From positions 1 to 64,000 of IMG/VR virus record IMGVR_UViG_3300036466_000103: a DNA stretch of 64,000 nucleotides. The stretch is one strand, 5' to 3'. The translations under genes were made by a program, and so were the position numbers. Positions 1 through 64,000 of this stretch are shown here, in pieces. The notes beneath the pieces were generated by a model. The model was not told where the DNA came from and did not search any database. It saw only the letters and a program-made list of their open reading frames with translations. Numbering within the stretch: the stretch's first letter is position 1; each line of letters begins with the position of its first letter. Source of the DNA: a virus.

Positions 1-307
1 CTCTGTCCCCTCGGAGTCAAGGCACTGTAGTGCAGTGGTACTGGAAGAACAACGGTCGTGAGATTGATGGATTTGATCAACGTGTGATTGTCCCTACAGA
101 TGGAGAGATGATTGTACATGATGGTTGGCAGATCATGACCACCATGGCTTCTCAGCAAACAGCTGTGAAGTATGTTCCTCTTAAGAAATGTCTTCACTTC
201 CGACATAATCCCCAGAATGATAGCCCATCAGGGACGAGCCCACTAGTTTCCGCCTGGCAACCCTGGAAATTAAAGGTTGCTTTCCAGGAATCTGAGGCAA
301 TCGGGGT
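1..307 (+). CDS. portal protein (lambda gpB-type position), exon 1; 5' end lies outside the window
   Basis: The frame is open from the window edge. After removing the 308..616 intron it continues in phase into 617..1364. It lies directly upstream of the S49 protease, decoration and gpE-like capsid genes. Confidence 0.75.
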
Positions 308-616
308 TAATTAGTAGCCCCCTTGAGCAGAAATGCTCATTGAATAACTCATTTAATTGTCTGGGAACCCCTAACGTAAAGACGAGGGCAATCAGCAGCG
401 AAGTTAGTCATTCCTAACTAAAACAAGTTGGGTGCATGTGACTAAAACGTTCAACGACTATCCCGTGATGGGAGTAGGGCCAAGTGGCTCGAAATGGTGA
501 GAACCGAAACAGAAGCTGAACTTGCTGACGGTTAAGATATAGTCTGGTCTGCATGGAAACATGCAGCAGCTCTTAATTGAGCGGGTAGTGATTAACGACC
601 ACTATTGAACACAACG
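308..616 (+). ncRNA. group I self-splicing intron (IA2, T4 td-like), ORF-less
   Basis: P1 hairpin GGGGU|UAAUUAGUA/GCCCC (303-321) puts U307 in a wobble pair with G317. td-like core strings: AACGACUAUCCC (453-464), GGGAGUAGGGCCAAGUGGCUCGAAA (470-494), GUUAAGAUAUAGUCUGGUCUGCAUGGAAACAUGCAGC (531-567), GAUUAACGACC (590-600). The 3' end is ...GAACACAACG with terminal G616. The 309-nt length preserves the reading phase. Confidence 0.85.
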
Positions 617-1364
617 AGCACAAGACAATAACGCCTTTAAGATCCTTTACCTCCCACCAGATTACCTTGTAGCAGATGCTGATGAAGACCGTAAAGAGTC
701 TTTTGAAATGTATAAGCGAATGATGGAGAGGGCACACCAAGCTAAGCAGAGTGGGTTTATCCTTCCAATGCTTACTGACACTGAAGGCAAGAAGATGTTT
801 GACTTTGAGATTAAAAATATCTCAGGTTCAAAGTCTTACGATGTTAATGCAATCATTGCCCGTTATTCCCGTGAGATTCAAGTGGCGTTGTTCGCTGATG
901 TTCTCTCACTTGGTAGTGGATCTGGCGGTAGTTACTCTCTTTCGGAATCTAAAATCTCTATTATTGACATGGCTGTTAAGAGTCGTCTCAATGAGATTAA
1001 AGATCAGCTCAACCATAAGCTAGTTAAGACTCTGTTTGAACAGAATGGTTGGACTACTGACATCATGCCATACTTTGACTTTGACTTGCCTAACAGCGAG
1101 ACATTGGACAGCGTTGGTAGCTACTTGCAGAAGACAGCAGCAGTTGGTCTTATGCCTCTTGTCCCCGAGCTTGTTAACTTCGTTCTGGCTCGTGTTGGTG
1201 TTGATTACAGAGTTCCAGATGATATGCCTACAGAAGAGCTTCGCAAGATCATGACCAACTTCACATCGGAAAGCGGTGGCGGATTGGAAACTGGATTACC
1301 TGGAAGTAACGGACAAGGTATTGGTGCTAACGGCGACCCTAACACAGCTAACAAGGGGAGTTGA
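617..1364 (+). CDS. portal protein, exon 2
   Basis: The frame is open from 609. The predicted ligated junction is ...QESEAIGV/AQDNNAFKILYLPPDYL.... The ATG at 708 in the ORF track is internal and has no RBS. Confidence 0.75.
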
Positions 1365-1406
1365 TAGTGGACAGTATTCAAACAACAATATTTAAAGGAG
1401 ATAAGT

Positions 1407-2747
1407 ATGTCTCATAAGCTACATAGACTTACATCCTCCCTTTATAACACACCATTGCTTATTGAACAGAATGCCTTTAAAGGTATCCTTGGTTATCTCG
1501 CTGAGCGTAATGAGAGTGGAATTAAGGCAGAGGCTCAAGACGATGATGACTTGAGGGACTACAGACGCTTTGTTTACAACGAAGATACACAGACTGGCGT
1601 TATTGAGTTTATTGGCCCTACTACAGCTAAACCAATTACATTTATTGGATTTGATTGTGGTGGTGCAAACTACCTACACTTGAAACAAGACTTTGAATCT
1701 CTGATTGGTCTTGGTGCTAAGACAATTGCAATGATTGTTGATAGCCCCGGTGGTGAAGCTTATTCAATGTCTGACAGTGCTAACTACATTCGTAAGCTGT
1801 TGGATGATAATGATGTAAAGCTTATCACCTATGTAGAAGGTATGGCAGCTAGTGCTGGTTACGGCATTACTTGTATCTCTGATGAAATCATTGGCAGCTG
1901 GGATTCAGAGTTTGGCAGCATTGGTGTTCTGGTTCAATTGTGGAATGACTCCAAGGCTCTTGAAAAAGAAGGCTATGAGCGTTCGTTCGTAAGTGCTGGT
2001 AAGTCTAAAGTTCCATGGGAAGCTGATGGTAGTTTCCGTGAAGGGTTCATTCAAGACATTCAAGACAAAGTTGATACTTGTTACGAGAACTTTACCAACC
2101 ATGTTGCCACCCATCGAGATATGAAAGTGAGTGATGTGATTGCAACAGAAGCTCGAATGTTCTTTGCTGAAGATGCAATCAAACTTGGTCTTGCTGACAA
2201 ACTTATGACTCAGGAAGAGTTTTTCACTTACCTAGCAACAGTATCAGAGACTAACGTAAAGGAGTCCCCAGTGGCTGAATCATCCACAAAAGATCGTATT
2301 TTTAAATTCATGAACGTTAAGGAGAACGCCGAAATGGCAAAGCTCGAAGAACTGCAAACTCAGCTTGAGGCACAACAAACTGCCCATGCAACAAAGCTTC
2401 TGGAAGCGAGTGAGCTTATCACTAGCCTCACCGCTCAACTAGAAGGCTTTAAAGAAGCTCAGGCTCTTGCTGAACAAGCTGCTGCAACTGCAAAACTTGA
2501 GTCTCGCAAAGCATCCCTCTCGGAAGTTATGCCAGCAGAACAAGTTGAAACCCGTCTGTCTGCCTACGCTGCCCTCGACGACAACACATTCGCATTCATG
2601 GTGAGTGAGTTGCAAACAGCTAAAGACGCTCGTGCTGAGAGTTTTAAGCCTGCCGGTGAAGAAGGTGCAGAAGCAGAACAAACACAATTGTCAGCAACAG
2701 ATGCAATTCTGAAAGCTGGTGTAGAAGCCGCTAAAGCTCGTCGTTAA
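1407..2747 (+). CDS. prohead protease (S49/SppA-ClpP-like, lambda gpC-type) with C-terminal coiled-coil scaffold region
   Basis: Motifs VDSPGGEAYS and GMAASAGYGI. The C-terminal third is Ala/Glu/Gln-rich and helical. RBS AAGGAG. Confidence 0.8.
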   Translation: MSHKLHRLTSSLYNTPLLIEQNAFKGILGYLAERNESGIKAEAQDDDDLRDYRRFVYNEDTQTGVIEFIGPTTAKPITFIGFDCGGANYLHLKQDFESLIGLGAKTIAMIVDSPGGEAYSMSDSANYIRKLLDDNDVKLITYVEGMAASAGYGITCISDEIIGSWDSEFGSIGVLVQLWNDSKALEKEGYERSFVSAGKSKVPWEADGSFREGFIQDIQDKVDTCYENFTNHVATHRDMKVSDVIATEARMFFAEDAIKLGLADKLMTQEEFFTYLATVSETNVKESPVAESSTKDRIFKFMNVKENAEMAKLEELQTQLEAQQTAHATKLLEASELITSLTAQLEGFKEAQALAEQAAATAKLESRKASLSEVMPAEQVETRLSAYAALDDNTFAFMVSELQTAKDARAESFKPAGEEGAEAEQTQLSATDAILKAGVEAAKARR

Positions 2748-2775
2748 TACAAACATTTATTAGAGGAATACAAAT

Positions 2776-3222
2776 ATGGCTTTTCAAGAATTGACCCTGC
2801 TGAAATACGCTTCTGACCTGGTTATTGATCACAAAGATTTCCACTTCAGTAACGACAATGCAAACGTAACCCCTGGTGCTGCCCCATTCAAACTCGGCAC
2901 TGTTGTTGCTCGTCCAAAAGACTCTGCTCCAACTGTAGCATGGGAAGCTATTGATGCAGCGGCTGACGTTGTTGCTACCAATGAGTTCGCTGTATTGTTT
3001 GGTGATCACTACGGTTTCAAATACGACTTCACTCCAAAAGCAATTGCTGCTGGTAAGTGGAACGCCATCGTAATCAAGCGTGGCGCATCCTTCAAAGAAT
3101 TCTACATCAAAGAGAACTACGCAACCTTGCTGGGCGCTGTCCCTTATGCATTGCTTAAGCAACTTCTGGCTAACGCTGGTCTGCTTGTTCTGGATGATGT
3201 TTCTGACTACACCGTAGCCTAA
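2776..3222 (+). CDS. head decoration protein (gpD position)
   Basis: A 148-aa ORF between the protease and the major capsid gene. The call rests on synteny only. Confidence 0.5.
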   Translation: MAFQELTLLKYASDLVIDHKDFHFSNDNANVTPGAAPFKLGTVVARPKDSAPTVAWEAIDAAADVVATNEFAVLFGDHYGFKYDFTPKAIAAGKWNAIVIKRGASFKEFYIKENYATLLGAVPYALLKQLLANAGLLVLDDVSDYTVA

Positions 3223-3277
3223 TTTAAGGGGAGTGTAAAAGCTCCCTGTTCAAACCAAATTACATAAGGAAAGAATA

Positions 3278-4375
3278 ATGTCTCTGATTATTGATAAGAA
3301 TATTGACCGTCTGTCGCAGGGTAAGTTTGTTGAGCTGACTGACATCTTGGTTGAGTTGCCACGTAATATCTCGATCATCGACCAACTGGGTCTGTTTGAA
3401 GAAGTATTTGTTACTCAAAAGAAAATTGAGATTCAACGTACCCAGTACGCTAACCATCTGATCAAAGATAAGAACTGGGAAGCCAAAGCTGACACTCTGG
3501 TAAGCAAGCCAAAGCGTGGCTTCATTCAAGTTAGCATTCCTAACTTTGAAACACAAGATGCTATCAAGCCGCAAGACGTTGATGGTGTTGCAGAAGTTAG
3601 CTCGATCCAAGAAGCAGCCCAGCTTGAAACCGTAATGAACGTTCGTCTTGAGAAGCTTGCTTATCACAACAACGCGTTCGACCTGACTGCTGACGTTGCT
3701 CGTATGCAACTGCTCACCAAAGGTACCGTGTACGCTCCTACAGGCACACTGGCTACATCTTATGGTGACACTGTAGACTTCTATGAGGAGATGGGCGTTA
3801 CTCGTCAGACTCACGATCTGAAGCTGGTTGGCTCTGTTGACCCACGTATCTCTTGCTCGCAATTGGTACGTAAGATGCGTGAAGCTCTGCGTAATAGCTC
3901 CAGCGGTGGTAACTACAGCCAACTAATCCTGCTGTGCGGTACTGACTTCTTCGACGCTGTATACACCAACCCGTTTGTTACCGAGGCTATCAAATACTTC
4001 GCACAAGATCTGAATAAGATCCTGCTGAAGCCAGTTGATCAAGCTGCTGGTTACGATGCCAACTTCCGTACCATTTCCCTGTGGGGTCTGGTGTTCATCG
4101 ATGCTGGTACTGGTGGCTACGAAGATGCAGAAGGTGTGTTCCAGCCTTGGATCGAAGCTAACAAAGCTATCGCTCTGCCAACTGGCGTTCGTGGCATGTT
4201 CAAGACCTACTACGCCCCAGCTAACACCTTCAGTGCTGTTAACAAGCGTGCTACTGGTCGTTACTACTTCGAGCGTCTGAATGATGAAGACGACCTGATC
4301 CAGATGAAAGTTGGTTCTAACTTCCTGAACGCAACTATCTACCCTGGCGCTATCTTCGACATCACCTTCAGCTAA
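3278..4375 (+). CDS. major capsid protein (lambda gpE-like)
   Basis: 365 aa, in the position after the decoration gene, with a C-terminal pattern resembling gpE. A terminator follows. Confidence 0.7.
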   Translation: MSLIIDKNIDRLSQGKFVELTDILVELPRNISIIDQLGLFEEVFVTQKKIEIQRTQYANHLIKDKNWEAKADTLVSKPKRGFIQVSIPNFETQDAIKPQDVDGVAEVSSIQEAAQLETVMNVRLEKLAYHNNAFDLTADVARMQLLTKGTVYAPTGTLATSYGDTVDFYEEMGVTRQTHDLKLVGSVDPRISCSQLVRKMREALRNSSSGGNYSQLILLCGTDFFDAVYTNPFVTEAIKYFAQDLNKILLKPVDQAAGYDANFRTISLWGLVFIDAGTGGYEDAEGVFQPWIEANKAIALPTGVRGMFKTYYAPANTFSAVNKRATGRYYFERLNDEDDLIQMKVGSNFLNATIYPGAIFDITFS

Positions 4376-4393
4376 GATTGGTGGTTAACACGA

Positions 4394-4425
4394 GGGCTGG
4401 CGTCAAGCTGGCCCTTTGTTGTTTT
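4394..4425 (+). terminator. rho-independent terminator/attenuator after the capsid gene
   Basis: Stem GGGCTGGC/GCTGGCCC (two G:U pairs), loop GTCAA, then TTTGTTGTTTT. Confidence 0.6.
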
Positions 4426-4436
4426 AGGAGATTGAA

Positions 4437-4847
4437 ATGACAGATGATGAAAAGATTTCACTCCTTGCCCTAATGTTAGGTGATATTCCGGGTGGTCCTT
4501 ACTACCCAATGTTCACAGAAGATCAATATAAGCAATTTCTTGTATTGGGTAAGGGTGATGTAAACAGAGCAGCGGTATATGCTGCAATGTCCGCTGCATT
4601 CTTTGTTTCAGGAGAAAGTTCGAGAGAACAAATTGGTGAGCTAGCTATTTCAAGCTCAACAAGCTCTAACTACTTGAAGCTTCTTGACTACATGATCAGT
4701 ACCGCTGGTAAAGTTCCACCACCGAATCTTATGCCTTGGTTTGCAGGAGCGGACCAACGTGACAGGAACAAGCTTATTAACTTTGAGCGATGTTCCCCCT
4801 CTCCCTTCTGGTCTTACCTCGGTGGTAAGCAAGATGGTTGCTGCTAA
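4437..4847 (+). CDS. head completion/DNA-packaging accessory protein (FI position), function uncertain
   Basis: ORF with RBS GGAG. The call rests on synteny only. Confidence 0.45.
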   Translation: MTDDEKISLLALMLGDIPGGPYYPMFTEDQYKQFLVLGKGDVNRAAVYAAMSAAFFVSGESSREQIGELAISSSTSSNYLKLLDYMISTAGKVPPPNLMPWFAGADQRDRNKLINFERCSPSPFWSYLGGKQDGCC

Positions 4848-4859
4848 GGAGGCTACACA

Positions 4860-5252
4860 ATGGCTTTCCATGACAGAATGAGGGCAATGGTGATACGTCA
4901 ACTTTCCCCACAACCAAAGGGTAAGGGTGTACTAGTCACAGCTACAAAGAGAGTTGGTGGAGGTTATGACCCTCGTACTGGTGAGACCACTCCGGTTGTT
5001 ATTGAGACATTAGTTGGAAGCGGCTTGAGAGTTAACTACTCAGAGTATTCATACACAAACTCCACTATTACATACGGTGACTTTCAGATCTATTTGTCCC
5101 CTGTGCTAGCTGACGGAAGTGGAGACATGCCTGAGCCAGCAATAAACGACAGTCTTGAGTTCTTGGGTAAGGACGTTACAGTGATTAATGTAAGTCCTTT
5201 TAATGAGAACAGCGTAGGTTGTGGTTGGAAGTTGCAGGTGAGATATGGCTAA
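4860..5252 (+). CDS. head-tail connector (FII position)
   Basis: Synteny. RBS AAGGAGG. Confidence 0.45.
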   Translation: MAFHDRMRAMVIRQLSPQPKGKGVLVTATKRVGGGYDPRTGETTPVVIETLVGSGLRVNYSEYSYTNSTITYGDFQIYLSPVLADGSGDMPEPAINDSLEFLGKDVTVINVSPFNENSVGCGWKLQVRYG

Positions 5253-5682
5253 TTTCATGGACACCATCAACCAATGGGTTGAAGAAACTGAAGTACGTAT
5301 TGATGACATTCTACAGACAATCGTAATCAAAGTTGGTGAGAGTGTTGTACGTCTTTCCCCTGTAGACACTGGATTGTTTAGAGGAAACTGGCAGATGACC
5401 ATTGATGGTGGTTCATCCTCAAGCTTGCTTCGGTATGACCAGACAGGTGACAGTACGTTAGCTGCCATTTCATCCGTTGCTAACAGCTTCACAGCTGGAC
5501 AAGTGGCCTATATACAAAACCATGTACTGTATGGTGATGATCTTGAGTGGGGTCTGTACAACGGACCTACAGCAAAGGTCACTGATGAAGGTTACAGCCG
5601 ACAAGCTCCAGCAGGTATGGTAAGGGTCACTGAAGGTCAATTCCTAAACATCGTTAATGAGGCTATTAGGCTTAATAGTTAA
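5245..5682 (+). CDS. head-tail joining / tail completion protein, HK97 gp10-like
   Basis: Motif TGLFRGNWQMTIDGG. Its start overlaps the upstream gene. Confidence 0.55.
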   Translation: MANFMDTINQWVEETEVRIDDILQTIVIKVGESVVRLSPVDTGLFRGNWQMTIDGGSSSSLLRYDQTGDSTLAAISSVANSFTAGQVAYIQNHVLYGDDLEWGLYNGPTAKVTDEGYSRQAPAGMVRVTEGQFLNIVNEAIRLNS

Positions 5683-5696
5683 TAAGGAGGACAGTC

Positions 5697-6221
5697 ATGA
5701 GTAATGCAAGAATTAGACGCCTCTTCTTTGACAAGCTTAAAGACGGTATTAGAGAGGTGGATGGAAGCCTTAAGTGGATGGTGATGCAAGACGGTGTTAT
5801 TCACCTCGATTCAAAAGGAGTTGAGATAAACTTCAACACCACACACCTTGCCGTACACCTTATCCCAGCTCCAGCTGAGACAGATACTCTTAAGGGAGAC
5901 CATGTAAGGTACTCTGGAATCTATCAGATTGATGCACGAATACTCCTAGACCCTAAGAAGGATATTAGAGCCGATAGCAACCTTGTCCTTGAGGAAATCA
6001 CAGGCACTCTTCAATCAATCTTTAAGGTTAATCTTAGGCTAGTTGATACGAGTACAGTACATGTCCCAGAGACAGATGAAAACGGAGATATCATCCCTTA
6101 TGAAGATTTTGCTGTTCAAGTGATCAGCCCCATAAAGGTTAGGGAAGCAAGACGTGAAGGGAAAACAAACTGGTGGCATGCTCATTGCTACTTTGATTAT
6201 AGAGCAGATACAAACATTTAA
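5697..6221 (+). CDS. tail terminator-like protein (gpU position)
   Basis: Synteny. RBS AAGGAGG. Confidence 0.45.
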   Translation: MSNARIRRLFFDKLKDGIREVDGSLKWMVMQDGVIHLDSKGVEINFNTTHLAVHLIPAPAETDTLKGDHVRYSGIYQIDARILLDPKKDIRADSNLVLEEITGTLQSIFKVNLRLVDTSTVHVPETDENGDIIPYEDFAVQVISPIKVREARREGKTNWWHAHCYFDYRADTNI

Positions 6222-6238
6222 CTAAGAGGAATACAAAT

Positions 6239-6895
6239 ATGGCCTTTCGCTTGCCTAACGGCTCCACATTCGACTTTGCTGAAGAATATGGTGATGACGT
6301 AACTATCACCAGTATTAGCAATGCAAACCCCGCTGTAGTGTCTGCAACCGCTCACGGCTTTGTTGCTGGTGATGTTGTTGTAATCACCACAGGCTGGGTA
6401 AAACTTACTGGTCGTGCATTCAAGGTTGGTACTGTCACCACTGACACTTTTGTATTGACTAACATTAATACTTTGAGCGTACAGAACTATCCAGCTGGTA
6501 CTTCCGCTGGTACTGCCAAGAAAGTTGAGAAGTGGGTGAACATTCCACAAATCACTGAAGTTGCAAGCTCCGGTGGTGAACAGCAGTTCTACACTTTCGG
6601 CTTCTTGGAAGAAGATGAAGACCGTCAAGTGCCGACCACAAAATCCCCATCTGTGCTCACTCTGACTGTTGCGGATGACCCAAGTCAACCTTTCGTTCCA
6701 GTAGTTGAGGCTGCTGATGAGCTTAAGGAAGAGCGTGTACAACGTCTCAACTTGGTTAACGGTGATATTATCTTGTATAACTCGATTGCAAGTATTACCA
6801 ACACTCCAAGCCTTACTCGTAACAACCTGATGACTCGTACTATCACCCTCGCTCAACAAGGCAGAGTCACACGCTATAAATCTGGCGCTATCTAA
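6239..6895 (+). CDS. major tail tube protein
   Basis: 218 aa, immediately upstream of the G/GT chaperones and the tape measure. A terminator follows. Confidence 0.7.
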   Translation: MAFRLPNGSTFDFAEEYGDDVTITSISNANPAVVSATAHGFVAGDVVVITTGWVKLTGRAFKVGTVTTDTFVLTNINTLSVQNYPAGTSAGTAKKVEKWVNIPQITEVASSGGEQQFYTFGFLEEDEDRQVPTTKSPSVLTLTVADDPSQPFVPVVEAADELKEERVQRLNLVNGDIILYNSIASITNTPSLTRNNLMTRTITLAQQGRVTRYKSGAI

Positions 6896-6952
6896 TTGAC
6901 ACAGATATGACTCTCAAGTGTAAATTGCAATAAACGCACGCAAGTGTACCCA

Positions 6953-6985
6953 CGCCCTTGCCTATTAGCGAGGGCGTTTTTATTT
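6953..6985 (+). terminator. rho-independent terminator after the tube gene
   Basis: 9-bp stem CGCCCTTGC/GCGAGGGCG, loop CTATTA, then TTTTTATTT. Confidence 0.65.
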
Positions 6986-7000
6986 AAGGAGAAAAATACA

Positions 7001-7402
7001 ATGTCGAAATCATTCAAAATTCAATTCAACCCAACATTCAAATCTGCCGTACAAATCCCACGAGTTGGTGGTGATCCTATTGCAGTAACTTTCACTTTCA
7101 AAGTATTGGATCGTAAATCCCTTGCTCGTGTATTTGATGCATGGAAGAAAGAAAACCTTCAACTCATTGAAGACGCAACCACTGCTGATAAAGAAGGAAC
7201 TCCATTCACCCTTGAAGAATGGGCAGAGCGTGAGATTACTCTCCAGATTAAGCAGATTAAAGACGTTGTACTTGGCTGGGGCTTCGATGATGAATTCAAT
7301 GATGAGAATATTGAAGAGCTTTTGAACTCGTCTATCTCCGTCACTGACGCAATCCTTGAGCAATACAACGATGGTTATATCAAGGCCCGCCAGGGAAACT
7401 AA
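7001..7402 (+). CDS. tail assembly chaperone G
   Basis: ATG 7001 follows AAGGAG. The upstream part of ORF 6944 overlaps the terminator. Position is before the tape measure. Confidence 0.8.
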   Translation: MSKSFKIQFNPTFKSAVQIPRVGGDPIAVTFTFKVLDRKSLARVFDAWKKENLQLIEDATTADKEGTPFTLEEWAEREITLQIKQIKDVVLGWGFDDEFNDENIEELLNSSISVTDAILEQYNDGYIKARQGN

Positions 7403-7734
7403 TAAGCGCTGCCAATGCCTTGTATTCCAGTGATGCAGACAAACATCAAGTTGGCTTGTTTGGTCTGACGTTAGAAGAAGTTCCAGTTGAAGAAGTTCAA
7501 ATCTGGGATATTAATTGGGATACATTCAACCTCTTTTACTCCCTTGGTACACAATGGAGACTGAGCGGCATGGGTGGTGCAACTGGATTAGATTATTCTG
7601 TAATTCCCGTGGTTGGTAAGATGTTAGGATTCAAATCCAAGAAAGTAAACGAAATGTTCCCAGACTTAAGAGTGATGGAGAACGAAGCACTCATCACCAT
7701 GGGGGAGAATGTCAAAGATGCCAACGATAGCTGA
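7001..7734 (+). CDS. tail assembly chaperone GT fusion (7001..7399 joined to 7399..7734 by a -1 frameshift)
   Basis: The slippery site plus the open -1 frame, as in the conserved lambda G/GT arrangement. Confidence 0.75.
7393..7399 (+). promoter_or_regulatory. -1 programmed ribosomal frameshift slippery heptamer G GGA AAC
   Basis: An X_XXY_YYZ heptamer in the correct phase, one codon before the G stop (TAA 7400-7402). The -1 frame is open from 7360 to 7734. Confidence 0.8.
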
Positions 7735-10700
7735 GTTACAGATAAAGGTGGATGCTGTCCCTATTGAGAAGGGGACAAAAGCTCTAAATGATTTTGCTGT
7801 AGCTGCTGAGAAAGCTAGTACAGCAACAGATAAGAAACGTGTGTCAGATGAGAGCTTAGCTACAGCTTCTAAGAAAGTGGCTACAGAGGCTGATAACACA
7901 GCTAAGGCTGCTGAGAGACAGAACAAGGAGTTTGAAGCTCTCCTTGGAAAGATTGATCCTATTACAAAGAAGCTCAATGACCTTGCTAAGCAAGAATCCA
8001 CATTGTTCGCCAACAAAGGTAATCTTTCTACAGCAGCGTTTGATTCATACAATGCAAAGATTCAAGAGTCTCTGGAAAAGATACTAGGACTTGGACAGGC
8101 ACAGACAAAAGTTGCTCAGACTTCTACAGATGTTCCAGATCGTCTCCAGAAGATCGCTCAGGCTGCGTACAACGCTGCACAAGGGCAAGAGAACCTCACC
8201 ACTGCCTTACGTGGCGCTAGTGAGGCTGAGCAGGGTCTAGTAAGCTCTGGGGCTGTAGAAGCTTCTAATCAAAGAGCTGACGCTGCACTAAAAGAATACA
8301 ACGCAAAGAGAAATCTCACAGACGCCACGACTGGAGCTGCTACAGCTCAAAGGTCTCAGTCTGATTCTCTGCAAGACCTTCTGACAAAGATTGACCCAGC
8401 AACAAAGAAGCTTAATGAATTAGACCGTCTCCAGAAGGAACTTAGCAAACAACGTGATCTTGGTTTTATTGACAATGACACGTTCACTCGTTACAACAAC
8501 ACTATTGAGCTTAGCAGACAAGCCACTTCCCGATTCAGTGAAGGGTTACAAAACTCAGGCAAGACAGCCAAAGAGACAGCGTTCGCCCTACGTGGTCTTC
8601 CTGCTCAGTTTACAGACATCGTGGTATCCTTGCAAGGTGGACAAGCACCTCTCACTGTTCTGCTACAACAAGGTGGGCAGATCAAGGACATGTTTGGTGG
8701 TATTGCTCCAGCGTTGAGGGCTGTTGGTGGCGCCCTTGTAGCAATGATCACTCCAGTAACCGTTGGTGCTGCTGCCGTTGGTGCACTAGCTGTAGCTGCC
8801 TATAGTGGTTCTCAGGAACTCACAGCATTCAATAGAGCCCTCACCCTAACTAATAACGTTGCGGGTGTTAGTGCAAGTCAGTTTAGTCAGTATCGTGATG
8901 CACTCGATAGTACAGTGACAACATCTGGTAAAGCTGCTGAAGCACTCACCCTAATTGCCGCTGGTGGTAAGGTTGCTGGTGATCAGTTTGTAGCAGTAGC
9001 TGAGTCGGCTGTTCTGTTTGAGAAAGCAACAGGGCAAGCGATCACAGAGACAATTGCTGACTTCAATGCTCTTGGTAAAGACCCTGTAGATGCAGCTATT
9101 CGTCTAGATGAGAAGTACAGATTTCTCACAGCATCTGTCTTAGAACAAGCCAGAGCCCTTGTTGAAGTTGGTAATGAAAGTGATGCTTCTGCACTCCTGC
9201 AAGATAAGCTAGCTGAAGCTACAACCAGTGCTGCAACAAAGGTGATCGAACAAGCAGGCTATATGGAGACAGCCTGGAACAAGGTTAAAGGTGCAATCAC
9301 AGGAACCTGGGATGTTCTTAAAAGTATTGGTCGAGATAACACAACATCTGATAACCTAAAGGACCTTCAAGAAGCCAACCGTCTGATTGAGTTGCAAGTA
9401 CGTGGCTCTCAGAATATACAAACAACCTTCACTGAAGAGCGTCTGGCTAAGGATAAGATCTACCAGCAGAATAAGGTTGCTATCACCCAGCTTGAACAAC
9501 GAATTCAGTACGAGAAGCTGGCTGCCGATCAGCAAAGAGAGACAGAGCAAGCCCGAACTGCCCAGGTAAGCGGGACTAACGCTGCTCTTAAGCTTAATGA
9601 GTCTGGGCTAGATGCAGTTTCAAAAGCTGAGAAAAGACTGAGCGATGTGCGACTACAGAACCAGAAGATTCTTGATGCGTCTAAGGTAACTGGTGATGAT
9701 GTTAGTGCAGAGACAAGAGTAAAGCTCGCACAGAATGAGGCTAAAGCTGTTGAGGATGTTGCTAAGGCTAAAGAGAAAGCTAATAAGACACCAAGCACTC
9801 CAATTGATACTCGTGGTGTAAGTGAGGTAAGAAACAACCTCAAAGAGCTTACAGCAGAATATGATGGTTACTACAAGAAGGTAACAGCTCTTGGTGAGGC
9901 TAACATTGTTTCTGCTGAAGCCACTTACCAATCTCAGAAAGCAATCCTTGAAGCTCAGAAGGATGCTGTATCCCAAGCCTATGATGCTCAAGTACAAGCT
10001 ATCAAAGACTTACAAGGTAACAAGAAGAACTCTGCATCTCAGAATATTTCTTTAGAGAATCAACTGTCTAAAGCTGAGAGTGATAGAGTTGTTGCCTTGG
10101 AGAAGCTTGATACTAAGCAAGAAGAGCTTCAAGCTAAAGAGAAGGGACGCCTTGATAAACGTACAGCCTCCATAAGCGCCTACAAGGCTGCTCTAGACGC
10201 TCAATTAGAGAGTCTTAGTGAGTCTGGCTCTCGTGCTGTTGAGAACGCTGGGAGAGGTGATGCAGCCTCTGTAGTAGCCACTCAGTTGGCTGACAATGAC
10301 AGGTCTTTTGATAAACAACAAAGACAGCTTGCTAAGTCTCTTGGGGAGGGTATGGACCCCACTGAGTACGCCACTAACCTCAAGAATCTGCAAGATGCTC
10401 ATACAGCAATGACAGAGCAAATCTTGCAGAACAACGAAGACCTTGAAGCCTCCAATGCAGACTGGACCAACGGTTTCACTAAGGCGGTTGAGAACGCTGC
10501 TGCTGATGGTCGTAACTTTGCCAAGGCTACTGAGACTGCTGTATCTGGTGCATTTGATAGTATGGGTGATGCTCTTGCAACATTCGTAACTACAGGTAAG
10601 CTAGACTTCAAGTCTTTGGCACTCAGCATCATATCCGACCTTGCTAAGATTGCAGCCCGCACAGCTGCTAGCCAAGCACTCAGCTCTCTGTTTGGTGTTG

Positions 10701-11176
10701 CCTCCTCAGCCTTAGGTGGAGTTAGCACAGGCGTTTCTGCCGCTACAACATCTGGCTTTAGTGAGTATGGACAAATCACTACGCAAGCCAAAGGTGGCGG
10801 CTGGGATGGTGGTAAGCAGTTCTTCGCTCAAGGTGGGACATTTACCAACAGTATTGTATCCGCTGCAACTTCCTTCCCAATATCTGGTGGTAAGACAGGT
10901 GTTATGGGGGAAGCTGGTCCTGAAGCTATTGTTCCTCTTGCTCGTGCTGCTGATGGTAGTTTGGGTGTAAGACAGATTGGTGGAAGTGACTCTAAAGGTG
11001 GAGTTGTAGTTTATGTAACTATCACCGGAGATGGTGCAACCACTGAAACTAGTGACGCTGGTTATCAAGGTTTCGGTAAAGAAATAGGTGATTACATTGA
11101 TAACAGATATAGAACTTTACAGGAAGCTGACTTACGTTCTGGTGGTGTTCTAAACCGTGCTATCAAAGAGACGTGA
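7709..11176 (+). CDS. tape measure protein
   Basis: 1155 aa, Ala/Gln/Lys-rich helical repeats with a central hydrophobic Gly/Ala segment, positioned after G/GT. The start could instead be ATG 7718. Confidence 0.9.
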   Translation: MSKMPTIAELQIKVDAVPIEKGTKALNDFAVAAEKASTATDKKRVSDESLATASKKVATEADNTAKAAERQNKEFEALLGKIDPITKKLNDLAKQESTLFANKGNLSTAAFDSYNAKIQESLEKILGLGQAQTKVAQTSTDVPDRLQKIAQAAYNAAQGQENLTTALRGASEAEQGLVSSGAVEASNQRADAALKEYNAKRNLTDATTGAATAQRSQSDSLQDLLTKIDPATKKLNELDRLQKELSKQRDLGFIDNDTFTRYNNTIELSRQATSRFSEGLQNSGKTAKETAFALRGLPAQFTDIVVSLQGGQAPLTVLLQQGGQIKDMFGGIAPALRAVGGALVAMITPVTVGAAAVGALAVAAYSGSQELTAFNRALTLTNNVAGVSASQFSQYRDALDSTVTTSGKAAEALTLIAAGGKVAGDQFVAVAESAVLFEKATGQAITETIADFNALGKDPVDAAIRLDEKYRFLTASVLEQARALVEVGNESDASALLQDKLAEATTSAATKVIEQAGYMETAWNKVKGAITGTWDVLKSIGRDNTTSDNLKDLQEANRLIELQVRGSQNIQTTFTEERLAKDKIYQQNKVAITQLEQRIQYEKLAADQQRETEQARTAQVSGTNAALKLNESGLDAVSKAEKRLSDVRLQNQKILDASKVTGDDVSAETRVKLAQNEAKAVEDVAKAKEKANKTPSTPIDTRGVSEVRNNLKELTAEYDGYYKKVTALGEANIVSAEATYQSQKAILEAQKDAVSQAYDAQVQAIKDLQGNKKNSASQNISLENQLSKAESDRVVALEKLDTKQEELQAKEKGRLDKRTASISAYKAALDAQLESLSESGSRAVENAGRGDAASVVATQLADNDRSFDKQQRQLAKSLGEGMDPTEYATNLKNLQDAHTAMTEQILQNNEDLEASNADWTNGFTKAVENAAADGRNFAKATETAVSGAFDSMGDALATFVTTGKLDFKSLALSIISDLAKIAARTAASQALSSLFGVASSALGGVSTGVSAATTSGFSEYGQITTQAKGGGWDGGKQFFAQGGTFTNSIVSAATSFPISGGKTGVMGEAGPEAIVPLARAADGSLGVRQIGGSDSKGGVVVYVTITGDGATTETSDAGYQGFGKEIGDYIDNRYRTLQEADLRSGGVLNRAIKET

Positions 11177-11219
11177 TATTGACAAAAAATAATAAAAAGT
11201 AATAAACTGTAAAACTATT

Positions 11220-11249
11220 GGGGAAACTAAGTGTTCCCCATTTTTATTT
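11220..11249 (+). terminator. rho-independent terminator after the tape measure gene
   Basis: Stem GGGGAA/TTCCCC, then ATTTTTATTT. Confidence 0.7.
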
Positions 11250-11262
11250 CTGGAGAGTGTTT

Positions 11263-11610
11263 ATGGCAGTAGAAACTTTTACGTGGAAAGTTGAGAGTGG
11301 TGTGTCCTCTACAATTGACTACAGAGTTGTAGAAACACAGTTTGGTGATGGTTATGCACAGATTAGTTCCGATGGTATTAACACTAAGAACGAGTCTTAC
11401 GGTATTAAAGTTCATGCCCTAAAAGATAAAGCCAAAGTTATTATGGCTTTCTTTGACAGACATAAAGGAGCAAAGAGCTTCTTCTGGACTCCTCCGCTGG
11501 GTGAGCTTGGTTTATACACTTGTAAAGACCCTAAGCCTGCTGATGTTGGTGGTGGACTTTACACAATCAGTGGTACATTCGTTAAGGTGTTTGCAAGTAT
11601 AGGGGTTTAA
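11263..11610 (+). CDS. minor tail protein M-like
   Basis: ATG 11263 with RBS GGAGAG. Position is between the tape measure and the gpL-like gene. Confidence 0.7.
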   Translation: MAVETFTWKVESGVSSTIDYRVVETQFGDGYAQISSDGINTKNESYGIKVHALKDKAKVIMAFFDRHKGAKSFFWTPPLGELGLYTCKDPKPADVGGGLYTISGTFVKVFASIGV

Positions 11611-11611
11611 T

Positions 11612-12352
11612 ATGGCGAGAGTAGATATTCATGAAGTTATTCAAAGCTTAGAGCCTGGCTCAAAAGTAAAGTTAATTGAAGTTGATTGCACTGAGTTTGG
11701 TGGCGACATCTTAAGGTTCCACAACTACGAAGTCCCTCATACAGAGGCTGAGCTACTTGCCTATCAAGCAGCAGGGGTTGAGACAATCCCCAGCAAACCA
11801 ATTCTCTGGAAAGGGGAGGAGTATGAGTGCTGGCCTTATCGAATGGATGGCGTTGAAATGGACGGTACAGGCTCCAGCCCTACACCAAAGCTTCAAGTAG
11901 CCAACATTGATGGCAGTATTAGTACACTCTGTCTTTTACTTCAGAACTTGTTTATGGCTAAGGTTACAGAGACTACAACGTTTGAGCAGTACCTGGATAA
12001 CGGTGATGATGCCGATCCTGATATGTCATTCATTCAAACTTGGTATATCTCACGCAAGATGAGTGAGAATGAAAGGTCTGTAACATTCCAACTGTCATCC
12101 CCTGCTGAATTATCTGGTCAAAAAGTACCAAGACGCCTTATCTACTCCATGTGTCACTGGGCACTTAATGGGGGGTATCGCGGCCCTGATTGTGGTTATA
12201 CAGGTGATGTGTTCTTTACAGACAAAGGTCAACCTACAGATAACCCCGCTGAGGATGTTTGTGGTGGATTATGCCTTGATTGCAAACTAAGGTTTGGTGA
12301 AGAGAATCAACTACCGTTTGGTGGGTTTATTGCTAGTAGCTTGATTAGCTAA
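11612..12352 (+). CDS. minor tail protein L-like
   Basis: gpL position. A C-terminal Cys cluster (CGYTG...CGGLCLDC) recalls the Fe-S site of lambda gpL. Confidence 0.8.
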   Translation: MARVDIHEVIQSLEPGSKVKLIEVDCTEFGGDILRFHNYEVPHTEAELLAYQAAGVETIPSKPILWKGEEYECWPYRMDGVEMDGTGSSPTPKLQVANIDGSISTLCLLLQNLFMAKVTETTTFEQYLDNGDDADPDMSFIQTWYISRKMSENERSVTFQLSSPAELSGQKVPRRLIYSMCHWALNGGYRGPDCGYTGDVFFTDKGQPTDNPAEDVCGGLCLDCKLRFGEENQLPFGGFIASSLIS

Positions 12353-12362
12353 GGAGATTAGA

Positions 12363-13178
12363 ATGGACGGCAAGATTGTTGCACCAAAGAAGCTAAAGAG
12401 TGGAACAATTAAATCCATTCTAAAACATGCTGAGATGGGCTATCCTGAAGAAGTATGTGGTGTTGTTATTATCACACCAACAGGATCTGAGAAATACGTT
12501 AAGTGTAAGAACATCGCTAAAGATCCTAAACAAGATTTCAAGATGTGCCCTGAGTCATATGCTGATGCAGAAGACTTAGGAGAAGTAGTTGGTATTTGTC
12601 ACTCCCATCCAGACGCCACAACAAACCCAAGCTCTTACGATATGGCAATCATGAGCAACAATCGGGAGATTGAGCTTTCCATTGACCCCGACAGCAGCCC
12701 TGTTCCTTGGCACATTGTATCTTGGCCGGAAGGTGATTACAAACAAATAATTCCAGAGGTTAAAGATAATCTTCTTGGTCGCCCTTTTGTCCACAACTTC
12801 TGGGACTGCTGGCAAGTATGTAACGACTACTATCAGAAATACCACGGGTTAAGCTTTGAAAGATACGAGAGAGAAGACAGCTGGTGGGAGATTAAAGATG
12901 GTCCTAGCTTGTACATGGAACAGTTTGAGAAAGCTGGCTTCTATGAAGTAAGTAATCCGGAAGTTGGTGATATGATTGTTATGCAGATTGGCAGATCTTA
13001 TCATCCCAACCATGCTGGCATATACCTCGGTAATACAAGTGTATTTGAAGACAGGAATCTTTATGGTGGACCATTCATGCTCCATCACATGTATAACAAG
13101 AACTCTGAGATTGTTGTCTATGGTGGTCAGTGGCTCAATCGTACAAGGGTTGTGCTAAGACACAAAGGAGTTAAGTAA
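12363..13178 (+). CDS. tail tip assembly protein K-like (JAMM/MPN plus NlpC/P60)
   Basis: JAMM motif GICHSHPDATTNPSSYD. The C-terminal half is NlpC/P60-like. Confidence 0.85.
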   Translation: MDGKIVAPKKLKSGTIKSILKHAEMGYPEEVCGVVIITPTGSEKYVKCKNIAKDPKQDFKMCPESYADAEDLGEVVGICHSHPDATTNPSSYDMAIMSNNREIELSIDPDSSPVPWHIVSWPEGDYKQIIPEVKDNLLGRPFVHNFWDCWQVCNDYYQKYHGLSFERYEREDSWWEIKDGPSLYMEQFEKAGFYEVSNPEVGDMIVMQIGRSYHPNHAGIYLGNTSVFEDRNLYGGPFMLHHMYNKNSEIVVYGGQWLNRTRVVLRHKGVK

Positions 13179-13180
13179 AT

Positions 13181-13756
13181 ATGGCTATGGCAGTTAGTGG
13201 AGAGAGATGGGTTGAAGTGAGGCTTGGTGGCTACCTTAGAAAACTTGGGGCGTCACATAATTTCTTAGTTAGAAATCCAAGAGAGGCAATCAAGGCCACA
13301 TGTATGCAAGTACCTGGGTTCAAAGATGCAATGAAGAAGTCTGAAGCCAAAGGTATCACATTTGCTGTATTCAATGGCAAGCACAACATTGGAAGTGTAG
13401 AAGAGTTTGATTTTAAGTGTAAAGATAAAATTCGTATCCTACCAGTTTATCAAGGTAGTAAAAGAGCTGGGCTTTTCCAAACAGTTCTTGGTGTTGTTCT
13501 TACAGTAGTCGGTTTTGTATACCAACCACTTCTTCCTCTGGGCCTGAGCCTACTCGCTGGTGGTATTGTGCAGATGTTAGCACCACAACCTCAAGGTTTG
13601 AAAGTGAGGGAAGACAGTGACAACTCTGCGTCATATGCATTTGGTGGGCCTGTGAACACAACAGCCCAAGGCAACCCTATTGGAGTCCTTTATGGAGAAC
13701 GTGAAGTGGGGGGTGCCATTATTTCAGCAGGCATTCTTGCCGAAGATCAACAATAA
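13181..13756 (+). CDS. tail assembly protein I-like
   Basis: gpI position. Hydrophobic Gly-rich C-terminal part. Confidence 0.7.
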   Translation: MAMAVSGERWVEVRLGGYLRKLGASHNFLVRNPREAIKATCMQVPGFKDAMKKSEAKGITFAVFNGKHNIGSVEEFDFKCKDKIRILPVYQGSKRAGLFQTVLGVVLTVVGFVYQPLLPLGLSLLAGGIVQMLAPQPQGLKVREDSDNSASYAFGGPVNTTAQGNPIGVLYGEREVGGAIISAGILAEDQQ

Positions 13757-13766
13757 GGAGACAGCG

Positions 13767-16700
13767 GTGACTTTAATTGATAACGATACAACAAGTGACT
13801 GCACTGTCTTAAGTGTTGATTATGAGGCAAGAGACGTTCCAGTAGAAACAAATACATTATATATTGAAGGTGGTAAAGGAGGGGAGGAAGAAGCTCATAC
13901 TCCAGTAGAGAGCCCAAATAACCTGCTGTCTATTGCTTATGCTAAAGTCCTTGTAGCAGTAGCTGAGGGGGAGTTGGCAGGTAATCCTACTGGTCGGGAT
14001 ATCTACCTAAACGGTACTCCCTTAATCGGTCCTGGTGGGGAACAGAACTTTGGTGGTGTTACTTGGGAGTGGCGTAGTGGTAGACAAGACCAGACGTACA
14101 TTCAAGGTATGCCAGAGGTCTCTAACGAGACTACAGTCAGCTTCACACTGAATCAAGCCACTCCTTGGGTGAGACAACTAACAAAGACTTCACTGTCTGC
14201 TGCTCGTATTACAATTTCAGTACCAGCACTCTTACAACAACTTACAAACGGCGACACTGTTGGTTATGCTGTGTCTTATGCTGTGGACGTTGCAACAGAT
14301 GGTGGTGCGTATGTAGAATATGCAACGTACACTATCTCAGGCAAGACAAACACCACGTATGAGCGTACACACCGCATTGACCTTCCAAAGAACCCCTCGT
14401 CTGGTTGGACCCTTCGCGTAAGACGAATCACACCAAACTCTCAATCAAGCAGTATTCAAGATACCATAACAATCAAGTCTTTTACAGAAGTTGTGGACGC
14501 AAAGCAGTCATACCCAAATACAGCTCTGTTGTTCGTACAGTTTGACTCTCGTCTCTTTGGTGGTGGCAGTATCCCAAAGATTTCTGTCAAGGTCAAAGGA
14601 CGTATTATACGTATCCCTGATAACTATGACCCTGAGACCAGAGTCTATTCTGGAGTTTGGTCTGGTGCATTCAAATGGGGGTACACAGACAACCCAGCTT
14701 GGGTATTTTATGACATCGTTACACAAGAACGCTTCGGTCTTGGAAACAGAGTCACACCAGATCAAGTTAGTAAGTGGGAGATGTATGAGATTGCCCAGTA
14801 TTGTGACGTGATGGTAGATGACGGTACTGGAGCTGGTACAAAAGAGCCAAGATACACTTGTAACATATACATTCAGCAAGTTGCTGACGCATGGCAGGTG
14901 CTAAGAGATATCTGTAGTATCTTTAACGGTATGACCTACTGGAACGGTGAGCAGTTTGTGGCTGCTGCTGATAAGCCTGAGCCTACCGATAATATTCCAA
15001 TCTTCTCAAGATCTAACGTTGTTGGTGACTTTGATTATCAAACATCAGATGAAAGGTCTATATACACATCTGCTCTAATTAGTTATGATGATCCAACTGA
15101 CCACTACAATTCACAAGTTGAAGCCAGTTGGGAGCGTAGCGAGATTGTAAGATGGAAGGGTGATAGACAAGTAAGCCTCTCTGCCGTTGGTTGTACATCA
15201 AGAGGTGAGGCACAGCGTAAGGGTAAGTACACACTCCTTACCAACATGCTCAACAGAAGTGTTGTGTTCCGCACTGGTCTGCAAGGCTTGGATGAAAAAG
15301 TCTTACCTGGCGAGATTGTCGGTGTTGCTGATCCCCTGATTGCAGGAAAACCATTCACTGGTAGACTGACAGCGGGGACAAATCAAGTTGTAACGCTTGA
15401 TAGGGACACGGAAGCTAAAGCTGGTGATAAGCTCTTTGTTTCCCAAAGAGACGGTAGTAGTGTTGGACGCACCGTCCGAGAAGTAAGTGGTCGTGTCGTC
15501 ACTGTCACTGCCGAATACCCTGAGATTCCACTTAAAGATTCTGTATGGTATCTTGAAGCTTCTGACCTGAAGTCTCAATTGTTCAAAGTGACTAAGATCA
15601 CACAACCAGATGAGGGCGTCTACGAACTCACTGCTGTTGAATACAACGAGAGCAAGTTTCAAGCTGTAGATACAGGTGCCAGACTAGAGGCGCGTCCTGT
15701 CAGCAAAGTACCACCATCCTTTATCGTTCCACCAGATCCTATCACTGTAACAGCAAGCACGTTTATTGAGCAAACTCTGTCAGTGACGACAATGCTTGTT
15801 AGTTGGAACAGTGTAGAAAACGCTGTACTATATGAAGGTCAGTTCCGTGTAGGACAAGGTGACTGGATTGCTTTGGGAACAACAGGTGCTAATGAGTTTG
15901 ATGTTAAGGGTATTTATACTGGTAACTACATTGCCCGAGTAAGATCTATCAATGCAATGGGTGTTAAGAGTGTTTGGGGAATGAGTGACACAACAGTCCT
16001 TGTTGGTAAAGTTGGTAGTCCTCCTACAGTTGCATATCTCAACACAACCCCTAACTTCCTCGGAATTGATTTGGCTTGGGGTTTCAGAGATAACTCAGAA
16101 GATACCCTCCGTAGTGAGATAATGTACGGAGAGACAAGTGTATTCGAAGAAGCAATACGGCTTGGTGACTTTGCTTACCCTATATCTAACCACAGTATTC
16201 GTGGTCTCAGTGCAGGTAAGAAGTTATACTTCTGGATACGTCTTATCGACCGTACCGGCAACCAAGGTCCATGGACTCCTACAGAGCTTCAGGCTGGTAT
16301 TGAGGGTCAGAGTAAGACAAACGACAATGGTGAGTACAATGAGTATTTCGCTGGTGTGATTGGGGACACAGCCCTTGATACAGACTTGTTTGATAAGATC
16401 GACAAGATTGAGGGTAATGGACCTGGGAGCGTCAATGATCGTATTGACCAAGCTGTAAGTGACCTTGAGGATCAGATTCAGAACATCACAGATGCACTGG
16501 TGTATGATCCTGAGAAGTCTTACCTTCAAGGCGACATTGTAAGGCTTGGACAGAAACTCTACCAAGCTCAGCAAGCCGTCCCTGTTGGTGAGTCCCCTCC
16601 TAATGAACTCTATTGGAAAGACGTTGGTACAATCCTTGAAGATGCTAACAACCTTGCTGCTCGTGTTGAGGTTGTGGAAGTTAAGGTTGTAGAGATTGAT

Positions 16701-17687
16701 GACAAGGTGACTTCTGTTGTTACGTCCATTGAGAGTATTCAAGCGGCGTACAGAGATGATGATGGTACTGGTGCAATGGATGATGCTATCGCTGGATGGG
16801 ATAGTAGGGCACAGATAACTACAGAGAGGGAAGTACGAGCCAGTGCTGATGAAGCCTTTGCTAGTGAACTTGTTATATTCAAAGCTGAAGTTGATGATAA
16901 CGCAGCTAAGATCACTACACTGACACAAGTGGTAAGTGATAATGAGTCTGCAACAGCCACTCGACTAGATGCTCTTGAGACTCAGGTTGGTGATGACATC
17001 CAAGCAGCTATCAGAAATGAAGCTGAAGCTCGTGCAACAGGTGATGAGGCCCTGGCTAGCAATATCGAGACACTGAGTGCAAGCATCACCACAGAACTCA
17101 CTGAAACCAATGCTAAGGTTCAGACAGAACAAGAGGCAAGGGTTACAGCTGATAGCGCATTAGCTACTCGTATAGACACTGTAGAAGTTTCTGTTGGTGA
17201 AAACTCAGGCTCCATCCAAGAAGTTCGTACAGCACAGATTGCAACAGACGGGAAAGTTAATACAGCTTGGACTCTTAAGATGGAAGTTCAAGATGGTGAC
17301 AAGTATGTTGCTGCTGGTATTGGGTTGGGCATTGAGAATGGTCCTGCTGGTCTACAGAGTCAATTCCTTGTTCGTGCTGATAGGTTTGCTGTCATTGGTG
17401 GTACTGGTACTACAGAGATGGCTCCATTCGTCGTAGAGGGGGGTCAAGTTTATATCAGTCAAGCCTTGATTGGTACTGGCTGGATCACCAATGCAATGAT
17501 TGGTAACGTTATTCAGAGTAATAACTATGTTGTCAACAGTACAGGGTGGAGGCTGGATAAAGCAGGCACTCTTGAGATAAATGGCACCGCTGTTGGCGGT
17601 GGAAGACTAACAATCACGAATAGGGCCGTTAAAGTCTACGATGAAAATGGGGTACTTCGTGTGCAGCTTGGGGATCTAACAGCATGA
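13767..17687 (+). CDS. central tail fibre / host specificity protein J-like
   Basis: About 1306 aa. GTG 13767 follows AAGGAG; the ORF-track start at 13680 overlaps gene I. Long coiled A/E/T-rich region near the C-terminus. Confidence 0.9.
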   Translation: MTLIDNDTTSDCTVLSVDYEARDVPVETNTLYIEGGKGGEEEAHTPVESPNNLLSIAYAKVLVAVAEGELAGNPTGRDIYLNGTPLIGPGGEQNFGGVTWEWRSGRQDQTYIQGMPEVSNETTVSFTLNQATPWVRQLTKTSLSAARITISVPALLQQLTNGDTVGYAVSYAVDVATDGGAYVEYATYTISGKTNTTYERTHRIDLPKNPSSGWTLRVRRITPNSQSSSIQDTITIKSFTEVVDAKQSYPNTALLFVQFDSRLFGGGSIPKISVKVKGRIIRIPDNYDPETRVYSGVWSGAFKWGYTDNPAWVFYDIVTQERFGLGNRVTPDQVSKWEMYEIAQYCDVMVDDGTGAGTKEPRYTCNIYIQQVADAWQVLRDICSIFNGMTYWNGEQFVAAADKPEPTDNIPIFSRSNVVGDFDYQTSDERSIYTSALISYDDPTDHYNSQVEASWERSEIVRWKGDRQVSLSAVGCTSRGEAQRKGKYTLLTNMLNRSVVFRTGLQGLDEKVLPGEIVGVADPLIAGKPFTGRLTAGTNQVVTLDRDTEAKAGDKLFVSQRDGSSVGRTVREVSGRVVTVTAEYPEIPLKDSVWYLEASDLKSQLFKVTKITQPDEGVYELTAVEYNESKFQAVDTGARLEARPVSKVPPSFIVPPDPITVTASTFIEQTLSVTTMLVSWNSVENAVLYEGQFRVGQGDWIALGTTGANEFDVKGIYTGNYIARVRSINAMGVKSVWGMSDTTVLVGKVGSPPTVAYLNTTPNFLGIDLAWGFRDNSEDTLRSEIMYGETSVFEEAIRLGDFAYPISNHSIRGLSAGKKLYFWIRLIDRTGNQGPWTPTELQAGIEGQSKTNDNGEYNEYFAGVIGDTALDTDLFDKIDKIEGNGPGSVNDRIDQAVSDLEDQIQNITDALVYDPEKSYLQGDIVRLGQKLYQAQQAVPVGESPPNELYWKDVGTILEDANNLAARVEVVEVKVVEIDDKVTSVVTSIESIQAAYRDDDGTGAMDDAIAGWDSRAQITTEREVRASADEAFASELVIFKAEVDDNAAKITTLTQVVSDNESATATRLDALETQVGDDIQAAIRNEAEARATGDEALASNIETLSASITTELTETNAKVQTEQEARVTADSALATRIDTVEVSVGENSGSIQEVRTAQIATDGKVNTAWTLKMEVQDGDKYVAAGIGLGIENGPAGLQSQFLVRADRFAVIGGTGTTEMAPFVVEGGQVYISQALIGTGWITNAMIGNVIQSNNYVVNSTGWRLDKAGTLEINGTAVGGGRLTITNRAVKVYDENGVLRVQLGDLTA

Positions 17688-18025
17688 GCTTCGGAATGAG
17701 AATATGGGGGCCGACTGGCTTCCTTGAGTTAGATGAGAACTCCTTTACAGTAAGGGTTATATATTCAGAGGTAGTTCAAGCAGGTCAACCAAGTCCGGGA
17801 TATACAAGGTATATATCTATACCTGGCGTCGATCCTTCCACCCATTCTGCTGTCTGCGTCCCAATTGCAAACTATGATACCGCCGGCACAAGTATGTATG
17901 CTATCCAATATATCCCTATATTATCTTCTGGTGGAGTGACAATATATTTCGGACAGCCTGGCGCACCCTCTGGATCATCTCTCGGCTTGGCTCCACAGAG
18001 ACTTATTGTTATGAGGTATCGGTAA
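17684..18025 (+). CDS. hypothetical tail-associated protein
   Basis: ATGA overlap with the J stop. The N-terminal motif MSFGMRIW..LD is shared with the next ORF. Confidence 0.45.
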   Translation: MSFGMRIWGPTGFLELDENSFTVRVIYSEVVQAGQPSPGYTRYISIPGVDPSTHSAVCVPIANYDTAGTSMYAIQYIPILSSGGVTIYFGQPGAPSGSSLGLAPQRLIVMRYR

Positions 18026-18678
18026 TGTCTTATGGGCTAACGTTTACAAATAACAATGACGTGGTAACGCTTGACTCTGAATTTTCTAGGCTTGTCGTTT
18101 TAGCAAGCGGCACATATAGCGGAGTCGGCGGAGCCGGAGCGTCGTTCCCGTTCGTCATCACCACTCAAGAGCCACCGCTTGTTTTCGTGAGGCCAGCCCA
18201 GTCAAACACCCTGTGTTTCTGCAAGCTATCAGGAGGCGCCGGAGCCTGGACAGGATTTTCGTTTACTGGTATAGCCGGAGTTGGAACATCTGGGAACTGG
18301 TTTGCTGCCGCTTTCCAATCCAAGGAGCTAGCCACCTTCGGGCTAAGATTATGGGATGGTAATTCAAAACTGCTGTTTGATAATGGTACGGCCTGCGCTC
18401 AGTTCACAAGAACGATTACAGGCTGGTCATATTTAGGTTCGTCCCCAACAGGGCAAGGTACATCAAGACTTAGCTGGACAGCATATAGCCCACTTGGTTC
18501 TGGTGACTATATGCTCCTTAATAATATTGCAATGGATGTTGCAGGTCTTACATCTCGGCAGGGAAATCAATATGCCGTGTGGGACTATGGTAATGATAGG
18601 CTTGTTATGCAAGTTGTCGGGGTTGATATCTCAACGTCTTACTATACACCTGTCGTATTCGCTAAACCTATTTCGTAA
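18025..18678 (+). CDS. hypothetical tail-associated protein, Gly/Ala-rich
   Basis: TAATG overlap with the upstream gene. Contains two copies of an FG(L/M)x(L/I)W..LD-like motif. Codon usage is visibly GC-richer than the neighbours. Confidence 0.45.
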   Translation: MSYGLTFTNNNDVVTLDSEFSRLVVLASGTYSGVGGAGASFPFVITTQEPPLVFVRPAQSNTLCFCKLSGGAGAWTGFSFTGIAGVGTSGNWFAAAFQSKELATFGLRLWDGNSKLLFDNGTACAQFTRTITGWSYLGSSPTGQGTSRLSWTAYSPLGSGDYMLLNNIAMDVAGLTSRQGNQYAVWDYGNDRLVMQVVGVDISTSYYTPVVFAKPIS

Positions 18679-18707
18679 GGTCCATTTCATAAAACAGGAG
18701 ATGATAA

Positions 18708-20474
18708 ATGGCATGGTATAAAACAGGTACAGTGTCTGTAGTGAATGGAGAAACATCTATCGCTGGCACTGGTACTAAATTCGCTTCAAATTCCCGTGTA
18801 GGGGATGGCTTCAGAGGTCCAGATGGTGAGTGGTATGAGATTGTAAACATTGCCAGTGAAACTGTATTGGGTATCTTCCCAGCCTATGAGGGCGGTACAG
18901 TCTCTGCTGATGCTAACTACATGATTGCCCCGCTACAGGGGTATAACAAAGAATCTGCTGACCGCCTTCGTGAAATTACAAATGGTATGGCAGACATTAG
19001 TGGGGATGTATTGGAGGCTAAGAACTCTGCAATTGAAGCTAAGGCTTCTGAGGATGCGGCTAAGGCTTCTGAGATAAGTGTTAGTGCAGATGCACTAGAT
19101 GTGTCTCAGAAGGCCGCACAAGTGACTACAGACGCTCTCCAGGTGGCTCAGGACCGTGTTGCTGCACAAGCGGCTGCTGTGGAGTCTGGTATTGCTCGTG
19201 ATGAAGCGGTAACTGCGGCTGGGTCAATTACTGGCACTGTTACGGACAGAGGTGCAATTGACCTGTCATCTGGTTCCTATCCAGCAAAACCAGCAACATC
19301 ATCTTTCTGGAGGGTCACTGTTGGTGGCACCGTCTCCGGGGTGAACTACTCTGTTGGGGATACACTGAATTACAGCAAGACAACCGATGAATTTTATAAG
19401 TCTGGTGGTGCTGTTGACTCAGTTAATGGGAAGACTGGGGTTGTTGTTCTTGCTAAGGCTGACATTGGCCTTGGAAATGTTGATAACACAAGTGATGCAT
19501 CTAAGCCTGTAAGTACAGAACAGCAGACAGCCCTAGACACTAAAGTTGATAAGGTGACTGGCAAGCAACTGTCTACAGAAGACTACACCTCTGCTGAAAA
19601 GGCTAAGCTCGCTGGTGTTGATACAGGCGCTACAGCTAACAGTCCTAATGCTACTCTATTAGCTCGTGCCAACCACACAGGGACACAGCTTGCTGCTACG
19701 ATTAGCGACTTTGCTGATGCTGTACGTAGTGCTGTTCTCACAGGGCTAACTGCTGGCACTAACGTGGCAATCTCAGCTACAGATAGTGTAATGGTTGCAT
19801 TCGCTAAGCTTCAAGCTCAGGTTGATAACAAGCTCGGTCTTACGGCAAAGGCAGCAGACTCTGACAAGCTAAACGGCCAATTAGCAAGTTTTTACACTGC
19901 TGAGATGGGGGCTGCTTCATCGGGCTCTGCGGGCACTAAAGGTTTGGTTCCTGCTCCAGCGGCCGGGGCTACAACAAGATTTTTGTCTAGTCTTGGTACG
20001 TGGATTACACCAAGTGTTTCTTCGGCATGGGGATCAATAACGGGGACGCTGAGTGCACAGACCGATTTGCAGAGTGCGCTGGATGGGAAATTGAGTACGA
20101 CGATGGCCGACTTTGCGATCATCTACCCAAATGGTGGAAGTGCAGCAAGTCCTGCAACCCTTGCAATAAACACGAGGTACATAACGGATAACCCATTTCC
20201 AGGGTTTCACGTGATTGTTCAAATAGAGCTTCTTGTCAGCGCCGTGTGGAGTGATCCGGGGTGGGATGGTAATACTGGTACAGGCGGTAGCACGTATGGA
20301 ACTATTGCAGCTCAATCTTTACCCTCGGATAAAGTGATTGTCCAAACAGGCACCAACGCAGTAGCAAGCGCAAGTAATCTGCTCGGCGGTGGCCACGGCA
20401 TCACATCTACAACACCCGTCACTTCGGCGCCTTGTCGAGTCAAAGTGTGGAAGCTTAAAGGGGCGGTTATATGA
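18708..20474 (+). CDS. tail fibre protein
   Basis: Typical N-terminus MAWYKTGTVSVVNGETSIAGTGTKF, a central A/E/S repeat shaft, and a tail-fibre chaperone gene directly after it. Confidence 0.75.
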   Translation: MAWYKTGTVSVVNGETSIAGTGTKFASNSRVGDGFRGPDGEWYEIVNIASETVLGIFPAYEGGTVSADANYMIAPLQGYNKESADRLREITNGMADISGDVLEAKNSAIEAKASEDAAKASEISVSADALDVSQKAAQVTTDALQVAQDRVAAQAAAVESGIARDEAVTAAGSITGTVTDRGAIDLSSGSYPAKPATSSFWRVTVGGTVSGVNYSVGDTLNYSKTTDEFYKSGGAVDSVNGKTGVVVLAKADIGLGNVDNTSDASKPVSTEQQTALDTKVDKVTGKQLSTEDYTSAEKAKLAGVDTGATANSPNATLLARANHTGTQLAATISDFADAVRSAVLTGLTAGTNVAISATDSVMVAFAKLQAQVDNKLGLTAKAADSDKLNGQLASFYTAEMGAASSGSAGTKGLVPAPAAGATTRFLSSLGTWITPSVSSAWGSITGTLSAQTDLQSALDGKLSTTMADFAIIYPNGGSAASPATLAINTRYITDNPFPGFHVIVQIELLVSAVWSDPGWDGNTGTGGSTYGTIAAQSLPSDKVIVQTGTNAVASASNLLGGGHGITSTTPVTSAPCRVKVWKLKGAVI

Positions 20475-20839
20475 TCAGGTATTACTCAAAGATGGGTTCA
20501 AACATTGTTGAGGTTGACGAAACAGATAAAGGCCCAGACGAAGGCTGGATTGAAATGTCAGGACCAAGGCCTGAATCGGGGGACTACACCGCGCAGGAGG
20601 ATGGAGTCTGGGTGATAACCTTGGAAACCATCAATGCCAAGCTGATTCCAATCGAAGACGAATGGCGTGATCAACAAATGCCCATTGCCTGGAACAACGT
20701 AACAGCCATTCAATTCGGTGAGGAAGGCGTACCCGGCACGGAACAACAATGGAAAGATTATTGGCTGGCGCTGCGCAAGTGGACGACGGACAACCCCGAC
20801 TTCCCTGACTCGGCCAAAAGGCCCGTTGCTCCAACCTAA
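20471..20839 (+). CDS. tail fibre assembly chaperone (Tfa-like)
   Basis: 122 aa. The start overlaps the fibre stop. C-terminal pattern W.DYWLALRKW..DNPDFP is typical of Tfa. Confidence 0.65.
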   Translation: MIRYYSKMGSNIVEVDETDKGPDEGWIEMSGPRPESGDYTAQEDGVWVITLETINAKLIPIEDEWRDQQMPIAWNNVTAIQFGEEGVPGTEQQWKDYWLALRKWTTDNPDFPDSAKRPVAPT

Positions 20840-20882
20840 ACAACAGGCCTTTTGGGGCCTTTTACACAGAGGAATCGATATT

Positions 20883-21449
20883 ATGAAAATACCATTGACA
20901 GCCTCACTAAGAGCTAAGATATTCACTGCGTTAATAGCTGCTGGTGTTGCTGCCCCTTCTGCATATGTGGCTACAGAGCTTACAGTGCCCTCAGAAGGCT
21001 TCCTAACCAACCTACACGACGATCCAGTTGGTAAGCCTACCGCATGTATTGGTCATCTGATACAACCCGGTGAGAAGGCTCAGAGGACGTATACAGAGGA
21101 TCAGTGCATTAGCATGTTTGTATCTGATTGGGTGAAACATGAAAAGCTCTTAGACTCTGTTGTTAAAGTTCCTTATAAATCTGAGTGGATGAGAGGTGCT
21201 ATCACAGACTTTACATTCAACAAGGGAATTGGGAATGTGAAGAGTAGCACAATGCTAAGAAATCTCAATGACAAGAACTACGACGCTGCTTGTCTGCAAC
21301 TCACCCGCTGGGTGTATGGGACAGTTGACGGTAAGAAGGTAGTTCTCAAGGGTTTGGATATTCGTGCTAAAGCTCAATATAAGTATTGCATGGGACAAGA
21401 ACCCTCTGAGTATAAAACAAAAATGCAACAGTGGAATGGAGGTGTTTAA
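20883..21449 (+). CDS. SAR endolysin (T4-lysozyme-like, GH24)
   Basis: The N-terminal weakly hydrophobic Ala/Gly-rich segment IFTALIAAGVAAPSAYVA resembles a signal-anchor-release domain. The E-x8-D-x5-T catalytic spacing is present in SEGFLTNLHDDPVGKPT. Confidence 0.8.
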   Translation: MKIPLTASLRAKIFTALIAAGVAAPSAYVATELTVPSEGFLTNLHDDPVGKPTACIGHLIQPGEKAQRTYTEDQCISMFVSDWVKHEKLLDSVVKVPYKSEWMRGAITDFTFNKGIGNVKSSTMLRNLNDKNYDAACLQLTRWVYGTVDGKKVVLKGLDIRAKAQYKYCMGQEPSEYKTKMQQWNGGV

Positions 21450-21730
21450 TGCTTGAAAAACTGTACAAGCACATGTGTTCTCACTATCACTTGTACTCAT
21501 TTATTGCTAACACTTTAAATGCTATCTCAATGGCTGGGCTAGCTTATCTTGGAATTCTCACCGACACAATGACAATGAATTGGCTAGTTGGTTGGGGAAT
21601 CATGCTCGCTGTTCTCTTTGGGCTAGGTAGGTTACTGAATGAAGAGATAGATGACATGAATAAGGTTAAGGAGCATACACCCTGTGGACAATCTATTTGT
21701 AAGCAGCTTACTGACGACAATCAAAAGTAA
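21449..21730 (+). CDS. holin (two-TM, pinholin-like)
   Basis: TAATG overlap with the endolysin gene. Two hydrophobic helices and a charged C-terminus. Confidence 0.6.
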   Translation: MLEKLYKHMCSHYHLYSFIANTLNAISMAGLAYLGILTDTMTMNWLVGWGIMLAVLFGLGRLLNEEIDDMNKVKEHTPCGQSICKQLTDDNQK

Positions 21731-22079
21731 AGCAGCGTTAGTTGTTTGTATTATTCTCTCTACACTTCTTACAGTATCTTATATATCAGGAAAGTCTGAT
21801 AGAGCAGAACTAATAGAAGTGAGAGACAGTCTTACAACTCACGTTGAACTTAACAAAAGACTCAGCGATGAAAACCTTAAGTTTGCTAAAGAACTTAATG
21901 AAGCACCCAAAGAGTATATTAAGATTGTCAAAGAAGTTATGAATGAAACATGTAATGGTGAAGTTAAACAAACTTTGATTGAGTCTATGGCGACTCAGAG
22001 GGAGAATAACGTCAATGAGAAAGTTACTGCTGATATTGATGATAACTTGCCTCCCAATCTTATTCTCATGCTCAAGTAA
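21684..22079 (+). CDS. i-spanin (Rz-like)
   Basis: N-terminal TM AALVVCIILSTLLTV followed by a charged helical periplasmic part. The GTG start is uncertain. Confidence 0.6.
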   Translation: MDNLFVSSLLTTIKSKAALVVCIILSTLLTVSYISGKSDRAELIEVRDSLTTHVELNKRLSDENLKFAKELNEAPKEYIKIVKEVMNETCNGEVKQTLIESMATQRENNVNEKVTADIDDNLPPNLILMLK

Positions 22080-22308
22080 GGCACCAGAGCCGATTGTGGA
22101 GACTGTTTATCAGAAAGAATACATTCCCTTGGATTTGCTAAAGATTAGCTGTAAAGAGAAGCCTGCGGGCACTACAGTACGTACTCTTGCAAGTTCATGG
22201 GTTAACAACACAAGCTGTCTTCGTGCACATCAGATACTGGTGGAAGGCTTAGTCAAGAAATACACAAAGGAGGGAGCCGACAATGAGCCAGGAAAGTCCG
22301 CGAAATGA
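22015..22308 (+). CDS. o-spanin (Rz1-like lipoprotein), overlapped architecture
   Basis: MRKLLLILMITCLPILFSC provides a signal peptide and lipobox. It starts inside the i-spanin gene in another frame and extends beyond it. Confidence 0.75.
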   Translation: MRKLLLILMITCLPILFSCSSKAPEPIVETVYQKEYIPLDLLKISCKEKPAGTTVRTLASSWVNNTSCLRAHQILVEGLVKKYTKEGADNEPGKSAK

Positions 22309-22624
22309 TACATCGCAGAACGGCAAGTTCAACTTTCTAATTGAGAAGTGGGGTGGTTGGGCTGCATTAGCTCTTATTAGTTTACTTGGTTATATGTACC
22401 AAGGGGACAGGGCCAATACACAACAATCTATTGCTGCTGTAGAGAAGAGTATTGAGACTAATGCAAGGGCTATCAACCGTCTGCAAGATGGGAAGGTGAG
22501 TCGGGAAGAGTTTAAGAGTGTTCAAGAACAGTGGATTCGTGAGACTGTAGGGCTGAGGCAAGACATTCGTGACCTTGCTGGTGTACTGCGTGTTGATGTG
22601 AAGGGAAGCTCTAACAGACAGTAA
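22283..22624 (+). CDS. membrane-anchored coiled-coil protein (possible lysis accessory)
   Basis: RBS AAGGAGGG. One TM segment (WGGWAALALISLLGYMY). Confidence 0.5.
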   Translation: MSQESPRNDTSQNGKFNFLIEKWGGWAALALISLLGYMYQGDRANTQQSIAAVEKSIETNARAINRLQDGKVSREEFKSVQEQWIRETVGLRQDIRDLAGVLRVDVKGSSNRQ

Positions 22625-22635
22625 TAATACACATA

Positions 22636-22677
22636 AAAGAAAGCCCACCACTATTTGATTAGCTGGTGGGCTTTTTG
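22636..22677. terminator. bidirectional rho-independent terminator between convergent units
   Basis: Stem AGCCCACCA/TGGTGGGCT, flanked by AAAAGAAA on the left and TTTTTGTTG on the right. Confidence 0.75.
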
Positions 22678-22684
22678 TTGCTTG

Positions 22685-22762
22685 TTATTTGAAGTCGTTA
22701 TGCATATCTTCATCATTTGAATTGTAAACAACCATCTCGTCTGCCTTGTTTTCAGTCTTCAT
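22685..22762 (-). CDS. possible 25-aa peptide
   Basis: ATGA overlap with the stop of the upstream small ORF. Too short to evaluate. Confidence 0.3.
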   Translation of the reverse strand: MKTENKADEMVVYNSNDEDMHNDFK

Positions 22763-22935
22763 TGTGTATGTTTAACCTCTGATTCAAATGTTCCTTTAGG
22801 GAATACTGCTGTCTTTCCTGGGACAGTCGATTGCTCGCGTGCCGCATTACTATCAATGAAGAACATAGGTGCATTAATCAGGAAAGACAGCATACATCCA
22901 ATCAGAACAACCTTAATCCAGTCTTTAGTGTTCAA
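22759..22935 (-). CDS. small membrane protein (58 aa, TTG start)
   Basis: The TTG start overlaps the TGA stop of 22932..23213. Hydrophobic core VVLIGCMLSFLINAPMFF. Not in the ORF track because it is under 60 aa. Confidence 0.45.
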   Translation of the reverse strand: MNTKDWIKVVLIGCMLSFLINAPMFFIDSNAAREQSTVPGKTAVFPKGTFESEVKHTQ

Positions 22936-23213
22936 TCTATTTCTCCTTGTTTGTCATCAATTGCATCTTGCACGATAAGTGTTGCACGACTATCAAACTC
23001 TTTCTTGAAATGCTCAATAGCGTCTTTACAAGATACCCAAATACCATTGTCTTTAACGTAAACACCAATTACATCAAATGTAGTCTCACGATAACCATAG
23101 AACTCCGTGTCACATTCAGCACGAGGGTCAAAACTTCCTTTGATGTTGTAGTCTACGATATTCTCAACACTAAAGCGAATATCTTCTGAGAATTTAAGGT
23201 TGTATAGATTCAT
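22932..23213 (-). CDS. hypothetical protein
   Basis: ORF track entry, within an operon of coupled genes. Confidence 0.6.
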   Translation of the reverse strand: MNLYNLKFSEDIRFSVENIVDYNIKGSFDPRAECDTEFYGYRETTFDVIGVYVKDNGIWVSCKDAIEHFKKEFDSRATLIVQDAIDDKQGEID

Positions 23214-23413
23214 TTACTTTCCTCTGCAAATTCATCAACAATCACCACGTCAAACTCCATTCCTTGAATCTCGAAATAGTCGTGAGATTGGTAGGTTACT
23301 ACAACATCCGTACCCTCTAGGTTATCAATGATTCTTTGAGTCATCTTCTTTGTCCTCTCGCTAGGGACACCTCCTCGGTGAATAACTAGGAGATTTAGTT
23401 TATCCTTGCTCAT
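23210..23413 (-). CDS. hypothetical protein (67 aa)
   Basis: ATG 23413 overlaps the upstream stop (ATGA). Preceded by a GGAGG-like RBS. Confidence 0.6.
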   Translation of the reverse strand: MSKDKLNLLVIHRGGVPSERTKKMTQRIIDNLEGTDVVVTYQSHDYFEIQGMEFDVVIVDEFAEESK

Positions 23414-23808
23414 TGTTCCTCCCATACTGTCTTGGTAACTTTCTTCTCTTTAATATACCCAGCACGGACAAACATTTCTTTGAATTCATATGGCATACTA
23501 TACCCGCTGTCTTTATAAGATTTGTAGATGTCCCAAGCCACTTGAACAACATCAGGCACTGTAACTTCAGACTTCTCTAGCTCAAGAGAGTACCGACCAA
23601 TGCAAGTGATACATCCGGTATCAGTGTTCTCTGCAATGTGCAGGCTCTCCTTACAGAAGCCCGTAAGCTGGATAGAGAACATCTCTCCGAAGAATTCTGC
23701 TGTGCCTGTGCAGTAGTAGTTGTTAGTCAGAGCAGCCTCGCCCTCGTAACCAGCAGCATACAGGTCTTGTACCAGCTGCACAACTCGCTCTGTAATCTTG
23801 TATTTCAT
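23410..23808 (-). CDS. hypothetical protein
   Basis: ORF track entry, downstream of the helicase gene. Confidence 0.65.
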   Translation of the reverse strand: MKYKITERVVQLVQDLYAAGYEGEAALTNNYYCTGTAEFFGEMFSIQLTGFCKESLHIAENTDTGCITCIGRYSLELEKSEVTVPDVVQVAWDIYKSYKDSGYSMPYEFKEMFVRAGYIKEKKVTKTVWEEQ

Positions 23809-23826
23809 GATAGTTTCTCCAATTTA

Positions 23827-25434
23827 TCAATTGTCTAGTGTGTATTCCAATTCGCGATCAATTTCACGAATCTCTTTCTCCAAATCAAAGCAGTCCGGTG
23901 TTGACAGCCCACCATGCACGCGATTGATCATCTGTTGAACAGTGTCATTATACCCAAGAAAGCTTTTAGCACGAGTGAGAGCCACATACAATAGATTTCT
24001 TTCTGCATCCTGAAGACCAATCCACTCGCCTTTGGCATTATACGGGCTAGCGAAGTCGTCTGCAAGGATTACAATATCCCACTCCCGTCCTTTAGCTTTG
24101 TGTGCAGTGGTGAGGGTCACTTGTGGATCAGCTACGTTCTTGTGTTTGGATAATACATCCAGCACTTTAAACACAGTACCATTGTTCACCATGTTGAATA
24201 CTCGCAATAGTTCACCCTGCACAGCTTCAGCTTCTGTACCAAACTCAACCCAGGTATCAAACTGTACAAGCTTCTCATACTTCACCTTGGCTTTGTTACC
24301 ACGTTTCAGCTCAATTGCAGACTCAAGAAACTTAGTGAAGTCGTTTACATCAATCTCAAGATTAACTGTACGTCCTTCACTAAGAAGGTCCACAGCTTCA
24401 AAGATCAAAGCTGAGTTGGTACGAAACAGAGCTGTGTATGGCTGATCAAGGACGCCCCCTTCAATGTCATATTTCAGAACAGTGCGAGTGTCAAGTTTAT
24501 CCCAACCCTTAATGTCTGTAATCAGACGACCGTCTTTAGCAAGCACGCAGTTTGCAATATCAGCTACTCGTTGCCCGAAACGGAAGCTTTGTGTCAGTCC
24601 ATATTCAGGCCAATCAAACTTCAGCATTGCATTCTGTGCAAATCTCCAACTGTAGATGTTTTGGTACGGATCGCCTACCCCATAAAGGTTAGCTTTTCCT
24701 TGCTGGCTTGTAAAGATGTCCAAAACTACAGCTGTGCTATCTTGCATTTCGTCCAGATAGATGTTCTTGTACATTGAAAGGTCTGGCTTGGACAACTGAT
24801 ACAGCTTCAAATACGTGTCATGGGTTGCCAGAACATCGCTGTTACTGTCAATACGCAAAGACCACAGACGCTGTGCAGCAGCAAATACAAGACGTTTGAA
24901 TGCCTTCAAAGCCCTCTTATCTCGAAGCAAGCATTGTTCGCAAGGACTAACGCTTACATGATCCATTGTCAGCTCAGTATCAGCAGAAGCCTCATACTTT
25001 GCAACAGTCTCTTTGATAGCAACACCCACACCACCAGCTTTCATTGTTCGTGTTTCATGTTCACCATCAAGTAGGTAAATGAAGTCACCAGTCTTGAAAT
25101 ACTTGGCAATCTCAGTACCAGTACCAGCCACGTTCCTGTAAGCCCCTTGAGGGCGTTTTAGCTTGTGCTGAATACCAACACCAAAGTGACCATATGCAAG
25201 GCTGTGAGTGGTGCGACAGCTAACCCAGGAAGGGAACTTCTCGGAAGCCTCAACAGCCAATGCTTTGTTGAATGTAAGAAGCAAGCTATTCACAGGATGT
25301 TCAGCAGCAATCATGCACATGACAGAAGACTTACCAGAGCCTGCTGTCGCATTCACCATCATCTCTGTGTGCTTTCCTGCACCTTCGATGATCCTAGCTT
25401 GTTCGTCTGTTGGTTTAATACTGTTGTCGTTCAC
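23827..25434 (-). CDS. UvrD/PcrA-like superfamily 1 DNA helicase
   Basis: Walker A ATAGSGKS, motif Ia TFNKALAVE, motif II YLDEMQDST, C-terminal TAHKAKGREWDIVIL and LLYVALTRAK. GTG start with a GGAG RBS. Confidence 0.85.
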   Translation of the reverse strand: MNDNSIKPTDEQARIIEGAGKHTEMMVNATAGSGKSSVMCMIAAEHPVNSLLLTFNKALAVEASEKFPSWVSCRTTHSLAYGHFGVGIQHKLKRPQGAYRNVAGTGTEIAKYFKTGDFIYLLDGEHETRTMKAGGVGVAIKETVAKYEASADTELTMDHVSVSPCEQCLLRDKRALKAFKRLVFAAAQRLWSLRIDSNSDVLATHDTYLKLYQLSKPDLSMYKNIYLDEMQDSTAVVLDIFTSQQGKANLYGVGDPYQNIYSWRFAQNAMLKFDWPEYGLTQSFRFGQRVADIANCVLAKDGRLITDIKGWDKLDTRTVLKYDIEGGVLDQPYTALFRTNSALIFEAVDLLSEGRTVNLEIDVNDFTKFLESAIELKRGNKAKVKYEKLVQFDTWVEFGTEAEAVQGELLRVFNMVNNGTVFKVLDVLSKHKNVADPQVTLTTAHKAKGREWDIVILADDFASPYNAKGEWIGLQDAERNLLYVALTRAKSFLGYNDTVQQMINRVHGGLSTPDCFDLEKEIREIDRELEYTLDN

Positions 25435-25461
25435 TCTAAAGCTCCAATTTGATTTCCACCC

Positions 25462-25489
25462 ATCCTACACCAATTAATTGGCATGTCAA
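25462..25489 (-). promoter_or_regulatory. leftward promoter of the helicase operon, with a palindromic spacer
   Basis: On the minus strand: TTGACA-16 nt-TAGGAT. The spacer contains the perfect 12-bp palindrome CCAATTAATTGG (25470-25481). Confidence 0.5.
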
Positions 25490-25714
25490 CGAATTTAATA
25501 AGTTATCTCAAAGCCCCTGTAGTCTTACACAAGCCCCTAGAATCTCCAACCCTACTCCTTTCCCACCTAAGCTGATAAAACGTCCCAGATCGCCTCTCAG
25601 GAGCTTACAAGGTACTCAGCTATCTGTCTTTCTATGGAGGATCACTCTACACACCTCACCAACCAGAGTCAACCCCTTATTTCTCGTTCACATAGAAATA
25701 TCCCGATCCTTGTA

Positions 25715-25743
25715 TTGACATCATAGACCAATACGGATAGAAT
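25715..25743 (+). promoter_or_regulatory. strong rightward sigma70-type promoter
   Basis: TTGACA (25715-20), 17-nt spacer, TAGAAT (25738-43). Confidence 0.7.
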
Positions 25744-26346
25744 GGACCACATCGAGAAGGGAAAGATTGTATTGAATGGTTTCTCTCTTCTCTCGCATTG
25801 AGAGTTTTACGGCTGGAATCGGGTTACTCAATGTTAAAGCGCATTAACGGAAGCGGGCGCAACGTGTGGGAGTGAGCCTTAAGTGGCACGGTATAGCACA
25901 GCAACAGTCAGCAAACGACTGAAAATATATCTGGTGTGAGAAGGTTGCAATTCTCAGACTTACCTGTGTAGACTACGACTGGAAACGACAGTAGAAAGCA
26001 CATCCAGATGAATCTGGGGATCTTGCGGCTTGTGTTGGATGTATTGTACATTCTTTCTTGCTTAGGTTGAGGTCTTAGGTAAAATACTCAAGGTGTCTCT
26101 GTAATGGAGATGCTTTGGGGAGTTTTACCTTGGATTTGCTCTCATGTTGGATATAGGGTAGTATTAGAGATATAGAATACTTAGTGAATATGTAGTTTAG
26201 TGAGTATTGTCTTATAGTGTGTTCAATCTGTTGTTCTACACTATGATAGGGATACTACAGAGATACGATTCTCTTGTTGCCACACAGGAGAGGTTGAGGT
26301 AGGATACGTACCAGGAACACAAGAAGACAGAACAAAGGAGAGAAGC
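25744..26346 (+). other. about 600-nt ORF-less transcribed region (long leader, ncRNA or replication origin candidate)
   Basis: No ORF over 25 aa with an RBS. Several hairpins, an AT-rich block at 26150-26270, and direct repeats at 26064/26291 and 26153/26246. Confidence 0.4.
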
Positions 26347-26613
26347 ATGAGCAAGAACACTTACGAATACACATTCACCACAGATTATGGTGACGACCGT
26401 ACTGTAAGTATCAAGGTGGTATCGTTCACAAGCACAAAAGGAAGCTTCAGCCTACAAGCACCTGATCCAGATGACTACTATGGATCATCTGAAATCGAAT
26501 GGGAGTGTGCAGAAGATTTGAGTGAAATCAGCAAAGAACAGATTGACATTATGGAGGAATGGCTGTTTAATGAGCATTCTGAATACCTGCAAGACTTGAG
26601 TTACTACGACTGA
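26347..26613 (+). CDS. hypothetical acidic early protein
   Basis: RBS AAAGGAGAG. Asp/Glu/Tyr-rich. Confidence 0.65.
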   Translation: MSKNTYEYTFTTDYGDDRTVSIKVVSFTSTKGSFSLQAPDPDDYYGSSEIEWECAEDLSEISKEQIDIMEEWLFNEHSEYLQDLSYYD

Positions 26614-26683
26614 GAAATAAAAGCTTGACAGACTGCACAAAACGAATACAATGACACCACACAAACCATATAGGAGAGGTAAA

Positions 26684-26896
26684 ATGAAAATTGAAAGGCA
26701 AGCAGAGAAATTCACACCAATCACTATCACAATTGAGAGCAAAGAAGAGCTTCATTATTTATATGCTCTGAGTAATTCCACTATCAAACAAGTAAAAGAT
26801 AATGCTATCCCATTGAGTGGTATTGATATTGAGGATACTGGTGAGATTCAGATGTCGTTGTTCAGACAGCTTGATAGTATTGTAAAGAGTTCGTAA
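26684..26896 (+). CDS. hypothetical protein, paralog of 26907..27134
   Basis: ATG 26684 with RBS GGAGAGG. N-terminus MKIERQAEKFTPITITIES resembles MKVIKQEAAFTPISIVLES in the next gene. Confidence 0.6.
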   Translation: MKIERQAEKFTPITITIESKEELHYLYALSNSTIKQVKDNAIPLSGIDIEDTGEIQMSLFRQLDSIVKSS

Positions 26897-26906
26897 GGAG
26901 AAGTAT

Positions 26907-27134
26907 ATGAAAGTTATTAAACAAGAGGCTGCATTCACTCCCATCTCAATTGTACTTGAGTCGCAATACGAAGTTAACTGGATGCATGAACTATTAACAC
27001 GAGTTGGTGGTGCTGCTGGTGAAGTTCGTCAGTTCTTTGATAGTATCTACAACGAGCTTGGTGAGACCAGTAACGTTTGGCAGATTGGCTACGAGTCAGT
27101 ATTCGGAGGTGACGAGGCAGTATACCTTAAGTGA
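26907..27134 (+). CDS. hypothetical protein, paralog of 26684..26896
   Basis: RBS AAGGAG. N-terminal similarity to the preceding gene. Confidence 0.6.
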   Translation: MKVIKQEAAFTPISIVLESQYEVNWMHELLTRVGGAAGEVRQFFDSIYNELGETSNVWQIGYESVFGGDEAVYLK

Positions 27135-27140
27135 CACCCT

Positions 27141-27168
27141 GCCCCGCCTCGTGCGGGGCTTTCTTTTG
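27141..27168 (+). terminator. rho-independent terminator
   Basis: Stem GCCCCGC/GCGGGGC, then TTTCTTTT. Confidence 0.8.
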
Positions 27169-27181
27169 CCTAAAATAAATG

Positions 27182-27210
27182 TTGACAGACCTGCACAGTC
27201 TCACTAGACT
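27182..27210 (+). promoter_or_regulatory. sigma70-type promoter
   Basis: TTGACA-17 nt-TAGACT, preceded by an AAAATAAAT UP-like tract. Confidence 0.65.
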
Positions 27211-27242
27211 TAGCACATACAGAAAATAAACGGAGAAACAAG

Positions 27243-27618
27243 ATGAAAAAGAATATTATTGCAACCCCTTATCCTGACAGCAGCATTGTCCAATGCAGTC
27301 TTTGCAAGTACATCTGAGGAAGATCGTGCACGTAAGGTATACAGTGAGGCCATCATTGAGCAGTGTGATTCTGATCGTGAAGTGGCTTATATGATCATGA
27401 AGACTCGTCAGATGAACCTATTTACGCCAAGCGAACACATCCAGACCATCAAGGATGTACACTTGTCTTCCGATAGTGAGAAGCGTGCCATTGAGCTTGT
27501 CCGTGAAACGTATAACACAAAGCTTGAGCCTGCACGTTACACAGAGACTATTGCCAAAGGCTTTGGCTACGAGAAACAAGTGAAATGTCTTAACAAATAC
27601 CTTGGTAAAGCTTTGTAA
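27243..27618 (+). CDS. putative secreted protein; the reading frame is broken near the C-run at 27265-27268
   Basis: ATG 27243 has RBS GGAGA and encodes MKKNIIAT. The long ORF lies in the +1 frame, and its beginning, (L)QPLILTAALSNAVFA/STSEE, completes a Sec signal peptide. Confidence 0.5.
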
Positions 27619-27655
27619 CCCAGGTAGACTACTCGAAACAGACAGAGGTCAAAGC

Positions 27656-27865
27656 ATGAAAACCACAGAACAGCACAGGAGCGAGTTTGAGAGCTTTTAT
27701 ACGTCAACCTACATCATTAGGTGGGGAGCTTACGGAATCGCCTCTAAGCACCTCCAGAAGCGCCATGAGACTACCAGTGAGGGTGTTGTAGAAGTTTATG
27801 TGTCTGAGCATGCAGCTTTGTGTTGGTTTATTTGGTTGGCATCAGCATTGGAGAATGATAAGTGA
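27656..27865 (+). CDS. hypothetical protein
   Basis: ATG 27656 lies within ORF 27602. Confidence 0.55.
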   Translation: MKTTEQHRSEFESFYTSTYIIRWGAYGIASKHLQKRHETTSEGVVEVYVSEHAALCWFIWLASALENDK

Positions 27866-28026
27866 ATAAGCAAGAAGCACTAAATGCAATTATTTCATCC
27901 CTTGAAGACAGCCTGGAGTATTTTGAATACTTTGATACAGATGGTGACGGAGATGAACACGCTGACCTTTATTGGGATATTAAAGATATTATCTCAGACA
28001 TCGAAGAGATTTTGGAGAGGAAGTGA
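27862..28026 (+). CDS. hypothetical acidic protein (54 aa)
   Basis: The GTG start overlaps the upstream TGA stop. Not in the ORF track. Confidence 0.45.
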   Translation: MNKQEALNAIISSLEDSLEYFEYFDTDGDGDEHADLYWDIKDIISDIEEILERK

Positions 28027-28607
28027 TGAGCAATAAAATCGAAGCATATAAAGCCTTGTTGAAAGTGGTTAACAAATACCCTGAAGCATTTGATAGTGAA
28101 AATGTAACACTGTCCCCAGCAAACGTTAAGTCTATTGTGGAAGCTCTTGAAGTGAGTGAACGTTTTGGTATTCCCTTACAGGGCATTCAATCTGGTACAC
28201 ACTTACGCGTCAAGAACGTCTACGATGATTGGACAGGTCTTATCCTCTATGGTAAGAAGCATGGTCGTACAATCGGGTGTTCCGATACAGGCGAACAACC
28301 TGTAGACGAGTGGCTGTTCAAGATCAGCTTCCCTTGTGGTGCATATACATTTAACGGTGATGGTTTGTGGGATAAGAGTTATCCAAAGAAAACCTTTGAC
28401 GCATTCTTTGAGGAGTTGAAGTCTTACGGTACAGCCTTCTCAGATAGTATGAACAGCTCCCTATACTTCCGTGAGGATAACTCTAAGGCTGTCTATGAGG
28501 CGTTCTGGGATGTTTTCAGTAGGTATAAGGGTCAAGTACAGGATGAGCTTAAAGAGCAGCGTAAACAAGAGCTGGTTAAAGAGCTTGAAGCTTTGGAGGG
28601 TAAATAA
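28026..28607 (+). CDS. hypothetical protein
   Basis: TGATG overlap with the upstream gene. Confidence 0.65.
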   Translation: MSNKIEAYKALLKVVNKYPEAFDSENVTLSPANVKSIVEALEVSERFGIPLQGIQSGTHLRVKNVYDDWTGLILYGKKHGRTIGCSDTGEQPVDEWLFKISFPCGAYTFNGDGLWDKSYPKKTFDAFFEELKSYGTAFSDSMNSSLYFREDNSKAVYEAFWDVFSRYKGQVQDELKEQRKQELVKELEALEGK

Positions 28608-29590
28608 TGACATTCCAACAACCAGCTACACAAGTTTTGAAAGTGACCACCATTGATGACCTTGGTGTGAGCATTATTGACCTCCCAGCAGGTACATATC
28701 TTATTGATGGTGAGACAGTTACACATTCTGGATTTAACTCCTACAACAGTGCTAGGCAAATCAGTGCAAAAGACGTAGAGAACGTTCGTAGCATTCACAC
28801 ACAGAAGGTGCTTGTTGGCTATTCTCCAACTACTGAAGGAATAACAGACGATATTCTGTCTGTTGAAAGCTACAATGATTTCATTGATGAGCTAAACAAA
28901 GCTGGTCACTATGATGAGATTAGCGACGAGTTTATTTGGGATTCTCTGGATGGAGAATTTGCATATCGTAAATTCAAGTCTCAGTGGAAGGCTGTATACA
29001 AAGATGTAGTAACCTATTCAGAGCCTCTATTAGTTGATCGTAGCCACATTCGGCAAGACTCGGGTAATCCCTACATTCGAGCAGGCTTTCTCACTGGTCG
29101 CTCTGACGTTCCTTTGTACAGCTACTCTCGAACCAATGCTGTAGCTGACATTCTTGCTAAGAAGTTTGAGAGCCTTGGTATGGAATTCAAGGAAGGTGTC
29201 TCCTACAGTGGTACAGAGGGCAAGAAGGTTTGGGGTAACTCAACACACTCTGGTCTTGAATATGTGACAGCCTTTGGTAAGTACGTTATTGGTAAACAGC
29301 ACCTCCCTAAGACACGCGGTGAGTTCAAAGGATCATTCGAATACCTGGAGAATATCTACAAAGAAGACAAGAAGTGGATTGAAGATTTGATCCAAGTGGG
29401 GTATAATCTTCACTTTCGCAATGAGCCACCATCCGCTGTACTTCTGTCTGAGATTCATTCTGATTTGAAGACTTGCATCAGCTATGTGAACACACTTGAT
29501 GTAAAAGTAAAGAGCGAGACAAGTAAACGTAGTGCATTGGGTGTATTGAATAAACTTCTTGATAAAGTTGTTGTGGAGGTGTTGGAATAA
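28607..29590 (+). CDS. hypothetical protein (327 aa)
   Basis: TAATG overlap with the upstream gene. No recognisable motif. Confidence 0.7.
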   Translation: MTFQQPATQVLKVTTIDDLGVSIIDLPAGTYLIDGETVTHSGFNSYNSARQISAKDVENVRSIHTQKVLVGYSPTTEGITDDILSVESYNDFIDELNKAGHYDEISDEFIWDSLDGEFAYRKFKSQWKAVYKDVVTYSEPLLVDRSHIRQDSGNPYIRAGFLTGRSDVPLYSYSRTNAVADILAKKFESLGMEFKEGVSYSGTEGKKVWGNSTHSGLEYVTAFGKYVIGKQHLPKTRGEFKGSFEYLENIYKEDKKWIEDLIQVGYNLHFRNEPPSAVLLSEIHSDLKTCISYVNTLDVKVKSETSKRSALGVLNKLLDKVVVEVLE

Positions 29591-29856
29591 TGTTTACTGC
29601 AAAAGATATGGCTGCGAAGTTGAAGACTCTGGATGATTGTGAGGGACTTGATCGTTGGATTGAGACTGTCCTCTATATCAAGTTTATTCAATATGGTCAT
29701 CCCGCTATTGTTGACAGCTATGAGATTACTAAACAAGGTTGGAATAATAACGGATGGACAAACGAGATGCGTAAGCGTGGATTCTCTTTAGAATATCAGA
29801 CAAATCAACGAGAAGGTGACTACTACCGCGTAACATACCCACCACAGGGGCGTTGA
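29590..29856 (+). CDS. hypothetical protein
   Basis: TAATG overlap with the upstream gene. Confidence 0.65.
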   Translation: MFTAKDMAAKLKTLDDCEGLDRWIETVLYIKFIQYGHPAIVDSYEITKQGWNNNGWTNEMRKRGFSLEYQTNQREGDYYRVTYPPQGR

Positions 29857-29858
29857 GA

Positions 29859-30014
29859 ATGAACAATCCAAAGTACACAGTAAAGATTAACCACGATGGT
29901 TGGTATATTGTTTATATCATTCTATATGGCAGTGAAATTGATTATCACCAAGTAGCAGCCTTTAAGTGGGCAGCTGACATGGAAGTGTTTACGAAAGGAG
30001 ATTATTGTGAGTGA
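29859..30014 (+). CDS. hypothetical protein (51 aa)
   Basis: Fills the gap between neighbouring genes; its stop overlaps the next start. Not in the ORF track. Confidence 0.45.
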   Translation: MNNPKYTVKINHDGWYIVYIILYGSEIDYHQVAAFKWAADMEVFTKGDYCE

Positions 30015-30276
30015 GTTAGAAGTTATTAATGGAGGTCTTGTAGAAGGTGAGTCTGTAGTTCAGATGAAGAAGTCACACTATGATTCTCTTGTCAATACTT
30101 ACTTTGAGCGAGTCCTTATTCCAAACTGTGACCCTCCAGTCAGTGGTATGAAAGACCATGAGTTTCGTGAGCAGGTTAACGACCTGAAGCGTCTTTGTGA
30201 TACATTCAAGGGAACTGATCAATTACGATCACAACTAGCTTTGTTCTTGAAGCAATTTAAGGAGAAGTGTGAGTGA
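30007..30276 (+). CDS. hypothetical protein
   Basis: ORF track entry. GTG start after GGAG. Confidence 0.6.
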   Translation: MSELEVINGGLVEGESVVQMKKSHYDSLVNTYFERVLIPNCDPPVSGMKDHEFREQVNDLKRLCDTFKGTDQLRSQLALFLKQFKEKCE

Positions 30277-30482
30277 ATACGCGTAACCTCAAAGAGTGCC
30301 TTGACATGCAAGATTCACGATTAAGTCAGGAGCAACAGGCTGTTGGTGAATACAATGTCTCTATGGGCTTCGAGCCTTTTATTGAGAGTTATTCTGACTA
30401 CACTTATCTTGTACTAGTTAAAGAGGGTACACGCAACGGTGTAAAACGCATAAATAAAACAGGCCATAATGTATATGTATAA
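30273..30482 (+). CDS. hypothetical protein
   Basis: ORF track entry. Start-stop overlap with the neighbour. Confidence 0.6.
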   Translation: MNTRNLKECLDMQDSRLSQEQQAVGEYNVSMGFEPFIESYSDYTYLVLVKEGTRNGVKRINKTGHNVYV

Positions 30483-31374
30483 CAAAGAGCCGGGGTTAAA
30501 AGTGGTCTCCTTGTTTGATGGGATTAGCTGTGGAAGACAGGCATTGCTGGAGAGCGGGATTAGCGTCTCCCAATATTTTGCATCTGAGGTTGATAAAAAT
30601 GCTATTAAAGTGAGTTCCGATAATCACGAAGATATTGTACGTATAGGCGACGTATCAAAAGTTAGGTATGAAAAAGGAACGCTGACTTCCGAGTATGGTT
30701 CGTGGTATGTAGGTAAAATTGATTTGATATTGGCAGGTAGTCCTTGCCAGGGGTTTTCTCTTGCAGGAAAGCAGCTCAACTTCAAAGACCCTAGATCCAA
30801 GTTGTATTTTGAATTTACAAGACTTCTTTCTGAAATACGGGAATTCAATCCGGATGTAAAGTTTCTTCTTGAAAACGTAAGAATGAAAAAGGAATTTATT
30901 GATACAATTACGGATGACTTGGGTTGTGAACCAATGCTACTAAATTCCCGAGCAAAGGTTGCACAGAATAGGGAGAGATACTACTGGACAAATCTGCTAT
31001 GTAACTCTCAGAAAGTGTCTCTGGTGGAAACCTTCAAAAATACACAAGGTCCGGACATTAGGGGTATTATCGACATGTCTACAGAGGATTATTCTGGAGT
31101 TTGGACATGGCCTCGCGGTTACAATAAAGGAGGGACAAAAGTCTCTACAAAAATGCCATGTATAACAGTCTCGTCTTGGCAGTACAATTTCCTTCTGGAG
31201 AATATATACGGTGTCCGTAGGAAATTTAAACCGGAAGAGTGTGAGCGTGCGCAAGGGCTCCCAGATGGGTACACTAGTTCAATTTCAGACAATGCAAGGT
31301 ATAAGGTGCTGGGTAATTGCTGGACAGTTCCTGTAATTAGTGCAATAGTTTCTGGCTATCAAAAAGGAGTATAG
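30469..31374 (+). CDS. DNA (cytosine-5)-methyltransferase, orphan
   Basis: Motif I VVSLFDGISCG, motif IV GSPCQGFS, motif VI ENV, QGLPDGY, and motif X GNCWTVPV. Confidence 0.85.
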   Translation: MYMYNKEPGLKVVSLFDGISCGRQALLESGISVSQYFASEVDKNAIKVSSDNHEDIVRIGDVSKVRYEKGTLTSEYGSWYVGKIDLILAGSPCQGFSLAGKQLNFKDPRSKLYFEFTRLLSEIREFNPDVKFLLENVRMKKEFIDTITDDLGCEPMLLNSRAKVAQNRERYYWTNLLCNSQKVSLVETFKNTQGPDIRGIIDMSTEDYSGVWTWPRGYNKGGTKVSTKMPCITVSSWQYNFLLENIYGVRRKFKPEECERAQGLPDGYTSSISDNARYKVLGNCWTVPVISAIVSGYQKGV

Positions 31375-31375
31375 G

Positions 31376-31549
31376 TTGAGTAATCAGGCCTGGGCACTTC
31401 AGGTAATGCTTAAATATCGCTTGCAAGTGGACTTCAGCTCACGTACAATCGACGCTCGCGGATACACCCGAGGTTGGTATTGGGGAGGCGATAAGCGCTT
31501 GTATGAGGCTCTACAGGAGGCTGTGGATGATATTGAGCGAGCGTCTTGA
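31376..31549 (+). CDS. hypothetical protein (57 aa, TTG start)
   Basis: RBS AAAAGGAG lies 7 nt upstream. Not in the ORF track. Confidence 0.4.
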   Translation: MSNQAWALQVMLKYRLQVDFSSRTIDARGYTRGWYWGGDKRLYEALQEAVDDIERAS

Positions 31550-31623
31550 GGGAATTTCCTGAGTGGATGAGTTGTTATTGAGAATTGTTTTTAAACTTAC
31601 ATTGGAGGTGTATTATTAGCTGC

Positions 31624-33318
31624 GTGGAGAGAATTAAACATGATGTTGTGCACTGCACATCTGACAAGGGCCTACAAGTCTTTTACGATGATGGAAAGAA
31701 CAAGTTTACCGGCTACTGCTTTTCCTGTGCCAGCCGAGGACTTGAGGCTTACGTAGAAGATCCCTATAACGGTAAGGCACCAAAACCCCCAGGGAAAAGA
31801 TCTGAAGATGATGTACAAGAAGAAATCCAAGAAGTTCGAAACCTAAAATCTCCCGCTGAAGAGTATCGAGGCATTCATCCTCAGTATTTCGCAAAGTCTG
31901 GCATTAAGCTGGCTTACAGTGAATATGACGGAAAGACACCCTTTACATTCAATTTCCCCTATACAATCTCAGGAAAGCTGGCAGGCTACAAAGCAATTAT
32001 GCTTGGCAAGAAAGCTATGTGGTCTATCGGGGACATCAAGGGCGCAGACCTGTTCAACTGGGAGATTGCAAAGAAGTCTGGAGTTAAACGTCTCTACGTC
32101 ACTGAGGGTGAATTCGACTCAAGAGCCCTGGAGATGATGCTAGAGTCACATGCAAACAAACGCAAGAGTCAGTACAATAAGTTCGCAGTCACTAGTCTTC
32201 CTCACGGAGTAGGTAGTGCAGTAACCACACTTGGTCGGATGCGCAAAGAGATTGATAAGTTTTTTACTGAGATTGTGCTGGTATTTGATAATGATGAGGC
32301 AGGTAAGAAAGCAGTAAAAGATGTACAAAAGATTATGCCTGATGTTAAAGTTGCTGTTTATCCAACTAATGCTAAAGATGCCAACGAAGCTTTATTGAAA
32401 GGTGATGGTGATTTGTTTGCAGATTTCTGTATTTGGAAAAGTGCAAAACCTGTAAGCGAAGGCGTGGTAAACGTTTCCACTGTCTTGACTCGGGCACTTG
32501 AGCCACCTCAAATGGGGCTTTCTTATCCGTGGCAAGAGCTTACAGATATGGTCTATGGACAACGTTTTTCTGAGGCCACTTGTCTAGGTGCTGGTATCGG
32601 CCTCGGCAAAACTTTGATTGCTCATGAAGTTGGCGCGTGGAATATTACAGAACATAAAGAAAAAGTTTTCATGGTACTTCTTGAAGAAGAGAACGAACAT
32701 ACACTGTGGAACGTGGCAGGCAAGATTGATTCTATTCCGTATCACCGCCCTGAAATTGCCAAAGATAACTGGGAACAGTTTCAAGAGACTGCACGGAGCC
32801 TTGAGGGTAGTTTGTTAATGTGGGAATCTGAGGGTAATGCTGAAAACCGATTTAATATTGAGGAAATTCTCAAAGCAATTCGGTACAATACAATGGAATA
32901 TGGGGTTCGCTTTCATGTGATTGATAACATCACACGGCTTGTAGACCACTTGTCCAGTGGTGAAGCGAATGAATTTATTAATAAATGGTCATCTGAAATT
33001 GCAAACTTGGCATCTGAATTGAAAATCCATATTGATATGTTCAGCCACTTGAATGCACCGAAAGGAAAAGATGCAAGGGACCATGAGTCAGGTGGCGAAG
33101 TGTTGGCATCACAATTTACTGGTAGTCGCGGTATTATGCGTTCTTTCCCTGTGCTAATGGGGTTTGAGCGTAACAAAATGGCAACAGAAGGGCGAGCTTC
33201 TAATTCTTTTATTAGTTGCATTAAAAACCGTAAGTACGGTGGAGAAGGGCGGATTAAGACTCAGTATCAACCTAATGGTCGCCTCATCAGTTACCCATGG
33301 GAGGGTGAACAACTTTGA
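31624..33318 (+). CDS. bifunctional primase-helicase (T7 gp4-like)
   Basis: Zn-finger-like CTSDK..GYCFSC, TOPRIM LYVTEGEFD..VFDNDEAGKKA, Walker A GAGIGLGKT, and HVIDNITRL. The start is uncertain (GTG 31624 after GGAGG, or TTG 31585). Confidence 0.85.
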   Translation: MERIKHDVVHCTSDKGLQVFYDDGKNKFTGYCFSCASRGLEAYVEDPYNGKAPKPPGKRSEDDVQEEIQEVRNLKSPAEEYRGIHPQYFAKSGIKLAYSEYDGKTPFTFNFPYTISGKLAGYKAIMLGKKAMWSIGDIKGADLFNWEIAKKSGVKRLYVTEGEFDSRALEMMLESHANKRKSQYNKFAVTSLPHGVGSAVTTLGRMRKEIDKFFTEIVLVFDNDEAGKKAVKDVQKIMPDVKVAVYPTNAKDANEALLKGDGDLFADFCIWKSAKPVSEGVVNVSTVLTRALEPPQMGLSYPWQELTDMVYGQRFSEATCLGAGIGLGKTLIAHEVGAWNITEHKEKVFMVLLEEENEHTLWNVAGKIDSIPYHRPEIAKDNWEQFQETARSLEGSLLMWESEGNAENRFNIEEILKAIRYNTMEYGVRFHVIDNITRLVDHLSSGEANEFINKWSSEIANLASELKIHIDMFSHLNAPKGKDARDHESGGEVLASQFTGSRGIMRSFPVLMGFERNKMATEGRASNSFISCIKNRKYGGEGRIKTQYQPNGRLISYPWEGEQL

Positions 33319-33941
33319 AAGAGTTTATAAATGATGCCGATTACAAAGTAACAAAGATGGTTGATGGTAAACAAACTATGTGTCCATTCTTCAGGACATG
33401 GAGAAACATGAAAGAGAGGTGTAACAAAGCCAGCAAAAGAAATCCAAGTTATTTGGAATCTGGAGTTATTGACGACTGGTACACTTTCTCCAACTTCAAG
33501 GCTTGGATGGAAGGGCAACCATGGCAAGGTAATGAACTGGACAAGGACATACTAGGCGACGGCAAACTGTATAGTCCTAATACATGTTGTTTTGTACCCA
33601 GTTGGGTGAACTTGCTTTTGGTGCTAAGCAACTCAAGTCGCGGAGAATACCCGGTAGGTGTATCTTATATGAAGCGGCCTTCTGGTATGAGCAGAGAGTT
33701 GGTTAACCCTTACCAATCTTATGTTAAGAGCGGAGATAAGAAAAAGCACCTTGGTATGTTTTCAACAGCAATGCAAGCTCACAAAGCTTGGCAGGCAGAA
33801 AAGATTGTTTTAATGGAAGCTGCCGTGCTAAGGTACTCCGAAGATAGGAGCTTCCAACAGCCTGTATTTGATGCCCTACAATCAAAAGTCCTTGCTTTAC
33901 GACAGGATTTGGTAGAAAATAGGGAGACTGTTTCATTATGA
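33315..33941 (+). CDS. free-standing homing-endonuclease-like protein with an AP2-type C-terminal domain
   Basis: Paralog of 48763..49407 (TW.NM.ERC, F.AWM, LDKD...YSP.TC.F.P, P.GVS). Located between the primase-helicase and polymerase genes. Confidence 0.45.
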   Translation: MKEFINDADYKVTKMVDGKQTMCPFFRTWRNMKERCNKASKRNPSYLESGVIDDWYTFSNFKAWMEGQPWQGNELDKDILGDGKLYSPNTCCFVPSWVNLLLVLSNSSRGEYPVGVSYMKRPSGMSRELVNPYQSYVKSGDKKKHLGMFSTAMQAHKAWQAEKIVLMEAAVLRYSEDRSFQQPVFDALQSKVLALRQDLVENRETVSL

Positions 33942-33957
33942 TTTAAGGAGTTAGGAT

Positions 33958-35943
33958 TTGAAGAGTATCTATAACTGGAAGAAGGCAACCGTTGCCGACT
34001 TGGAGTCTGATGGATTTCTGGATGTTGCTACAAAGCTCCACGTCCTAGGCTTCCAGATGAATGAAAAGGACATTCAGACTTTTAATGGAACATCCGAGTC
34101 TGCCAGGATTGTAAAGTTTTTTCAGTGGCACATGGAGAATGAGATACCTATCGTAATGCACAAGGGTATTTCATTCGATATACCATTGATGGAGAAGTTG
34201 TTTAATATTGACCTCTCTAAGCTGATGCTTATCGACACACTGGCCCTTAGTTGGTACTTGAACTTCGACAGGCGAACCCACGGTCTGGGGACTTTTCACG
34301 AGGACTATGGAATTGAAAAGCCCGTAGTAGAGGACTGGTCAGATCAACCGTATGAGGTTTACCAAAATCGAGTTTGTGAAGACGTAAAGATTAACCAAGC
34401 ATTGTGGAAAGACCTCAAGCGACGCTTGATTGAGATGTACACAACTACCAAGCTTGAGATTGATTCTGGGGCTGTCGGCGGAAAGAGGGTCAGTGAAGAC
34501 GAGTCTATTGCAATTGATGAGTTAGTGGGTCTTCCTGTAGAGGAACACATTAATAGGATCTTAACCTTCTTAATGTTTAAGATGGACTGCGCCCGTCTAC
34601 AAGAAAAGACTCGCTGGGAGGTTGATACAGAACTTCTTTTTGACTCAGAGAAGAAACTTGAGGCAATCGTAAACGAAACAACCTTAGCCCTTGAGGCAGT
34701 CATGCCAAGGGTTCCTCAGTATACAAAGAAGGAAGCCCCAAAGAAGCCCTTCAAAAAGGACGGCACCTTATCATCAACAGGAACTAAATGGAAAGAGTTA
34801 CTAGAGGTATATGAAGCTAAAGAGGTTGATGAGTTCGGAACCTTAAAAGTCGAGGACACTGAAACTAAAGGAGTATTCAAAGCCCTTAGTGGCTATGATG
34901 AGCCAAAGGCATCCTCTCCTGCTCAAGTAAAAGCTTTGCTGTACTCGCATGGATGGGTTCCTACAAGCTTTCGTTATGAGAAAGACGAGGTTGCCTTTAA
35001 TGCCTGGATAGCCAGAAAGCCAAAAGAGGGTTCACATAACAGCAAATGGTCTGAGTGGAAGAACAGCAAGCCTGAAGAAAGGGCTATCCCACAAATTAGT
35101 GTTGGGGGCGATGACGGAAAGGAACTCTGTGAATCTGTTCTTGAGTTGGCAGATGAAGTGCCATCCATTCGTAAGTATGCAGAGTACAACGTAGCTAAAC
35201 ATCGGCTAGGGGTTATCAAAGGATTCATTCGGGACATCAAAGATGGAAAGTGGCTCCAAGCGAGGATTGGGGGCCTAACTAATACATTAAGAGTACAACA
35301 TAGGGAAATTGTAAACCTGCCTGGTGTAGACAAGCCTCATGGAGAGTTGATTCGTGGAGGGCTTGTTGCGGGAGAGGGAAAAATTCTCTTGGGTTCCGAC
35401 ATGTCTAGCTTGGAGGATCGGGTTAAACACAGCCTGATGCTGCCTCATGATCCTGAGTATGTTGCAACAATGCAAGAGGAAGACTTCGATCCCCACATTC
35501 TTATGGCTCTTACGGCAAAAATGATTAGCCAGAAGGAGTTTGATGATTTTAAGCGGGGTGAGAAGTCTTCTAACGCAAAGGCAGCCCGGAAAAAGGGTAA
35601 GACAACCAACTATGCATCTGTGTACAATGCAGGCGCTGCAAAAATTGCTCAGGCAGCGGGAGTAAGCCTAAAAGAAGGCAAAACTCTCCACGAGGCTTAC
35701 TGGAAGCTTAATTGGTCTGTAAAAGCTATTGCTGAAGAGCAGGTTGTTATCAAAGACAGCCGAGGTCGTAAGTGGTTGGTTAACCCGATTAATGGGTTTT
35801 GTTATGCCTTGAGGTCTGAGGCAGACAGGTTTTCTACTTTGGCCCAGGGTAGCGGCTCCTACTTCTTTGATATGTGGGTGGATAATATCCTCACAGAGAC
35901 AGAGAAAAGGTATGGCAAGAAAACGCTAACAGGAAGTTTCCAT
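33958..35943 (+). CDS. family A DNA polymerase, exon 1 (3'-5' exonuclease, thumb, and palm through motif B)
   Basis: TTG start after AAGGAG. Contains a TNYASVYNAG-type motif B region. The frame would otherwise stop 9 codons into the intron. Confidence 0.85.
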
Positions 35944-36193
35944 AAACATCATTGTGGCCTTGCATTGTGAAGTGCATTGAATAACTTTGCTTAAACGGGG
36001 AAAGCTAAAGGATGCGCAAGAGTCCCATGCTAACCTACCGTGCTAAATTGTCGAGAGACATAAAAGCCTAGAGACTATCCTTCGGGAGTAAGCAGAGAGT
36101 TCTGCTGAAATAGCAAAGAGCCTCCCTTTGAGGCTGTGATATAGTCCGACACCAGTTGAAAAGCTGGGTGCCTAACGAGCACAAAACAGTAGG
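35944..36193 (+). ncRNA. group I self-splicing intron (IA2, td-like), ORF-less
   Basis: The 5' exon ends in CCAU (35940-43), which can pair with GUGG (35954-57). Core strings: UAAACGGGGAA (35991-36001), CCGUGCUAAAUUGU (36038-51), GACUAUCC..GGGAGUAAGC (36073-), GAUAUAGUCC (36138-47). Terminal G at 36193. Removal restores ...GSFH/DECIL.... Confidence 0.8.
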
Positions 36194-36352
36194 GATGAAT
36201 GCATCTTGTGTGTGAAGGATACACAAAAATTTAAAGATGAGTTTTCTTCTTTAATAAGATCTGCCGTAGAAAAGGTAAATGTAGATTTCAAGCTTCGAAG
36301 AGCATTGGGCTGTGAGACTCAGTCTGGTAAGCGATATTCAGATATTCACTAG
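36194..36352 (+). CDS. family A DNA polymerase, exon 2 (motif C HDE through the C-terminus)
   Basis: Encodes DECILCVKDTQKF...GKRYSDIH*. The HDE motif spans the junction, and the ending G..Y..IH is typical of a Pol A C-terminus. Confidence 0.8.
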   Translation, partial: DECILCVKDTQKFKDEFSSLIRSAVEKVNVDFKLRRALGCETQSGKRYSDIH

Positions 36353-36362
36353 AGGAGGGAAA

Positions 36363-36899
36363 ATGAGGGAAGTTTGGAAACCGATAATTCTTGATGATAT
36401 TCAAGAGCGTTATGCTGTTAGTAATCTAGGTAAAATTATTGATCTTAAGACTGGTAAATGTTTAGTCTGTCACGATAATGGTGCCGGATATATGAATGTG
36501 GGTTTACAGGGACCAAAGTCAAAGGTCAGGATTCGTTACGTACACAGGTTGGTAGCTATTGCATTTCTTGAGAACCCTGATAAACTACCCCAAGTTGGTC
36601 ATCGTGACCATACAAGATCTAATAACGTTGTCTATAATCTATACTGGACAACACAGAAACAGAATACCCGTGACGGGATTGATGCAGGGAGAATTAATGC
36701 CAATCGGCCAAAGACAAACCGAAAAGTAACAGAAGCTATTATTTGTGAGATTGTTCTGCTGCATAGTCAAGGTAGAGGCATCAACGAAATTGCCGGAATG
36801 CTGGGCTTTCCTCGTACCACCATCTCTAGCGTCTTCAATGGCAGGAGCAATAAAGAGCTGTTTGTGTTTGCAAGCAACGAGCTTAAAAATAATCCTTGA
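36363..36899 (+). CDS. HNH homing endonuclease (NUMOD4-like N-terminus, C-terminal HTH)
   Basis: WKPI..YAVSNLGKI, HRLVAIAF, HRDHTRSNNVVYNLYWTTQKQN, and GINEIAGMLGFPRTTISSV. RBS AGGAGGG. Begins 11 nt after polymerase exon 2. Confidence 0.8.
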   Translation: MREVWKPIILDDIQERYAVSNLGKIIDLKTGKCLVCHDNGAGYMNVGLQGPKSKVRIRYVHRLVAIAFLENPDKLPQVGHRDHTRSNNVVYNLYWTTQKQNTRDGIDAGRINANRPKTNRKVTEAIICEIVLLHSQGRGINEIAGMLGFPRTTISSVFNGRSNKELFVFASNELKNNP

Positions 36900-36923
36900 C
36901 AACACACCCACATGAAGTAGAAT
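36896..36923 (+). promoter_or_regulatory. sigma70-type promoter
   Basis: TTGACA-16 nt-TAGAAT. Confidence 0.6.
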
Positions 36924-36954
36924 AGGCTACACAAACAAGCGGAGAGACTGAGTA

Positions 36955-37278
36955 ATGAGCAACATTAAATTCAACGGTAATAGTATCACATTCACAGGCC
37001 TGTCTGAGCTAGACGTTATCACTCAGATTCAACGTCGAAGCCTGGGCAAGCGTCAGTTCACAGCAATGGGTCAAGAAGACGGCAGTACGCATCTGACATT
37101 CCCAATGATCAAAGCTGAGCTGCTGGAGTTTGCTGGACATATTCATCGTCATAACGCTGAGGTTAAAGCTAGTGTTTCTGAGACAGAGGATAAGCCTCCA
37201 ACTCCTCCCACTACAGGTGGTACTCCATCAGCAGGTAAGGTTGTAAAACTTGTAAACACTGTTGCAATCGCAGCTTAA
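36955..37278 (+). CDS. hypothetical protein
   Basis: ORF track entry. RBS GGAGAG. Confidence 0.65.
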   Translation: MSNIKFNGNSITFTGLSELDVITQIQRRSLGKRQFTAMGQEDGSTHLTFPMIKAELLEFAGHIHRHNAEVKASVSETEDKPPTPPTTGGTPSAGKVVKLVNTVAIAA

Positions 37279-37288
37279 AGGAGAAACA

Positions 37289-37504
37289 ATGAGCAAGCTA
37301 CTAGAAATCAAAGAAGGTCAGAAGGCCGTATACGTTAGCCAAGATCCCTTAGAGGACCACCCAAGTGTCGGTACACTTCTCACACGTAAAGAACATTGGC
37401 TGGATGACGACGAGTCTGTAGCTTTCACATTTATTGTTGATGGTGTTGAGGAATATGAGTTCTTCTACCTTGAAGACTTTAGTCTGATCGAGGAGGGCAA
37501 GTGA
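37289..37504 (+). CDS. hypothetical protein (71 aa)
   Basis: ATG 37289 follows AAAGGAG. Confidence 0.6.
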   Translation: MSKLLEIKEGQKAVYVSQDPLEDHPSVGTLLTRKEHWLDDDESVAFTFIVDGVEEYEFFYLEDFSLIEEGK

Positions 37505-37773
37505 GCAACAAACACAACCCATTCTCGTCTGTCCCAACAATCAACCTGAAAGGAGACGATTTCATTCATGCTGTTCCAGAAGATCAGCACATGGAGATTA
37601 TCGTTCACTGGAAGTGGCAAGGTTACAAACCGGAGTTTATCAATCCAGTGCTTGCATTTGGTAAGCAAGATGGTAAACTGAAGATCATCAACCGTAACCT
37701 CCCAGATTCTTGTTACACGTTTGATGTTAAAGAAATTAGCAAGGCATATATCATGCCAATGGAGACGAAATGA
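37501..37773 (+). CDS. hypothetical protein
   Basis: The GTG start overlaps the upstream stop. Confidence 0.6.
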   Translation: MSNKHNPFSSVPTINLKGDDFIHAVPEDQHMEIIVHWKWQGYKPEFINPVLAFGKQDGKLKIINRNLPDSCYTFDVKEISKAYIMPMETK

Positions 37774-38171
37774 CTACTGAATGCACTAAACCTCGTATTA
37801 CGCTGAAAACTCTTGCACAAGCACCAGATCAAGAAGTGTTTGATCAAGTTGTGCAACACCTTCGGGATCAGGGGTTAAAATCCCAGAATGAAAATGGTTG
37901 TGCTTATCGTGGTGGTGATGGTGGGTTGATGTGTGCAGCAGGTTGTTTGATTGCTGATGATGAGTATGTTGCTTCTACAATGGACTATGCTGACGACACT
38001 ACCTGGACCCAGCTTGTTATTGACCACGTTGTACCGGAGGAGCATTCAATATTGATTCGTCGGTTACAGGTAGTTCACGATTGTTACACCGACAACAGGT
38101 GGGAGGAAGGTTTTTCTCACACAGCCAGAGTGTTCGGGATCGCATACACACCACCAAGTAATTACAAGTAA
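37770..38171 (+). CDS. hypothetical protein (Cys-containing)
   Basis: ATGA overlap with the upstream gene. Confidence 0.65.
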   Translation: MTTECTKPRITLKTLAQAPDQEVFDQVVQHLRDQGLKSQNENGCAYRGGDGGLMCAAGCLIADDEYVASTMDYADDTTWTQLVIDHVVPEEHSILIRRLQVVHDCYTDNRWEEGFSHTARVFGIAYTPPSNYK

Positions 38172-38187
38172 TTAAAGGAGAGAACCA

Positions 38188-38340
38188 ATGAAAAAGAAAT
38201 ATGAATACACTGTAGGGAATTTCCAAGTAAGTACACGGGAGGCAGCACGGTTGATTCAACGTAGCCTTCGCTTTAACTTGGTAGATACCAAAGCACCACG
38301 CATCACGCAGAAGATTGTTATTGAGCGGACAATTCGTTAA
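38188..38340 (+). CDS. hypothetical basic protein (50 aa)
   Basis: RBS AAAGGAGAG. Not in the ORF track. Confidence 0.45.
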   Translation: MKKKYEYTVGNFQVSTREAARLIQRSLRFNLVDTKAPRITQKIVIERTIR

Positions 38341-38347
38341 ATAAAGT

Positions 38348-38376
38348 TTGACAAGCACCACAACAATCTGTATAAT
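38348..38376 (+). promoter_or_regulatory. consensus sigma70 promoter
   Basis: TTGACA-17 nt-TATAAT, a perfect match to both hexamers. Confidence 0.75.
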
Positions 38377-38457
38377 CCAGGAAGTGACAAACAAGCACTT
38401 CCTCTCAACATATCTCGCTAGTTATTAGCAAACTCATATAAAGGAAAACATTAGAAC

Positions 38458-39471
38458 ATGTCTAAGAAATTCGTATTCAACGCACAAACCCCTGTAAGCT
38501 CGAATGAAGATCGTCCAAAGATTGATTATGATGCACTGGGTAAACACATTGTCGAAGCTGTAGGTTGCTCCGAGAAGCCTGAGGCAATGATTGGTGTGAT
38601 TAGTGGTGTTATTGACTTGGGTCTTCAAGCACAAGAGGACGCAAAGGCTGTATGGACAGGTGATGCAGTTGCCGAAGCTGAAGAACTGGCAAAGAACCCC
38701 AACCAATACTTTGAGACATTGCCTGATGATAAAGGCAACTTGGTGCGCTACAAACGCTGGCCTGTAAAAGCACAACGATGTGTTGCCTTGAACATTGACT
38801 TCCCTGACACTCTTGTCAACCGTGGTCAGTTCTTTGATGAAGACGGCGTTGGTGAGAGCCTTCCATTCCGTGGCATGCTGAACAATGAGTTTGGTGTGAA
38901 GGGACTTGGTAAAGTTGTAGGTAAGCCATTCAGCCTTCGTGAGCAACGTAATGACGATGGTAGCTGGGGCTTCAAGAACAACACTATTCTGTTCAAGCTT
39001 GCACAAGCAACTAACCAACTCATTGGTGGTAACTTCAAACCAGATATGTTGGGTAACTTGATTGGTGAAGCTGCAATGTTCAACGTTCATGTCTTCTTGA
39101 ATGAACACGCTGGTAAGCATTATCTGAATGAGAAGCTTGCATTCAATGGTCCTGTACCAAAAGCAATGCAGAAGATGATTCCTGTACTGGATGAGAAGTT
39201 CATGCATGTTATCAATTTCAAAGGTGAACAAGACCTGGAGATGTTGAAGAACCTTCGTCAGTCTGTGATCAACACCATGAAGCAGGCTGAGGACTTTGCA
39301 GGCTCTGACGTTGAGAAGGCATTGATTGAGATTGGTAAGGTGAAGGCTGGGGAAGTTCAGCAGTCTCAAGAGGATAAGCCTGTAGCAGCTCAGAGTAAGC
39401 CTCAGCAACAACCTGTGAAGCAAGAAGTGGTTGACTTTGATGACTTCGACAGTGACTCACTGCCGTTCTGA
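38458..39471 (+). CDS. ssDNA-binding-like protein with an acidic C-terminal tail
   Basis: It has its own consensus promoter. The C-terminus ...VVDFDDFDSDSLPF resembles the SSB/gp2.5 partner-binding tails. The fold is not verifiable by eye. Confidence 0.5.
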   Translation: MSKKFVFNAQTPVSSNEDRPKIDYDALGKHIVEAVGCSEKPEAMIGVISGVIDLGLQAQEDAKAVWTGDAVAEAEELAKNPNQYFETLPDDKGNLVRYKRWPVKAQRCVALNIDFPDTLVNRGQFFDEDGVGESLPFRGMLNNEFGVKGLGKVVGKPFSLREQRNDDGSWGFKNNTILFKLAQATNQLIGGNFKPDMLGNLIGEAAMFNVHVFLNEHAGKHYLNEKLAFNGPVPKAMQKMIPVLDEKFMHVINFKGEQDLEMLKNLRQSVINTMKQAEDFAGSDVEKALIEIGKVKAGEVQQSQEDKPVAAQSKPQQQPVKQEVVDFDDFDSDSLPF

Positions 39472-39544
39472 TCTAATCGAAACTAAGTGGTGAACAGCAT
39501 ATTCAAAAGTGCTGTTCCCACAACAAACAATAAAGGAGAAGTAA

Positions 39545-39715
39545 ATGAAACTGAGTTTCCTTAGTATTTTGGGTCTGATCTTTATCACCCTCAAGCTTAT
39601 TGGTGCTATCACATGGAGCTGGTGGTGGGTATTGTTGCCTTTCTACGGTGGTGCACTGATTGTTCTAGTAGCCCTCATTGGGTTTTTGATTACAGCAGTT
39701 ATGGTGTCTAAATGA
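39545..39715 (+). CDS. small membrane protein (56 aa, 2 TM)
   Basis: RBS AAAGGAGAAG. Highly hydrophobic. Confidence 0.55.
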   Translation: MKLSFLSILGLIFITLKLIGAITWSWWWVLLPFYGGALIVLVALIGFLITAVMVSK

Positions 39716-39870
39716 AAGAGGTGGCACTAGTTACATTCATCACAGAGAGCGGTGAAGACATCATCTTGGAGGCACATCTTAACTTCGACAAAGCTCACAA
39801 GCGAGTGGCTGAGCTTATTGAGACTACGGGTGACACTCACTACTACGCACAATATGTGGAGTTGAAATGA
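39712..39870 (+). CDS. hypothetical protein (52 aa)
   Basis: ATGA overlaps on both sides. Confidence 0.45.
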   Translation: MKEVALVTFITESGEDIILEAHLNFDKAHKRVAELIETTGDTHYYAQYVELK

Positions 39871-40103
39871 TTAAGGCTGCGGAAGCACGTATTGAAATGC
39901 TCAAGAACCCAAGCTTTGAACGTAAGGTTGAACTGTACAAGGAAGTGACAGACCTGATTAATAAAGCAGTCTCTGAAGGTAAAAAGAGTTTTGAAGTAAC
40001 TCTTGAACAGCATTACGCACTCAGCAAAGAGTTGTCTGAGAAAGGCTACACAGTGTCCCCATTCAATGTCTGGTTCACAGACACTAAACTATATCAATTT
40101 TAA
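39867..40103 (+). CDS. hypothetical protein
   Basis: ORF track entry. ATGA overlap with the neighbour. Confidence 0.6.
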   Translation: MIKAAEARIEMLKNPSFERKVELYKEVTDLINKAVSEGKKSFEVTLEQHYALSKELSEKGYTVSPFNVWFTDTKLYQF

Positions 40104-40113
40104 GGAGAAACAC

Positions 40114-40440
40114 ATGACCGATACTAATGACTACAACGAAGTTACTTTCCTGGACAAAGAAGATGCACGACGTGCAGGCTTCACTCTCAATGAAGATCAA
40201 GCCTTTGAACGTCTTGTAACATTGAACAAAGAGTTGAACACAACCAAGGCTGACATTAAGCAACTTCTTGCTGATATTAAATTTAGTGCCAAGCAGAACC
40301 CCAAGGGCATTCCAGCAGACGAAGTGAAGAAGATTGCAGCATCTGCTGTACGGTATGCAGCTCAAGATTTTGAGGAACGTAAACTTGCAGCACTTGAGTT
40401 GTTCGCAAAGTACGAAGCTCTCACAGATTACAATAACTGA
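40114..40440 (+). CDS. hypothetical protein
   Basis: ATG 40114 follows AAGGAG. Confidence 0.6.
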   Translation: MTDTNDYNEVTFLDKEDARRAGFTLNEDQAFERLVTLNKELNTTKADIKQLLADIKFSAKQNPKGIPADEVKKIAASAVRYAAQDFEERKLAALELFAKYEALTDYNN

Positions 40441-40510
40441 CAATGTTTCCTACATAAGCTGATCGGGTTATTAGCTGTTGTAGAGTTAAGTACAATTTGA
40501 ATATAAATTA

Positions 40511-40535
40511 GCCCGCCTTGTGCGGGTTTCTTTTT
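40511..40535 (+). terminator. rho-independent terminator
   Basis: Stem GCCCGC/GCGGGT, then TTCTTTTT. Confidence 0.7.
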
Positions 40536-40551
40536 ATCTGGAGAAAAGTGA

Positions 40552-40857
40552 GTGGGTATTGAGTATAATGGTCAACTGTGTGTTGGTTATAAATATGATC
40601 AACTTGAGCAGATTGTAGAAGAGTTTGGTAATGGTGACATTGAAGACTATGAACAACTTGGTTTTGAAATGTTCCAACCTTATTATGATGCTGATCGCGA
40701 AGACAGTATCTTTGGTGTGAGTGTGGTAAGTACGGACAGCTACAGTTATGGCGTTGTTACGGACTCCAAGCTTGCTGAGGCTTCCATCTTGAAGCAGAAG
40801 TTGTACCACAAGTATCTGGTGACACCTCATGTGTATATCATGGCTGAAGGTTCTTAA
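40552..40857 (+). CDS. hypothetical acidic protein
   Basis: GTG start after GGAGAAAAG. Confidence 0.55.
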   Translation: MGIEYNGQLCVGYKYDQLEQIVEEFGNGDIEDYEQLGFEMFQPYYDADREDSIFGVSVVSTDSYSYGVVTDSKLAEASILKQKLYHKYLVTPHVYIMAEGS

Positions 40858-40867
40858 TGGAGGTTGA

Positions 40868-41875
40868 ATGACAGAGTTTACACACGCAGTAATCGATCTT
40901 GACCCATGTAAGTATGCAGTCTCATCTGTTAGTGAAAAGAGGACAATCAAAGTAGTACACCGAGTGTCTGGTGATGAGTATGATTGTAAGACCCGTACAG
41001 AGTGGTATGGACATTATAAGAAGAAAGCTGGAGGCAAGTTAGCTGAAATTAACAAAGCTCTCTCAGACGATTGTAAGCAGCTTCCTGAAGACTTTGACAT
41101 CATTGACATTGTTACACCAGAACCTCTGAGCTTTGCATTGCACACAGCTAAGGCATTCACTGATGACATTCTCAAGGCTAGTGGTTGTAAGACATACAGT
41201 GCGTTGATTGGATCTGGTGATAGTTGGCGTGTTGAGGCTAGTACCCTTTTAAAGTACAAGGCAAACAGGGCTCAAACACAAAAACCATATCACTATGACG
41301 CAGTTACGAATTACCTGATCCAGAAGTATCAAGCGGAGGTGGTTACTGACCTTGAAGTGGACGATAGGCTTGTAATAGACACATGGGGCAAGCCTGGGAC
41401 ATTCTCGGTAGCTCGTGAAAAGGATATTTACTCCTCCGCAATGCACTTCTTTGACTACAGTAGTCCCGGTAAGGGAATTCAGAACGGCAATCAATTTGGT
41501 GAGCTTTACCTGAATGATAAGGGAGAAGTAAAGGGGATTGGTAGGAAGCATTGGATGTGGCAGGTTTGCAGCTCGGACACCTCGGACAACTATAAGGCCA
41601 ACTGCTTTAGCGATACAGACTGGGGAGACAAGGGGGCTTACAATGCACTTCTTTCAGCGTCAAATGACAAAGAACTCTTTCAAGCTGGTGTGGATGTCTT
41701 TAAGATGTTGTATCCTGAGCCCAAGACTGTAGTAGGTTGGCGTGGTGATAACATCCTTATTACTTGGGACTACGTGATGCAGGAAATGATGACAATGGCT
41801 TGGATGCTGCGACATGAAAATGACACAGTTCCTTTGCTCAAGACTTTGGATAAGCTGGGAGTGAAATATGCGTAA
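40868..41875 (+). CDS. 5'-3' exonuclease (T7 gp6-like / FEN-PIN family)
   Basis: YKANR motif, acidic clusters (DLEVDDRL, EKD) and W.WQV.SSDTSDNY, which match the T7 gene 6 pattern as I recall it. Confidence 0.55.
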   Translation: MTEFTHAVIDLDPCKYAVSSVSEKRTIKVVHRVSGDEYDCKTRTEWYGHYKKKAGGKLAEINKALSDDCKQLPEDFDIIDIVTPEPLSFALHTAKAFTDDILKASGCKTYSALIGSGDSWRVEASTLLKYKANRAQTQKPYHYDAVTNYLIQKYQAEVVTDLEVDDRLVIDTWGKPGTFSVAREKDIYSSAMHFFDYSSPGKGIQNGNQFGELYLNDKGEVKGIGRKHWMWQVCSSDTSDNYKANCFSDTDWGDKGAYNALLSASNDKELFQAGVDVFKMLYPEPKTVVGWRGDNILITWDYVMQEMMTMAWMLRHENDTVPLLKTLDKLGVKYA

Positions 41876-42215
41876 GATTACAGAACAAGAGCTGTTGGAA
41901 TATGTAAGCGATGTAGGCGAGTTTTCCAAAGACCACCGTAAATACTCTAGCTTTTACTGCACAGTGACACACACAGTTGACCACGCTGACATCGAAGACT
42001 TGAAAGGTGACGGCATTGATGCGAGCGACTTCCACGGGGTTCTGATTCAACGAGACGGCACTTGGGACGATAGCTGGGGCACTGAGTGGGACAGCACACA
42101 ATACATGAAAGTGACAGAGACTCGCACTCTTGTTCCAGAGGAAGTTCATATTATCCCAGAACACTATGTCAGCTCGTTTAAGACTGAAGCTTTTGAACCT
42201 GTGTTTGAGGAGTGA
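41868..42215 (+). CDS. hypothetical protein
   Basis: ORF track entry. Overlapping start. Confidence 0.6.
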   Translation: MRKITEQELLEYVSDVGEFSKDHRKYSSFYCTVTHTVDHADIEDLKGDGIDASDFHGVLIQRDGTWDDSWGTEWDSTQYMKVTETRTLVPEEVHIIPEHYVSSFKTEAFEPVFEE

Positions 42216-42218
42216 TAC

Positions 42219-42440
42219 GTGGCTAAGTATTACAGTGAGGACAGAGAGTACACACAAATTTCAGAGAAAGACTACTCCATCCGGTCCTTGATTGAGAAGG
42301 TTATGGAAGAGCACAACCGAGACCTCAGCACAGATCGTTGGTCTGAATCAAACTACGGAGTGCCTGAAAGTTGTTTTGATGATGTAGCTGAAGCAATTAT
42401 GACTGAATTGGGTTTGTGGGAGAATAAAGATGAGCTGTGA
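42219..42440 (+). CDS. hypothetical protein
   Basis: ORF track entry. GTG start. Confidence 0.55.
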   Translation: MAKYYSEDREYTQISEKDYSIRSLIEKVMEEHNRDLSTDRWSESNYGVPESCFDDVAEAIMTELGLWENKDEL

Positions 42441-42714
42441 TTATGGTGTTGCACTTGAACTGTTCCAAGAAGAACGCTGGGCACCTGAAGATAACACCCG
42501 TGCTTATTGGTATGAGAGGTGGGGTGGTTCATTTTATTACAGTGAAAATGATGATGTAGCTAATCCTGATGAGTGGGATGGCGGAGGCTATTCATCGGAG
42601 CGTGTACGTAGCCGTGTAGTGAAAGGTGGTTATTTGTTAGTGGATCTTGATGACTCTTGTGGTGGACAGTTTCAAGCAATCTTTTCACTTGATAAGGAAC
42701 TAAAGGATGTCTAA
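42430..42714 (+). CDS. hypothetical protein
   Basis: ORF track entry. Confidence 0.6.
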   Translation: MSCDYGVALELFQEERWAPEDNTRAYWYERWGGSFYYSENDDVANPDEWDGGGYSSERVRSRVVKGGYLLVDLDDSCGGQFQAIFSLDKELKDV

Positions 42715-43303
42715 AGGGGCCTCTAACAAGGAGACTAGAGACAATAAGCTAAAGACCATCTTAGGTGAAATGGGGCATATCTGGAAAACAGAGTCATCCC
42801 TACTCACATACATTCGTGGAGGGATTCGTAGGTCATTGTGGAACCGTTCCCCAATTAAGATTGAATTTATCAACAAGAATAGGTATAAGATTCCAAGTCC
42901 AAACCCTAAGCTTAATGGTCGTCTTGTTTGGGGTGGCCTATGTGCCCTCACAGGGCGTGAGTTTCAGCTTAAAGACATGGACGTAGATCACCGTAAGGGT
43001 GGACACTCCCTTCGCTCCCTAGACGACTTACAGGCGTTCCTGGAGGGTATTGTGCTTGTATCTCTAGACGACTTGCAGTTTGTATCACGAGACGCTCATA
43101 AGATTAAGAGCTACAGCGAGAAGTTTGGTGTTACATTTGAGGAAGCTTCTGTGATCAAACAAGCCATTGAGTTTGAAAAGAAAGGGGTGAAACAAACGGT
43201 TGACTTCCTTAAATCAAATGGGTATACTCCAGCTTCTTCGAAAGACAAACGAAGACTTCAATTGATTGAACATTTTGGAAAGGAGAAGGCTAATGAGAGT
43301 TAA
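42707..43303 (+). CDS. HNH endonuclease-like protein
   Basis: MDVDHRKGGHS...LQFVSRDAHKIKS fits an H-N-H pattern. RBS AAGGA. Confidence 0.55.
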   Translation: MSKGASNKETRDNKLKTILGEMGHIWKTESSLLTYIRGGIRRSLWNRSPIKIEFINKNRYKIPSPNPKLNGRLVWGGLCALTGREFQLKDMDVDHRKGGHSLRSLDDLQAFLEGIVLVSLDDLQFVSRDAHKIKSYSEKFGVTFEEASVIKQAIEFEKKGVKQTVDFLKSNGYTPASSKDKRRLQLIEHFGKEKANES

Positions 43304-43484
43304 ATCGCTTGTTGACGACCATGACACTACACTCGATAAGGTGTACGAAACCACAGCCCCACCAAGCTGGGCAGGCTCTCAAGAACATGGGTCAGTGTGG
43401 GTTGTCGATGATGTTGGCGAGTACTACATTCTATTTGAGAGTGAGTATGAACTAGTTCTGGAGAATGTCACAGATGATCAATGA
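43293..43484 (+). CDS. hypothetical protein
   Basis: ATG 43293 follows GGAGAAGG. Confidence 0.55.
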   Translation: MRVKSLVDDHDTTLDKVYETTAPPSWAGSQEHGSVWVVDDVGEYYILFESEYELVLENVTDDQ

Positions 43485-43692
43485 CATCCGAATTGTACTT
43501 GTACAGAAAGAAGGTAAAGAGGCGTACCAAATCTCCAGAGTTATCTACGAAGACAACGGAGACAGCTGCTACGCTGAGAATCCTTACTCTGAATACAATA
43601 CCTTAGAGGAAGCTTACGCTTTCCTTGATCAGATGTATAAGGCTTCTCTTAAGACTGTACTAACTATCCACAAAGATGGGAGCTTCGAATAA
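43465..43692 (+). CDS. hypothetical protein
   Basis: ORF track entry. Confidence 0.6.
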   Translation: MSQMINDIRIVLVQKEGKEAYQISRVIYEDNGDSCYAENPYSEYNTLEEAYAFLDQMYKASLKTVLTIHKDGSFE

Positions 43693-43820
43693 TGGCTAAG
43701 ACTACAGCTAACCTTGTAATTCAAGTTGATGACAACACACTGAAGCTGCTACTGGATAAGATTGCTAATCTTGAAGCTCGCATTGTAGAGCTTGAGACAA
43801 AGAGTTGGAGTGTCGTATGA
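43692..43820 (+). CDS. hypothetical coiled-coil peptide (42 aa)
   Basis: TAATG overlap with the upstream gene. Not in the ORF track. Confidence 0.4.
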   Translation: MAKTTANLVIQVDDNTLKLLLDKIANLEARIVELETKSWSVV

Positions 43821-43927
43821 CCGTTAGTACATTCATGAACATTGAGAGTGTTGCATTACTCACTCAAACAATCTTGGTTTTCCAACATGCTTTACAGCTT
43901 ATCTAAAACACACTAAGGAGAAATATA

Positions 43928-44224
43928 ATGTCATTTGCACTATACGGTGAGAGCCTTGCCTACGTTTACTTGTTCACAGCAGACACACGAGAGGAAGTGC
44001 TGGAGAGCTTCTTGCAAGACGTAGAAGATACGGGCGAAGAGCTTGCAACCATTACCAACATCTACGGTGTACAAGGTGGTAAAGAGGATACTGAGTTGGA
44101 AGATAGTATTCGTGAGATGATTAAAGCGGCTAAGGAATTGACTAAGGGCAGTGGCGTGTCTGAGATTAAGTCTGGTAATAGTCACGAGCCTGAGTTTTAC
44201 CATCAGAATGGTTTTCCTAACTAA
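43928..44224 (+). CDS. hypothetical acidic protein
   Basis: RBS AAGGAG. Confidence 0.6.
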   Translation: MSFALYGESLAYVYLFTADTREEVLESFLQDVEDTGEELATITNIYGVQGGKEDTELEDSIREMIKAAKELTKGSGVSEIKSGNSHEPEFYHQNGFPN

Positions 44225-44257
44225 GTTGTCCCTGTATAACAAAGTGGAGGTTTAAGT

Positions 44258-45031
44258 TTGAAGCATTTGATTATCGCAGATACACAAGTAAAACCGGGGC
44301 ACGATTTGAATTACCTCTCTGCCATTGGGGAGTATATTGCCAGCAAGAAGCCTGATGTAATCGTTCACATTGGAGACCACTTTGATTTTGAAAGCCTGAG
44401 TTCTTACGATAAAGGTAAGAAAAGCTTTGAAGGTCGCAGGGTCAAAGCAGACTTGGATGTTGGTCATGAAGGTATGAAGCTTATTATGGAGCCGATCCAA
44501 CGCCTACAAAATGCCCAAAGAAAGGCCAAGAAGAAGGTCTACGATCCTAAAATGGTCTTCTGCCTAGGTAATCATGAAGCTCGTGCTGATCGGTTTGCAA
44601 ACGATAACCCAGAGTTCACAGGATTCTTAGGCACAGAGCAACTAGGGCTTGAGCAGTATGGTTGGAAAGTATACCCATACCTGCAACCAGCAGTTATTGA
44701 TGGTATCAACTACGTCCACTACCTTGCCAACCCTTTCACAGGTAAACCCTACGGGGGTAGTGCACTTAATCAGCTAAAGAATGTTGGATGCTCTTTTGTA
44801 GTTGGTCATAAACAACTCATCGATTGTGCAATCCGCCCAACGCTGGAAGGTAAGATGCAGATTGGTATTATTAATGGCGCATGTTATCCGTTCGACGAAC
44901 CGTACAAAGGGCATCAGGGGAACTACCACTTCCGTGGTCTGACAATGCTACACGAAGTTAAAGATGGGTTTGGTTGTCCGATGTTTGTTTCACTAGATTT
45001 TATTATGGATAAGTATGGGAAAGAAAACTGA
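44258..45031 (+). CDS. calcineurin-like metallophosphoesterase
   Basis: ADTQVKPGH, HIGDHFD and GNHE motifs. TTG start 7 nt after GGAGG. Confidence 0.7.
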   Translation: MKHLIIADTQVKPGHDLNYLSAIGEYIASKKPDVIVHIGDHFDFESLSSYDKGKKSFEGRRVKADLDVGHEGMKLIMEPIQRLQNAQRKAKKKVYDPKMVFCLGNHEARADRFANDNPEFTGFLGTEQLGLEQYGWKVYPYLQPAVIDGINYVHYLANPFTGKPYGGSALNQLKNVGCSFVVGHKQLIDCAIRPTLEGKMQIGIINGACYPFDEPYKGHQGNYHFRGLTMLHEVKDGFGCPMFVSLDFIMDKYGKEN

Positions 45032-45710
45032 TTTATCAGGACAGACATTTGGACGTTGGACAGTACTCTACAGGTCACAAGAGCGAGCAGCAGATAACAG
45101 AAAGAAATATATTTGTGAATGCTCTTGTGGTACTGTTCGACAAGTAGATGGAAGACGCCTTACAGGAGGTACAAGTAATTCTTGTGGCTGTGCAATGATA
45201 GAGGGTGTTAAAGAAAGGTTCATAACTCACGGTATGACTGGTACACCTACATACGGATCTTGGGCTAATATGAAACAAAGATGCACCAATCCTGAGAATG
45301 AAGAGTGGGAGAATTATGGAGGTCGTGGTATTCAACTGCTAGATGGTTGGGAAGACTTCCAGAGGTTCTTCGAAGATATGGGCGAAGCTCCTGATGGCTT
45401 AAGTGTTGATCGTATTGACGTAAATGGGCACTACTCCAAGGAAAATTGTAGATGGTCTGACAATGGAGTACAGAGTCATGGAAGACGTAAACTTATCTAT
45501 AAAAACACAACTAATCCCTCAAGATTTATTGGGGTTGTGTGGCACAAGTTTTCACAGAAGTGGAGAGTTAAGCTTGTGTTTAAAGGTAAAACAATTATAG
45601 ATAAGAACTTTACAGATGATGTAGAAGCTGCCATACTCTATGACAAATTATCTAAGGAATATTATGGTGACGAACCAAACAAAGAATTGTTGTCTAATAT
45701 TGCGGGGTAA
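45015..45710 (+). CDS. homing-endonuclease-like protein (Cys-rich N-terminus, HNH-like core, AP2 domain)
   Basis: GRWTVL..YICECSCG..SCGC, YGSWANMKQRC, YGGRGI, DRIDVNGHYSKENCRW, and an AP2-like segment FIGVVWHKFSQKWRVKL..AAILYDKLSKEYYG. Confidence 0.55.
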   Translation: MGKKTDLSGQTFGRWTVLYRSQERAADNRKKYICECSCGTVRQVDGRRLTGGTSNSCGCAMIEGVKERFITHGMTGTPTYGSWANMKQRCTNPENEEWENYGGRGIQLLDGWEDFQRFFEDMGEAPDGLSVDRIDVNGHYSKENCRWSDNGVQSHGRRKLIYKNTTNPSRFIGVVWHKFSQKWRVKLVFKGKTIIDKNFTDDVEAAILYDKLSKEYYGDEPNKELLSNIAG

Positions 45711-45712
45711 GC

Positions 45713-46024
45713 ATGAGCATTCATAACCGAGTACACGAAGCATATAAACATCAGATTGAAAGAGACTTTAAAGAGTCTAATCTTCCACAAACTATTAACG
45801 GGCTACTAGACTTTCTGTGTGATGACGAAGAACGTGGAGATTATCGAGTCTACCACTTGAATGATGTCTACGAAAAGACTACACTGAAGCAGCGTCTGAA
45901 CGTTCTGTGGCTAGTCCCTGTGTGGTGGATTATTGCACCATTTAAATGGGTATTCACGGGCAACTTCGGAGTTAGCCAGCACAGTAAGTTTGGTAAGTGG
46001 TTAGCGGATCGTACAGGTCTATAA
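45713..46024 (+). CDS. hypothetical membrane protein
   Basis: Hydrophobic segment VLWLVPVWWIIAPFKWVF. Confidence 0.6.
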   Translation: MSIHNRVHEAYKHQIERDFKESNLPQTINGLLDFLCDDEERGDYRVYHLNDVYEKTTLKQRLNVLWLVPVWWIIAPFKWVFTGNFGVSQHSKFGKWLADRTGL

Positions 46025-46062
46025 ATCAATAAGGGGCGAAAGCCCCATGCAGGAGAATTAAC

Positions 46063-46311
46063 ATGACGCCTGAAAATTTCACATATTGGCTACAAGGTGC
46101 ATTGGAACTAGGTCAAGTACAGTCTTTCAATGAAGATCAAGTACGGATTATTCAAGACCATCTTGATTTAGTATTTAATAAAGTGACACCCCTTCGTTTA
46201 CCAAAAGAAGACGGGGATGGCACTAAGAAGTTGGTAGAGATTCTTAAAACTTCTTATCCAAAACCTTTCCTCGGAAACCCACCCTTTGATCTTTCAAAAG
46301 TAACTTGCTAA
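46063..46311 (+). CDS. hypothetical protein
   Basis: RBS AGGAG. Preceded by the hairpin GGGGCGAAAGCCCC (46033-46046). Confidence 0.6.
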   Translation: MTPENFTYWLQGALELGQVQSFNEDQVRIIQDHLDLVFNKVTPLRLPKEDGDGTKKLVEILKTSYPKPFLGNPPFDLSKVTC

Positions 46312-46327
46312 GGAATAGAAACAGTAA

Positions 46328-46714
46328 ATGAATAATAACTAAGTACAAGCAATCAAAGATCTTCAAGAAACAATCTACCAAGGAAATGTTAAAGCTGGGT
46401 GGTGGACATGCTTAACTACGGGACTTCCTAAACCAAAAGGATACGTTACAGAAATTCTAGCTAAGCTTTGTCTCGTACATAGTGAAGTGTCTGAAGCTTG
46501 TGAGGGCGTACGTAAGGGCATTCAAGATGATAAACTCCCAGATCGACCAATGATTGAGGTTGAGCTAGCAGATGCAGTGATCCGTATTCTAGACCTTTGT
46601 GGTCATGAAAATCTTGATCTTGCTGGTGCTATTCAAGATAAATTGGAGTACAATGCTTCACGAGCTGACCACAAGCTGGAGAATCGTTTGGCTGATGGTG
46701 GAAAGAAAGCCTAG
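46328..46714 (+). CDS. MazG-like all-alpha NTP pyrophosphohydrolase with an in-frame TAA at codon 5
   Basis: EILAKLCLVHSEVSEACE...EVELADAVIRILDL...KLEYNASR. The domain needs the residues encoded from 46343. The only upstream ATG (46328) is separated from it by TAA 40-42. Confidence 0.6.
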
Positions 46715-46738
46715 ACAATACACAAAGGAGAGAGAGAG

Positions 46739-47554
46739 ATGAGTGAGAATAAGTTTCAAATTGGAGATCGTATTCGTGTTGTAAATGCCCAGGAAACGTG
46801 GCTAGATCAAGGTTCAAATCTTGACACAATCTTCACCGCTGTAGAAGAAAATGGAAACGCATGCTTTAGTTTCTGCCCAGACACAAACGAAGTTAACCTA
46901 CACACACTAAATGATTGGCCTAATGACTTTGAGCTTGTCGAACGGCCAGTGCTGAGTTTACCAGAACAAGAGTTGACACATGTTACACTTCCATTGCATC
47001 ATCCTGACCCGAAAGAAGTTATTACCCCAATGACACGGGATAAATCAGAGGATGTGTTTATCCCTATTAGCGTAGCGAATGACACAGCAGAATTTCACAC
47101 AGGTGGAACATTGAAAGGCGCCCACACTCTAGTGGGTGAGGCAGGTACTGATTTTGTTATAACCAGAGAGCGAGCGGAACAGCTTGGTATCATTAAGAAG
47201 ACAACACCACTAGGTGTACACCGCCCAGCCTTGGAAGACCGAAAAGTGGGTAAAGTGGGGATGCATATGGTTATTGATGGCTTTCCTCGTGCACTCCGTG
47301 AAGTTGCCCGTGTGATGACCTGGGCAGGTGAGGTTAAAGGGTACAAGTTGAATGATTGGGTAAACCTACCTAATGCTGAAATTGAGTTTCCTGCTGCTGA
47401 GTATCGTCACCAGAATGACAACTCAATTATGAAGTCAGAGGGCACTCCAGCTATTGAACGTACTGACCACGAAAGTAACTTGCTCCACGCTGCACACAAA
47501 GTGTTTAATAGCTTGGCTGAGCTTGAGCTTATTCTTCAGGGTAAGATTAAATAA
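46739..47554 (+). CDS. protein with a C-terminal DUF5664-like domain (the dATP/dGTP diphosphohydrolase N-terminal-type domain)
   Basis: FPRALREVARVMTWAGEVKGYKLNDW...AAEYRH...DHESNLLHAAHKVFNSLAELE matches the pattern of that family as I recall it. The N-terminal half is unassigned. Confidence 0.45.
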   Translation: MSENKFQIGDRIRVVNAQETWLDQGSNLDTIFTAVEENGNACFSFCPDTNEVNLHTLNDWPNDFELVERPVLSLPEQELTHVTLPLHHPDPKEVITPMTRDKSEDVFIPISVANDTAEFHTGGTLKGAHTLVGEAGTDFVITRERAEQLGIIKKTTPLGVHRPALEDRKVGKVGMHMVIDGFPRALREVARVMTWAGEVKGYKLNDWVNLPNAEIEFPAAEYRHQNDNSIMKSEGTPAIERTDHESNLLHAAHKVFNSLAELELILQGKIK

Positions 47555-47584
47555 TACTCTCCTGAGAGATTGAAAGAATTGGTA

Positions 47585-47624
47585 TTGTGTTATCTGGATG
47601 ATTCCTTTATAATGATCATCCAGA
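47585..47624 (+). promoter_or_regulatory. putative promoter with an overlapping 10-bp perfect inverted repeat
   Basis: TTGTGT (47585-90), 17-nt spacer, TATAAT (47608-13). The inverted repeat TCTGGATGAT/ATCATCCAGA lies at 47593-47602 and 47615-47624. Confidence 0.45.
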
Positions 47625-47640
47625 ATTAATTAAGGAGAGA

Positions 47641-48321
47641 ATGTTGTCTGAATTTGATCAAGAGTTTATGAGCTTCAACAAAGTACGCCTGATTGGCATC
47701 ACAACTCCAGTAGTTGATTTTATCCCAGACAGCGAAGGAATTATCAGCTACTGTGCACGAGTTTCAAATCCATCGAACCAAGATAACTTTGAAACAGCAG
47801 ACAAGCTACTGGCGTATTGTGTTCGTCAGAATCCTTGGTCTGTATTTGATATGGTTAACCTTGTCGTAGAGATTGAAACACCACGAGATATTGCACGGCA
47901 GATTCTTCGACATTCAAGTATGAAATTTCAAGAATTTAGTCAAAGATATGCAGAAGCACAGGACTTTGTTGTTCGTGAGACACGAATGCAAGATGACAAG
48001 AATCGTCAGAATAGCTTGGAGTGTTCTGACACTGAGATTGCGGCTGAGTGGGAAGAGCGTCAGAAGTTGTTGATTGCTCGTGTTGAACAAGAGTACAAAT
48101 GGGCTATTCGAAACGGTATTGCTAAAGAGTGTGCACGAGTTGTACTTCCTGAAGGTAATACAATGAGCTACCTCTACGCCAACATGACAGTACGTCAGCT
48201 CATTACATATCTCAAGGTACGAGATGATGAGGGTGTCAGCCAGCGGGAGCACGTTGATGTTGCACGTAAACTCCGGGAGGTTACAGTTTGTAAACTTCCA
48301 AGTATTGGAGGTCTTGTATGA
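47641..48321 (+). CDS. thyX: FAD-dependent thymidylate synthase ThyX
   Basis: ThyX signature LRHSSMKFQEFSQRY. RBS AAGGAGAG. Confidence 0.85.
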   Translation: MLSEFDQEFMSFNKVRLIGITTPVVDFIPDSEGIISYCARVSNPSNQDNFETADKLLAYCVRQNPWSVFDMVNLVVEIETPRDIARQILRHSSMKFQEFSQRYAEAQDFVVRETRMQDDKNRQNSLECSDTEIAAEWEERQKLLIARVEQEYKWAIRNGIAKECARVVLPEGNTMSYLYANMTVRQLITYLKVRDDEGVSQREHVDVARKLREVTVCKLPSIGGLV

Positions 48322-48770
48322 GTGAAATGGCAGTAGAAAAGTTTGATCAACCAATGGAGTTCGATCAATACCTTGGTCAACTTGATATGGAAAAGCATCC
48401 ATTGTGGAAAAAAGCTTGGGTTGATCAAGACAAAGAAGCATTCGAACAGATCCTAGAAGACTTGGGTGCTGATATAAGTTACGGCTATGACTTCCGAGTA
48501 TGCCTGCATCGTAGTCGAATGACTAACCAGGTTGAGTATGGTGTTCGTGTTGGATTCAAAGAACGTACAGACAAGTGGTGGACAGCAAACATGCTAAGCG
48601 TAGAAGACCTAGTACGCACTACTCGTGGTAGTATACGAGCAACGGGAATGAAGGAAGCGTTAAATCAAGAAACACCCCTATCTGCATACGTTGAGGATCA
48701 GATGGCTAAATCCATAATGCATGTGGAGAAAAGTGTAGTGAAAGTTGACAGGGTGTGCTTAGATGTTTAA
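48318..48770 (+). CDS. hypothetical protein
   Basis: ATGA overlap with thyX. Confidence 0.65.
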   Translation: MSEMAVEKFDQPMEFDQYLGQLDMEKHPLWKKAWVDQDKEAFEQILEDLGADISYGYDFRVCLHRSRMTNQVEYGVRVGFKERTDKWWTANMLSVEDLVRTTRGSIRATGMKEALNQETPLSAYVEDQMAKSIMHVEKSVVKVDRVCLDV

Positions 48771-49407
48771 TAGAAACAAAAGCCATAGGAAGCTAGTCTA
48801 TGGTGTTGGTATAAATGATGCTGATTATGCTGTAATTTGGAGACCTGACCCAACAAACCGAAAATTACAACAAACTTGCCCTTACTATGAAAAGTGGCGT
48901 GGTATGTTTCAACGGTGCTATTCAGAAATATTCAAAGGGAGGTACCCTACATATAAAGACTGTGAAGTGTGCCCAGAATGGCACCACTTTATGGAGTTTC
49001 GTGCGTGGATGGTAGAACAAGAATGGGAAGGTAAGTCTTTGGATAAAGACTTGAAGTGCAGAGGGAATAAAATTTACAGCCCTGAAACTTGCTTATTTAT
49101 ACCACAAGAGGTTAATACCTTCTTGAATTTACAAGAAAGGCAAAGAGGTGAACTCCCGATAGGAGTAAGTTTACGGGACGGTAAGTTCAGATCAACTATC
49201 CGTCGAGAAGGTAAACAAAGGGCGTTGGGTTACTTTTCTTCTCCAGAAGAGGCACATCGTGAATGGTTAAAAGCTAAGCTGGAGCAGGCTGCTGAGTTAG
49301 CATCTAAGTATACTGGTGAAGTTTCATACAGGATACTGGAGTGGTATGGGTTGACCTGTTCAGTTGTGGACAGTGACTGTAATAAATCGAATGAGGTGAA
49401 AGTATGA
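48763..49407 (+). CDS. free-standing homing-endonuclease-like protein with an AP2-type C-terminal domain
   Basis: Paralog of 33315..33941. Confidence 0.45.
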   Translation: MFNRNKSHRKLVYGVGINDADYAVIWRPDPTNRKLQQTCPYYEKWRGMFQRCYSEIFKGRYPTYKDCEVCPEWHHFMEFRAWMVEQEWEGKSLDKDLKCRGNKIYSPETCLFIPQEVNTFLNLQERQRGELPIGVSLRDGKFRSTIRREGKQRALGYFSSPEEAHREWLKAKLEQAAELASKYTGEVSYRILEWYGLTCSVVDSDCNKSNEVKV

Positions 49408-49652
49408 CAGAAGTTATTGTTTTCGGTATGGATGATTGTGCTGGTTGCGTTACTGTTAAAGCTGTTTTGAAGGCCAAAGGTGTATTCTTCGTTGAGTATG
49501 ATGTTATGAATACGGAACATATGGCAAAAGCCCAGGAGTATGGTGTTCGTGGTGTCCCAACAGTCGTAGTTAAGCTTGAGGGTGTTGACCACTTCTTCAC
49601 AGGCAGCACAAAGCCTGTTATTGATTCGCTCCTTCTGCATATTGGAGTTTAG
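49404..49652 (+). CDS. glutaredoxin/NrdH-like redoxin
   Basis: About 80 aa with a CAGC active site near the N-terminus and VPTVV. Confidence 0.7.
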   Translation: MTEVIVFGMDDCAGCVTVKAVLKAKGVFFVEYDVMNTEHMAKAQEYGVRGVPTVVVKLEGVDHFFTGSTKPVIDSLLLHIGV

Positions 49653-49655
49653 TCT

Positions 49656-49918
49656 ATGCCGGTGAAGGACATCCGTGACTATGTTAGTTACGACCCTGAA
49701 ACGGGAGTAATGAAGTGGATTAAGAAACCCGGATATGCTATCCCTATTGGAAGTGTAGCAGGGAACGCTAATCCTAGAGGATACCATATCTTCACTTTCT
49801 CGGGTCGTCAGGAATATTGTCACAGAGTTGCATTTACATTGATGACCTCGAACTAGCTGAAGCAAAGTCACTTGAAGTATCAAAAGAATTGTATAAGGAG
49901 TTCCACATTGACAACTAG
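49656..49918 (+). pseudogene. decayed HNH/AP2-type homing endonuclease remnant
   Basis: The 66-aa ORF resembles the N-terminal module of a homing endonuclease (YDPETGVMKW..GY..F..G....HRVAF). After its stop, a shifted frame reads IYIDDLELAEAKSLEVSKELYKEFH, which resembles the end of an AP2 domain. The catalytic core is missing. Confidence 0.5.
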
Positions 49919-50103
49919 AATCCAAACAGAAGGTACGAGTTTTGTAGCTGACTATCCAGAAGCTATTGAATTCATGAACAAGCAACACGTCAACTAACGA
50001 TTGCAGACATTAAAGTTGACCTTGGGGAAGAGACTGTTAGGAAGTCTTTTAAAAAGTATGCCAAGCGGACACCCAAGAAATCTATTAGCAATAAGGATGG
50101 GAA

Positions 50104-50346
50104 ATGACAGTTACGGTTTATGGTACAGAAGGGTGCAGTGGGTGTACTACGCTGAAGACTCAGTTGGACAATGCTGGTATTAAGTATCAGTATAAAGATG
50201 TGATGGATGATGAGAGTGCAAAGGAAGTGCAGAAGCACCGTATTCGTTCTCTGCCAACCACAGTGGTCACACACGAGGACCGCGTTGATTTCCTTGTCGG
50301 CAGTGGTGTGTTCAATGCAATTAAAGATCTTTGCTCTCAAGCTTAG
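50104..50346 (+). CDS. glutaredoxin/NrdH-like redoxin (second copy)
   Basis: CSGC active site and LPTTVV. Paralog of 49404..49652. Confidence 0.7.
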   Translation: MTVTVYGTEGCSGCTTLKTQLDNAGIKYQYKDVMDDESAKEVQKHRIRSLPTTVVTHEDRVDFLVGSGVFNAIKDLCSQA

Positions 50347-50381
50347 CAGTGAAACAGTACAAGACCAACACAGGAGTAAGT

Positions 50382-52559
50382 ATGTTAGTAACAAAACGAA
50401 ATGGTACTAAAGTTGCATTTGATGTAGCAAAGATTAAAGAGAGTGTTGAGCGAGCTTGTGAAGGTCTTGATGTTAACCCTCTGGCTATTGAAGCTAAGTT
50501 TGATGAATTCCTATTTGATGGGATCAGCACTAAACAAATCAACCAGAACATGATCCACCATACAAAGACATTGGCTGGTCCTAAGTCTCCAGACTACGTG
50601 TATGTTGCCGGTCGTCTTGAGACAATGGATCGTTGGGCTGCAACCGGTAGTTATGATATTAGTTTCACTGAGTTTGTGCGTGAGCAACGAATGCTCGGAC
50701 TCTGGAAACATGAAGGTTTCAATAAGTTCTCAGAGGGTGATATTGAAGAGCTTGGTGAGTGTATTGTACAAGAACGAGACTTGGCACACAGCATTAGTTC
50801 TGTAATGACAGCAAATGGGAAATACTTCCTGGCTAATGAATGCTTGCAACATCTATTCATGGGTAACGCCATGGTGATTGCAAGCGTAGAGGAAGAAGAG
50901 AATCGTATGGACTTCACTAAAGAGGTGTATGCGGCTCTGAGTGAGCGTAAGGTGAGCCTAGCAACTCCCTGGAATATCAACCTACGCTCTGGTGGTAATA
51001 TCAGCTCATGCTTCACTATGGAGCTTTCTGATAACATTGATAGCATCTTTGATAACCTTCATGATGCAGCTCGTATTAGTAAGAATGGTGGTGGCCTTGG
51101 TGTTTGCTTTAGTCGGATGCGTGCTAAGGGCTCTGACTTGATGGGTGCTAAAGGGGCATCTGGTGGCATGCTTGGTTGGAACAAGTTGTTCAATGATACA
51201 GCAGTAAGTGTAAACCAAGGTGGTAAGCGTAAAGGGGCATTCACAACTTCCTTGCCAATCTGGCACGGTGATATTGAAGCTTTCCTTGATAGTCAGTCTG
51301 AGCATGGAGACCAACGTGGTAAGAGTCACGATGTAAAACCTCAAGTGCTTATTCCTGATTACTTCATGGTGTTGAAAGATGATGAACATGCTGATTGGCA
51401 TTTGTTCTGCCCTCATGAAGTTGAGGAAGTCCTTGGTATTCAGTTGTTTGCTGTATATGGGGACGAGTTTAAACATGCGTACTTGACTTGTGTTAAAGCT
51501 TACCAAGATAAGTTGCTGAAGGTTGTCCACGTTGTTAAGGCGAAAGCTTTGTATAAGGCTGTAATGAAGCGTCAGTTTGAGACAGGGTTGCCGTACATTG
51601 GTTGGATCTGCCGTATGAACGAGATGAACCCTAATAAGCATGTCGGTAATATCGCTACGACAAATCTTTGTACTGAGAGTTATAGTGTAACAATACCCGG
51701 AAAGTACCAGCACACATGTAATCTGGCATCTATTGTAATGGGACGTGTTGGTATTGATGAGATTGAATACTATGCTGGTCTTACAGCACACATTCTGGAC
51801 AATGGCATTGCTCTGACTAACCCGCCGACAGAGCAGAGTCGGGCACACAATGAGACATTCCGAACTATTGGTGTAGGTATCCAAGGGTATGCTGACTTGA
51901 TTGCTCGTGAGTGGAAATCATTCCTTGACACAGACTTTGCTGCTGATATTGCAGAACGTATCCAACTCGGCTGTGTTAAAGAGGGTTTACGTCTTGCTAA
52001 GGTTCGTGGGGCATACCCTGAGTTTGGTGGGTCTACTTGGAGTACAGGTGAGCAGATTGGCCGGTACATTGAACACAGTAAGGTTCGTAAAGACGAGTGG
52101 GAAGCTCTGAATTCCGAAGTACAAATGTATGGTGTTCGCAACAGTCAGTTCACAAGCCCAGCACCAAACACAACAACAAGCATCTTCATGGATGCTGGTG
52201 CAGGTGTGATGCCTGTCTACGGTGCGTTCTTCTATGAGGATAACACGGAGGGACTTATTCCGGTGTCTGCGATGTACATCAAAGAGAACCCAGTCAGCTA
52301 TATGAAAGATGTGACTACTTTCAAACCCTGGGATCTTGCTGCTGTAGTTGGTGCTATGCAGTACCCTTGGATTGACACGGGTATTAGCTCTGAGTATATC
52401 ATGGACAAGAACCAACCTGGGTTTAAGGCTAAGTGGCTGTGGGATACATTGCAAGCTTCATGGGAAAACAAGAACAAAGCTGTCTACTACATCCGCACCG
52501 TGAAGGTTGGGGAGAAACTTGTCAAAGGTGCAGCAGATTGTGTTGGCTGTGACGGCTAA
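50382..52559 (+). CDS. nrdA: ribonucleoside-diphosphate reductase alpha subunit (class I)
   Basis: ATP-cone-like N-terminus VTKRNGTKVAFDVAKI, NLCTE motif, C-terminal CVGC redox pair. ATG 50382 follows AGGAG. Confidence 0.9.
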   Translation: MLVTKRNGTKVAFDVAKIKESVERACEGLDVNPLAIEAKFDEFLFDGISTKQINQNMIHHTKTLAGPKSPDYVYVAGRLETMDRWAATGSYDISFTEFVREQRMLGLWKHEGFNKFSEGDIEELGECIVQERDLAHSISSVMTANGKYFLANECLQHLFMGNAMVIASVEEEENRMDFTKEVYAALSERKVSLATPWNINLRSGGNISSCFTMELSDNIDSIFDNLHDAARISKNGGGLGVCFSRMRAKGSDLMGAKGASGGMLGWNKLFNDTAVSVNQGGKRKGAFTTSLPIWHGDIEAFLDSQSEHGDQRGKSHDVKPQVLIPDYFMVLKDDEHADWHLFCPHEVEEVLGIQLFAVYGDEFKHAYLTCVKAYQDKLLKVVHVVKAKALYKAVMKRQFETGLPYIGWICRMNEMNPNKHVGNIATTNLCTESYSVTIPGKYQHTCNLASIVMGRVGIDEIEYYAGLTAHILDNGIALTNPPTEQSRAHNETFRTIGVGIQGYADLIAREWKSFLDTDFAADIAERIQLGCVKEGLRLAKVRGAYPEFGGSTWSTGEQIGRYIEHSKVRKDEWEALNSEVQMYGVRNSQFTSPAPNTTTSIFMDAGAGVMPVYGAFFYEDNTEGLIPVSAMYIKENPVSYMKDVTTFKPWDLAAVVGAMQYPWIDTGISSEYIMDKNQPGFKAKWLWDTLQASWENKNKAVYYIRTVKVGEKLVKGAADCVGCDG

Positions 52560-52573
52560 TTAGGTTATACTAT

Positions 52574-52603
52574 GGGCTACTTAATCGTAGCCCTTTTTAT
52601 TTT
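52574..52603 (+). terminator. rho-independent terminator/attenuator
   Basis: Stem GGGCTAC/GTAGCCC, then TTTTTATTTT. Confidence 0.7.
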
Positions 52604-52617
52604 CAGGAGAAACATAG

Positions 52618-53646
52618 TTGAATAATATCCACATGTCACCAGTTAAACTCTTCAATGCATCTGGTAGTGATTCTTATGAGGATCAGGCCATCATTGGAGG
52701 CAACCCTACTGGTATTGCTAACTTAAACAATGTACGCTATTCGTGGGTGCAGCCTCTCTACCGTAAGATGGTAGGTAATTTCTGGATTCCTCAGAAAGTA
52801 AGTCTAGTGGAAGATAAGGTAACATTCAAGCAATTGGATGCAGCAGAGGAGAGTGCAGTGCGTCACACCCTTTCTTTCCTCATCTTCCTTGATAACTTCC
52901 AGGTGGCTAACCTACCCAATGTTGCTGAGTTCATTAGCTGTCCTGCTATTCGTAATCTATTGGTTGTTCAAGAGTTCCAAGAAGTGATCCACTCTGAGAC
53001 TTATCAATATATTATGGAAGCTCTATACCCAAGCATGCAGCGGGATGCTATCTATAACATGTGGCGAGATGTTCCAATCCTCAAAGCTCGTATTGAGTTT
53101 ATTGCTGAGATTGCAGAACGATTTAAAGCTTCTCCTACAGAAGATAACTTCATTGATGTGATCATTGCCAATTACATCCTTGAGGGTTTGTACTTCTACC
53201 AAGGCTTTGACTTCTTCCATAACCTTGCGCATCGCAAGAAGCTTGTGCAGGCAGACAAAGAAATCACGTACATCCAGACAGATGAAAATACTCACTTGGC
53301 TATCTTCATCAATATCCTTAAAGAGATGGATGTCAAGAGCTTTGCTGATCGTGTATATAAGATGATGGGTGAAGCTGTACAGCATGAGATTGATTGGGGT
53401 CATTTTGTCTACGGTGATTCCATCCTTGGGATTAGCCGTAAGAGTACAGAGGCACGGGTTAAGACCTTGGCTAACAAACGTCTTAAAGGCTTGGGGCTTG
53501 ATGAGCTTTACCCTGATGTTGTGGACCCATACAAACACATTGAAGACAGCCAGGCTGTAGGTGGAGCACGAGGTAACTTCTTCGAGGCTGGTGCTATCAC
53601 AGCTTATGACACAGCTGACTCCGTTGATGGATGGGATGACTTATAG
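52618..53646 (+). CDS. nrdB: ribonucleoside-diphosphate reductase beta subunit
   Basis: Di-iron ligand regions (EEVIHSETY, ENTHLAIF). Acidic C-terminal tail DGWDDL. TTG start 8 nt after AGGAG. Confidence 0.9.
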   Translation: MNNIHMSPVKLFNASGSDSYEDQAIIGGNPTGIANLNNVRYSWVQPLYRKMVGNFWIPQKVSLVEDKVTFKQLDAAEESAVRHTLSFLIFLDNFQVANLPNVAEFISCPAIRNLLVVQEFQEVIHSETYQYIMEALYPSMQRDAIYNMWRDVPILKARIEFIAEIAERFKASPTEDNFIDVIIANYILEGLYFYQGFDFFHNLAHRKKLVQADKEITYIQTDENTHLAIFINILKEMDVKSFADRVYKMMGEAVQHEIDWGHFVYGDSILGISRKSTEARVKTLANKRLKGLGLDELYPDVVDPYKHIEDSQAVGGARGNFFEAGAITAYDTADSVDGWDDL

Positions 53647-53663
53647 AGACTAGGATACACCAT

Positions 53664-53690
53664 AGCCCTGCCTTGTGTGGGGCTTTTCTT
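53664..53690 (+). terminator. rho-independent terminator
   Basis: Stem AGCCCTGC/GTGGGGCT (with G:U pairs), then TTTCTTT. Confidence 0.6.
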
Positions 53691-53895
53691 TACCCAGAGT
53701 TTGACTCTTGTGCCATCTGACGAACGGTGCTAGACAGAATGCTCATGTGTTGGTGGAGGATCGCTGGTACTTCCTTCCTCAGACGCTCTACGATGCGATT
53801 GACGACACTTACTCAGACGAGATAGGCAACCTTATCTGGAAGCTTACAAGTCGTCTCTAGGGGTCTCACAGGAGCTTACAGGACGTAGCACAATT

Positions 53896-53921
53896 GCCCA
53901 CCTCTTGGTGGGCTTTATTTT
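53896..53921 (+). terminator. rho-independent terminator
   Basis: Stem GCCCACC/GGTGGGC, then TTTATTTT. Confidence 0.75.
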
Positions 53922-53935
53922 GTCTAAAATAAATG

Positions 53936-53963
53936 TTGACAAGGGTAATGACTTGAGTAGAAT
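53936..53963 (+). promoter_or_regulatory. sigma70-type promoter
   Basis: TTGACA-16 nt-TAGAAT. The upstream CTAAAATAAATG tract is identical to the one at 27170. Confidence 0.65.
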
Positions 53964-54007
53964 GGCTGCATACGAGGATTCACATCACGATAGAATTAGA
54001 GGTACTA

Positions 54008-54271
54008 ATGACTGAACCAATGAGCTATGAAAAGTGGAAACACCTATGGAGTTCAAGCCCTTACGGTGAACGTCTTGGACAAGCATTCTGTAATGACTTC
54101 ATGGATAACACGGTAGCCACTCAAATCTTCTATGAGCATGACTATTGGCGGGAGGATGCTTTAATCACTCAGTGGTTGATGGACAATTGCCACTACCCAA
54201 ATGTACCACCCAAGATTGAGAAACTAAGCATCCACTCCACCAATGATGGTCTTGATGAGTACAGGAAATGA
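54008..54271 (+). CDS. hypothetical protein
   Basis: ORF track entry. RBS GAGG. Confidence 0.6.
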   Translation: MTEPMSYEKWKHLWSSSPYGERLGQAFCNDFMDNTVATQIFYEHDYWREDALITQWLMDNCHYPNVPPKIEKLSIHSTNDGLDEYRK

Positions 54272-54275
54272 CCGA

Positions 54276-54476
54276 ATGGATCTGAAAGACCTTGCAATTG
54301 CTGACATGAAGCGTACACTGGCTAAGATCGAACACTCACTACGTACCGCTGGTTCCATTGAGTTCAAATGTTATCACAATGCACGGGATCGGCAGCTTGC
54401 TGGTGAGTTCATCAAAATGGCTAACGAAGCACAGCAATCAATTGACTTCTGTACTCAGATGGAGTTAGGGTTATGA
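54276..54476 (+). CDS. hypothetical protein (66 aa)
   Basis: ATG 54276 follows AGGAA. Confidence 0.5.
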   Translation: MDLKDLAIADMKRTLAKIEHSLRTAGSIEFKCYHNARDRQLAGEFIKMANEAQQSIDFCTQMELGL

Positions 54477-54640
54477 CTCAGAAATACACTTTACGAGCAA
54501 TGGCAAACAACTATAAGAATGGTCATTCATGGGATCATCTGGATGGTGAGGTTGTGTTACTGGCTGCCGATGAAATTGAACGTTTAGAAACAGAACTTAA
54601 AGAGGCTCGTGACGTAATCAAAATGCTTCAAGGTCGGTGA
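54473..54640 (+). CDS. hypothetical protein (55 aa)
   Basis: ATGA overlap with the upstream gene. Not in the ORF track. Confidence 0.45.
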   Translation: MTQKYTLRAMANNYKNGHSWDHLDGEVVLLAADEIERLETELKEARDVIKMLQGR

Positions 54641-54650
54641 GGTAGAATAA

Positions 54651-54833
54651 ATGACTAACATAGTAAACGTGCGTACTGTAAACAACCGACAAGCTAAAGG
54701 GGTGATCGTCACTGCTGAAACTCTCCTTGACTTCCGCCGTCTTTTGCAATATGGTATGTTTGGAGATGGTGAGCGCAAGAAGGGTGCCGAACACGTTGTT
54801 CGTGTTCTTGAAGACTTTTATAATCGAATCTAA
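54651..54833 (+). CDS. hypothetical protein
   Basis: ORF track entry. Confidence 0.55.
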   Translation: MTNIVNVRTVNNRQAKGVIVTAETLLDFRRLLQYGMFGDGERKKGAEHVVRVLEDFYNRI

Positions 54834-54847
54834 TCAGGAGAAGTTCT

Positions 54848-55180
54848 TTGCAACAGAATAATAGCGGTACACAAGGAATGAACACAGAGCTTAAAGTTGG
54901 TATGCTTGCAATGATTATCAATGTAGAGCGTCCACAGAACGCAGACAAGATTGGTATAGTAGTCACGATTCTTGATCTGATGGATTTACAGCAGTCGAAA
55001 GAATATTTCCTGCTATACCGGGATAAGGAAGTTACACACCCTTACGCCATAGTTGAGGGTGCTGGGAATGGTACGAGTATTCGACAAGATTACTTAATAC
55101 CACTCCCGCCACTTGGAGACGTATATGACCAAGAAATGATGGATGAGATGGAAAACACTAAGATTTACACACATAACTAA
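54848..55180 (+). CDS. hypothetical protein
   Basis: TTG start 7 nt after AGGAG. Confidence 0.55.
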   Translation: MQQNNSGTQGMNTELKVGMLAMIINVERPQNADKIGIVVTILDLMDLQQSKEYFLLYRDKEVTHPYAIVEGAGNGTSIRQDYLIPLPPLGDVYDQEMMDEMENTKIYTHN

Positions 55181-55196
55181 GAAAGGAGAAGTAAAG

Positions 55197-55664
55197 ATGA
55201 AACTAGTTGAATTGTTGGTGTTGGAATTTACAAATGGTGAGCTGAAAGGCCTTAACCCTGTAGATTGGCCTGAAGATGTTGTTGCTTCCCAGTCCTATGG
55301 TGAAGTGCAATTTGAGGGTTGGGAATACTTGTATAAATCAAACTCTGGGTCTGAGTGGATGACCACTGTAAGTTTTGATGTGGATGGTCGTCTAAAGTAC
55401 GTTGGTGAGTATGACGACAGCGAAGAAGTGTCTCGTGCTGAATACTTTGCTTTTGTCGAAGAGAATCCAAACTTTGTAGCAGATCTGGAAGCCAAGCGTA
55501 AGACTAACGTTGGGCGTATTGCTGAGCTTAACAAGATTGCATATGATGCTGTTGATGAGGCTATCAAGCTCTCTGAGGAAGCTGGTCTGCTTTATACATG
55601 CAGCATGCCTTCTAGCGTAGCAGACCTGGACGCCAATAGCGGTTGGGACTCCAGTTCCTGCTGA
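55197..55664 (+). CDS. hypothetical acidic protein
   Basis: ATG 55197 follows AAAGGAGAAG. Confidence 0.6.
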   Translation: MKLVELLVLEFTNGELKGLNPVDWPEDVVASQSYGEVQFEGWEYLYKSNSGSEWMTTVSFDVDGRLKYVGEYDDSEEVSRAEYFAFVEENPNFVADLEAKRKTNVGRIAELNKIAYDAVDEAIKLSEEAGLLYTCSMPSSVADLDANSGWDSSSC

Positions 55665-55712
55665 TACTATATTGATACTACACATTGCCCAGCAAACGCT
55701 GGGCTTTCTTTC

Positions 55713-56666
55713 ATGCACAAGCAAGGACTACGAAAATTGCTTCTTATCGGATCTAAAGCTCTCGTTGCCAATGGTATACAGATTGGACGTATTCCTTCTG
55801 ACACGGACTACATCTGTACATTTGAGCAGTTCCAAGCGTGGACAAGAGAGAACAAAGCAATCATTAAGCATTGTGTTCCGTTGAGTGACACTAAATTTCA
55901 TGTACTCTCTCACGAAGGGCATAATTACGAGTTTGAGATTGCCTGGGAAAATACTGCTGCTCGTTCCTTGTTGGATACATACGATGGTGAAGGTGTAGCC
56001 TCCATTGACTGGTGCTATGCTCTAAAGATGAGTCATCGTTACCTGAAGAATAGCGCTCACTTCCTCAAGACCATACGTGACATTCAACTGTTGCAAGAAT
56101 TGGTAAGTGAAGACGCACATCTGATCATTGCGAGCGATTGGTTTAAGCAGCGTGAGAAAGAGACTTACACATACAAACACCCTAAGCTTGATGTGAATAA
56201 GGATGAGTTCTTTACTAGTGATGGTGTACAATATGTGTATGACCATGACAGTTTGCATAAGGCTGTTGCCATCCTTGAAGGTTGGACGGGGCGCTTCGAG
56301 ATTGTGTACCCTAAGCCTGCATACACTTTCTATATGAAAGATGGCTCAGAGGTAATGACCTCAAAAGAGAAGTTCTTTACTGTAGACGAAAAGATACGTC
56401 TGTACGGTGTCTATGAAGAGTGCAGCGTGCTGGCTTTAGAGCGTTCACAAATTCCTCATGGTCTAGGTAAGGAAGATGGTCCAACGGCTCGCTGGAGCTT
56501 TGAAATGGCTCTTATGAAGGTGTGTACATCTGTGACATCAGGCTGGTTCAGAGAGTGGGCGTATAACAACTACGACAAAGTGCTTGACTTGTACGAACAG
56601 ATGGGAGAAGATAATTATATCAACAGGTTTGAGGTAAACTCTCATTTGTTAGAACCTTATAAATAA
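55713..56666 (+). CDS. hypothetical protein with a possible minimal nucleotidyltransferase motif
   Basis: LLLIGSKALVANGIQIGRIPSDTDYI fits the hG[GS]-x(9-15)-D-x-D pattern. The evidence is weak. Confidence 0.3.
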   Translation: MHKQGLRKLLLIGSKALVANGIQIGRIPSDTDYICTFEQFQAWTRENKAIIKHCVPLSDTKFHVLSHEGHNYEFEIAWENTAARSLLDTYDGEGVASIDWCYALKMSHRYLKNSAHFLKTIRDIQLLQELVSEDAHLIIASDWFKQREKETYTYKHPKLDVNKDEFFTSDGVQYVYDHDSLHKAVAILEGWTGRFEIVYPKPAYTFYMKDGSEVMTSKEKFFTVDEKIRLYGVYEECSVLALERSQIPHGLGKEDGPTARWSFEMALMKVCTSVTSGWFREWAYNNYDKVLDLYEQMGEDNYINRFEVNSHLLEPYK

Positions 56667-56686
56667 AACCTAAAGGAGATACAAAC

Positions 56687-57046
56687 ATGACTAATTTTAA
56701 AGCTGGTGACGTTGTTAAGCGTGTACGTGGTGGAAGCTTCAATCGTGTTCGAGAAGGTGGTGTATATACTATTGATCATGTGGATGGTCATCGAAATATT
56801 ACGTTGGCTGAGGTTTCCGGCGGGTATGATCCTGATATGTTTATCCTGCACAAAGAACTGCATATTGTAAACCTTGCTGTCTGCCACGAAGTGGCAGCTC
56901 TTGATAAACAAATGCGAGATTGTAGGGATTCCCTTAAGATCCTCAAGGATGTATACGAGCAACAAGCTAATATCCGACAGGCTGAGATTGATACTCTGGA
57001 AGCTTCTCTTTCAGCACTTAAAACCAAATATAATATTGAGGGCTAA
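56687..57046 (+). CDS. hypothetical protein
   Basis: RBS AAAGGAG. Confidence 0.6.
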   Translation: MTNFKAGDVVKRVRGGSFNRVREGGVYTIDHVDGHRNITLAEVSGGYDPDMFILHKELHIVNLAVCHEVAALDKQMRDCRDSLKILKDVYEQQANIRQAEIDTLEASLSALKTKYNIEG

Positions 57047-57051
57047 GATTT

Positions 57052-57258
57052 ATGAGCAATGTAACCGAAGCACGTTCCCAGGCAATTTCTGATTGTAAAT
57101 ACGCCCTCAGCCTTGGTCGTACAGCCTTCAACCAACACATCAATATTTGGTGTAATTTCACAAGCCCAATGGTTGACAACGACTTCGATCACGAGTACCT
57201 TACAGCTCTGATTGAAATTAAAACTAAAGAAGGGACTGAAGAATGTCTTTTAGCCTAG
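57052..57258 (+). CDS. hypothetical protein
   Basis: ORF track entry. Confidence 0.55.
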   Translation: MSNVTEARSQAISDCKYALSLGRTAFNQHINIWCNFTSPMVDNDFDHEYLTALIEIKTKEGTEECLLA

Positions 57259-57419
57259 CAGCACAAGCTAAACAACTCCTGGAATCGGCCGGCTACTCCT
57301 TTGTAAAACGTGCAGAGGATGGGTGGTGGACTATGCAAGATGGTGACAATACAGTTGCCATTAACCGCTCCCTGGGTGATCTTATCCGAGAGCAAGCAAA
57401 TAAAGAGGGTGCTTGGTGA
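57243..57419 (+). CDS. hypothetical protein (58 aa)
   Basis: Overlapping start and stop. Not in the ORF track. Confidence 0.45.
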   Translation: MSFSLAAQAKQLLESAGYSFVKRAEDGWWTMQDGDNTVAINRSLGDLIREQANKEGAW

Positions 57420-57685
57420 TGATTGTTGAAATTGTGCGTGAGGATGAAAAGGCTACATTCCGTGTTGGTGAGCTTGTGGAACTCAACAGGGCATTGTTTG
57501 ACGGTGACTTTGGTTACATTCTGTTGGTGACGAAATCTCATCCGAGTGAGAGCCTGTTTGAAGGAACTGTTGTACAAGTGGACGATGACATTAAAGTAGA
57601 CTTCCCACTAGGGTACAATCTATCTGGGTACAGCAAAGATAAGTTTATTAAGTTCCGTGGAACGCTGAAGCTGACGCAAGGGTGA
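57419..57685 (+). CDS. hypothetical protein, paralog of 58105..58356
   Basis: TGATG overlap. Shared pattern F.VG(E/D)LVE...(I/V)(L/V)VT...F.GTVVQ...F.G.L.L. Confidence 0.55.
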   Translation: MIVEIVREDEKATFRVGELVELNRALFDGDFGYILLVTKSHPSESLFEGTVVQVDDDIKVDFPLGYNLSGYSKDKFIKFRGTLKLTQG

Positions 57686-57688
57686 TTT

Positions 57689-58108
57689 ATGACAGCCAAT
57701 CCACAACTAGTAAAAGAGCGAGATATCTCCCATGAGGATGTAGCTCGTATTAACAACCTCCATCGTGAGCTTGAGACTTGTCTTGTTGAATCAGATGATT
57801 ACTTGCGTGAGACTCCACGAGGGGTGATATACCACTGGTTTGAAGGCATTGAGATAGCCCTACATCAGCTTTGGGGCTTCCCTTGTGACACTATGTACCA
57901 TACGTGGAAGAATTGCCTCACAGAGCGTTACAGGCAGCTTGACTACGTTGGCGTTACCTACCGTTGCCCAGCAACAGGCATGGAGCGCACTGTCGAAGAC
58001 AAAGATGTCACGACACACAAGAACTCCCTGTTTGGAGTTGGTAATGGCTTTATTGACTTCGCAGGGTATAATGTACGAATCGTTGGTAATTTGGAGAGAT
58101 TGGCATGA
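57689..58108 (+). CDS. hypothetical protein
   Basis: ORF track entry. Confidence 0.6.
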   Translation: MTANPQLVKERDISHEDVARINNLHRELETCLVESDDYLRETPRGVIYHWFEGIEIALHQLWGFPCDTMYHTWKNCLTERYRQLDYVGVTYRCPATGMERTVEDKDVTTHKNSLFGVGNGFIDFAGYNVRIVGNLERLA

Positions 58109-58356
58109 AAGCAACAATTGAACGAAATGAAGATGTAAAAGAAGGCTTTAATGTGGGTGATTTGGTTGAGTATCGTGATGATGATTGCCAGTATATCGTA
58201 GTTGTGACAGACCCCAGTCGTACAGGGTTCTCAATGCGCACATTCCGTGGGACGGTAGTCCAGTCTTCTTATGAGGAGAGAACAGTCGGCACGGATGCAG
58301 ATTGTGTGACAGCAGACTTCACCTTGTTCAAAGGCAAGCTTATCCTGGAGAATTAA
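58105..58356 (+). CDS. hypothetical protein, paralog of 57419..57685
   Basis: ATGA overlap. Shares the motif pattern noted for 57419..57685. Confidence 0.55.
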   Translation: MKATIERNEDVKEGFNVGDLVEYRDDDCQYIVVVTDPSRTGFSMRTFRGTVVQSSYEERTVGTDADCVTADFTLFKGKLILEN

Positions 58357-58512
58357 ATGAGTAGTAGTCGAAAGAAACATTGGAGCTTCTTATGGTTAGA
58401 ATATAGCCGTGTTGGGTATGTTGAAGCTCTGACATTGTTTGGCTTCCATCTCTATCGTCGTTGTGGTAGTCTTATTGAAGTGTGCGGTATTAATTGGAGG
58501 GTTGAGAGTTGA
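58357..58512 (+). CDS. hypothetical protein (51 aa)
   Basis: The ATG directly follows the upstream TAA. Not in the ORF track. Confidence 0.4.
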   Translation: MSSSRKKHWSFLWLEYSRVGYVEALTLFGFHLYRRCGSLIEVCGINWRVES

Positions 58513-58667
58513 ACAAGGAAGATCTTATTGAGTTCTTGCGTGATAACTTAAAGATTGCGGTTAGCCACGAGAGTGCAACGTGGAATGAATCAGAACGTAT
58601 CACAGTAAGCCTAATCCTAGGTGGTGAAACCATTAGTGAGGAATACACGTATGTCTTCAATAGTTGA
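58509..58667 (+). CDS. hypothetical protein (52 aa, TTG start)
   Basis: RBS GGAGGG. The start overlaps the upstream stop. Confidence 0.4.
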   Translation: MNKEDLIEFLRDNLKIAVSHESATWNESERITVSLILGGETISEEYTYVFNS

Positions 58668-58926
58668 CACAATTATCCAAAAGCTTCAACCTAGTATGCA
58701 AGAGTATGCAGACAATGCTCAGTTCTACCATTGGATGGACTACGCTTGTGAGTTGGATGAGCTTGACTTGCTCAACTTCGCAGATGACAAGGAGGGCTTT
58801 GTCTCTCACATCAATAATCGAATGAGTGGTTATCCTTCTGCACATGCTCTACATCATGCTTGCTGTGATGTTGCATCCACTGTAGAATCTTTGGTTCCTG
58901 AGTATCGAGGCTTGTTCGTCTACTAA
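58651..58926 (+). CDS. hypothetical protein
   Basis: ATG 58651 follows GAGGAA. Confidence 0.55.
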   Translation: MSSIVDTIIQKLQPSMQEYADNAQFYHWMDYACELDELDLLNFADDKEGFVSHINNRMSGYPSAHALHHACCDVASTVESLVPEYRGLFVY

Positions 58927-58980
58927 AGGCAAACCCATACAACAGCAGCACGTAAACACAAATAGATTTTAAGGAATAGC

Positions 58981-59130
58981 ATGACTTCTGTAGTTCGTTT
59001 TGAAAGCACTAAACGTAAGCTGGATTGGAAACAAGAAGAAACATTGCGTGAGGGTAAGAAGAAGAGTAAGCGTGTCCGCGATAGTCGCATTCAAGGGCGA
59101 GAAATGAAAACAATTGGAGATGATGAATGA
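58981..59130 (+). CDS. hypothetical basic protein (49 aa)
   Basis: RBS AAGGAA. Its stop overlaps the next ATG. Confidence 0.4.
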   Translation: MTSVVRFESTKRKLDWKQEETLREGKKKSKRVRDSRIQGREMKTIGDDE

Positions 59131-59360
59131 GTGTAACAATCGTTTCAGTAAACCTTAAAACAGAGTCTGGTGACAGCTACCTGTACACCTACGATAACGT
59201 TGAGGGTCCAGAAGAGTTTGTTGAGCTTGCCGAGAAAGACCTGGGTGAAGAGCTTGAATATGTCTACGATTTTGACATCAACGTGATGTACAGCCGTCAT
59301 GAACATGAAGATTTTGTTCAGGCACTCTGGAAACGTATTTCTGAAATGGGAGATGAATAA
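59127..59360 (+). CDS. hypothetical acidic protein
   Basis: ORF track entry. Confidence 0.6.
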   Translation: MSVTIVSVNLKTESGDSYLYTYDNVEGPEEFVELAEKDLGEELEYVYDFDINVMYSRHEHEDFVQALWKRISEMGDE

Positions 59361-59599
59361 TGTCTGAATTTGACGTTCGTAAAGATGTAGCAGCAGAGAT
59401 TACAAGTATTCGGTTTTCAAATTATGAGGTTTGTGGCACAACTGTAGCTAGTACGTTGCACAAAGTTGATGATCGTTTGCATGTCCGAGACGCAGACTAC
59501 GGTGAAGGTAATGCAGGTTATCTTGTAATCGCAAACAAGAGTCATGCAGAAAACTTAATCCTTGCCTTGAATAAAGCAATCAGTCTTGGTTGGCTGTAA
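59360..59599 (+). CDS. hypothetical protein
   Basis: TAATG overlap with the upstream gene. Confidence 0.6.
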   Translation: MSEFDVRKDVAAEITSIRFSNYEVCGTTVASTLHKVDDRLHVRDADYGEGNAGYLVIANKSHAENLILALNKAISLGWL

Positions 59600-59617
59600 T
59601 AGTTTAATGAGATGACT

Positions 59618-59645
59618 GCCCCGCTAATGCGGGGCTTTCTTTTTG
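59618..59645 (+). terminator. rho-independent terminator ending the long rightward unit
   Basis: Stem GCCCCGC/GCGGGGC, loop TAAT, then TTTCTTTTTG. Confidence 0.8.
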
Positions 59646-59659
59646 TCTGGAATTTGGAT

Positions 59660-59885
59660 TAGATAAGTGTGGCTAAGGCTCTAATGCTTACGTAGATGTA
59701 GCTAAGCCGGTGTGGGGTCAAAATTTCACTGTGAAAAATAAAATTTTAGATTCGGCTGGAAGTGTTTCCTAGATGTAGCTAACACTTCTTAGTGAGCAAG
59801 CGACTATAGATGTGGCTAAGGGTGTTATCAAAACCTACGCCTATAGATGTGGCTAACAACTTAATTTTCCTAGATGTAGCTAAGG
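59660..59885. repeat. array of six direct iterons, consensus TAGATGT(A/G)GCTAA(G)(G)
   Basis: Copies at 59660-78 (variant TAGATAAGTGTGGCTAAGG), 59693-706, 59770-82, 59807-21, 59844-56 and 59871-85. All share one orientation and lie in non-coding DNA. Confidence 0.8.
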
Positions 59886-60058
59886 CTCTCTTAGCGTAGC
59901 GCGGGTACGCCAGGGGCTTGAGAATTGCTCTCATTTACGCCTGAGAATAGGAATCCTTCTCAGATACATCCCTTAACGACTCTCATTCCTATTTAGGTTT
60001 TCTAAGGAAAAAGGTATCGGGCACACTCCCGCCTCCAGATTCCTGACGACGTTTTTGA

Positions 60059-60087
60059 ATACTAAGCCATGTCCTGGCATATGTCAA
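60059..60087 (-). promoter_or_regulatory. leftward sigma70-type promoter pointing into the structured region and iterons
   Basis: On the minus strand: TTGACA-17 nt-TAGTAT. Confidence 0.5.
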
Positions 60088-60367
60088 CAAAAGATTTATC
60101 TAGCAAAAAGCGTGCCAATCTAGAAAGACGCCCACCCTCCCCGTCTTGAATTCCAGTGTCTGGCCTCCCGGCTTTCGTTCCTGCGTGTGAGTAGAATAGC
60201 AGCCGAGCCAGGATATGCAAGCTTTATTTTCTAAGAGAATGCCAAAGAAAAGGCTTGCAAGTTCCCTGGTGAGTGTGGTATTCGCGTGTGTGCGTTCCTT
60301 TATAGGCTGGTAATGTTTACTTCCTGGTGGTCGTCAGCATCCTTTGAAATTCTTTTCAGAAACATGC

Positions 60368-60395
60368 TTGACTCGTTTTCTAATAGGCGTACACT
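60368..60395 (+). promoter_or_regulatory. promoter of the TTTTCTAA-spacer class
   Basis: TTGACT-cgTTTTCTAAtaggcg-TACACT. Confidence 0.55.
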
Positions 60396-60435
60396 TGCCC
60401 ATATCGAAAGCAAACAAGCTAAAGGAACACGAAAA

Positions 60436-60633
60436 ATGGACATTCAGGAACAAGCCCGGATCATCCGCCGTGACGGTATTATTCTTGACCGTTTCGACCG
60501 TGAAAAGGGAGACGGCTTGGTAACTGGTTTGTCCATTGAGTACCAAGGTAATGAGTGGTTTATTCGGATGAAAAACGGCGTAGTATTGTCTTGCCGCAAC
60601 CTTGAAATAGCCTCTAAGGAATTCTTCAAATGA
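60436..60633 (+). CDS. hypothetical protein (65 aa)
   Basis: ATG 60436 follows AAAGGA. The upstream part of ORF 60286 covers the promoter. Confidence 0.55.
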   Translation: MDIQEQARIIRRDGIILDRFDREKGDGLVTGLSIEYQGNEWFIRMKNGVVLSCRNLEIASKEFFK

Positions 60634-60938
60634 AAGAGCATAACGAAAAAGGTCACATTAACATTTTCAAACGTGACCACGATAGCGTCATTACTGGCTT
60701 TGGTAAACATGATCGTGTAGTCGCATTTTTACCCGATCATGAAGGTCTGTATGTCCGTGTTGATCATTTGTGGAACCTGGGTTGCCCCAGTAATGAGGAG
60801 ATTTTGAAGGCAGCCAAAGCAGACCAAGGAATACGCGGTAAATGGGAGTTCACCAAGGCTGATAAGTGGGATGACGACTCCAGTACAGACTATTATTTTA
60901 AACGTACTCAGGGTAAAGACAATGCCAAAACACGCTGA
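60630..60938 (+). CDS. hypothetical protein
   Basis: ATGA overlap with the upstream gene. Confidence 0.6.
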   Translation: MKEHNEKGHINIFKRDHDSVITGFGKHDRVVAFLPDHEGLYVRVDHLWNLGCPSNEEILKAAKADQGIRGKWEFTKADKWDDDSSTDYYFKRTQGKDNAKTR

Positions 60939-61185
60939 TGATTTGCACTATATCAACCAAGGTCTGTTTACCGCCTTTGTTCCCGTCTCTAAAGAAGGCG
61001 AGCAAGCCTGGAATGAGCTTTCCTCTGTCACCGAGGGCACTGGTAAAGTTTTGACAGTGCAAGCTAAAGAATTCATTTACCAGCTGCGTAAAGCCGGGTA
61101 CACTGTTACTAAGGCACCAAAAGTAAAGCCTTTGTCTGCCGACCAGCTTGACAGTATGCTCAAAGAGCTTGACGGACTAATCTAA
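60922..61185 (+). CDS. hypothetical protein
   Basis: ATG 60922 lies within ORF 60871. Confidence 0.55.
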   Translation: MPKHADDLHYINQGLFTAFVPVSKEGEQAWNELSSVTEGTGKVLTVQAKEFIYQLRKAGYTVTKAPKVKPLSADQLDSMLKELDGLI

Positions 61186-61238
61186 TAACCAAAGCCCACC
61201 ACAATAGGTGGGCAACTATTAAGGGTTAAAGGTATCGC

Positions 61239-61622
61239 ATGAAATTGATTCACGGAATGGAACCTGTAGACTTTGATTTGCTTGTGGCTCGTAAATACAA
61301 GCATAAGCGGGACAATGCTCTGGAGCGTAAATTGTCTTTTACCCTCACGTTTGCACAATTTCGTAAAGTGTTCACGCGAAAGCTTTGCACGTACACTGGC
61401 ATTCCCATGACTGTTAGCCTTGCCCGTGAGCAGCCTGAGACAGATTTGACAGTTGAGCGCATCGATAATTCAAAGGGTTATGAGCCAGGAAACGTGGTGG
61501 CTGTTTGCAAGGCTGCAAATGCATTGAAAGCCGTTCTTGAGAATCCTAGTTATTCGCTTGACGTGTCCCATGGTGTGCGTATGTTCGCTAAGATCGCTGA
61601 TTTACAGAAGAAAGTTAAATAG
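61239..61622 (+). CDS. small HNH-type endonuclease-like protein
   Basis: LTVERIDNSKGYEPGNVVAVCKAANALK fits the pattern ..ERID..kGY..gN....C..aN..K. Confidence 0.55.
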   Translation: MKLIHGMEPVDFDLLVARKYKHKRDNALERKLSFTLTFAQFRKVFTRKLCTYTGIPMTVSLAREQPETDLTVERIDNSKGYEPGNVVAVCKAANALKAVLENPSYSLDVSHGVRMFAKIADLQKKVK

Positions 61623-61634
61623 ACGATTATTTTG

Positions 61635-61662
61635 TTGACAGGCTATTTTATTCGTGTAGAAT
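61635..61662 (+). promoter_or_regulatory. sigma70-type promoter
   Basis: TTGACA-16 nt-TAGAAT. Confidence 0.6.
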
Positions 61663-61688
61663 CAGGCTCAAGACAAAGGAGATTCACC

Positions 61689-61844
61689 ATGAAACTGATG
61701 ACCCAAGAGCACGAACAATCCAAACAAGAATTCCGGGAAATTGAATCCTTGGCATTTGCCCACAAAATGGGTGAAAATGGCGGTTTCTTTAAAGTACAGA
61801 TCATTGATGATTTTGGCATTATCTTGGTGGAGTGGAAAGCATGA
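61689..61844 (+). CDS. hypothetical protein (51 aa)
   Basis: ATG 61689 follows AAAGGAG. Confidence 0.5.
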   Translation: MKLMTQEHEQSKQEFREIESLAFAHKMGENGGFFKVQIIDDFGIILVEWKA

Positions 61845-62077
61845 ACACTGTTAAACTGAAAGGAATTCGAGGCGACTTCGAAATCATTCAAGAACAAGGT
61901 ATATTTATAAAGCTGTTGGCTATCAAACCCCAAGTTATTGAGGGACAGGTTTTCGAGCTACCAACTAAGATTGGTTTTAAGGAATGGCAAGAGATGGGTG
62001 GTAGTCTTTCCGATCACTCAAAAATTAAGTACACGTATGGCGAGCTGTCTTGTCACAAAAACCAGATTGTCAACTGA
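61841..62077 (+). CDS. hypothetical protein
   Basis: ATGA overlap with the upstream gene. Confidence 0.55.
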   Translation: MNTVKLKGIRGDFEIIQEQGIFIKLLAIKPQVIEGQVFELPTKIGFKEWQEMGGSLSDHSKIKYTYGELSCHKNQIVN

Positions 62078-62089
62078 GAGAGTGTATTG

Positions 62090-62111
62090 AGCCCCTTCAT
62101 TGGGGCTTTTC
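62090..62111 (+). terminator. rho-independent terminator (reiterated cassette)
   Basis: AGCCCCTTCATTGGGGCTTTT, with an identical core at 63832. Confidence 0.75.
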
Positions 62112-62159
62112 CTTACCTGCAATTCCTTAAAATAAATTCAAATTCCATGAAAACAGTTG

Positions 62160-62187
62160 TTGACTCCTTTTCTAAACCTTGTATAAT
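62160..62187 (+). promoter_or_regulatory. promoter of the TTTTCTAA-spacer class
   Basis: TTGACT-ccTTTTCTAAaccttg-TATAAT. Confidence 0.7.
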
Positions 62188-62237
62188 GGGCGTCAAGAAA
62201 GAGGAAAGCCTCTTTCAACACTAAAGAGAGATAGACC

Positions 62238-62567
62238 ATGAACATTCAACAAGTTGCTAACCTGGTTGTTGCTGAATCCCTGGACATGGAATATGTTAAA
62301 GATTGTGGCGTCACAACTGTTAGTGCTGTCTATCAGAGTGAATATGGCTACAATGGTTTGAGTCCTGTAGCATGCAAAGACTACTTGCAAGGCTTGCCGT
62401 CTGTCTGCACTGTTCCATTCTATAACAGTGGGATTCTTGAACTGTTTGCAAAGCATGGTATCACTCGCAAGACAGATAATGGAAATTGTGGTTTGATTGA
62501 ACAATATTGGGTTGCTTGTGGCAAGGCTTTGTACGCCCATATTATCAAAGAAAATAAATCAAAATAA
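62238..62567 (+). CDS. hypothetical protein
   Basis: ORF track entry. RBS GAGAGA. Confidence 0.6.
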   Translation: MNIQQVANLVVAESLDMEYVKDCGVTTVSAVYQSEYGYNGLSPVACKDYLQGLPSVCTVPFYNSGILELFAKHGITRKTDNGNCGLIEQYWVACGKALYAHIIKENKSK

Positions 62568-62570
62568 AGC

Positions 62571-62598
62571 TTGACCTGTTTTCTAAACACTGTAAAAT
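62571..62598 (+). promoter_or_regulatory. promoter of the TTTTCTAA-spacer class, followed by a leader hairpin
   Basis: TTGACC-tgTTTTCTAAacactg-TAAAAT. Leader hairpin AGGAGGC/GCCTCCT at 62610-62629. Confidence 0.65.
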
Positions 62599-62654
62599 CA
62601 ATCACACAAAGGAGGCGCTTTAGCCTCCTAAGCCAAACACTAGGAATTCTTATT

Positions 62655-63002
62655 ATGAAAACTGCACAATTCTGGAATATCAACAACGTTTCCTCTTTCC
62701 GTGGCCTGGATGTTCGTGATGGTGAAGTTAGCCTGGGCGATAGTGAGTATATCGACTTCCTTAATGAGATTTATGGCGATGTTGAAGTATGTGGATATTC
62801 TTATGGGGCTGGTGATGTCCTGGAATCTCAAGATCCTACAGCGTTCCGTTGCGGCAAGGCTGACTACGAAAGCGAAATTCAGTCTGAGTTGGAAGATCAA
62901 TTGAGCCGCGAAGATAGTGCAGACATTGAGTTCATCGAAGGTGACGAATATGAATTGTCCGACGATGGAGAAGAGGAAGAAGAAGAAAGCGACGACGAAT
63001 AA
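62655..63002 (+). CDS. very acidic early protein (115 aa) with a poly-Glu/Asp tail
   Basis: ATG 62655. C-terminus ...DDGEEEEEESDDE. Confidence 0.6.
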   Translation: MKTAQFWNINNVSSFRGLDVRDGEVSLGDSEYIDFLNEIYGDVEVCGYSYGAGDVLESQDPTAFRCGKADYESEIQSELEDQLSREDSADIEFIEGDEYELSDDGEEEEEESDDE

Positions 63003-63079
63003 TAGAACATTTATACAGGCACCATGTTAGTGTGGTGCCTTTAGTAAGTGTTTTGTGAGTAGTTTTATTGGAGAACGGT

Positions 63080-63232
63080 ATGCCACGGCTGTCAAGTGAT
63101 GAATTGAACCATGTTTTTGATGAAGTCGAGTCTGACATTAAAGAAGACTTGAAAGAGTTGCTTTCCTGGTATGACGACAGTGATTGTGGGGACTGGAGGA
63201 ATGAGTGTCTGTATGATGAGGGTGACTATTAA
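63080..63232 (+). CDS. hypothetical acidic protein (50 aa)
   Basis: RBS GGAGAA. TAATG overlap with the next gene. Not in the ORF track. Confidence 0.45.
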   Translation: MPRLSSDELNHVFDEVESDIKEDLKELLSWYDDSDCGDWRNECLYDEGDY

Positions 63233-63516
63233 TGCCCCTTCCCAACAGCATTACGCCCCTGGTACGAAAGACAGTGAACGAATGGCTAGCCAATACAAGC
63301 CTATCAGAGTTTACAGTTGCTGACGTCCTATCAAGCATTGCAAACAATCCAGGCTTAAAAGAGCTTGTGAGTGCATGCAAGTCAGTCTCTAATGAGCTTG
63401 TAAGGCTTGAGACGGCACATAAGCTCATTAGTCGTATGGGTGTGAGGGGCTTTGACGGTTGTGGCGTAGGGCGCACTCCAAGGGTTTACAGAAAGAATAT
63501 GATATTTCGTAAATAG
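63232..63516 (+). CDS. hypothetical basic protein
   Basis: ORF track entry. Confidence 0.55.
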   Translation: MPLPNSITPLVRKTVNEWLANTSLSEFTVADVLSSIANNPGLKELVSACKSVSNELVRLETAHKLISRMGVRGFDGCGVGRTPRVYRKNMIFRK

Positions 63517-63530
63517 TTTGTACAAAAGGC

Positions 63531-63558
63531 TTGACTCATTTTCTAAAGACTGTAAAAT
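63531..63558 (+). promoter_or_regulatory. promoter of the TTTTCTAA-spacer class
   Basis: TTGACT-caTTTTCTAAagactg-TAAAAT, nearly identical to 62571-62598. Confidence 0.65.
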
Positions 63559-63605
63559 CAATTCCAGAAGAGGCGCAAAGCGCTTCAAAAGGAAGGGTAA
63601 TTAAA

Positions 63606-63827
63606 ATGCTGGTAGCCACTCAAGATATCCTGAGCCGTACCCTCAAGCTTTCATCGAAAGCAAACAACTTATCTAAGGTGAATCAAATGGAACTTTGCGC
63701 ATGTGGTTGTGGTTACACTATCCCTACCGTTGGTGAGATTCCTGAGTATAATGGTGAATTGTATGCTTATTGGGAATGCGTAGAACATGATCAAGAACTA
63801 GAGTTTGATGCTGAAAACTCGCTATAA
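63606..63827 (+). CDS. hypothetical Cys-containing protein (73 aa)
   Basis: ATG 63606. Contains CACGCG and WEC. Confidence 0.55.
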   Translation: MLVATQDILSRTLKLSSKANNLSKVNQMELCACGCGYTIPTVGEIPEYNGELYAYWECVEHDQELEFDAENSL

Positions 63828-63831
63828 TATA

Positions 63832-63857
63832 AGCCCCTTCATTGGGGCTTTTCTTTT
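63832..63857 (+). terminator. rho-independent terminator (reiterated cassette)
   Basis: AGCCCCTTCATTGGGGCTTTTCTTTT. Confidence 0.75.
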
Positions 63858-63890
63858 GCCCAAAATAAACCTAAACCCATAAAACAGTTG

Positions 63891-63918
63891 TTGACATACT
63901 GCACAACAATGCTAAGCT
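63891..63918 (+). promoter_or_regulatory. sigma70-type promoter
   Basis: TTGACA-16 nt-TAAGCT, preceded by AAAACAGTTG as at 62150. Confidence 0.55.
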
Positions 63919-64000
63919 AACAATGTGAAAGCAAAGTATACAAAAGGCTAAAGCCGACAGCCGCGAAGCTGCCGACATTTCTTAATTAATTTGAGGTGTG

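Follow-up and report, generated by a model that had tools for sequence, protein, structure and literature searches.

A td-like group I intron in the portal gene of a Pseudomonas-type siphovirus

The first 64,000 nt of IMG/VR virus record IMGVR_UViG_3300036466_000103, which constitute the stretch of DNA analysed here and are referred to as the window, begin inside a virion portal gene whose reading frame runs into a stop codon and is open again, in the same phase, a few hundred nucleotides later. Is this gene broken, are its two parts expressed as separate proteins, or is a continuous portal message restored at the RNA level by a self-splicing intron? An earlier note on this DNA, made from the letters alone, had proposed that a group I intron resembling the td intron of phage T4 interrupts the gene at 308-616. 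Here we examine this proposal at the levels of the protein, the RNA, and the alleles of related phages, and we weigh it against the other explanations for the interrupted frame.

The portal reading frame across positions 308-616

Position 1 of the window corresponds to about codon 157 of a portal gene of ~506 codons. From there, the portal frame reads ...WKLKVAFQESEAIGVN (i.e., ...ESEAIGVN) until it meets the TAG at 312-314, and the identical codon phase is open from 609 to 1364. Removal of 308-616 (309 nt) produces ...WKLKVAFQESEAIGV/AQDNNAFKILYLPPDYLVADADEDRK... (here and below, a slash marks an insertion point or a splice junction) and restores a continuous host gene: positions 3-307 joined to 617-1364 encode a 350-residue protein, ...ESEAIGV/AQDNNAFKILYLPPDY..., with the junction peptide ...EAIGVAQDNN... 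(EAIGVAQDNNAFK). For exon 2, gene callers give only ATG708-1364, a 218-aa C-terminal fragment, and the exon-2 ORF forms a singleton cluster. The complete exon-1 product of 259 aa (P0122, 99% identical) is encoded on sibling contigs, which are described below.

The spliced protein is a member of the Pfam family Portal_Mu (PF06074), with an E-value of 2e-14 and 54 bits against a cut-off of 23.9, and no other Pfam family matched it at E <= 0.01. In tblastn searches of the GenBank phages, it aligned over its full length and in one piece with Pseudomonas phage vB_PpS_SYP (79-80% identical) and with phiPMW (70% identical). When the window, SYP, and phiPMW are aligned together, the residues from S97 to L112 are invariant, through the junction, and the alignment with a solved portal structure (PDB 11bp_A, E 5e-55) has no gap at the junction. 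In addition, a search of 5.8 billion proteins recovered 224 portal relatives. The best 120 of these 224 are all full-length proteins of 497-519 aa from which the intron is absent, and they include three portals that are 97-98% identical to the spliced protein. Used as a protein query, the 103 residues of exon 1 that the window contains gave no match, which we take for a lack of sensitivity of the word index, without value as evidence.

At the protein level, then, most of what the earlier note had put forward stands. The frame stop and the resumption of the same phase at 617 after 309 nt were confirmed in the sequence, and all of the coordinates and sequence strings that it quoted are right (453-494, 531-567, and 590-616, with G616 as the last base). 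Homologues made of two independent proteins, which it had named as a sign against splicing, were not found, save in genomes that have their own intron at that position. Its expectation that the spliced portal would be colinear with relatives across the V/A junction was borne out by SYP, phiPMW, the best 120 portals, and 11bp_A, but the relatives belong to Portal_Mu and not to the lambda gpB family that it had suggested. That suggestion was probably prompted by the lambda-like neighbours located 3' of the portal gene, where an S49 head protease, a small ORF, and a gpE-type major capsid protein are encoded.

Structure and class of the intervening RNA

The Rfam covariance model for group I introns (Intron_gpI, RF00028) matches positions 298-566 from end to end of the model (1-253 of 253), with a score of 96.8 bits (gathering score 50) and an E-value of 9.8e-24, and this is the single match when the whole window is scanned at gathering thresholds. 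The coordinates of the intron, its structural elements, and the flanking exons are given in Table 1.

Table 1. Features of the interrupted portal gene and its intron, in window coordinates
Feature	Position	Strand	Remarks
Portal gene, exon 1	3-307	+	Partial; frame open from window edge; last exon base U307; Pfam Portal_Mu
Portal gene, exon 2	617-1364	+	248 codons plus stop
Group I intron, subgroup IA2-like	308-616	+	309 nt, no ORF; RF00028, td similarity, absence from close alleles
P1 hairpin	303-309 with 315-321	+	Guide sequence G317-C321; 5' splice site U307·G317 within helix
In-frame TAG stop	312-314	+	5 nt into intron
P2	324-329 with 334-339	+	GAAA tetraloop
P3, 5' strand	348-353	+	Pairs with 496-501; Rfam alignment
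P3, 3' strand	496-501	+	Rfam alignment
P4, P5, P5a	358-397	+	P4 358-364/392-397; P5 369-372/385-388; P5a 375-377/382-384
P6, P6a, P6b	398-450	+	P6 398-400/448-450; P6a 404-411/438-445; P6b hairpin 413-419/426-432
P7, 5' strand (GACUA)	456-460	+	Pairs with U540-C544; pseudoknot with P3; helix holds guanosine-binding site
P7, 3' strand (UAGUC)	540-544	+	Within conserved J8/7-P7 block AAGAUAUAGUC
P7.1, P7.2	461-490	+	P7.1 461-464/470-473; P7.2 477-481/486-490; subgroup IA peripheral hairpins
P8	503-532	+	Outer 503-506/529-532, inner 510-515/521-527; 4/4 outer pairs covary
P9	549-555 with 560-566	+	GAAA loop; compensatory changes in 5/7 pairs
P9.1, P9.2	569-606	+	P9.1 569-572/579-582, 4/4 covarying; P9.2 584-590/600-606, 7/7 covarying
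Omega-G (terminal guanosine), 3' splice site	616	+	In conserved ...UGAACAnAAnG tail

At the 5' splice site, P1 is composed of G303-C321, G304-C320, G305-C319, G306-C318, U307·G317, U308-A316, and A309-U315, i.e., four G-C pairs to the exon, the U·G wobble, and two pairs into the intron. At the other end, G616 as omega-G is set independently by the intron-less alleles and by the 3' tail kept in 18 relatives. A P10 helix was also sought; the guide's 5' part and the first bases of exon 2 (AGCAC) gave no convincing pairing. Only ORFs of 46, 46, and 34 aa overlap the intron, none of them with a Pfam match, and the intron of the window does not contain a homing endonuclease.

The covariation of the 3' half is of importance, since the Rfam model does not extend to P9.1, P9.2, or the 3' splice site. 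When IMG/VR was scanned for exact words of the P7.1-P7.2 segment, 16 related introns were identified, whose 3' halves were aligned with those of td and the window (18 sequences, 16 of them distinct). The scan of GTDB genomes with the same segment returned nothing, as did exact-pattern scans for the P1 region (GGGGTTAATTAGTAGCCCCC) in IMG/VR and GTDB genomes. Under the helix model, 95.8% of the cells of the alignment pair, vs. 32-42% after a shift of the partners by 1-3 columns, and compensatory double changes occur in 22 of the 36 pairs (P8, P9, P9.1, and P9.2); none of 500 shuffles reached the observed values. P7, in which 93.8% of the cells pair, is essentially invariant and thus receives no support from covariation. 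P7.1 and P7.2, which the Rfam alignment shows as a large insert separating P7 from P3', pair in 96-100% of the cells (16 relatives), with C480-G487 being U-A in td, and P7.2 is almost invariant and hence uninformative. In P2, three base pairs covary between the window and a diverged sibling intron on the contig L058 (UGAGCA/UGCUCA vs. UAAGUG/CACUUA), and P3 covaries with td by eye (CUCAUU/GGUGAG vs. CUAUC/GAUAG).

Compared with the td intron of T4 (reference NC_000866), the window intron is 77% identical in its 3' half (from J6/7 onwards, 150 aligned bases) and 70% identical in its 5' 100 nt. Both introns begin with UAAUU and have a common helix set that includes P7.1, P7.2, P9.1, and P9.2, and they do not differ in the P9.2 loop AUUAACGAC or in the J8/7-P7 block. 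With these peripheral helices in place and colinear with td, the intron can be assigned to subgroup IA2 (the type of T4 td, nrdB, and nrdD), on the basis of architecture and td similarity. The differences lie in the host and the cargo: the window intron interrupts a virion portal gene instead of a thymidylate synthase gene, it has no ORF whereas td encodes I-TevI, and it resides in a Pseudomonas-type siphovirus of ~100 kb, unlike T4. On the RNA, the earlier note had anticipated these results throughout, as regards the P1 hairpin at 303-321 with its wobble pair, the likeness to td, the IA2 type, the lack of an intron ORF, and the match to the Rfam model that it had proposed as a check.

Intron-bearing and intron-less alleles

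That the intron is unique to this genome was considered and rejected, as a search with the reconstructed exon-1 product yielded four more intron-bearing contigs from Logan, with P0122 (259 aa, 99% identical) on two contigs and P0123 (78% identical) on the other two. The contigs L056 (Logan SRR14560802) and L057 contain the same intron as the window, with a 223-aa HNH_3 ORF between the P6a strands. The endonuclease ORF is thus placed in the P6a loop in L056, as is the I-TevI ORF in td, although the endonuclease is of the HNH type in the sibling intron and of the GIY-YIG type in td. The junctions in L056 are GGGGT/TAATTAGTAGCCCCC... and ...GAACACAACG/AGCACAAGAC, as in the window, where the ligated junction is predicted to read ...ATCGGGGT/AGCACAAGAC... 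(GGGGT/AGCACAA). Apart from a few substitutions and the P6b region, the L056 intron is the window intron. In place of the 28-nt P6b hairpin of the window, it has ~720 nt between GUUAGUCA and UGACUAA, including the HNH ORF (3180-3851 of L056), whose HNH_3 domain scores 31.5 bits, above the Pfam cut-off. The substitutions seen (C464-G470 to U·G, and a difference in the P8 loop) keep pairing or are confined to a loop. L056 also has a terminase intron.

The contigs L058 and L059 carry a diverged, ORF-less intron of 403 nt at the identical site. L058 is a 92-kb contig with P0123 (78% identical) as its exon-1 product; its intron scores 88.7 bits with the Rfam model and has the guide sequence of the window intron. 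The flanks of the L056 ORF have a counterpart in the P6b stem of L058, which resembles them, but none in the window, whose 28-nt P6b hairpin is unrelated. Judged by sequence comparison, the window copy belongs to a mobile intron family, of which it is a variant lacking the endonuclease, because the same intron in L056 and L057 encodes HNH_3, and it has either lost the endonuclease or predates its acquisition. A similar situation, in which ORF-bearing and shorter ORF-less introns share one site as in L056 vs. the window and L058, is reportedly found in Streptococcus thermophilus phages, for which Foley and co-workers (2000, cited in PMC8541194) are said to have described a lysin-gene intron and its deletion derivatives; the host gene there is a lysin instead of a portal gene.

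Present in the window, L056, L057, L058, and L059, the intron is absent from L052, L053, and L054, the loci encoding the three portals that are 97-98% identical. In these three, exactly 309 nt are missing at the site in DNA that is otherwise ~95% identical. A protein-guided survey of 27 related portal loci, 16 in IMG/VR and 11 in JGI metagenomes, likewise detected no copy of the intron. The target site reads ...GAGGCTATAGGCGTCGCTCAAGACAAT... without the intron; AT[A/C]GG[C/A]GT[C/A]GCTCAA is found in the three closest alleles of this kind, and ATTGGTGT and similar sequences in remoter intron-less relatives. By contrast, the intron-bearing alleles all read ATCGGGGT/AGCACAA, with CTTGGGGT/AGCACAA in L058. 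In particular, it is a synonymous Gly codon in the exon, GGG at 303-305, that makes up the full set of four G-C pairs in P1, whereas each of the intron-less alleles examined has another codon at this position (GGT, GGC, GGA, or a Ser codon).

The window and the closest intron-less genome are ~95% identical along 10 kb. However, identity falls to 69% over the 75 nt that precede the insertion site, the first 6 kb having no other bin under 84%, and the bin that extends from 7 nt upstream of the site into exon 2 (spliced positions 301-375) is 88% identical. This low-identity patch is consistent with, though not proof of, a co-conversion tract left by homing. The patch also varies among the intron-less alleles, and it may be a general mosaic spot instead of a homing scar.

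Splicing, homing, and the portal gene as an insertion target

By analogy with known members of its family, the intron would be expressed as part of a late transcript consisting of exon 1, intron, and exon 2. Ribosomes translating exon 1 would reach the TAG, 5 nt within the intron, halt there, and leave the ribozyme free to fold, whereupon the guide GCCCC and the exon end GGGGU would form P1, an external guanosine bound in P7 would attack after U307, and the freed 3'-OH of exon 1 would attack after G616. Exon ligation would create the Val codon GT/A and make a full-length portal of ~506 aa translatable. Unspliced RNA would yield the N-terminal 259-aa fragment alone, and head assembly would therefore depend on the ribozyme. 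Phage group I introns are known to prefer conserved protein-coding targets, and an in-frame stop just inside the intron has a role (PMC3984707). As to its origin, the intron would probably have arrived by repair of an endonuclease-triggered double-strand break, together with some of the flanking exon.

Overall, it is very likely that 308-616 is a functional td-type self-splicing intron, the removal of which is needed for the full-length portal. What we infer is the splicing activity, its chemistry from membership in the family, together with the part of the TAG in releasing ribosomes and the history of homing; that membership, like the secondary structure with its covariation, the exact restoration of the frame, the presence/absence polymorphism, and the endonuclease-bearing sibling, is shown by the sequences. 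A decayed intron, whose ribozyme has stopped splicing and which would leave the portal as a pseudogene and the genome defective or helper-dependent, would account for the lack of a homing endonuclease ORF, since endonuclease-less introns are often en route to loss, and for the fact that a clear P10 could not be drawn. We consider this very unlikely, as none of the conserved core elements is damaged and the intron reaches about double the threshold score of the model, while the few substitutions relative to the endonuclease-bearing sibling keep pairing or fall in a loop. Both exons are open, with 97-98% protein identity to intact portals, and the remainder of the 64-kb window contains an apparently complete phage gene set.

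It is even harder to believe that the portal is made as two polypeptides, the N-terminal 259 aa and the C-terminal 218 aa from ATG708, with an unrelated structured element between them. The ORF at 708-1364 is indeed predicted by gene callers, and ATG708 is preceded, 10-15 nt upstream, by a weak purine-rich run (AAAGAG). However, a start at 708 would lose 30 conserved codons (AQDNNAFKILYLPPDY...) that are invariant in relatives and open from 617, the RNA between the two parts is clearly a group I ribozyme, with predicted splice sites that give back the frame exactly, and the best 120 of the 224 homologues are all single proteins. An assembly artefact, by which the intron of another gene or phage would have been misjoined into the portal gene, is scarcely conceivable. 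A Logan contig of the same phage does start at window position 538, in the most conserved part of the intron core, which suggests a graph break at a repeat. Yet a chimera would have neither an exactly restored frame nor an exon end complementary to the guide of the intron, and the same exon-intron junctions are present on contigs from four other sequencing runs (L056, L057, L058, and L059). The window and the Logan contig are, moreover, independent assemblies (1 nt apart at ~27,265-27,268) that match each other in exon 2 and over 538-616.

A second ORF-less group I intron, of 250 nt (35944-36193), lies within the window's gene for DNA polymerase, where a local scan gave it 50.5 bits; the scan of the whole window had not detected it. 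The spliced polymerase has 714 aa, ending ...GSFH/DECILC...RYSDIH, and is colinear with the phiPsa300 DNA polymerase. This intron was also considered as a second identical copy that could have caused the Logan contig to start at 538, and was rejected, as it shares only a 9-mer there. Directly after the polymerase stop codon lies a free-standing NUMOD4-HNH endonuclease gene (36363-36899), the product of which is 33% identical to the intron-borne HNH protein of L056. The polymerase intron, with its HNH gene immediately downstream, has the layout of collaborative homing as described for the psbA intron of cyanophage S-PM2 and the free-standing F-CphI, in which an ORF-less intron protects its own allele and is mobilised by an endonuclease encoded outside the intron (PMC6083498). 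The portal intron is unlike S-PM2 in that no adjacent free-standing endonuclease gene is found downstream, where the protease gene follows (the upstream region lies beyond the window), and in that its cognate endonuclease was found within the sibling intron.

How unusual is a portal gene as the host of such an intron? Of the 16 IMG/VR relatives, one also sits in a portal gene, that of Pseudomonas syringae phage vB_PsyM_KIL1, and its sequence is present in KIL2-5 as well, amounting to eight GenBank and RefSeq records in all. The KIL1 intron has 396 nt (L040, 7616-8011) and splits ...EEQEAIGVTR/DMNGMPTLYLPP... (GVTR/DMNG). In the RefSeq record NC_030934, the portal and the large terminase are both joined CDSs, with a free-standing, annotated HNH endonuclease gene between them. 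The portal intron of KIL1-5 (Flaumdravirus) is of the td-like group I type too, it interrupts a homologous Portal_Mu gene at the same EAIGV... motif, and its J6/7-P7-P7.1-P7.2 region and P9.2 stem are nearly identical to those of the window. However, its insertion point is 7 nt downstream of the site in the window, its guide is different (pairing with CGCGU), and its P5 and P6 arms are larger. KIL1 is a myovirus with a distantly related portal, the window portal being ~35% identical to other Pseudomonas myovirus portals. The KIL relatives 16Q and PHB09 are without the intron. The paper describing the KIL phages does not mention introns, and we found no explicit description of a portal-gene intron in the literature, the KIL case having emerged solely from comparing sequences and from the RefSeq annotation. 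The portal intron is therefore not new in kind, as the RefSeq-annotated spliced portal of KIL1 precedes it, but it is a new example in the set.

Introns in other virion genes are also known, and the rarity implied by the earlier note was overstated (PMC3706429, PMC7886860, PMC8541194, for capsid, tail, and terminase introns). Capsid and tail genes are interrupted in Cluster J mycobacteriophages, in which splicing was demonstrated, and a capsid gene in the Lactococcus phage Tuc2009 (PMC3706429), major capsid protein (MCP) genes contain group I introns in crAss-like phages (PMC7886860), and terminase genes contain introns in KASIA and Jug phages, where portal genes were reported as fragmented and/or highly divergent (PMC8541194; PMC12880540). 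In these systems, as in the window, an essential late or structural gene is interrupted, so that virion production is splicing-dependent, and endonucleases occur in some copies only, with a patchy distribution among close relatives. They involve other host genes and other phage lineages, and splicing has been shown experimentally in the Cluster J, KASIA, and Jug phages, whereas for the window intron it is predicted.

A further group I intron (Rfam 86.7 bits) is present in the portal gene of L060, ~26 codons upstream at ...NDSPVG/, where the insertion site of the window is intact, and its ORF encodes 346 aa with a GIY-YIG-like N-terminus. At least three group I insertion sites (DSPxG/, IGV/A, and GVTR/D) are thus clustered in one hyper-conserved portal segment, and their endonucleases differ, comprising an intron-internal HNH ORF, the 346-aa GIY-YIG-like ORF, and the free-standing HNH gene annotated in RefSeq. 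It is possible, though rather doubtful, that this segment of ~35 codons (HFRHNPxNDSPxG...ESEAIGVAQDNN) is a battleground of homing elements, with the intron of the window serving mainly as an immunity allele against the endonuclease of co-infecting siblings. Interference competition by an intron endonuclease has been shown for PhiPA3 against PhiKZ (PMC11620839). If the portal segment were such a battleground, it would extend interference competition to a virion structural gene and would help explain portal mosaicism.

The portal intron reveals no new mechanism. It has a consequence for annotation, as the portal gene needs a joined CDS (exon 1 to 307, exon 2 617-1364), and automatic gene callers make the same fragment error at the DNA polymerase gene. 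What this locus provides is a natural series at a single site in an essential head gene, with no intron, an ORF-less intron, or an HNH-bearing intron in phages that are ~95% identical. Such a series is suited to the study of homing, of endonuclease gain and loss, of the co-conversion of flanking exons, and of the influence of these elements on competition during co-infection.

A second group I intron and its neighbouring endonuclease gene

The family-A DNA polymerase gene in the window is interrupted close to its 3' end by a second group I intron, preceded by U35943 and ending in G36193 as its last base. This intron scores 50.5 bits, right at the threshold, in a local Rfam scan only, and was missed by the Rfam scan of the whole window. 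The spliced polymerase comprises 714 aa, with the C-terminal end ...GSFH/DECILCVKD...RYSDIH (slash, splice junction), and is colinear with the phiPsa300 DNA polymerase.

A free-standing gene resembling HNH homing endonucleases starts 11 nt past the polymerase stop codon, and its product shares 33% identity with the HNH encoded inside the portal intron of the sibling contig L056. The arrangement of an ORF-less polymerase intron with an adjoining endonuclease gene resembles that of collaborative homing, in which an ORF-less intron can be mobilised by an endonuclease encoded outside it. Elsewhere in the window, 46739-49407 is a nucleotide-metabolism cluster, as judged from precomputed Pfam labels only.

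Coordinates of introns and genes in the window and in related contigs
Feature	Location	Details
Group I intron, DNA polymerase gene	window 35944-36193	ORF-less, 250 nt; Rfam local scan
Family-A DNA polymerase exons	window 33958-35943 and 36194-36352	
Free-standing HNH homing-endonuclease-like gene	window 36363-36899 (+)	NUMOD4, HNH_3 and helix-turn-helix
dGTP diphosphohydrolase-like N-terminal domain protein, ThyX (Thy1), then glutaredoxin further on	window, 46739-49407 cluster	Precomputed Pfam labels
Cytosine DNA methylase	window 30469-31374	Precomputed Pfam label
Related group I intron, portal gene	L040 7616-8011, Pseudomonas phage vB_PsyM_KIL1 (NC_030934) about 22,856-23,251	396 nt
Group I intron, portal gene, third site	L060 3627-5078 (Logan ERR4682409)	...NDSPVG/SSPL...
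Group I intron, large terminase gene, near 3' end	L056 1820-2140 (Logan SRR14560802)	Rfam 54.9 bits

A second assembly of the phage

The 84-kb Logan contig SRR11805501_322, a second assembly of the window's phage, starts exactly at window position 538, in the middle of AAGAUAUAGUC, a conserved core sequence of the portal intron. A different variant of the intron in the sample, e.g., an HNH-bearing copy, may have broken the assembly graph at this point. Around 27,265-27,268 the window reads CCCC and the Logan contig CCC, a difference that shows the two assemblies to be independent; either the variation is real, or an error of sequencing or in the homopolymer produced it. The difference falls in a small ORF (region about 27,245-27,300) that is frameshifted in the window; the Logan version begins MKKNIIATLILTAALSNA and looks like a signal peptide.

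Portal and terminase introns in related phages

The portal intron of KIL1 is common to KIL1-5 and is inserted 7 nt downstream of the site homologous to the window's, and in the same 90-kb genome the terminase gene, along with others, also contains introns. The KIL1 portal and terminase are annotated as joined CDSs in RefSeq, and the paper describing the KIL phages makes no mention of introns. At the third portal site, the intron of the relative L060 carries a 346-aa ORF whose N-terminus (YYYIGS) is GIY-YIG-like and for which no Pfam match is on record; the proteins P0127 and P0128 stop at the same point.

In L056, the large terminase ORF ends at 479 aa, compared with 502 aa in intron-less relatives. 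Since this terminase gene carries an intron, and the window begins downstream of the corresponding part of its own phage's genome, the lineage may hold at least three introns, in the terminase, portal and DNA polymerase genes.

Follow-up and report, generated by a model that had tools for sequence, protein, structure and literature searches.

The intron of the T4 td gene is the archetype of the IA2 subgroup of group I introns; an early stop lies inside it, and I-TevI, of the GIY-YIG type, is encoded within. The group I introns of the phage DNA polymerase genes compared in PMC3428280 all belong to the same subgroup, and they fall at more than one site. Those of I-HmuI, I-HmuII and I-BasI (SPO1, SP82, Bastille) sit at the position of residue 674 of E. 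coli Pol I and encode nicking HNH enzymes, and those of the T7-like phages PhiI and W31 are placed at position 881, the His of the HDE motif (PMC3428280). Other introns have no reading frame of their own. S-PM2 combines an ORF-less psbA intron with the free-standing endonuclease F-CphI, and T3 has gene 5.3 by its polymerase gene, and in both systems the endonuclease has been shown to cut at the insertion site (Zeng et al. 2009 and Bonocora & Shub 2009, cited through PMC3984707). The accompanying model is known as “collaborative homing” (PMC3984707). For Felix O1, the genome paper does not report introns (PMC3185647).

The window studied here is the whole 64,000-nucleotide stretch formed by positions 1 to 64,000 of the IMG/VR record IMGVR_UViG_3300036466_000103. 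It very likely comes from an uncultured Felix-O1-like (Ounavirinae-related) phage, and the insert in its family A DNA polymerase gene very likely a self-splicing IA2 group I intron. The insertion point lies immediately before the catalytic Asp-Glu codons of motif C (HDE), at E. coli position 881 rather than 674 (PMC3428280). As a group I intron of subgroup IA2 placed at HDE of the polymerase, it represents no new kind of element. Its parts are the following, where a slash marks the 5' splice site.

33958..35943, + strand: family A DNA polymerase, exon 1, 662 codons to ...GSFH (CAU); from the ORF list, Pfam and tblastn
35944..36193, + strand: predicted group I intron, IA2, 250 nt, without an ORF; from RF00028, the manual structure on four homologues and the L009/L004 indel
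35940..35957, + strand: P1 hairpin, CCAU/AA (35940-45) with UUGUGG (35952-57), its loop holding the P10 guide CAUC (35947-50); read from the sequence in four copies
35961..35976, + strand: P2 hairpin with a GUGA tetraloop and two compensatory pairs
35968..35970, + strand: in-frame UGA in the L2 tetraloop, where translation would end after 8 intron codons if the mRNA stays unspliced
35985..36118, + strand: P3 (35985-91 with 36112-18) around P4, P5/P5a and P6/P6a; manual structure, four copies
35995-36000 with 36034-41, + strand: P4, enclosed in P3; manual structure
36042-67, + strand: P6/P6a with a GAGA loop, P6a being UGUC-GAGA-GACA; manual structure
36071..36147, + strand: P7 pseudoknot, GAGACUA (36071-77, A36072 bulged) with UAGUCC (36142-47); predicted guanosine-binding helix
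36078..36106, + strand: P7.1 (UUCG loop), GUA and P7.2, the IA2 signature, with four compensatory pairs in P7.2
36119..36182, + strand: P8 (36119-35), J8/7, P7', P9 (36152-67, GAAA loop) and P9.1 (36168-82), with compensatory pairs in P8, P9 and P9.1
36193..36193, + strand: terminal guanosine (omega G) at the predicted 3' splice site; four of four copies and the intron-less sequence
36194..36352, + strand: DNA polymerase, exon 2, DECILCV...SDIH and stop, its first four nt (GAUG) forming the P10 strand; from alignment and pN/pS

The reading frame that opens at 33958 runs to ...KKTLTGSFH, with CAU at 35941-43, and then into KHHCGLAL and a UGA at 35968-70, as read from the sequence and the ORF list. 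An earlier note, made from the letters alone, had given this frame as 33958-35943 with a stop 9 codons later, and re-reading reproduces it exactly. The translation of 36194-36352 is DECILCVKDTQKF...SGKRYSDIH followed by a stop. Deleting 35944-36193 (250 nt) leaves a 2145-nt ORF of 714 codons in phase, with the junction TTCCATGATGAATGC in the spliced (cDNA) form; translating it bears out the earlier reading that this removal restores HDE.

The 714-aa product behaves as a complete polymerase in comparisons at the protein level, which were used since megablast, run with the polymerase region on 50,697 phage genomes, returned no match and thus no close sequenced relative. Pfam DNA_pol_A is found in it at E 1.5e-14, and human Pol nu (4XVI) aligns without a gap across the junction, “LTGSFHDECILCVKD” against “LVAQIHDELLFEVED”. 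By tblastn it matches 598 records among the 50,697 phage genomes; the best matches, in Otagovirus/Flaumdravirus, Pseudomonas phages, are single alignments over 100% of its length with an identity of about 58%, and these two genera are the nearest named protein-level relatives of the window. The product is colinear with the uninterrupted polymerases of phiPsa374-like phages, and that of phiPsa374 itself reads through the junction as “LSGSFHDECIICIGD”. FH/DE is free of gaps in the 261 phage records with at least 80% coverage of the product, so that the gapless alignment anticipated from the letters is found in 4XVI, in these records and in phiPsa374 alike. In KIL-type relatives the polymerase and primase genes are annotated as joined.

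Restricting the Rfam search to 35850-36300 (451 nt) gives a match to RF00028 at 35934-36168 that spans the full model (1-253), with 50.5 bits and E 5e-12, a score that just reaches the gathering score of 50. A hit to this model here is what had been predicted. Scans of the whole window, at the gathering and at the “evalue” threshold, do not report the polymerase insert, because of the speed filters, which the shorter interval loosens. The sole report of the whole-window scan at the gathering threshold is another group I intron, at 298-566; a filter-free scan with a covariance model of the intron copies detected no third intron of this type in the window.

Starting from the RF00028 alignment, the structure was drawn by hand. 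At the 5' splice site, U35943 faces G35954 in P1 as a U.G wobble that is invariant in four copies, and the CCAU proposed in the earlier note to pair with GUGG at 35954-57 is there at 35940-43. P10 comprises 4 bp, CAUC (35947-50) with GAUG (36194-97). The P7 strands fit the Rfam consensus AGACUA...GAUAUAGUC, and in the manual structure P7.1 (36078-87), GUA (36088-90) and P7.2 (36091-36106) follow one another. The joining of P7.1 and P7.2 by GUA, between P7 and P3', defines subgroup IA2 (PMC3428280), and the modelled fold, which has this arrangement, places the intron there. The “td-type” label given to it from the letters suits this hallmark, and the four core elements quoted at the time are all present, mapping to P3/J3-4/P4, P4'/P6, P7/P7.1 and J8-7/P7'. 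At the other end, G36193 is constant in four copies and the base before it varies between G and A; it is taken as the 3' end, the last base of the intron as first proposed, since no other position is compatible with the intron-less sequence CCAUGAUG. The ORF list contains no + strand ORF of at least 30 aa wholly within the 250 nt.

The likeness to td extends to the subgroup, the early intron stop and the splitting of an enzyme of nucleotide/DNA metabolism at a conserved motif; the gene is another one, and td bears its own I-TevI, unlike the ORF-less intron of the window.

The same insert stands at the same codon boundary in three further environmental phage contigs (L007, L009 and L289). A protein-guided scan of IMG/VR gave 64 loci, onto which the spliced protein was then mapped; inserts of 249 nt in L007 and 250 nt in L009 both fall exactly at codon 662/663. 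L289, from a metagenome scan, is the fourth independent copy. Uninterrupted alleles are also at hand. Ten relatives with 74-85% amino-acid identity (L003-6, L008, L010, L028, L043, L048 and L049) have continuous genes of 714-717 codons, and an eleventh allele, L025, lacks the insert at HDE and carries a different one at motif B. Intron-less alleles read CCAUGAUG at the insertion point. Between L009 and L004, which lacks the intron, a clean 250-nt indel with flanks 92-93% identical is the one break in an alignment that is otherwise collinear at 88-93% identity. The indel and the intron-less sequence together make the boundaries unambiguous and equal to the predicted splice sites.

Comparing the window copy with L007, L009 and L289 (n=4, mutually related) shows how well the fold is kept. 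The hand-drawn P1-P10 pairs hold in 99.7% of cells, and the one unpaired cell of P3-P6 is an A.C in P5a of the window copy. Double (compensatory) changes occur in 11 pairs, confined to P2, P7.2, P8, P9 and P9.1; the observed covariation was equalled in 0 of 500 column shuffles, and sliding the partners by 1-3 columns leaves 0-1 such pairs. The core helices P1, P3, P4, P6, P7 and P10 show no variation among the four copies, so covariation is uninformative for them. Variable columns are about as common among paired positions (29 of 140), where the changes are compensated, as among unpaired ones (21 of 111). The pattern exceeds chance, given the E value of the RF00028 match, the pairing across four copies and boundaries that coincide with the indel.

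Selection on the flanking exon points the same way. Intron identity between copies is 84-92%, even though the exons are saturated at synonymous sites; this saturation prevents dN/dS for most pairs, and pN and pS are given in its place. Among intron-bearing alleles, exon 2 has a pN of 0.06-0.22 versus a pS of 0.70-0.94. Such purifying selection implies that translation carries the exon 1 frame on into exon 2, and for this the insert has to be taken out of the RNA.

A route for this removal can be proposed. In the pre-mRNA, the end of the 5' exon (CCAU) and the internal guide UUGUGG would form P1, with the U.G wobble at the splice site, and a free guanosine held in P7 would attack after U35943. 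The CAUC guide would then bind GAUG, with which exon 2 begins, as P10, and the freed 3'-OH would attack after the terminal G36193 to leave the ligated UUCCAU/GAUGAA. Ligation would restore ...GSFH-DECI... and thereby the 714-aa polymerase with motif C intact; RNA that stays unspliced would have its translation end at UGA 35968-70, giving a 670-aa protein without the catalytic Asp/Glu. Such catalysis we infer from the observations described above: the exact boundaries, a fold with covariation, alleles with and without the insert, and purifying selection on exon 2. Replication of the phage would then depend on splicing.

Could the insert instead be the remnant of an intron that no longer splices? 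The polymerase would then be a pseudogene, and the phage would be defective or rely on another polymerase. The Rfam score at threshold and the A.C mismatch in P5a of the window copy are what such decay might leave behind, but the insert is retained in four independent contigs, 53-kb and 84-kb phage contigs among them, where its core is invariant and its other changes include compensatory ones. Exon 2 is under strong purifying selection even though it lies beyond the stop, and in a non-exhaustive look through the window ORFs of at least 90 aa no second polymerase gene was noticed. Decay is thus very improbable. Also at odds with the data is a polymerase that is genuinely split, in which no RNA splicing would take place and the N-terminal protein of 670 aa would assemble with a peptide of about 50 aa made by its own translation. 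An ORF with a TTG start does exist at 36206-36352, yet it starts past the D and E codons and would lose the catalytic residues. This TTG is the first start in the frame of exon 2, and a separately initiated C-terminal fragment, the contrary outcome named in the earlier note, finds no support. A ribosome-binding site is absent ahead of 36194, intron-less relatives are continuous at the junction, and the intervening sequence is a conserved, covarying ribozyme fold; the chance of such a split gene appears negligible. An intein is rejected on the length of the insert (250 nt, not a multiple of 3) and the stop 9 codons into it, and translational bypass is rejected as well. Together, the comparative results make a pseudogene, an intein or a split gene unlikely, and the reading as a self-splicing intron is the one followed below.

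How does this intron relate to those already described at motif C? In the annotation of K1F, the polymerase CDS is joined from two pieces and encloses a homing endonuclease. At that locus (L085), T3 polymerase residues 4-653 and 654-704 flank a 598-nt insert that is itself a group I match, with CAU/GAUGAG at 2503/3102. At L264, a T7-like locus from a metagenome, this H/D boundary (CAU/GAUGAG) is likewise split, by an intron of 615 nt that encodes an HNH 53% identical to T3 gp5.3. The site is identical to that of the window, CAU/GAUGA between the His and Asp codons (T3 H653/D654), and so are the P7.1-GUA-P7.2 arrangement and the P10 guide CAUC; AGAGACUAUCC and GAUAUAGUCCGACAC are also in common. 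In L264 the P1/guide segment CCAU/AAACAUCAUUGUGG matches that of the window over all 18 nt, but the exon sequence imposes 8 of its 14 intron bases. A covariance model built from the ORF-less copies finds the K1F intron with 21.5 bits (E 5e-5), and nhmmer matches to L264 have E 3e-5 and 7e-4. By tblastn the L264 exons have no detectable similarity to the Felix-O1-like polymerase of the window.

There are also differences. T7-like motif C introns measure 598-615 nt and hold an HNH of gp5.3/I-TslI type in P6a, whereas the intron of the window has 250 nt and no ORF, its P6a being a 4-bp stem with a GAGA loop and no HNH gene. Their P3-P6 sequences differ, and the endonuclease beside the window intron belongs to another HNH family than that of the T7-like introns. 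Insertion site and subgroup were thus already known, and so, probably, was the RNA lineage; what is new is the host lineage and the lack of an internal ORF.

A blastn search of phages with the intron gives a single 59-nt match, in an Erwinia jumbo phage. Exact 15-/16-mers of the intron core occur, among viral contigs, in those of L007 and L009 and at 14 other loci, and these last are taken as chance or unrelated matches, as 0 of the 14 is group I at the gathering threshold. The P1 17-mer has 109 matches in metagenomes, about the chance expectation by a rough estimate, and nhmmer retained three of them: L240 (the same contig as L007), L289 and L264. The P7-P7.1 pattern gives more than 119 viral matches, most of which share just the 3' half of the intron, and so marks the broad IA2 core rather than the intron of the window.

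Two free-standing genes related to homing endonucleases lie next to the polymerase gene.

36363..36899, + strand: free-standing HNH endonuclease of the I-HmuI family, 178 aa, a candidate trans-acting homing enzyme; from 1U3E, NUMOD4, HNH_3 and phrog_59
33315..33941, + strand: second free-standing gene resembling homing endonucleases, between the primase-helicase and polymerase genes; from phrog_953 “HNH endonuclease”, E 5e-73

The downstream gene starts 10 nt past the polymerase stop and 170 nt downstream of the insertion site, and it has an AGGAGG ribosome-binding site. It aligns with I-HmuI (PDB 1U3E) at E 1.5e-14 over residues 13-123, with GH.D...NN..NL.W.TQK.N conserved, and it scores 32.6 bits for NUMOD4 (cut-off 23.4), 23.1 bits for HNH_3, slightly below the cut-off of 24.8, and E 7e-41 for phrog_59. 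Its best match is in an Ounavirinae phage from seawater. Homology to T3 gp5.3 was considered and ruled out, since BLASTP aligns nothing between the two. In three loci the gene is intact, and a pN/pS of about 0.2 shows purifying selection on it. It stands behind the polymerase gene in three of four intron-bearing alleles, those of the window, L007 and L289, and is absent from L009 and from all 11 intron-less alleles; a Fisher test of this linkage, without phylogenetic correction, gives about 0.009. The upstream gene (33315-33941) has no homologue between the primase-helicase and polymerase genes of close relatives (at least 74% identity), and it has homologues at that position in the more distant L014, L026, L046, L052 and L057.

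An ORF-less intron and a free-standing homing endonuclease gene thus stand side by side at the host gene, and the described systems resemble this arrangement in different respects. S-PM2 likewise has its ORF-less intron in a conserved catalytic motif, with F-CphI free-standing in the adjoining intergenic position. T3 has its endonuclease gene directly downstream of the polymerase gene and is itself without the intron. Cleavage of the insertion site is demonstrated in those systems, whereas cleavage by the HNH of the window is a candidate activity, and the enzymes are of different kinds: I-HmuI-like here, of Endo VII type in F-CphI, gp5.3 in T3. I-HmuI is a homologous HNH of similar length (174 aa versus 178 aa here) and likewise comes with an IA2 intron in a family A polymerase gene, although I-HmuI, I-HmuII and I-BasI are encoded inside their introns and the HNH of the window is free-standing.

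Does the HNH move the intron? Collaborative homing, in which the adjacent I-HmuI-type HNH would spread the ORF-less intron in trans, has a little under an even chance of being correct. The HNH would act on alleles without the intron, nicking or cutting the polymerase gene close to the insertion site, and the intron would shield its own genome by splitting the HNH target. The alleles L007 and L289 bear on this. Their backbones differ, the first 1800 nt being nearest to the intron-less L003 (0.90) and L043 (0.88), and their similarity to these backbone relatives stops 15-60 nt upstream of the insertion site. Over the last 100 nt of exon 1 and exon 2, the two are 0.85 similar to each other and about 0.55-0.70 to the backbone relatives; junction, intron, exon 2 and HNH form a block common to both at 85%. 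This suggests homing with co-conversion, being the pattern expected from break repair with a donor of intron, exon 2 and HNH.

The alternative accepts that the intron splices but regards the HNH as an independent selfish gene that entered the gap behind the polymerase gene by “intron-less homing” and is not a mobility partner. The intron would then persist or move by other routes: ordinary recombination, reverse splicing, or passive carriage during co-conversion. The intron without an HNH in L009 fits well with this, as do the homologues that follow intron-less polymerases of 38-39% identity in L059, L060 and vB_PsaM_M1; the HNH family is moreover unrelated to the endonuclease inside T7-like introns at the same site. 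Less easily accommodated are the linkage within the polymerase type, in three of four alleles versus 0 of 11, and the exchanged block of L007 and L289, which starts 15-60 nt upstream of the site and continues through the HNH. Synonymous divergence, for its part, reaches the same depth in the HNH as in the host genes, and hence gives no sign of recent joint transfer. On present evidence from comparison of alleles, trans homing and an independent selfish neighbour are about equally likely.

A stronger form of the trans-homing model, on which we place rather less weight, would have the intron and the I-HmuI-type HNH as a working collaborative-homing pair at the very motif C site that T7-like phages fill with an intron carrying a gp5.3/I-TslI-type HNH. 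If true, two different endonuclease families would have served a single intron lineage at one site, and the intron would also make the phage immune to its own nuclease.

An annotation that overlooks the intron would describe the polymerase of the window, and those of at least three environmental relatives among phages, as truncated or split, and default-filter Rfam scans of whole contigs miss this intron. Its recognition extends the range of phages with an intron at the catalytic HDE motif of the replicative polymerase to a Felix-O1-like lineage. The allele series, with the intron with or without the HNH, 11 intron-less alleles and a block exchanged between backbones, is a compact natural test of the association of intron and endonuclease, and it makes the collaborative-homing hypothesis directly testable.

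The polymerase intron, a 250-nt ORF-less group I intron of type IA2 in the family A DNA polymerase gene, is accompanied in the window by a second group I intron. RF00028 scores this element at 96.8 bits, higher than the polymerase intron, and R1, the covariance model built from ORF-less copies of the polymerase intron, gives it 55-63 bits; judged by the R1 score, the two introns are akin. The gene it interrupts is that of the portal protein, as phrog_113 matches flank the intron on either side. U307 is the predicted last base before the 5' splice site; for the 3' splice site there are two candidates, after G607 or after G616, either of which restores the frame.

Window 298-616, + strand: second group I intron, in the portal protein gene.
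Window 33315-33941, + strand: ORF of 208 aa, lying between the primase-helicase gene and the polymerase gene.
L002 (KIL4) 4765-5754: larger insertion in the polymerase gene.
L025 5648-6655: larger insertion in the polymerase gene.

The last two lines belong to a set of seven related loci (L002, L025, L050, L052, L055, L057 and L066) in which the same polymerase gene carries a different, larger insertion of about 550-1000 nt. Its position is motif B (residues 549-551 of the window's spliced 714-aa polymerase, KTTNYASVY) in L002, L025, L050 and L052, and around residues 532-555 in L055, L057 and L066. R1 run on these larger inserts gives no match, and the KIL4 annotation presents polymerase and primase/helicase each as a two-piece join. 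The window's polymerase lineage therefore has at least two intron sites.

The polymerase gene itself seems to have been exchanged wholesale between conserved neighbours, the nuclease gene among them. In three IMG/VR loci (L059, L060 and L061) the primase-helicase is 75-77% identical to that of the window, while the adjoining polymerase is shorter and just 38-39% identical. The window's HNH gene, of the I-HmuI family, has a counterpart directly after the polymerase in L059 (75% identical) and L060 (58% identical), and in Pseudomonas phage vB_PsaM_M1 the polymerase is uninterrupted and has directly after it an HNH that shares 59% identity with that of the window. On the other side of the polymerase, the 208-aa ORF matches phrog_953 'HNH endonuclease' (E 5e-73) with no above-threshold Pfam match, and is probably another free-standing homing-type gene. 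A homologue at this site is absent from all close relatives (74% or more) and present in some of the more distant loci; many loci have homologues at other positions.

More distant ORF-less relatives of the polymerase intron occur in L092 (7685-7909), L112 and L134, also from IMG/VR (nhmmer, 46 bits), just upstream of sequence encoding '...RNKKMNSLYGAVAN...'. This looks like the KxxxNSxYG motif of family B DNA polymerase; if that reading is true, a catalytic motif of another polymerase family would also be struck. Erwinia phage pEa_SNUABM_40 (MZ443780.1), a 267-kb jumbo phage, has 59 nt in an unannotated part (146295-146355) that match the P4'-P6 region of the polymerase intron at 81% identity, and this stretch may be another unannotated intron. 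The polymerase intron (RF00028 match at window 35934-36168) was itself lost to the Rfam speed filters in the 64-kb 'gathering' and 'evalue' scans, and scored 50.5 bits when only 451 nt were searched. Short IA2 introns of similar kind may routinely go undetected in phage contigs.

Follow-up and report, generated by a model that had tools for sequence, protein, structure and literature searches.

Experimental demonstrations of collaborative or trans homing come from only a few phage systems, namely the psbA gene of S-PM2, the polymerase gene of T3/PhiI, and nrdB of T4. [quoted passage not shown] In T4, the free-standing HNH enzyme MobE mobilizes the nrdB intron, which is accompanied by the defunct I-TevIII (PMC2790892). 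The polymerase introns of the T7-like phages PhiI and W31 are inserted at E. coli Pol I position 881 (PMC3428280), and marker exclusion has been described for I-HmuI and I-HmuII.

We analyzed a window of 64,000 nucleotides, the first 64 kb of the IMG/VR record IMGVR_UViG_3300036466_000103 (96,568 bp, with direct terminal repeats), in which the 3' end of a family A DNA polymerase gene holds a group I intron and is followed by an HNH endonuclease gene (Table 1). PhiI and W31 share with the window both the host gene and the insertion site (H/DE in motif C, the slash marking the insertion), a match made to codon resolution through the published numbering: E. coli Pol I position 881 is the His of motif C, and the insertion in the window lies directly after the H of HDE. 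The HNH gene 5.3 of T3 starts about 10 nt past the polymerase stop codon, as the HNH gene of the window does; Bonocora and Shub reportedly treated T3 gene 5.3 and I-TslI of PhiI/W31 at the T7-like polymerase gene in 2009. Among relatives of the window, we found both published states of the T3/PhiI system, that is, an HNH gene behind an intron-less polymerase gene and an intron with an internal HNH; the state with an ORF-less intron and a free-standing HNH gene is not known to have been described for T3 or PhiI. T3 gp5.3 (101 aa) was also tried as a homolog of the 178-aa HNH protein and gave no alignment.

[quoted passage not shown] The host gene in S-PM2 is psbA, whereas it is DNA polymerase in the window, and the enzyme is the Endo VII-like F-CphI, whereas the window encodes an I-HmuI-like HNH protein whose cleavage activity is predicted. 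MobE of T4 is promoter-less, co-transcribed with its upstream gene, and a nicking enzyme that mobilizes a neighboring intron unable to move unaided, and by analogy the HNH gene of the window may be likened to it. However, the T4 intron retains a dead endonuclease ORF, whereas the intron in the window has none, and the host gene and nuclease subfamily of T4 are unlike those of the window. The closest solved structure and sequence relative of the HNH protein is I-HmuI of Bacillus phage SPO1 (1U3E), which has the same length and domain order and is likewise tied to a phage family A polymerase gene, but is encoded inside its intron, at polymerase position 674 (PMC3428280).

Anatomy of the polymerase intron and the adjoining endonuclease gene

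The polymerase of the window is 58% identical to Pseudomonas myophage polymerases of the Otagovirus/Flaumdravirus type. Exon 1 ends in ...LTGSFH with CAT as its final codon, and its frame reads 9 codons into the intron before meeting a stop. Excision of the intron joins the exons in phase (...GSFH-DECIL...) and gives a 714-aa Pol A in which the HDE of motif C is restored. The spliced product ends in a C-terminal His like every intron-less relative aligned, and it aligns to the ends of these relatives, which terminate with His 153–159 nt past the H codon.

Table 1. Features of the intron–endonuclease locus, in window coordinates.
Feature	Position	Strand	Details and evidence
Second free-standing endonuclease-like gene (phrog_953 HNH type)	33315..33941	+	phrog_953, E 5e-73
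DNA polymerase (family A) exon 1	33958..35943	+	662 codons; ORF, Pfam DNA_pol_A / RNase_H_2
ORF-less group I intron	35944..36193	+	250 nt; between H and DE of motif C; RF00028
Polymerase exon 2	36194..36352	+	159 nt; 52 codons + TAG; DECILCVKD...RYSDIH-stop
Shine-Dalgarno AGGAGGG of HNH gene	36353..36359	+	read off sequence
Free-standing I-HmuI-like homing endonuclease gene (NUMOD4 + HNH + C-terminal HTH)	36363..36899	+	178 aa; Pfam, PHROG
Sigma-70-like promoter of next transcription unit	36896..36923	+	TTGACA-16-TAGAAT, 11/12 matches (promoter scan)

RF00028 covers 35934–36168 with 50.5 bits (gathering score, 50; E 9e-12) in focused and whole-genome searches; Rfam at the gathering threshold missed the polymerase intron on the whole window, and the focused search found it. 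The P1 helix (CCAUAA/UUGUGG) places a U.G pair at the 5' splice site, with the last exon bases CCAU pairing with GUGG, and the last intron base is G36193, directly before exon 2 (GAUGAA). Across 12 homologous introns, the P1 pairs are invariant and compensatory changes keep 31 of the 50 pairs of the consensus fold; RF00028 scores of homologous introns include 54.6 (L023) and 79 (L119). The first-pass annotation had called the intron ORF-less, and indeed no plus-strand ORF of at least 20 aa was found inside it besides the run-on of exon 1. [quoted passage not shown] The genome holds two further ORF-less group I introns, one in the portal gene (window 298–566, 96.8 bits) and one near the 3' end of an apparent terminase large subunit gene (95499–95794 of the full record, L004:1501–1796; 54 bits), and the strings UUGAAUAAC and GAUAUAGUC are among those common to all three.

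The stretch from exon 1 through the intron and exon 2 to the HNH gene was found unbroken, at 90–99% identity, in wastewater metagenome contigs from other studies. No exon 1–exon 2 joint across the intron was found in the wastewater contigs, a result that is silent on splicing. A megablast search of the cultured-phage collection with the whole region gave no match, nor did blastn with the intron; within this analysis, the intron/polymerase lineage thus appears to be one seen in metagenomes only. In addition, a low-depth wastewater contig (corresponding to window 36135–36210) carries the 3' end of the intron fused to a different, L028/L057-like exon 2, and so the intron seems to be present in a second polymerase allele of that sample.

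The first-pass annotation had described an HNH/NUMOD4 gene with its own AGGAGGG ribosome-binding site directly behind the 159-nt exon 2. This description was borne out: the AGGAGGG was found, and the ATG lies 10 nt past the polymerase stop codon and 169 nt from the intron insertion site. In Pfam, the product matched NUMOD4 above the cut-off (9.6e-8), HNH_3 just under the curated cut-off (5.8e-5; 23.1 bits against 24.8), and HTH models below their cut-offs, and it also matched the HNH endonuclease families phrog_59 and phrog_959. NCBIfam gave no match for the HNH protein or for the second polymerase type. The sequence match to I-HmuI (1U3E) had an E-value of 1.5e-14 over residues 13–123. An AlphaFold model (pLDDT, 81.7) searched with Foldseek against the PDB gave 1U3E as its sole match with E <0.001 (174 columns; TM, 0.56), at 26% identity over this structure-based alignment. 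The match spans the full length of the protein, and the two share their fold and the order of domains: an N-terminal sheet, a beta-beta-alpha-metal core, helices, and a C-terminal HTH. By sequence and by predicted fold, the HNH protein is evidently a member of the I-HmuI family.

H80 and N101 align with the catalytic His (H75) and Asn (N96) of I-HmuI, and His80, Asn92, Asn101, and Asp82/His83 are invariant among 13 relatives. The position of Asp74 in I-HmuI is occupied by Gly79, as in nearly all members of the clade (QVGH[KR]DH), with Ala in L009. Asp74 is reportedly a metal-binding residue, according to the paper on the I-HmuI structure; D82 and H83 of the HNH protein might be substitutes for the missing Asp. 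Two relatives, L017 and L018, have an in-frame stop in the gene; the window and its wastewater relatives have an uninterrupted ORF.

The −35 hexamer of the promoter listed in Table 1 overlaps the stop codon of the HNH gene, and it is here that the HNH cassette ends on its right side. Since no promoter-like or terminator-like site was found between the polymerase and HNH genes, the HNH gene is probably read from the polymerase transcript. The second endonuclease-like gene sits between the primase-helicase and polymerase genes; it counts as a neighbor of the intron/HNH pair rather than as a demonstrated member. No homolog of it was found in the L006 locus, an intron- and HNH-bearing relative on the same contig as L023. 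The replication region of the window contains three free-standing endonuclease-like genes of the phrog_953/374 type in total, the others lying at 45015–45710 and 48763–49407.

Distribution and mobility of the intron and the HNH gene

Within the close kin of this polymerase, the intron is present in three members: the window itself, L023, and L026. For L023 and L026, the nearest allele lacks the intron (L024 and L027, respectively; both at 85.9% nucleotide identity), and the closest polymerase relative of the window is the intron-bearing L023 (76.7%; 89% identical in exon 1). Among these three carriers, the introns are 84–90% alike, versus 72–77% for the exons. Among the first 17 bases of exon 2, L026 and L027 differ at four, and at all four L026 agrees with L023, which indicates a short co-conversion tract in L026. 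L023 and L024 are 86–99% identical over the first 1400 nt and about 80% over the next 500 nt; from about 60 nt upstream of the insertion site, the identity drops to about 55% and remains at that level as far as the HNH gene, with the intron and exon 2 included. This mosaic break at the site is also in keeping with collaborative homing.

We searched for the intron lineage in IMG/VR by the intron's own 5' element. A first, loose pattern with 15 fixed bases yielded mostly chance matches, and a stricter pattern was used instead. Besides that of the window, at least four polymerase types (at least five in all) had the same lineage after the His of HDE; some of them are only about 23% identical to the window's polymerase. 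In the PolA4 tree, which is based on a polymerase-based sample, the intron occurs in at least eight clades with intron-less sisters. By these comparisons, the intron is evidently mobile. It is ORF-less throughout this lineage, except for a 740-nt form with an internal 130-aa HNH_3 ORF in L253 and L260. The 5' element, AUUGUGGCC...UUGAAUAAC, was also seen at L249:4073–4107 (IMGVR_UViG_3300045988_173416, a 266,862-bp contig) after ...KKGAIHAH, in a seemingly different gene where the exon end is also CCAU.

Relatives' polymerase genes contain other insertions as well. In Vibrio phage vB_CoeS_P1 (PV206818.1; L088, 998–4313), an in-frame, mini-intein-like insertion of about 130 aa (TNYAC...GNC) lies in motif B, and the polymerase gene is followed by a 264-aa endonuclease-like gene that is annotated as HNH endonuclease and resembles the AP2-type genes of the window. 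In Pseudomonas phages of the KIL type, the same position in motif B holds about 1 kb of inserted sequence, and the gene is annotated there as a joined CDS; L077, L086, and L073 have insertions of 0.5–0.9 kb at polymerase residues of about 514–555. Rfam did not recognize the insertions of KIL4, L077, L086, and L073 (about 1 kb or 0.5 kb) as group I introns.

Relatives of the HNH protein form at least 197 protein clusters, the best 120 of which are 54–94% identical to it. Those 59–80% identical always lie directly behind a polymerase gene, which may be of this Pol A type, of two to three other Pol A types, or of family B. These Pol A types are only 24–39% identical, and the family B polymerase belongs to phrog_1252 with the motifs DxxSYYPN, KLALNGVYG, and NTDG. 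Members of the HNH clade (60–78% identical) follow phrog_1252 in L007, L008, L010–L015, L017–L020, and L103–L109 (HNH start at 5001 or 3501); at some family B loci, the HNH start codon lies within the 3' end of the polymerase ORF. The closest HNH relatives, at up to 78%, follow family B polymerases without an HDE site near the end, so that a position behind a polymerase gene does not alone indicate motif C. For these family B neighbors, the HNH target must be a different one. The HNH tree is incongruent with polymerase type. The HNH ORF of L006 ends in the very promoter sequence that lies directly after the polymerase gene in the HNH-less L057, and the region downstream of the polymerase gene is hypervariable among relatives. 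The HNH gene is thus, as far as sequence comparison tells, a separately moving, promoter-less cassette. On one 4-kb contig (L124:1–4030), the end of a family A polymerase gene and an HNH gene are followed by a family B polymerase gene on the opposite strand.

In unbiased polymerase-based samples, an endonuclease gene lay directly behind the polymerase gene in 6 of 12 intron-bearing lineages versus 12 of 105 intron-less lineages (one-sided Fisher's exact test, p = 0.003; odds ratio, about 8). About 11–18% of intron-less loci had an endonuclease gene there, and the enrichment beside intron-bearing alleles was five- to eight-fold. These tests count loci or clusters, with shared descent handled roughly, by clustering and tree inspection, and endonucleases were detected by comparison with a set of known sequences, by which at least one gene (L338) was overlooked. 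The enzyme behind the intron-bearing polymerase gene was an I-HmuI-like HNH in the window, L023, L153, L212, L252, and L328, a GIY-YIG/NUMOD3 enzyme in L130 and L279, and a phrog_374 HNH in L259.

The two elements also occur apart. The intron had no adjoining nuclease gene in L026 and several others, amounting to half of the intron-bearing loci, and most HNH-bearing loci lack the intron, with an HNH gene behind an intron-less polymerase gene in phage vB_PsaM_M1, L009, L016, and many others. L261 and L289, from one sample, have polymerase tails that are 99% identical and both hold the intron, but only L261 has the GIY-YIG gene. Because the intron alone and the HNH gene alone are both found, neither element depends on the other. 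The first-pass annotation had held that independent segregation of the two among relatives would refute its reading, and such segregation is partly seen. Under the published model, in which the partners evolve separately, a solitary intron and a solitary HNH gene are expected.

Within one intron lineage, we found an HNH gene behind an intron-less polymerase gene, an ORF-less intron together with a nuclease gene, and an intron that encloses an HNH ORF. Every stage of the published pathway is thus represented in this lineage. The suggestion that the arrangement is an intermediate toward endonuclease-containing introns fits L253 and L260, where the same intron lineage has the HNH ORF inside.

Codons at the insertion site

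PolA4 polymerases have a nearly invariant sequence around the intron position (QQ[LM]IAYH/DEAQ). Among intron-less carriers of NUMOD4-HNH genes, AYH was rewritten in four of five lineages, to QCH, AMH, HAH, and MSH, and these recoded carriers are scattered in separate clades beside AYH sisters. Nuclease-less PolA4 lineages had altered codons in 2 of 46 cases. In the PolA2 family, Phe or Met precedes the His in all 40 nuclease-less lineages; the only four nuclease-bearing loci all have Ala or Tyr there (QAH or QYH), and the HNH protein of one of them, L340, is 75% identical to that of the window. When the families were pooled, rewritten codons were present in 6 of 7 intron-less HNH lineages versus 2 of about 86 controls (p = 2.5e-7). 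Carriers that bear the intron retain the wild-type codon, which is SFH in the window and L023 and AYH in L328 and L333. There were exceptions: L262 has only the HNH gene and is unaltered, and L278 and L317 are altered without an HNH gene. The insertion-site bases of a few distant HNH carriers showed no pattern by themselves; the pattern appeared only against family-wide baselines.

The rewritten codons in intron-less HNH carriers suggest that the target of the nuclease probably overlaps the insertion site. On the simplest reading of these sequences, the nuclease would recognize DNA that includes codons 5' of the insertion site, and a carrier would have to disarm its own site, either by the intron or by recoding. 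Such an either-or arrangement is what collaborative homing requires, according to the published accounts of its requirements (PMC3984707, PMC2988022), and it is similar to the trans homing by MobE of T4 (PMC2790892).

The polymerases of L340, L341, and L342 (IMG/VR contigs 3300042013_000018, 3300020047_004684, and 3300036466_000082) are 92–95% alike and have the recoded QAH in common; the slot is filled by an I-HmuI-like HNH gene at two of these loci and by a GIY-YIG gene at the third. One nuclease thus seems to have replaced another in a background that was resistant beforehand.

Explanations for the pairing of intron and endonuclease

We consider it probable that the intron and the HNH gene make up a two-part selfish element at the 3' end of a phage polymerase gene. 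The HNH gene, lying without a promoter of its own between the polymerase stop codon and the next promoter, would probably be co-transcribed with the polymerase gene. During mixed infection, its enzyme would nick or cut a related phage's intron-less polymerase gene, either at the insertion site or next to it. With the carrier genome as the template for repair, the recipient would acquire the intron, the HNH gene, or both. The carrier's own recognition site would be interrupted by the intron and thereby protected, and HNH carriers without the intron would gain the same protection through rewritten codons at the site. The observed features are the anatomy of the locus, the families to which the two parts belong, the patchy and recurrent way in which they are distributed, the statistical association between them, and the pattern of either an intron or rewritten codons; splicing in vivo, the position of cleavage, the choice between nicking and double-strand cutting, and the direction of transfer are the steps that this scheme presumes. 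Trans mobilization of the intron by the HNH enzyme, as put forward in the first-pass annotation, gains support from comparison in three respects, namely the enrichment of endonuclease genes beside intron-bearing alleles, the rewritten codons, and the mosaic and co-conversion signals that start from the site.

Alternatively, the two might be independent selfish elements that share a recombination hot spot, with the slot after the polymerase gene tolerating any promoter-less endonuclease gene. The HNH enzyme would then cut elsewhere or at a host-specific site, and the intron would owe its spread to ordinary homologous recombination or to other nucleases. The slot is shared by three unrelated endonuclease families, the HNH clade is also found behind family B and other Pol A types with an incongruent tree, about 11–18% of intron-less loci have an endonuclease gene there anyway, and the region downstream of the polymerase gene is hypervariable, all of which would be in keeping with such a hot spot. 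However, it would leave unexplained why intron-less HNH carriers are recoded at the insertion site while intron carriers keep wild-type codons, and why endonuclease genes are enriched five- to eight-fold at intron-bearing alleles; we regard this explanation as unlikely, though one to be taken seriously.

The replacement of the I-HmuI metal ligand D74 by Gly, together with the in-frame stops in L017 and L018, could also mean that the HNH protein is an inactive or domesticated remnant, in which DNA binding by NUMOD4/HTH was perhaps kept but cutting was lost, leaving the intron stranded; a defunct partner has a precedent in I-TevIII of T4 (PMC2790892). Yet the Gly is common to a clade comprising at least 197 protein clusters, which plainly continues to move between phages, the residues His80, Asn92, Asn101, and Asp82/His83 are invariant, and neither the window nor the wastewater relatives have an interrupted ORF; we find a remnant improbable. 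We give still less credence to the idea that the enzyme serves mainly as a weapon between phages, causing marker exclusion by damaging a co-infecting polymerase gene regardless of transfer, with the intron as a protective patch. I-HmuI and I-HmuII reportedly cut DNA with the intron as well as DNA without it (PMC3428280), and the pattern of either an intron or rewritten codons speaks of protection of the carrier, not of transfer. This idea largely overlaps with the two-part element, as repair from the carrier would copy the intron anyway, and the co-conversion signatures point to transfer.

With the two-part element as the preferred reading, the window locus would add a different nuclease family at the motif C site of the polymerase to the few systems described. 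It may further be, though we hold this somewhat less likely than not, that uncultured phages hold every proposed birth stage of a mobile intron (an empty site, a nuclease alone with recoding, an intron alone, an intron with a free-standing nuclease from three families, and a nuclease inside the intron), that the intron and recoding serve as interchangeable protection, and that the HNH clade is a specialist of the polymerase 3' end, having jumped time and again among unrelated polymerase genes of families A and B. A natural series of more than 200 environmental loci is available for testing the collaborative-homing model, which predicts here that the enzyme would cut the wild-type ...TTCCAT/GATGAR... 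junction and spare intron-containing and QAH-type alleles. For the phages themselves, this would mean that even essential codons at the catalytic site of the polymerase can be reshaped under the pressure of a selfish nuclease.

Follow-up and report, generated by a model that had tools for sequence, protein, structure and literature searches.

What is an array of short direct repeats doing in the gap between the long rightward operon of a phage and the promoter-rich block of short early genes that follows it? In an earlier note on this locus the repeats were seen as a binding platform for a replication initiator or for the small terminase, or as concatemer-junction repeats of the kind known from T7, and they were expected near a physical genome end or an origin. 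These possibilities are considered here in the light of the whole window (the 64-kb stretch of DNA that was analysed), a longer contig of the same phage and the corresponding loci of related phages.

The phage and its relatives

The window starts inside the portal gene and proceeds through a lambda-like head and tail module to genes of replication and metabolism (a T7-like primase-helicase, Pol A, thymidylate synthase, ribonucleotide reductase and many HNH endonucleases) and then to small genes; it corresponds to about 64 kb of a siphophage genome of roughly 100 kb. No close relative was detected at the nucleotide level. The major capsid protein is 81% identical to that of Pseudomonas phage vB_PpS_SYP (hereafter SYP, 107 kb) and 70% identical to that of phiPMW (103 kb), and judging from the sequences these two Pseudomonas phages are the nearest cultured relatives. 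The capsid identities, together with the G+C content of the window (0.42-0.48), which matches that of SYP (43.35%), point to a Pseudomonas as the probable host. By its gene content, namely the ribonucleotide reductase, the T7-like replisome and the many HNH endonucleases, the phage looks like a lytic one, and its close relative SYP has no integrase (SYP paper). Two further contigs are used throughout: L032, an 84-kb public contig of the same phage that extends 9.5 kb past the window (window position = L032 position + 53231), and L023, an IMG/VR contig with early proteins that share 75-80% identity with those of this phage.

The repeat array

Five exact copies of TAGATGTRGCTAA and one variant are located on the plus strand within positions 59660-59885, and an A+T-rich tract lies between the second and the third copy.

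59660..59678, plus strand: repeat copy 1, variant TAGATAAGTGTGGCTAAGG (sequence reading, mismatch scan)
59693..59705, plus strand: repeat copy 2, exact TAGATGTAGCTAA (mismatch scan)
59721..59753, no strand: A+T-rich tract of 33 bp within the 64-bp gap of copies 2 and 3, a local minimum of 27.5% G+C
59770..59782, plus strand: repeat copy 3, exact TAGATGTAGCTAA (mismatch scan, repeat finder)
59807..59819, plus strand: repeat copy 4, exact TAGATGTGGCTAA, G subtype, with CTA just 5' of it
59844..59856, plus strand: repeat copy 5, exact TAGATGTGGCTAA, G subtype, with CTA just 5' of it
59871..59889, plus strand: repeat copy 6, TAGATGTAGCTAA followed by GGCTCT, the extended form

The six same-orientation copies and their start-to-start spacings of 33, 77, 37, 37 and 27 bp, as described earlier, were confirmed by reading and by a mismatch scan of the whole window. 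Copy 1 can be read in two ways: three nucleotides may be inserted in it, or it may be a copy at 59664-76 with two mismatches. The extended form that had been noticed in the first and last copies is also real: GCTAAGGCTCT stands directly after both of them, and the GGCTCT extension is common to copies 1 and 6. A 13-nt inverted repeat (59759-59788) has copy 3 in its loop and arm.

When up to two mismatches are allowed, the 64-kb window contains 15 matches to the motif versus 3.5 ± 1.9 in shuffled sequences, and 15 matches were reached in none of 100 shuffles. All five exact copies lie inside the array, every match outside it has two mismatches, and no copy with 0 or 1 mismatch was found elsewhere in the 64 kb scanned, for which reason a dispersed phage promoter motif was rejected. 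The repeat finder separated two subtypes defined by their flanks, TTTCC/TTACG-TAGATGTAGCTAA (copies 2, 3 and 6) and CTA-TAGATGTGGCTAA (copies 4 and 5); apart from these flanks the spacers between the copies are unrelated to one another. Because perfect 13-mers sit in unrelated spacers, it is the sites that are conserved and not a duplicated block. The array region was recovered at 100% identity from three independent public assemblies, so that the array is not an assembly artefact.

The control region around the array

The gene-free gap that holds the array measures 836 bp (59600-60435, the upstream gene ending at 59599), and two independent gene callers (public calls on identical DNA) placed no gene over the array. 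The earlier description of a non-coding gap in which a long operon gives way to a block of short, strongly promoted genes is therefore upheld, as is that of a strong terminator at its left edge. The other elements of the region are as follows.

59618..59645, plus strand: intrinsic terminator of the long rightward operon, a stem of 7 GC pairs and then a T run
59920..59989, no strand: three GAGAAT/(T)TCTCA elements (59920-33, 59942-62 and 59980-89), which open the conserved right part of the gap
60059..60087, minus strand: leftward sigma-70-like promoter, TTGACA-17-TAGTAT, aimed at the array
60111..60201, plus strand: conserved non-coding core of ~90 nt, CGCCCACCCTCCCCGTCTTG...TAGAAT
60255..60284, plus strand: rightward early promoter P1, TTGCAA-18-TGgTATTCG, read by eye
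60368..60395, plus strand: rightward early promoter P2, TTGACT-16-TACACT
60436..60633, plus strand: first early gene, 65 aa, 75% identical in L023

The GAGAAT/(T)TCTCA elements, which look like operator sites, have counterparts in SYP, phiPMW, PPSC2 and phiPsa374, and leftward promoters similar to the one listed were read by eye in L023, SYP and phiPMW. The core has counterparts in 42 phage records: in 41 of them its identity to their non-coding DNA is 81-92%, and in the remaining one, Pectobacterium phage Bobbio, it is 77.5%. Nearly all of these records are Pseudomonas myoviruses of other genera (PPSC2, phiPsa374, KIL1-5 and others), and in the KIL records the matching stretch carries a promoter annotation. 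P1 aligns with the TTGACA promoters of the relatives and is followed by a conserved transcribed stretch. The first early gene opens a block of ~8.6 kb of short, mostly orphan genes, which extends to ~69,009 (window-equivalent).

The divergent promoters are situated ~170-400 bp from the array. The nearest of them, the leftward one, is separated from the array by at least some 170 bp, a long distance for a classical operator and a point against the border-marking reading proposed below. RNA from the plus strand of the array folds in an ordinary way (z = -0.2), the Rfam search returned insignificant matches only, and there are no tRNAs. GC skew tracks the direction of transcription and is for that reason uninformative on the position of an origin.

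Conservation of the array among relatives

Megablast of the array region against 50,697 phage records gave no match, and the motif is absent from all 23 loci collected on the basis of protein similarity before the metagenome scan. The right part of the gap is common to L023, SYP, phiPMW, PPSC2, KIL1 and phiPsa374, with the right two-thirds homologous in the first three, and the left part varies by lineage. In L023 the left part of the homologous gap consists of ~250 bp of unrelated DNA in which no clear repeat family was seen; the homologous gaps of SYP and phiPMW are without the motif and contain at most short 2-copy matches that are likely to be due to chance. In the myovirus relatives a different direct-repeat array occupies the same position, with three copies of the CCGGACAGGTTTT type (five in contig L003), and repeats of the myovirus-type family GGAACYGGACAG...TTTTYACAG are present in 2-5 copies. 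The order of parts in PPSC2 and phiPsa374 is direct repeats, TCTCA palindromes, core, two promoters and early genes.

The question of conservation, which the earlier note had raised, therefore receives a divided answer: the motif is missing in L023, SYP and phiPMW, and a different repeat family stands at the same position in the myoviruses. A repeat array at the left slot is clear only in this phage and in the myoviruses, from which it follows that the role of the array is dispensable or replaceable. In these comparisons the motif is private to this phage lineage and the slot left of the conserved module is variable; an array that recurs in the slot with a lineage-specific sequence is what would be expected for sites co-evolving with their cognate DNA-binding protein. 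More generally, Pseudomonas siphoviruses and myoviruses of different genera share an early-control module at 81-92% nucleotide identity, the left slot of which is variable and lineage-specific.

An exact scan for paired motifs found no match in IMG/VR and none in 185,579 bacterial and archaeal species genomes, and a metagenome scan of 241 million contigs for two copies spaced by 10-40 nt returned five stretches. L026-L028 were rejected, as they were tandem or coding repeats or had no proteins in common with this phage. L024 and L025 represent one 12.1-kb circular phage-like element, two copies of which are held by a 24.4-kb contig. Among its proteins are a large terminase, a portal, a capsid protein and a weak, sub-threshold RepL-like protein, and in its sole large non-coding region ~9 copies of T(A/G)(G/A)ATGTAGCTAAG lie beside an A+T-rich stretch; beyond head-protein similarity, no protein in common with this phage was found. 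A relaxed 10-mer pair scan of IMG/VR gave 40 matches, nearly all of them coding tandem repeats (GAT GTA GCT AAA, with spacings that are multiples of 3). Since this shows how easily short motifs recur in large collections, the match in L024 is treated as one that may be coincidental.

Position relative to the genome ends

The ends of three relatives provide the frame for placing the array. In phiPsa374, direct terminal repeats of 526 bp were determined by PhageTerm and are annotated at 1-526 and 97762-98287; the control core of that genome is at 90026, the end lies ~7.7 kb downstream of it, just past the early block, and minus-strand genes converge from the far side of the end. UNO-G1W1 has a 544-bp terminal repeat known from nanopore reads, and its core is located 7.4 kb from the start of the record and points at that start. 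The record of SYP begins and ends with the same 349 bp, which are situated in the gene-free region after the early block (981-11694), 11-12 kb from the SYP control region; the SYP paper is silent on how the ends were set, and the phiPMW and SYP papers contain nothing on ends or on these repeats. The terminal repeats of the relatives thus measure 349-544 bp, and a distance of 7-12 kb separates them from the homologous control region upstream.

By homology with these genomes, the phage studied here probably has its end, a direct terminal repeat of short length, some 10.5-11 kb rightward of the array and outside the window. The equivalent end region would by homology be L032 15780-17640 (window-equivalent ~69.0-70.9 kb), which is a gene-free stretch of 1.9 kb with many short palindromic hairpins; the SYP repeat maps onto this phage through one or two short anchors with conflicting order. 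Transcription of the early genes runs outward, in the direction of the probable end of the virion DNA. Two expectations of the earlier note do not agree with this arrangement. The array would not be at or near a physical genome end, because the repeats of phiPsa374, UNO-G1W1 and SYP are found 7-12 kb downstream, and, by homology with the same three phages, it does not abut a terminal repeat as T7-like concatemer-junction repeats would. Before arrays of this kind are annotated as genome ends or origins, the ends should be mapped.

A second array and a pair of identical hairpins

A second array is present in L032 at 16943-17080, outside the window and within the 1.9-kb gene-free region. It consists of about six units of ~21 nt, ACCCTnnAGATGTT(A/G)CTAAC with the core AGATGTT(A/G)CTAAC, in the same orientation as the first array. 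The pattern AGATGT..CTAA (10 specified bases) occurs in ~73.5 kb five times in the first array; of its three other occurrences, two are in the gene-free region downstream and one is within coding DNA. About 0.14 matches would be expected by chance. One copy in the second array differs by a single base from the 13-mer of the first. The link between the arrays consists of a core of 10-12 nt and two good copies in the second array, and its P value is roughly 0.004. In phiPsa374 the repeats of the left part are unrelated to those of its terminal repeat, which contains three copies of CTATATAGTGCAACGGTAAT; the same motif at both borders is therefore not a general rule.

The hairpin of the terminator at 59618 is repeated as well. 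Its 16-nt stem-loop, CCCCGCTAATGCGGGG, recurs exactly once and in the same orientation, at L032 17643, 11.25 kb downstream, where it serves converging minus-strand genes, and no other copy is present in the window. The control region, the early genes and the terminal region thereby form a unit of 11.25 kb that is bracketed by identical hairpins, with the related arrays just inside them.

Proposed role of the repeats

Our preferred reading, which is tentative and held with less than even confidence, is that the repeats are same-orientation binding sites for one sequence-specific protein and mark both borders of a terminal early-gene cassette. The two arrays would be the bookends of this cassette, and the bound protein would mark or insulate its inner border. 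It could act as a roadblock to leftward transcription from the divergent promoter (60087-60059), it could hold or pause the DNA at the border during entry, or it could tether the border to the end region; in each case the array would be neither an origin nor a cut site. If one protein does bind both arrays, they would, with six clean 13-bp sites, a second array and a defined cassette, offer a simple system for studying how a lytic phage fences off its first-expressed genes, whether via transcription, DNA entry or end handling.

The binder itself is probably phage-encoded and private to the lineage. The idea of a binding platform put forward earlier survives insofar as the array is real, non-random and non-coding, for which protein binding is the natural reading of the sequence; the part that concerns a known type of binder found no counterpart, as Pfam and PHROGs revealed no initiator, ParB, terminase or DNA-binding family among the flanking proteins, the early proteins or the larger unknown ORFs. 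The flanking and early proteins are all orphans in Pfam. That no gene for a binding protein was found by Pfam or PHROGs among the proteins scanned is a point against the border-marking reading. Further points against it are the shortness of the core that links the two arrays, the unrelated repeats at the two borders in phiPsa374, the lack of a clear repeat family in L023 and the failure to detect homologues of T5 dmp, A1 or A2. A lineage-specific protein of 213 aa, which adjoins the terminal region on its left (L032:15137-15778) and contains an HTH-like segment (KVGRPSKE), is the first candidate binder of the repeats, and the 94-aa protein at 63232-63516 is another. A partition site (parS/parC) was also considered and was rejected for want of adjacent ParA/ParB-type genes, none of which occur among the ~50 window and L032 proteins scanned.

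It is also conceivable, though quite unlikely in our estimation, that the arrays and the identical hairpins delimit a takeover cassette and that the arrays are hold or stop signals in a two-step delivery of the genome. About 11 kb beside the DNA end would then enter and be expressed first, and a protein bound to TAGATGTRGCTAA would pause entry, or leftward entry driven by transcription from the divergent promoter, until the early proteins act. This would amount to a T5-like strategy of independent origin, with lineage-specific stop sites and without A1/A2.

Alternative explanations

A replication origin, in which the repeats would be initiator iterons, the A+T-rich tract the unwinding element, the promoters a source of transcriptional activation and the second array an auxiliary one, is somewhat unlikely. 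The direct repeats do flank the 33-bp tract with its minimum of 27.5% G+C, which is modest evidence; the site is intergenic, between transcription units, with divergent promoters within ~170-400 bp and a related array elsewhere, and the L024 element likewise has its ~9 similar sites by an A+T-rich stretch and its sub-threshold RepL-like protein. However, the phage carries a T7-like replisome (primase-helicase, Pol A), and T7-like replisomes as a rule initiate from promoters without an iteron-binding initiator. No Rep/O/DnaA-like family was recognised in the flanking and early proteins or in the larger unknown ORFs, although many of these proteins are orphans and a novel initiator among them is conceivable; L023, SYP and phiPMW do not have the motif, L023 having no evident repeats at the site. 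Moreover, the core of 13 bp (15-18 bp with flanks) is short in comparison with iterons of ~17-22 bp, the spacings of 27-77 bp are irregular and out of helical phase, and the match in L024 could be a coincidence among 241 million contigs. A signal for packaging or end processing, with sites recognised by the small terminase or another end-recognising protein as in the T7 concatemer-junction repeats, lambda cosB or the P1/SPP1 pac sites, is unlikely. One variant of it would have the downstream array beside the cut and the array studied here as a second recognition cluster, or as the boundary of a long T5-like repeat that was collapsed in assembly. This explanation gains from the related motif within a few hundred bp of the place to which the SYP terminal repeat maps, from the fact that the terminal repeats of relatives hold direct repeats of their own, such as the three copies in phiPsa374, and from the two arrays and two identical hairpins that in direct orientation bracket ~11 kb, much as the long terminal repeat of T5 holds takeover genes. 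It is difficult to reconcile with the short terminal repeats of the relatives (349-544 bp), which are 7-12 kb away from the control region, and with the absence of the motif from relatives that have similar head genes. The terminase gene is presumably upstream of the window, as the window begins inside the portal gene, and would on the genome map be separated from the array by tens of kb; a separation of 10 kb is also at odds with a single pac or cos site.

That the repeats have no present function, and represent a local amplification now in decay or the remnant of an exchange of modules in a hypervariable spacer, is very unlikely. On the one hand, conservation among the relatives is lowest in the left part of the gap, and L023 is without evident repeats there; on the other hand, five perfect 13-mers amid unrelated spacers are the signature of site selection rather than of recent block duplication, and a related motif is present at a second locus. 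Sites for a host factor, in the form of weak DnaA boxes parallel to the clusters proposed for the T5 injection stop region, are highly improbable. The reverse complement of the G-type copies, TTAGCCACA, can be compared with the consensus TTATCCACA (TTWTNCACA), eight of nine positions being matched in three of the six copies, and a precedent exists in the proposal of Davison that DnaA boxes are present in the T5 stop region. But conservation covers all 13 positions, four beyond a DnaA box, and the sole variable position is one that is fixed in the consensus, so that the other three copies (TTAGCTACA) match at seven of nine; the paired-motif array, furthermore, is found in 0 of 185,579 bacterial and archaeal species genomes. 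Least credible of all is an RNA or coding element, either a leftward transcript with six UUAGCYACAUCUA motifs (a sponge or structured RNA) or a 51-aa minus-strand ORF (59779-59934). The leftward promoter is aimed at the array and the fold of the leftward RNA of 403 nt is somewhat better than that of shuffled sequences (z = -2.5), but local palindromes account for the fold signal and there is no Rfam match. As to the ORF, the copies fall in different frames of it (spacings of 27 and 37), only a weak ribosome-binding site was seen by eye upstream of it, and it is not conservable, since the relatives are without the array.

Comparison with known systems

The array belongs to a known kind, that of clustered direct-repeat protein sites in the control or terminal regions of phages. 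Its likeness to the repeat sites of cutting and packaging, namely the lambda cosB R sites, the P1 pac hexamers and SPP1 pacL/pacR, lies in multiple short repeats bound by an oligomeric DNA-binding protein, such binding being supposed in the present case; those sites are located within ~200 bp of the cut and usually by the terminase genes, neither of which is true here. The lambda ori, P4 ori/crr and SPP1 oriL/oriR similarly combine clustered direct repeats by an A+T-rich tract with a second cluster kilobases away. They differ in that here no cognate initiator gene was found by Pfam or PHROGs among the proteins scanned, the core is shorter and the spacing irregular, and, unlike in iteron origins, relatives with the same replisome do not share the array.

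T7 reportedly has short repeats, arrayed in one orientation, in the non-coding stretch that separates its last late gene from its strong early host-type promoters. The resemblance is that in both phages such arrays stand in non-coding DNA ahead of strong early promoters. In T7 they abut the 160-bp terminal repeat, whereas here the probable repeat is ~10.5-11 kb off, beyond the early genes, and the early genes are transcribed outward and not inward.

In T5, the terminal ~10 kb contains the pre-early/takeover genes, some of which are transcribed toward the end, and is bordered by a large untranslated repeat region. A terminal block of short genes of ~10 kb is common to both phages, and the T5 border is likewise non-coding, with direct-repeat arrays (nine copies of DRD) and palindromes; the position of our array would fit an inner border of the T5 type if the ends lie where the relatives have theirs. 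However, the T5 region forms part of a terminal repeat of 10.2 kb and is conserved throughout the T5-like phages, whereas the repeat described here is lineage-specific, being absent from L023, SYP, phiPMW and the myoviruses, and the terminal repeats of the relatives are short. Nor is the group of the present phage known to enter in two steps. When T5 dmp, A1, A2 and their neighbours were compared by tblastn (E<=1) with the window, L032, L036 and pieces of SYP, phiPMW and phiPsa374, no homologue was detected except for one chance match of 19 aa.

The closest parallel in position is provided by the Otagovirus/Flaumdravirus group (PPSC2, phiPsa374, KIL1), in which an array is located directly left of the same conserved module and consists of 3-5 same-orientation copies with a spacing of 18-46 bp. 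The motif is unrelated (GGAACCGGACAGGTTTT / TCCYCGACAGATTTTYACA) and is conserved across that group, whereas the motif described here is private to one phage.

Control region

The control region has a strongly conserved non-coding core to the right of the repeat array, and also a leftward promoter and a group of imperfect palindromes.

59920-59989: three GAGAAT/(T)TCTCA elements, imperfect palindromes
60059-60087, minus strand: leftward promoter, TTGACA-17-TAGTAT
60111-60201: conserved core, CGCCCACCCTCCCCGTCTTG...TAGAAT, about 90 nt, non-coding

The core is 81-92% identical in 41 of the 42 matching phage records, all from other genera (Otagovirus, Flaumdravirus), the remaining match being a Pectobacterium phage at 77.5%, and it is conserved far better than the genes that flank it. 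Its only annotation in the KIL phages, which are Pseudomonas myoviruses, is that of a predicted promoter. A clear -35 element is missing from the core, which may be an early promoter that needs an activator or an alternative sigma factor, or may be some other conserved cis element.

The leftward promoter faces away from the early promoters, toward the array and, in antisense, the upstream operon; comparable leftward promoters were read by eye in the IMG/VR relative L023 and in the cultured phages SYP and phiPMW. The GAGAAT/(T)TCTCA elements, which resemble the Fur box core (GATAATCATTATC), are kept in both siphovirus and myovirus relatives, and two copies of ATCATTCTCAT lie within the 349-bp terminal redundancy of SYP.

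Terminal-repeat regions and module borders

The terminal repeat of this phage is probably sited beyond the window, in a gene-free region of the 84-kb public contig L032, which belongs to the same phage.

L032 15780-17640 (window-equivalent about 69,010-70,870): 1.9-kb gene-free region
Window 59619-59634 and L032 17643-17658: 16-nt hairpin CCCCGCTAATGCGGGG, identical and in the same orientation
L084 8263-8788 (phiPsa374 direct terminal repeat), L039 1-349 (SYP) and L036 about 15330: terminal-repeat regions of relatives with a TTCCACGTGGAA-type palindrome

Convergent transcription units flank the gene-free region, which holds numerous short palindromic hairpins (GTCGTAGTTACGAC, ATCGTAGCTACGAT, GGGGAGATAACCTCCCC and others) and a second array, ACCCTnnAGATGTT(A/G)CTAAC. 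The palindrome TTCCACGTGGAA is common to the terminal-repeat regions of SYP, the L023/L036 phage and phiPsa374 (there as TTTCACGTGGAA, in a direct terminal repeat that also has three copies of CTATATAGTGCAACGGTAAT); it was not found in the phage of the window.

The hairpin CCCCGCTAATGCGGGG, of which the window holds no other copy, stands at both outer borders of an 11.25-kb unit comprising the control region, the early genes and the terminal region. It may be a recombination joint, by which the whole early/terminal module is exchanged between phages.

Other observations

The metagenome contig ERZ1034577 NODE-84 (L024/L025; 24.4 kb) consists of two tandem copies of a 12.1-kb element, a tailed-phage-like or satellite genome of unusually small size, which encodes a large terminase, a portal, an HK97-type capsid, a tail-fibre-like protein and a lysin, and carries about nine T(A/G)(G/A)ATGTAGCTAAG sites in its single non-coding region of about 900 bp.

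Elsewhere in the window, the portal frame and HNH endonuclease genes are of note.

30-1364, 33315-33941, 36312-36899, 42707-43303, 45015-45710 and 48763-49407: apparently split portal and HNH endonuclease loci

The portal reading frame is seemingly split at the window start, where two ORFs match successive parts of a portal. Five or more genes for HNH endonucleases lie within or between genes of replication and nucleotide metabolism, for instance between the thymidylate synthase pieces (47641-48770).
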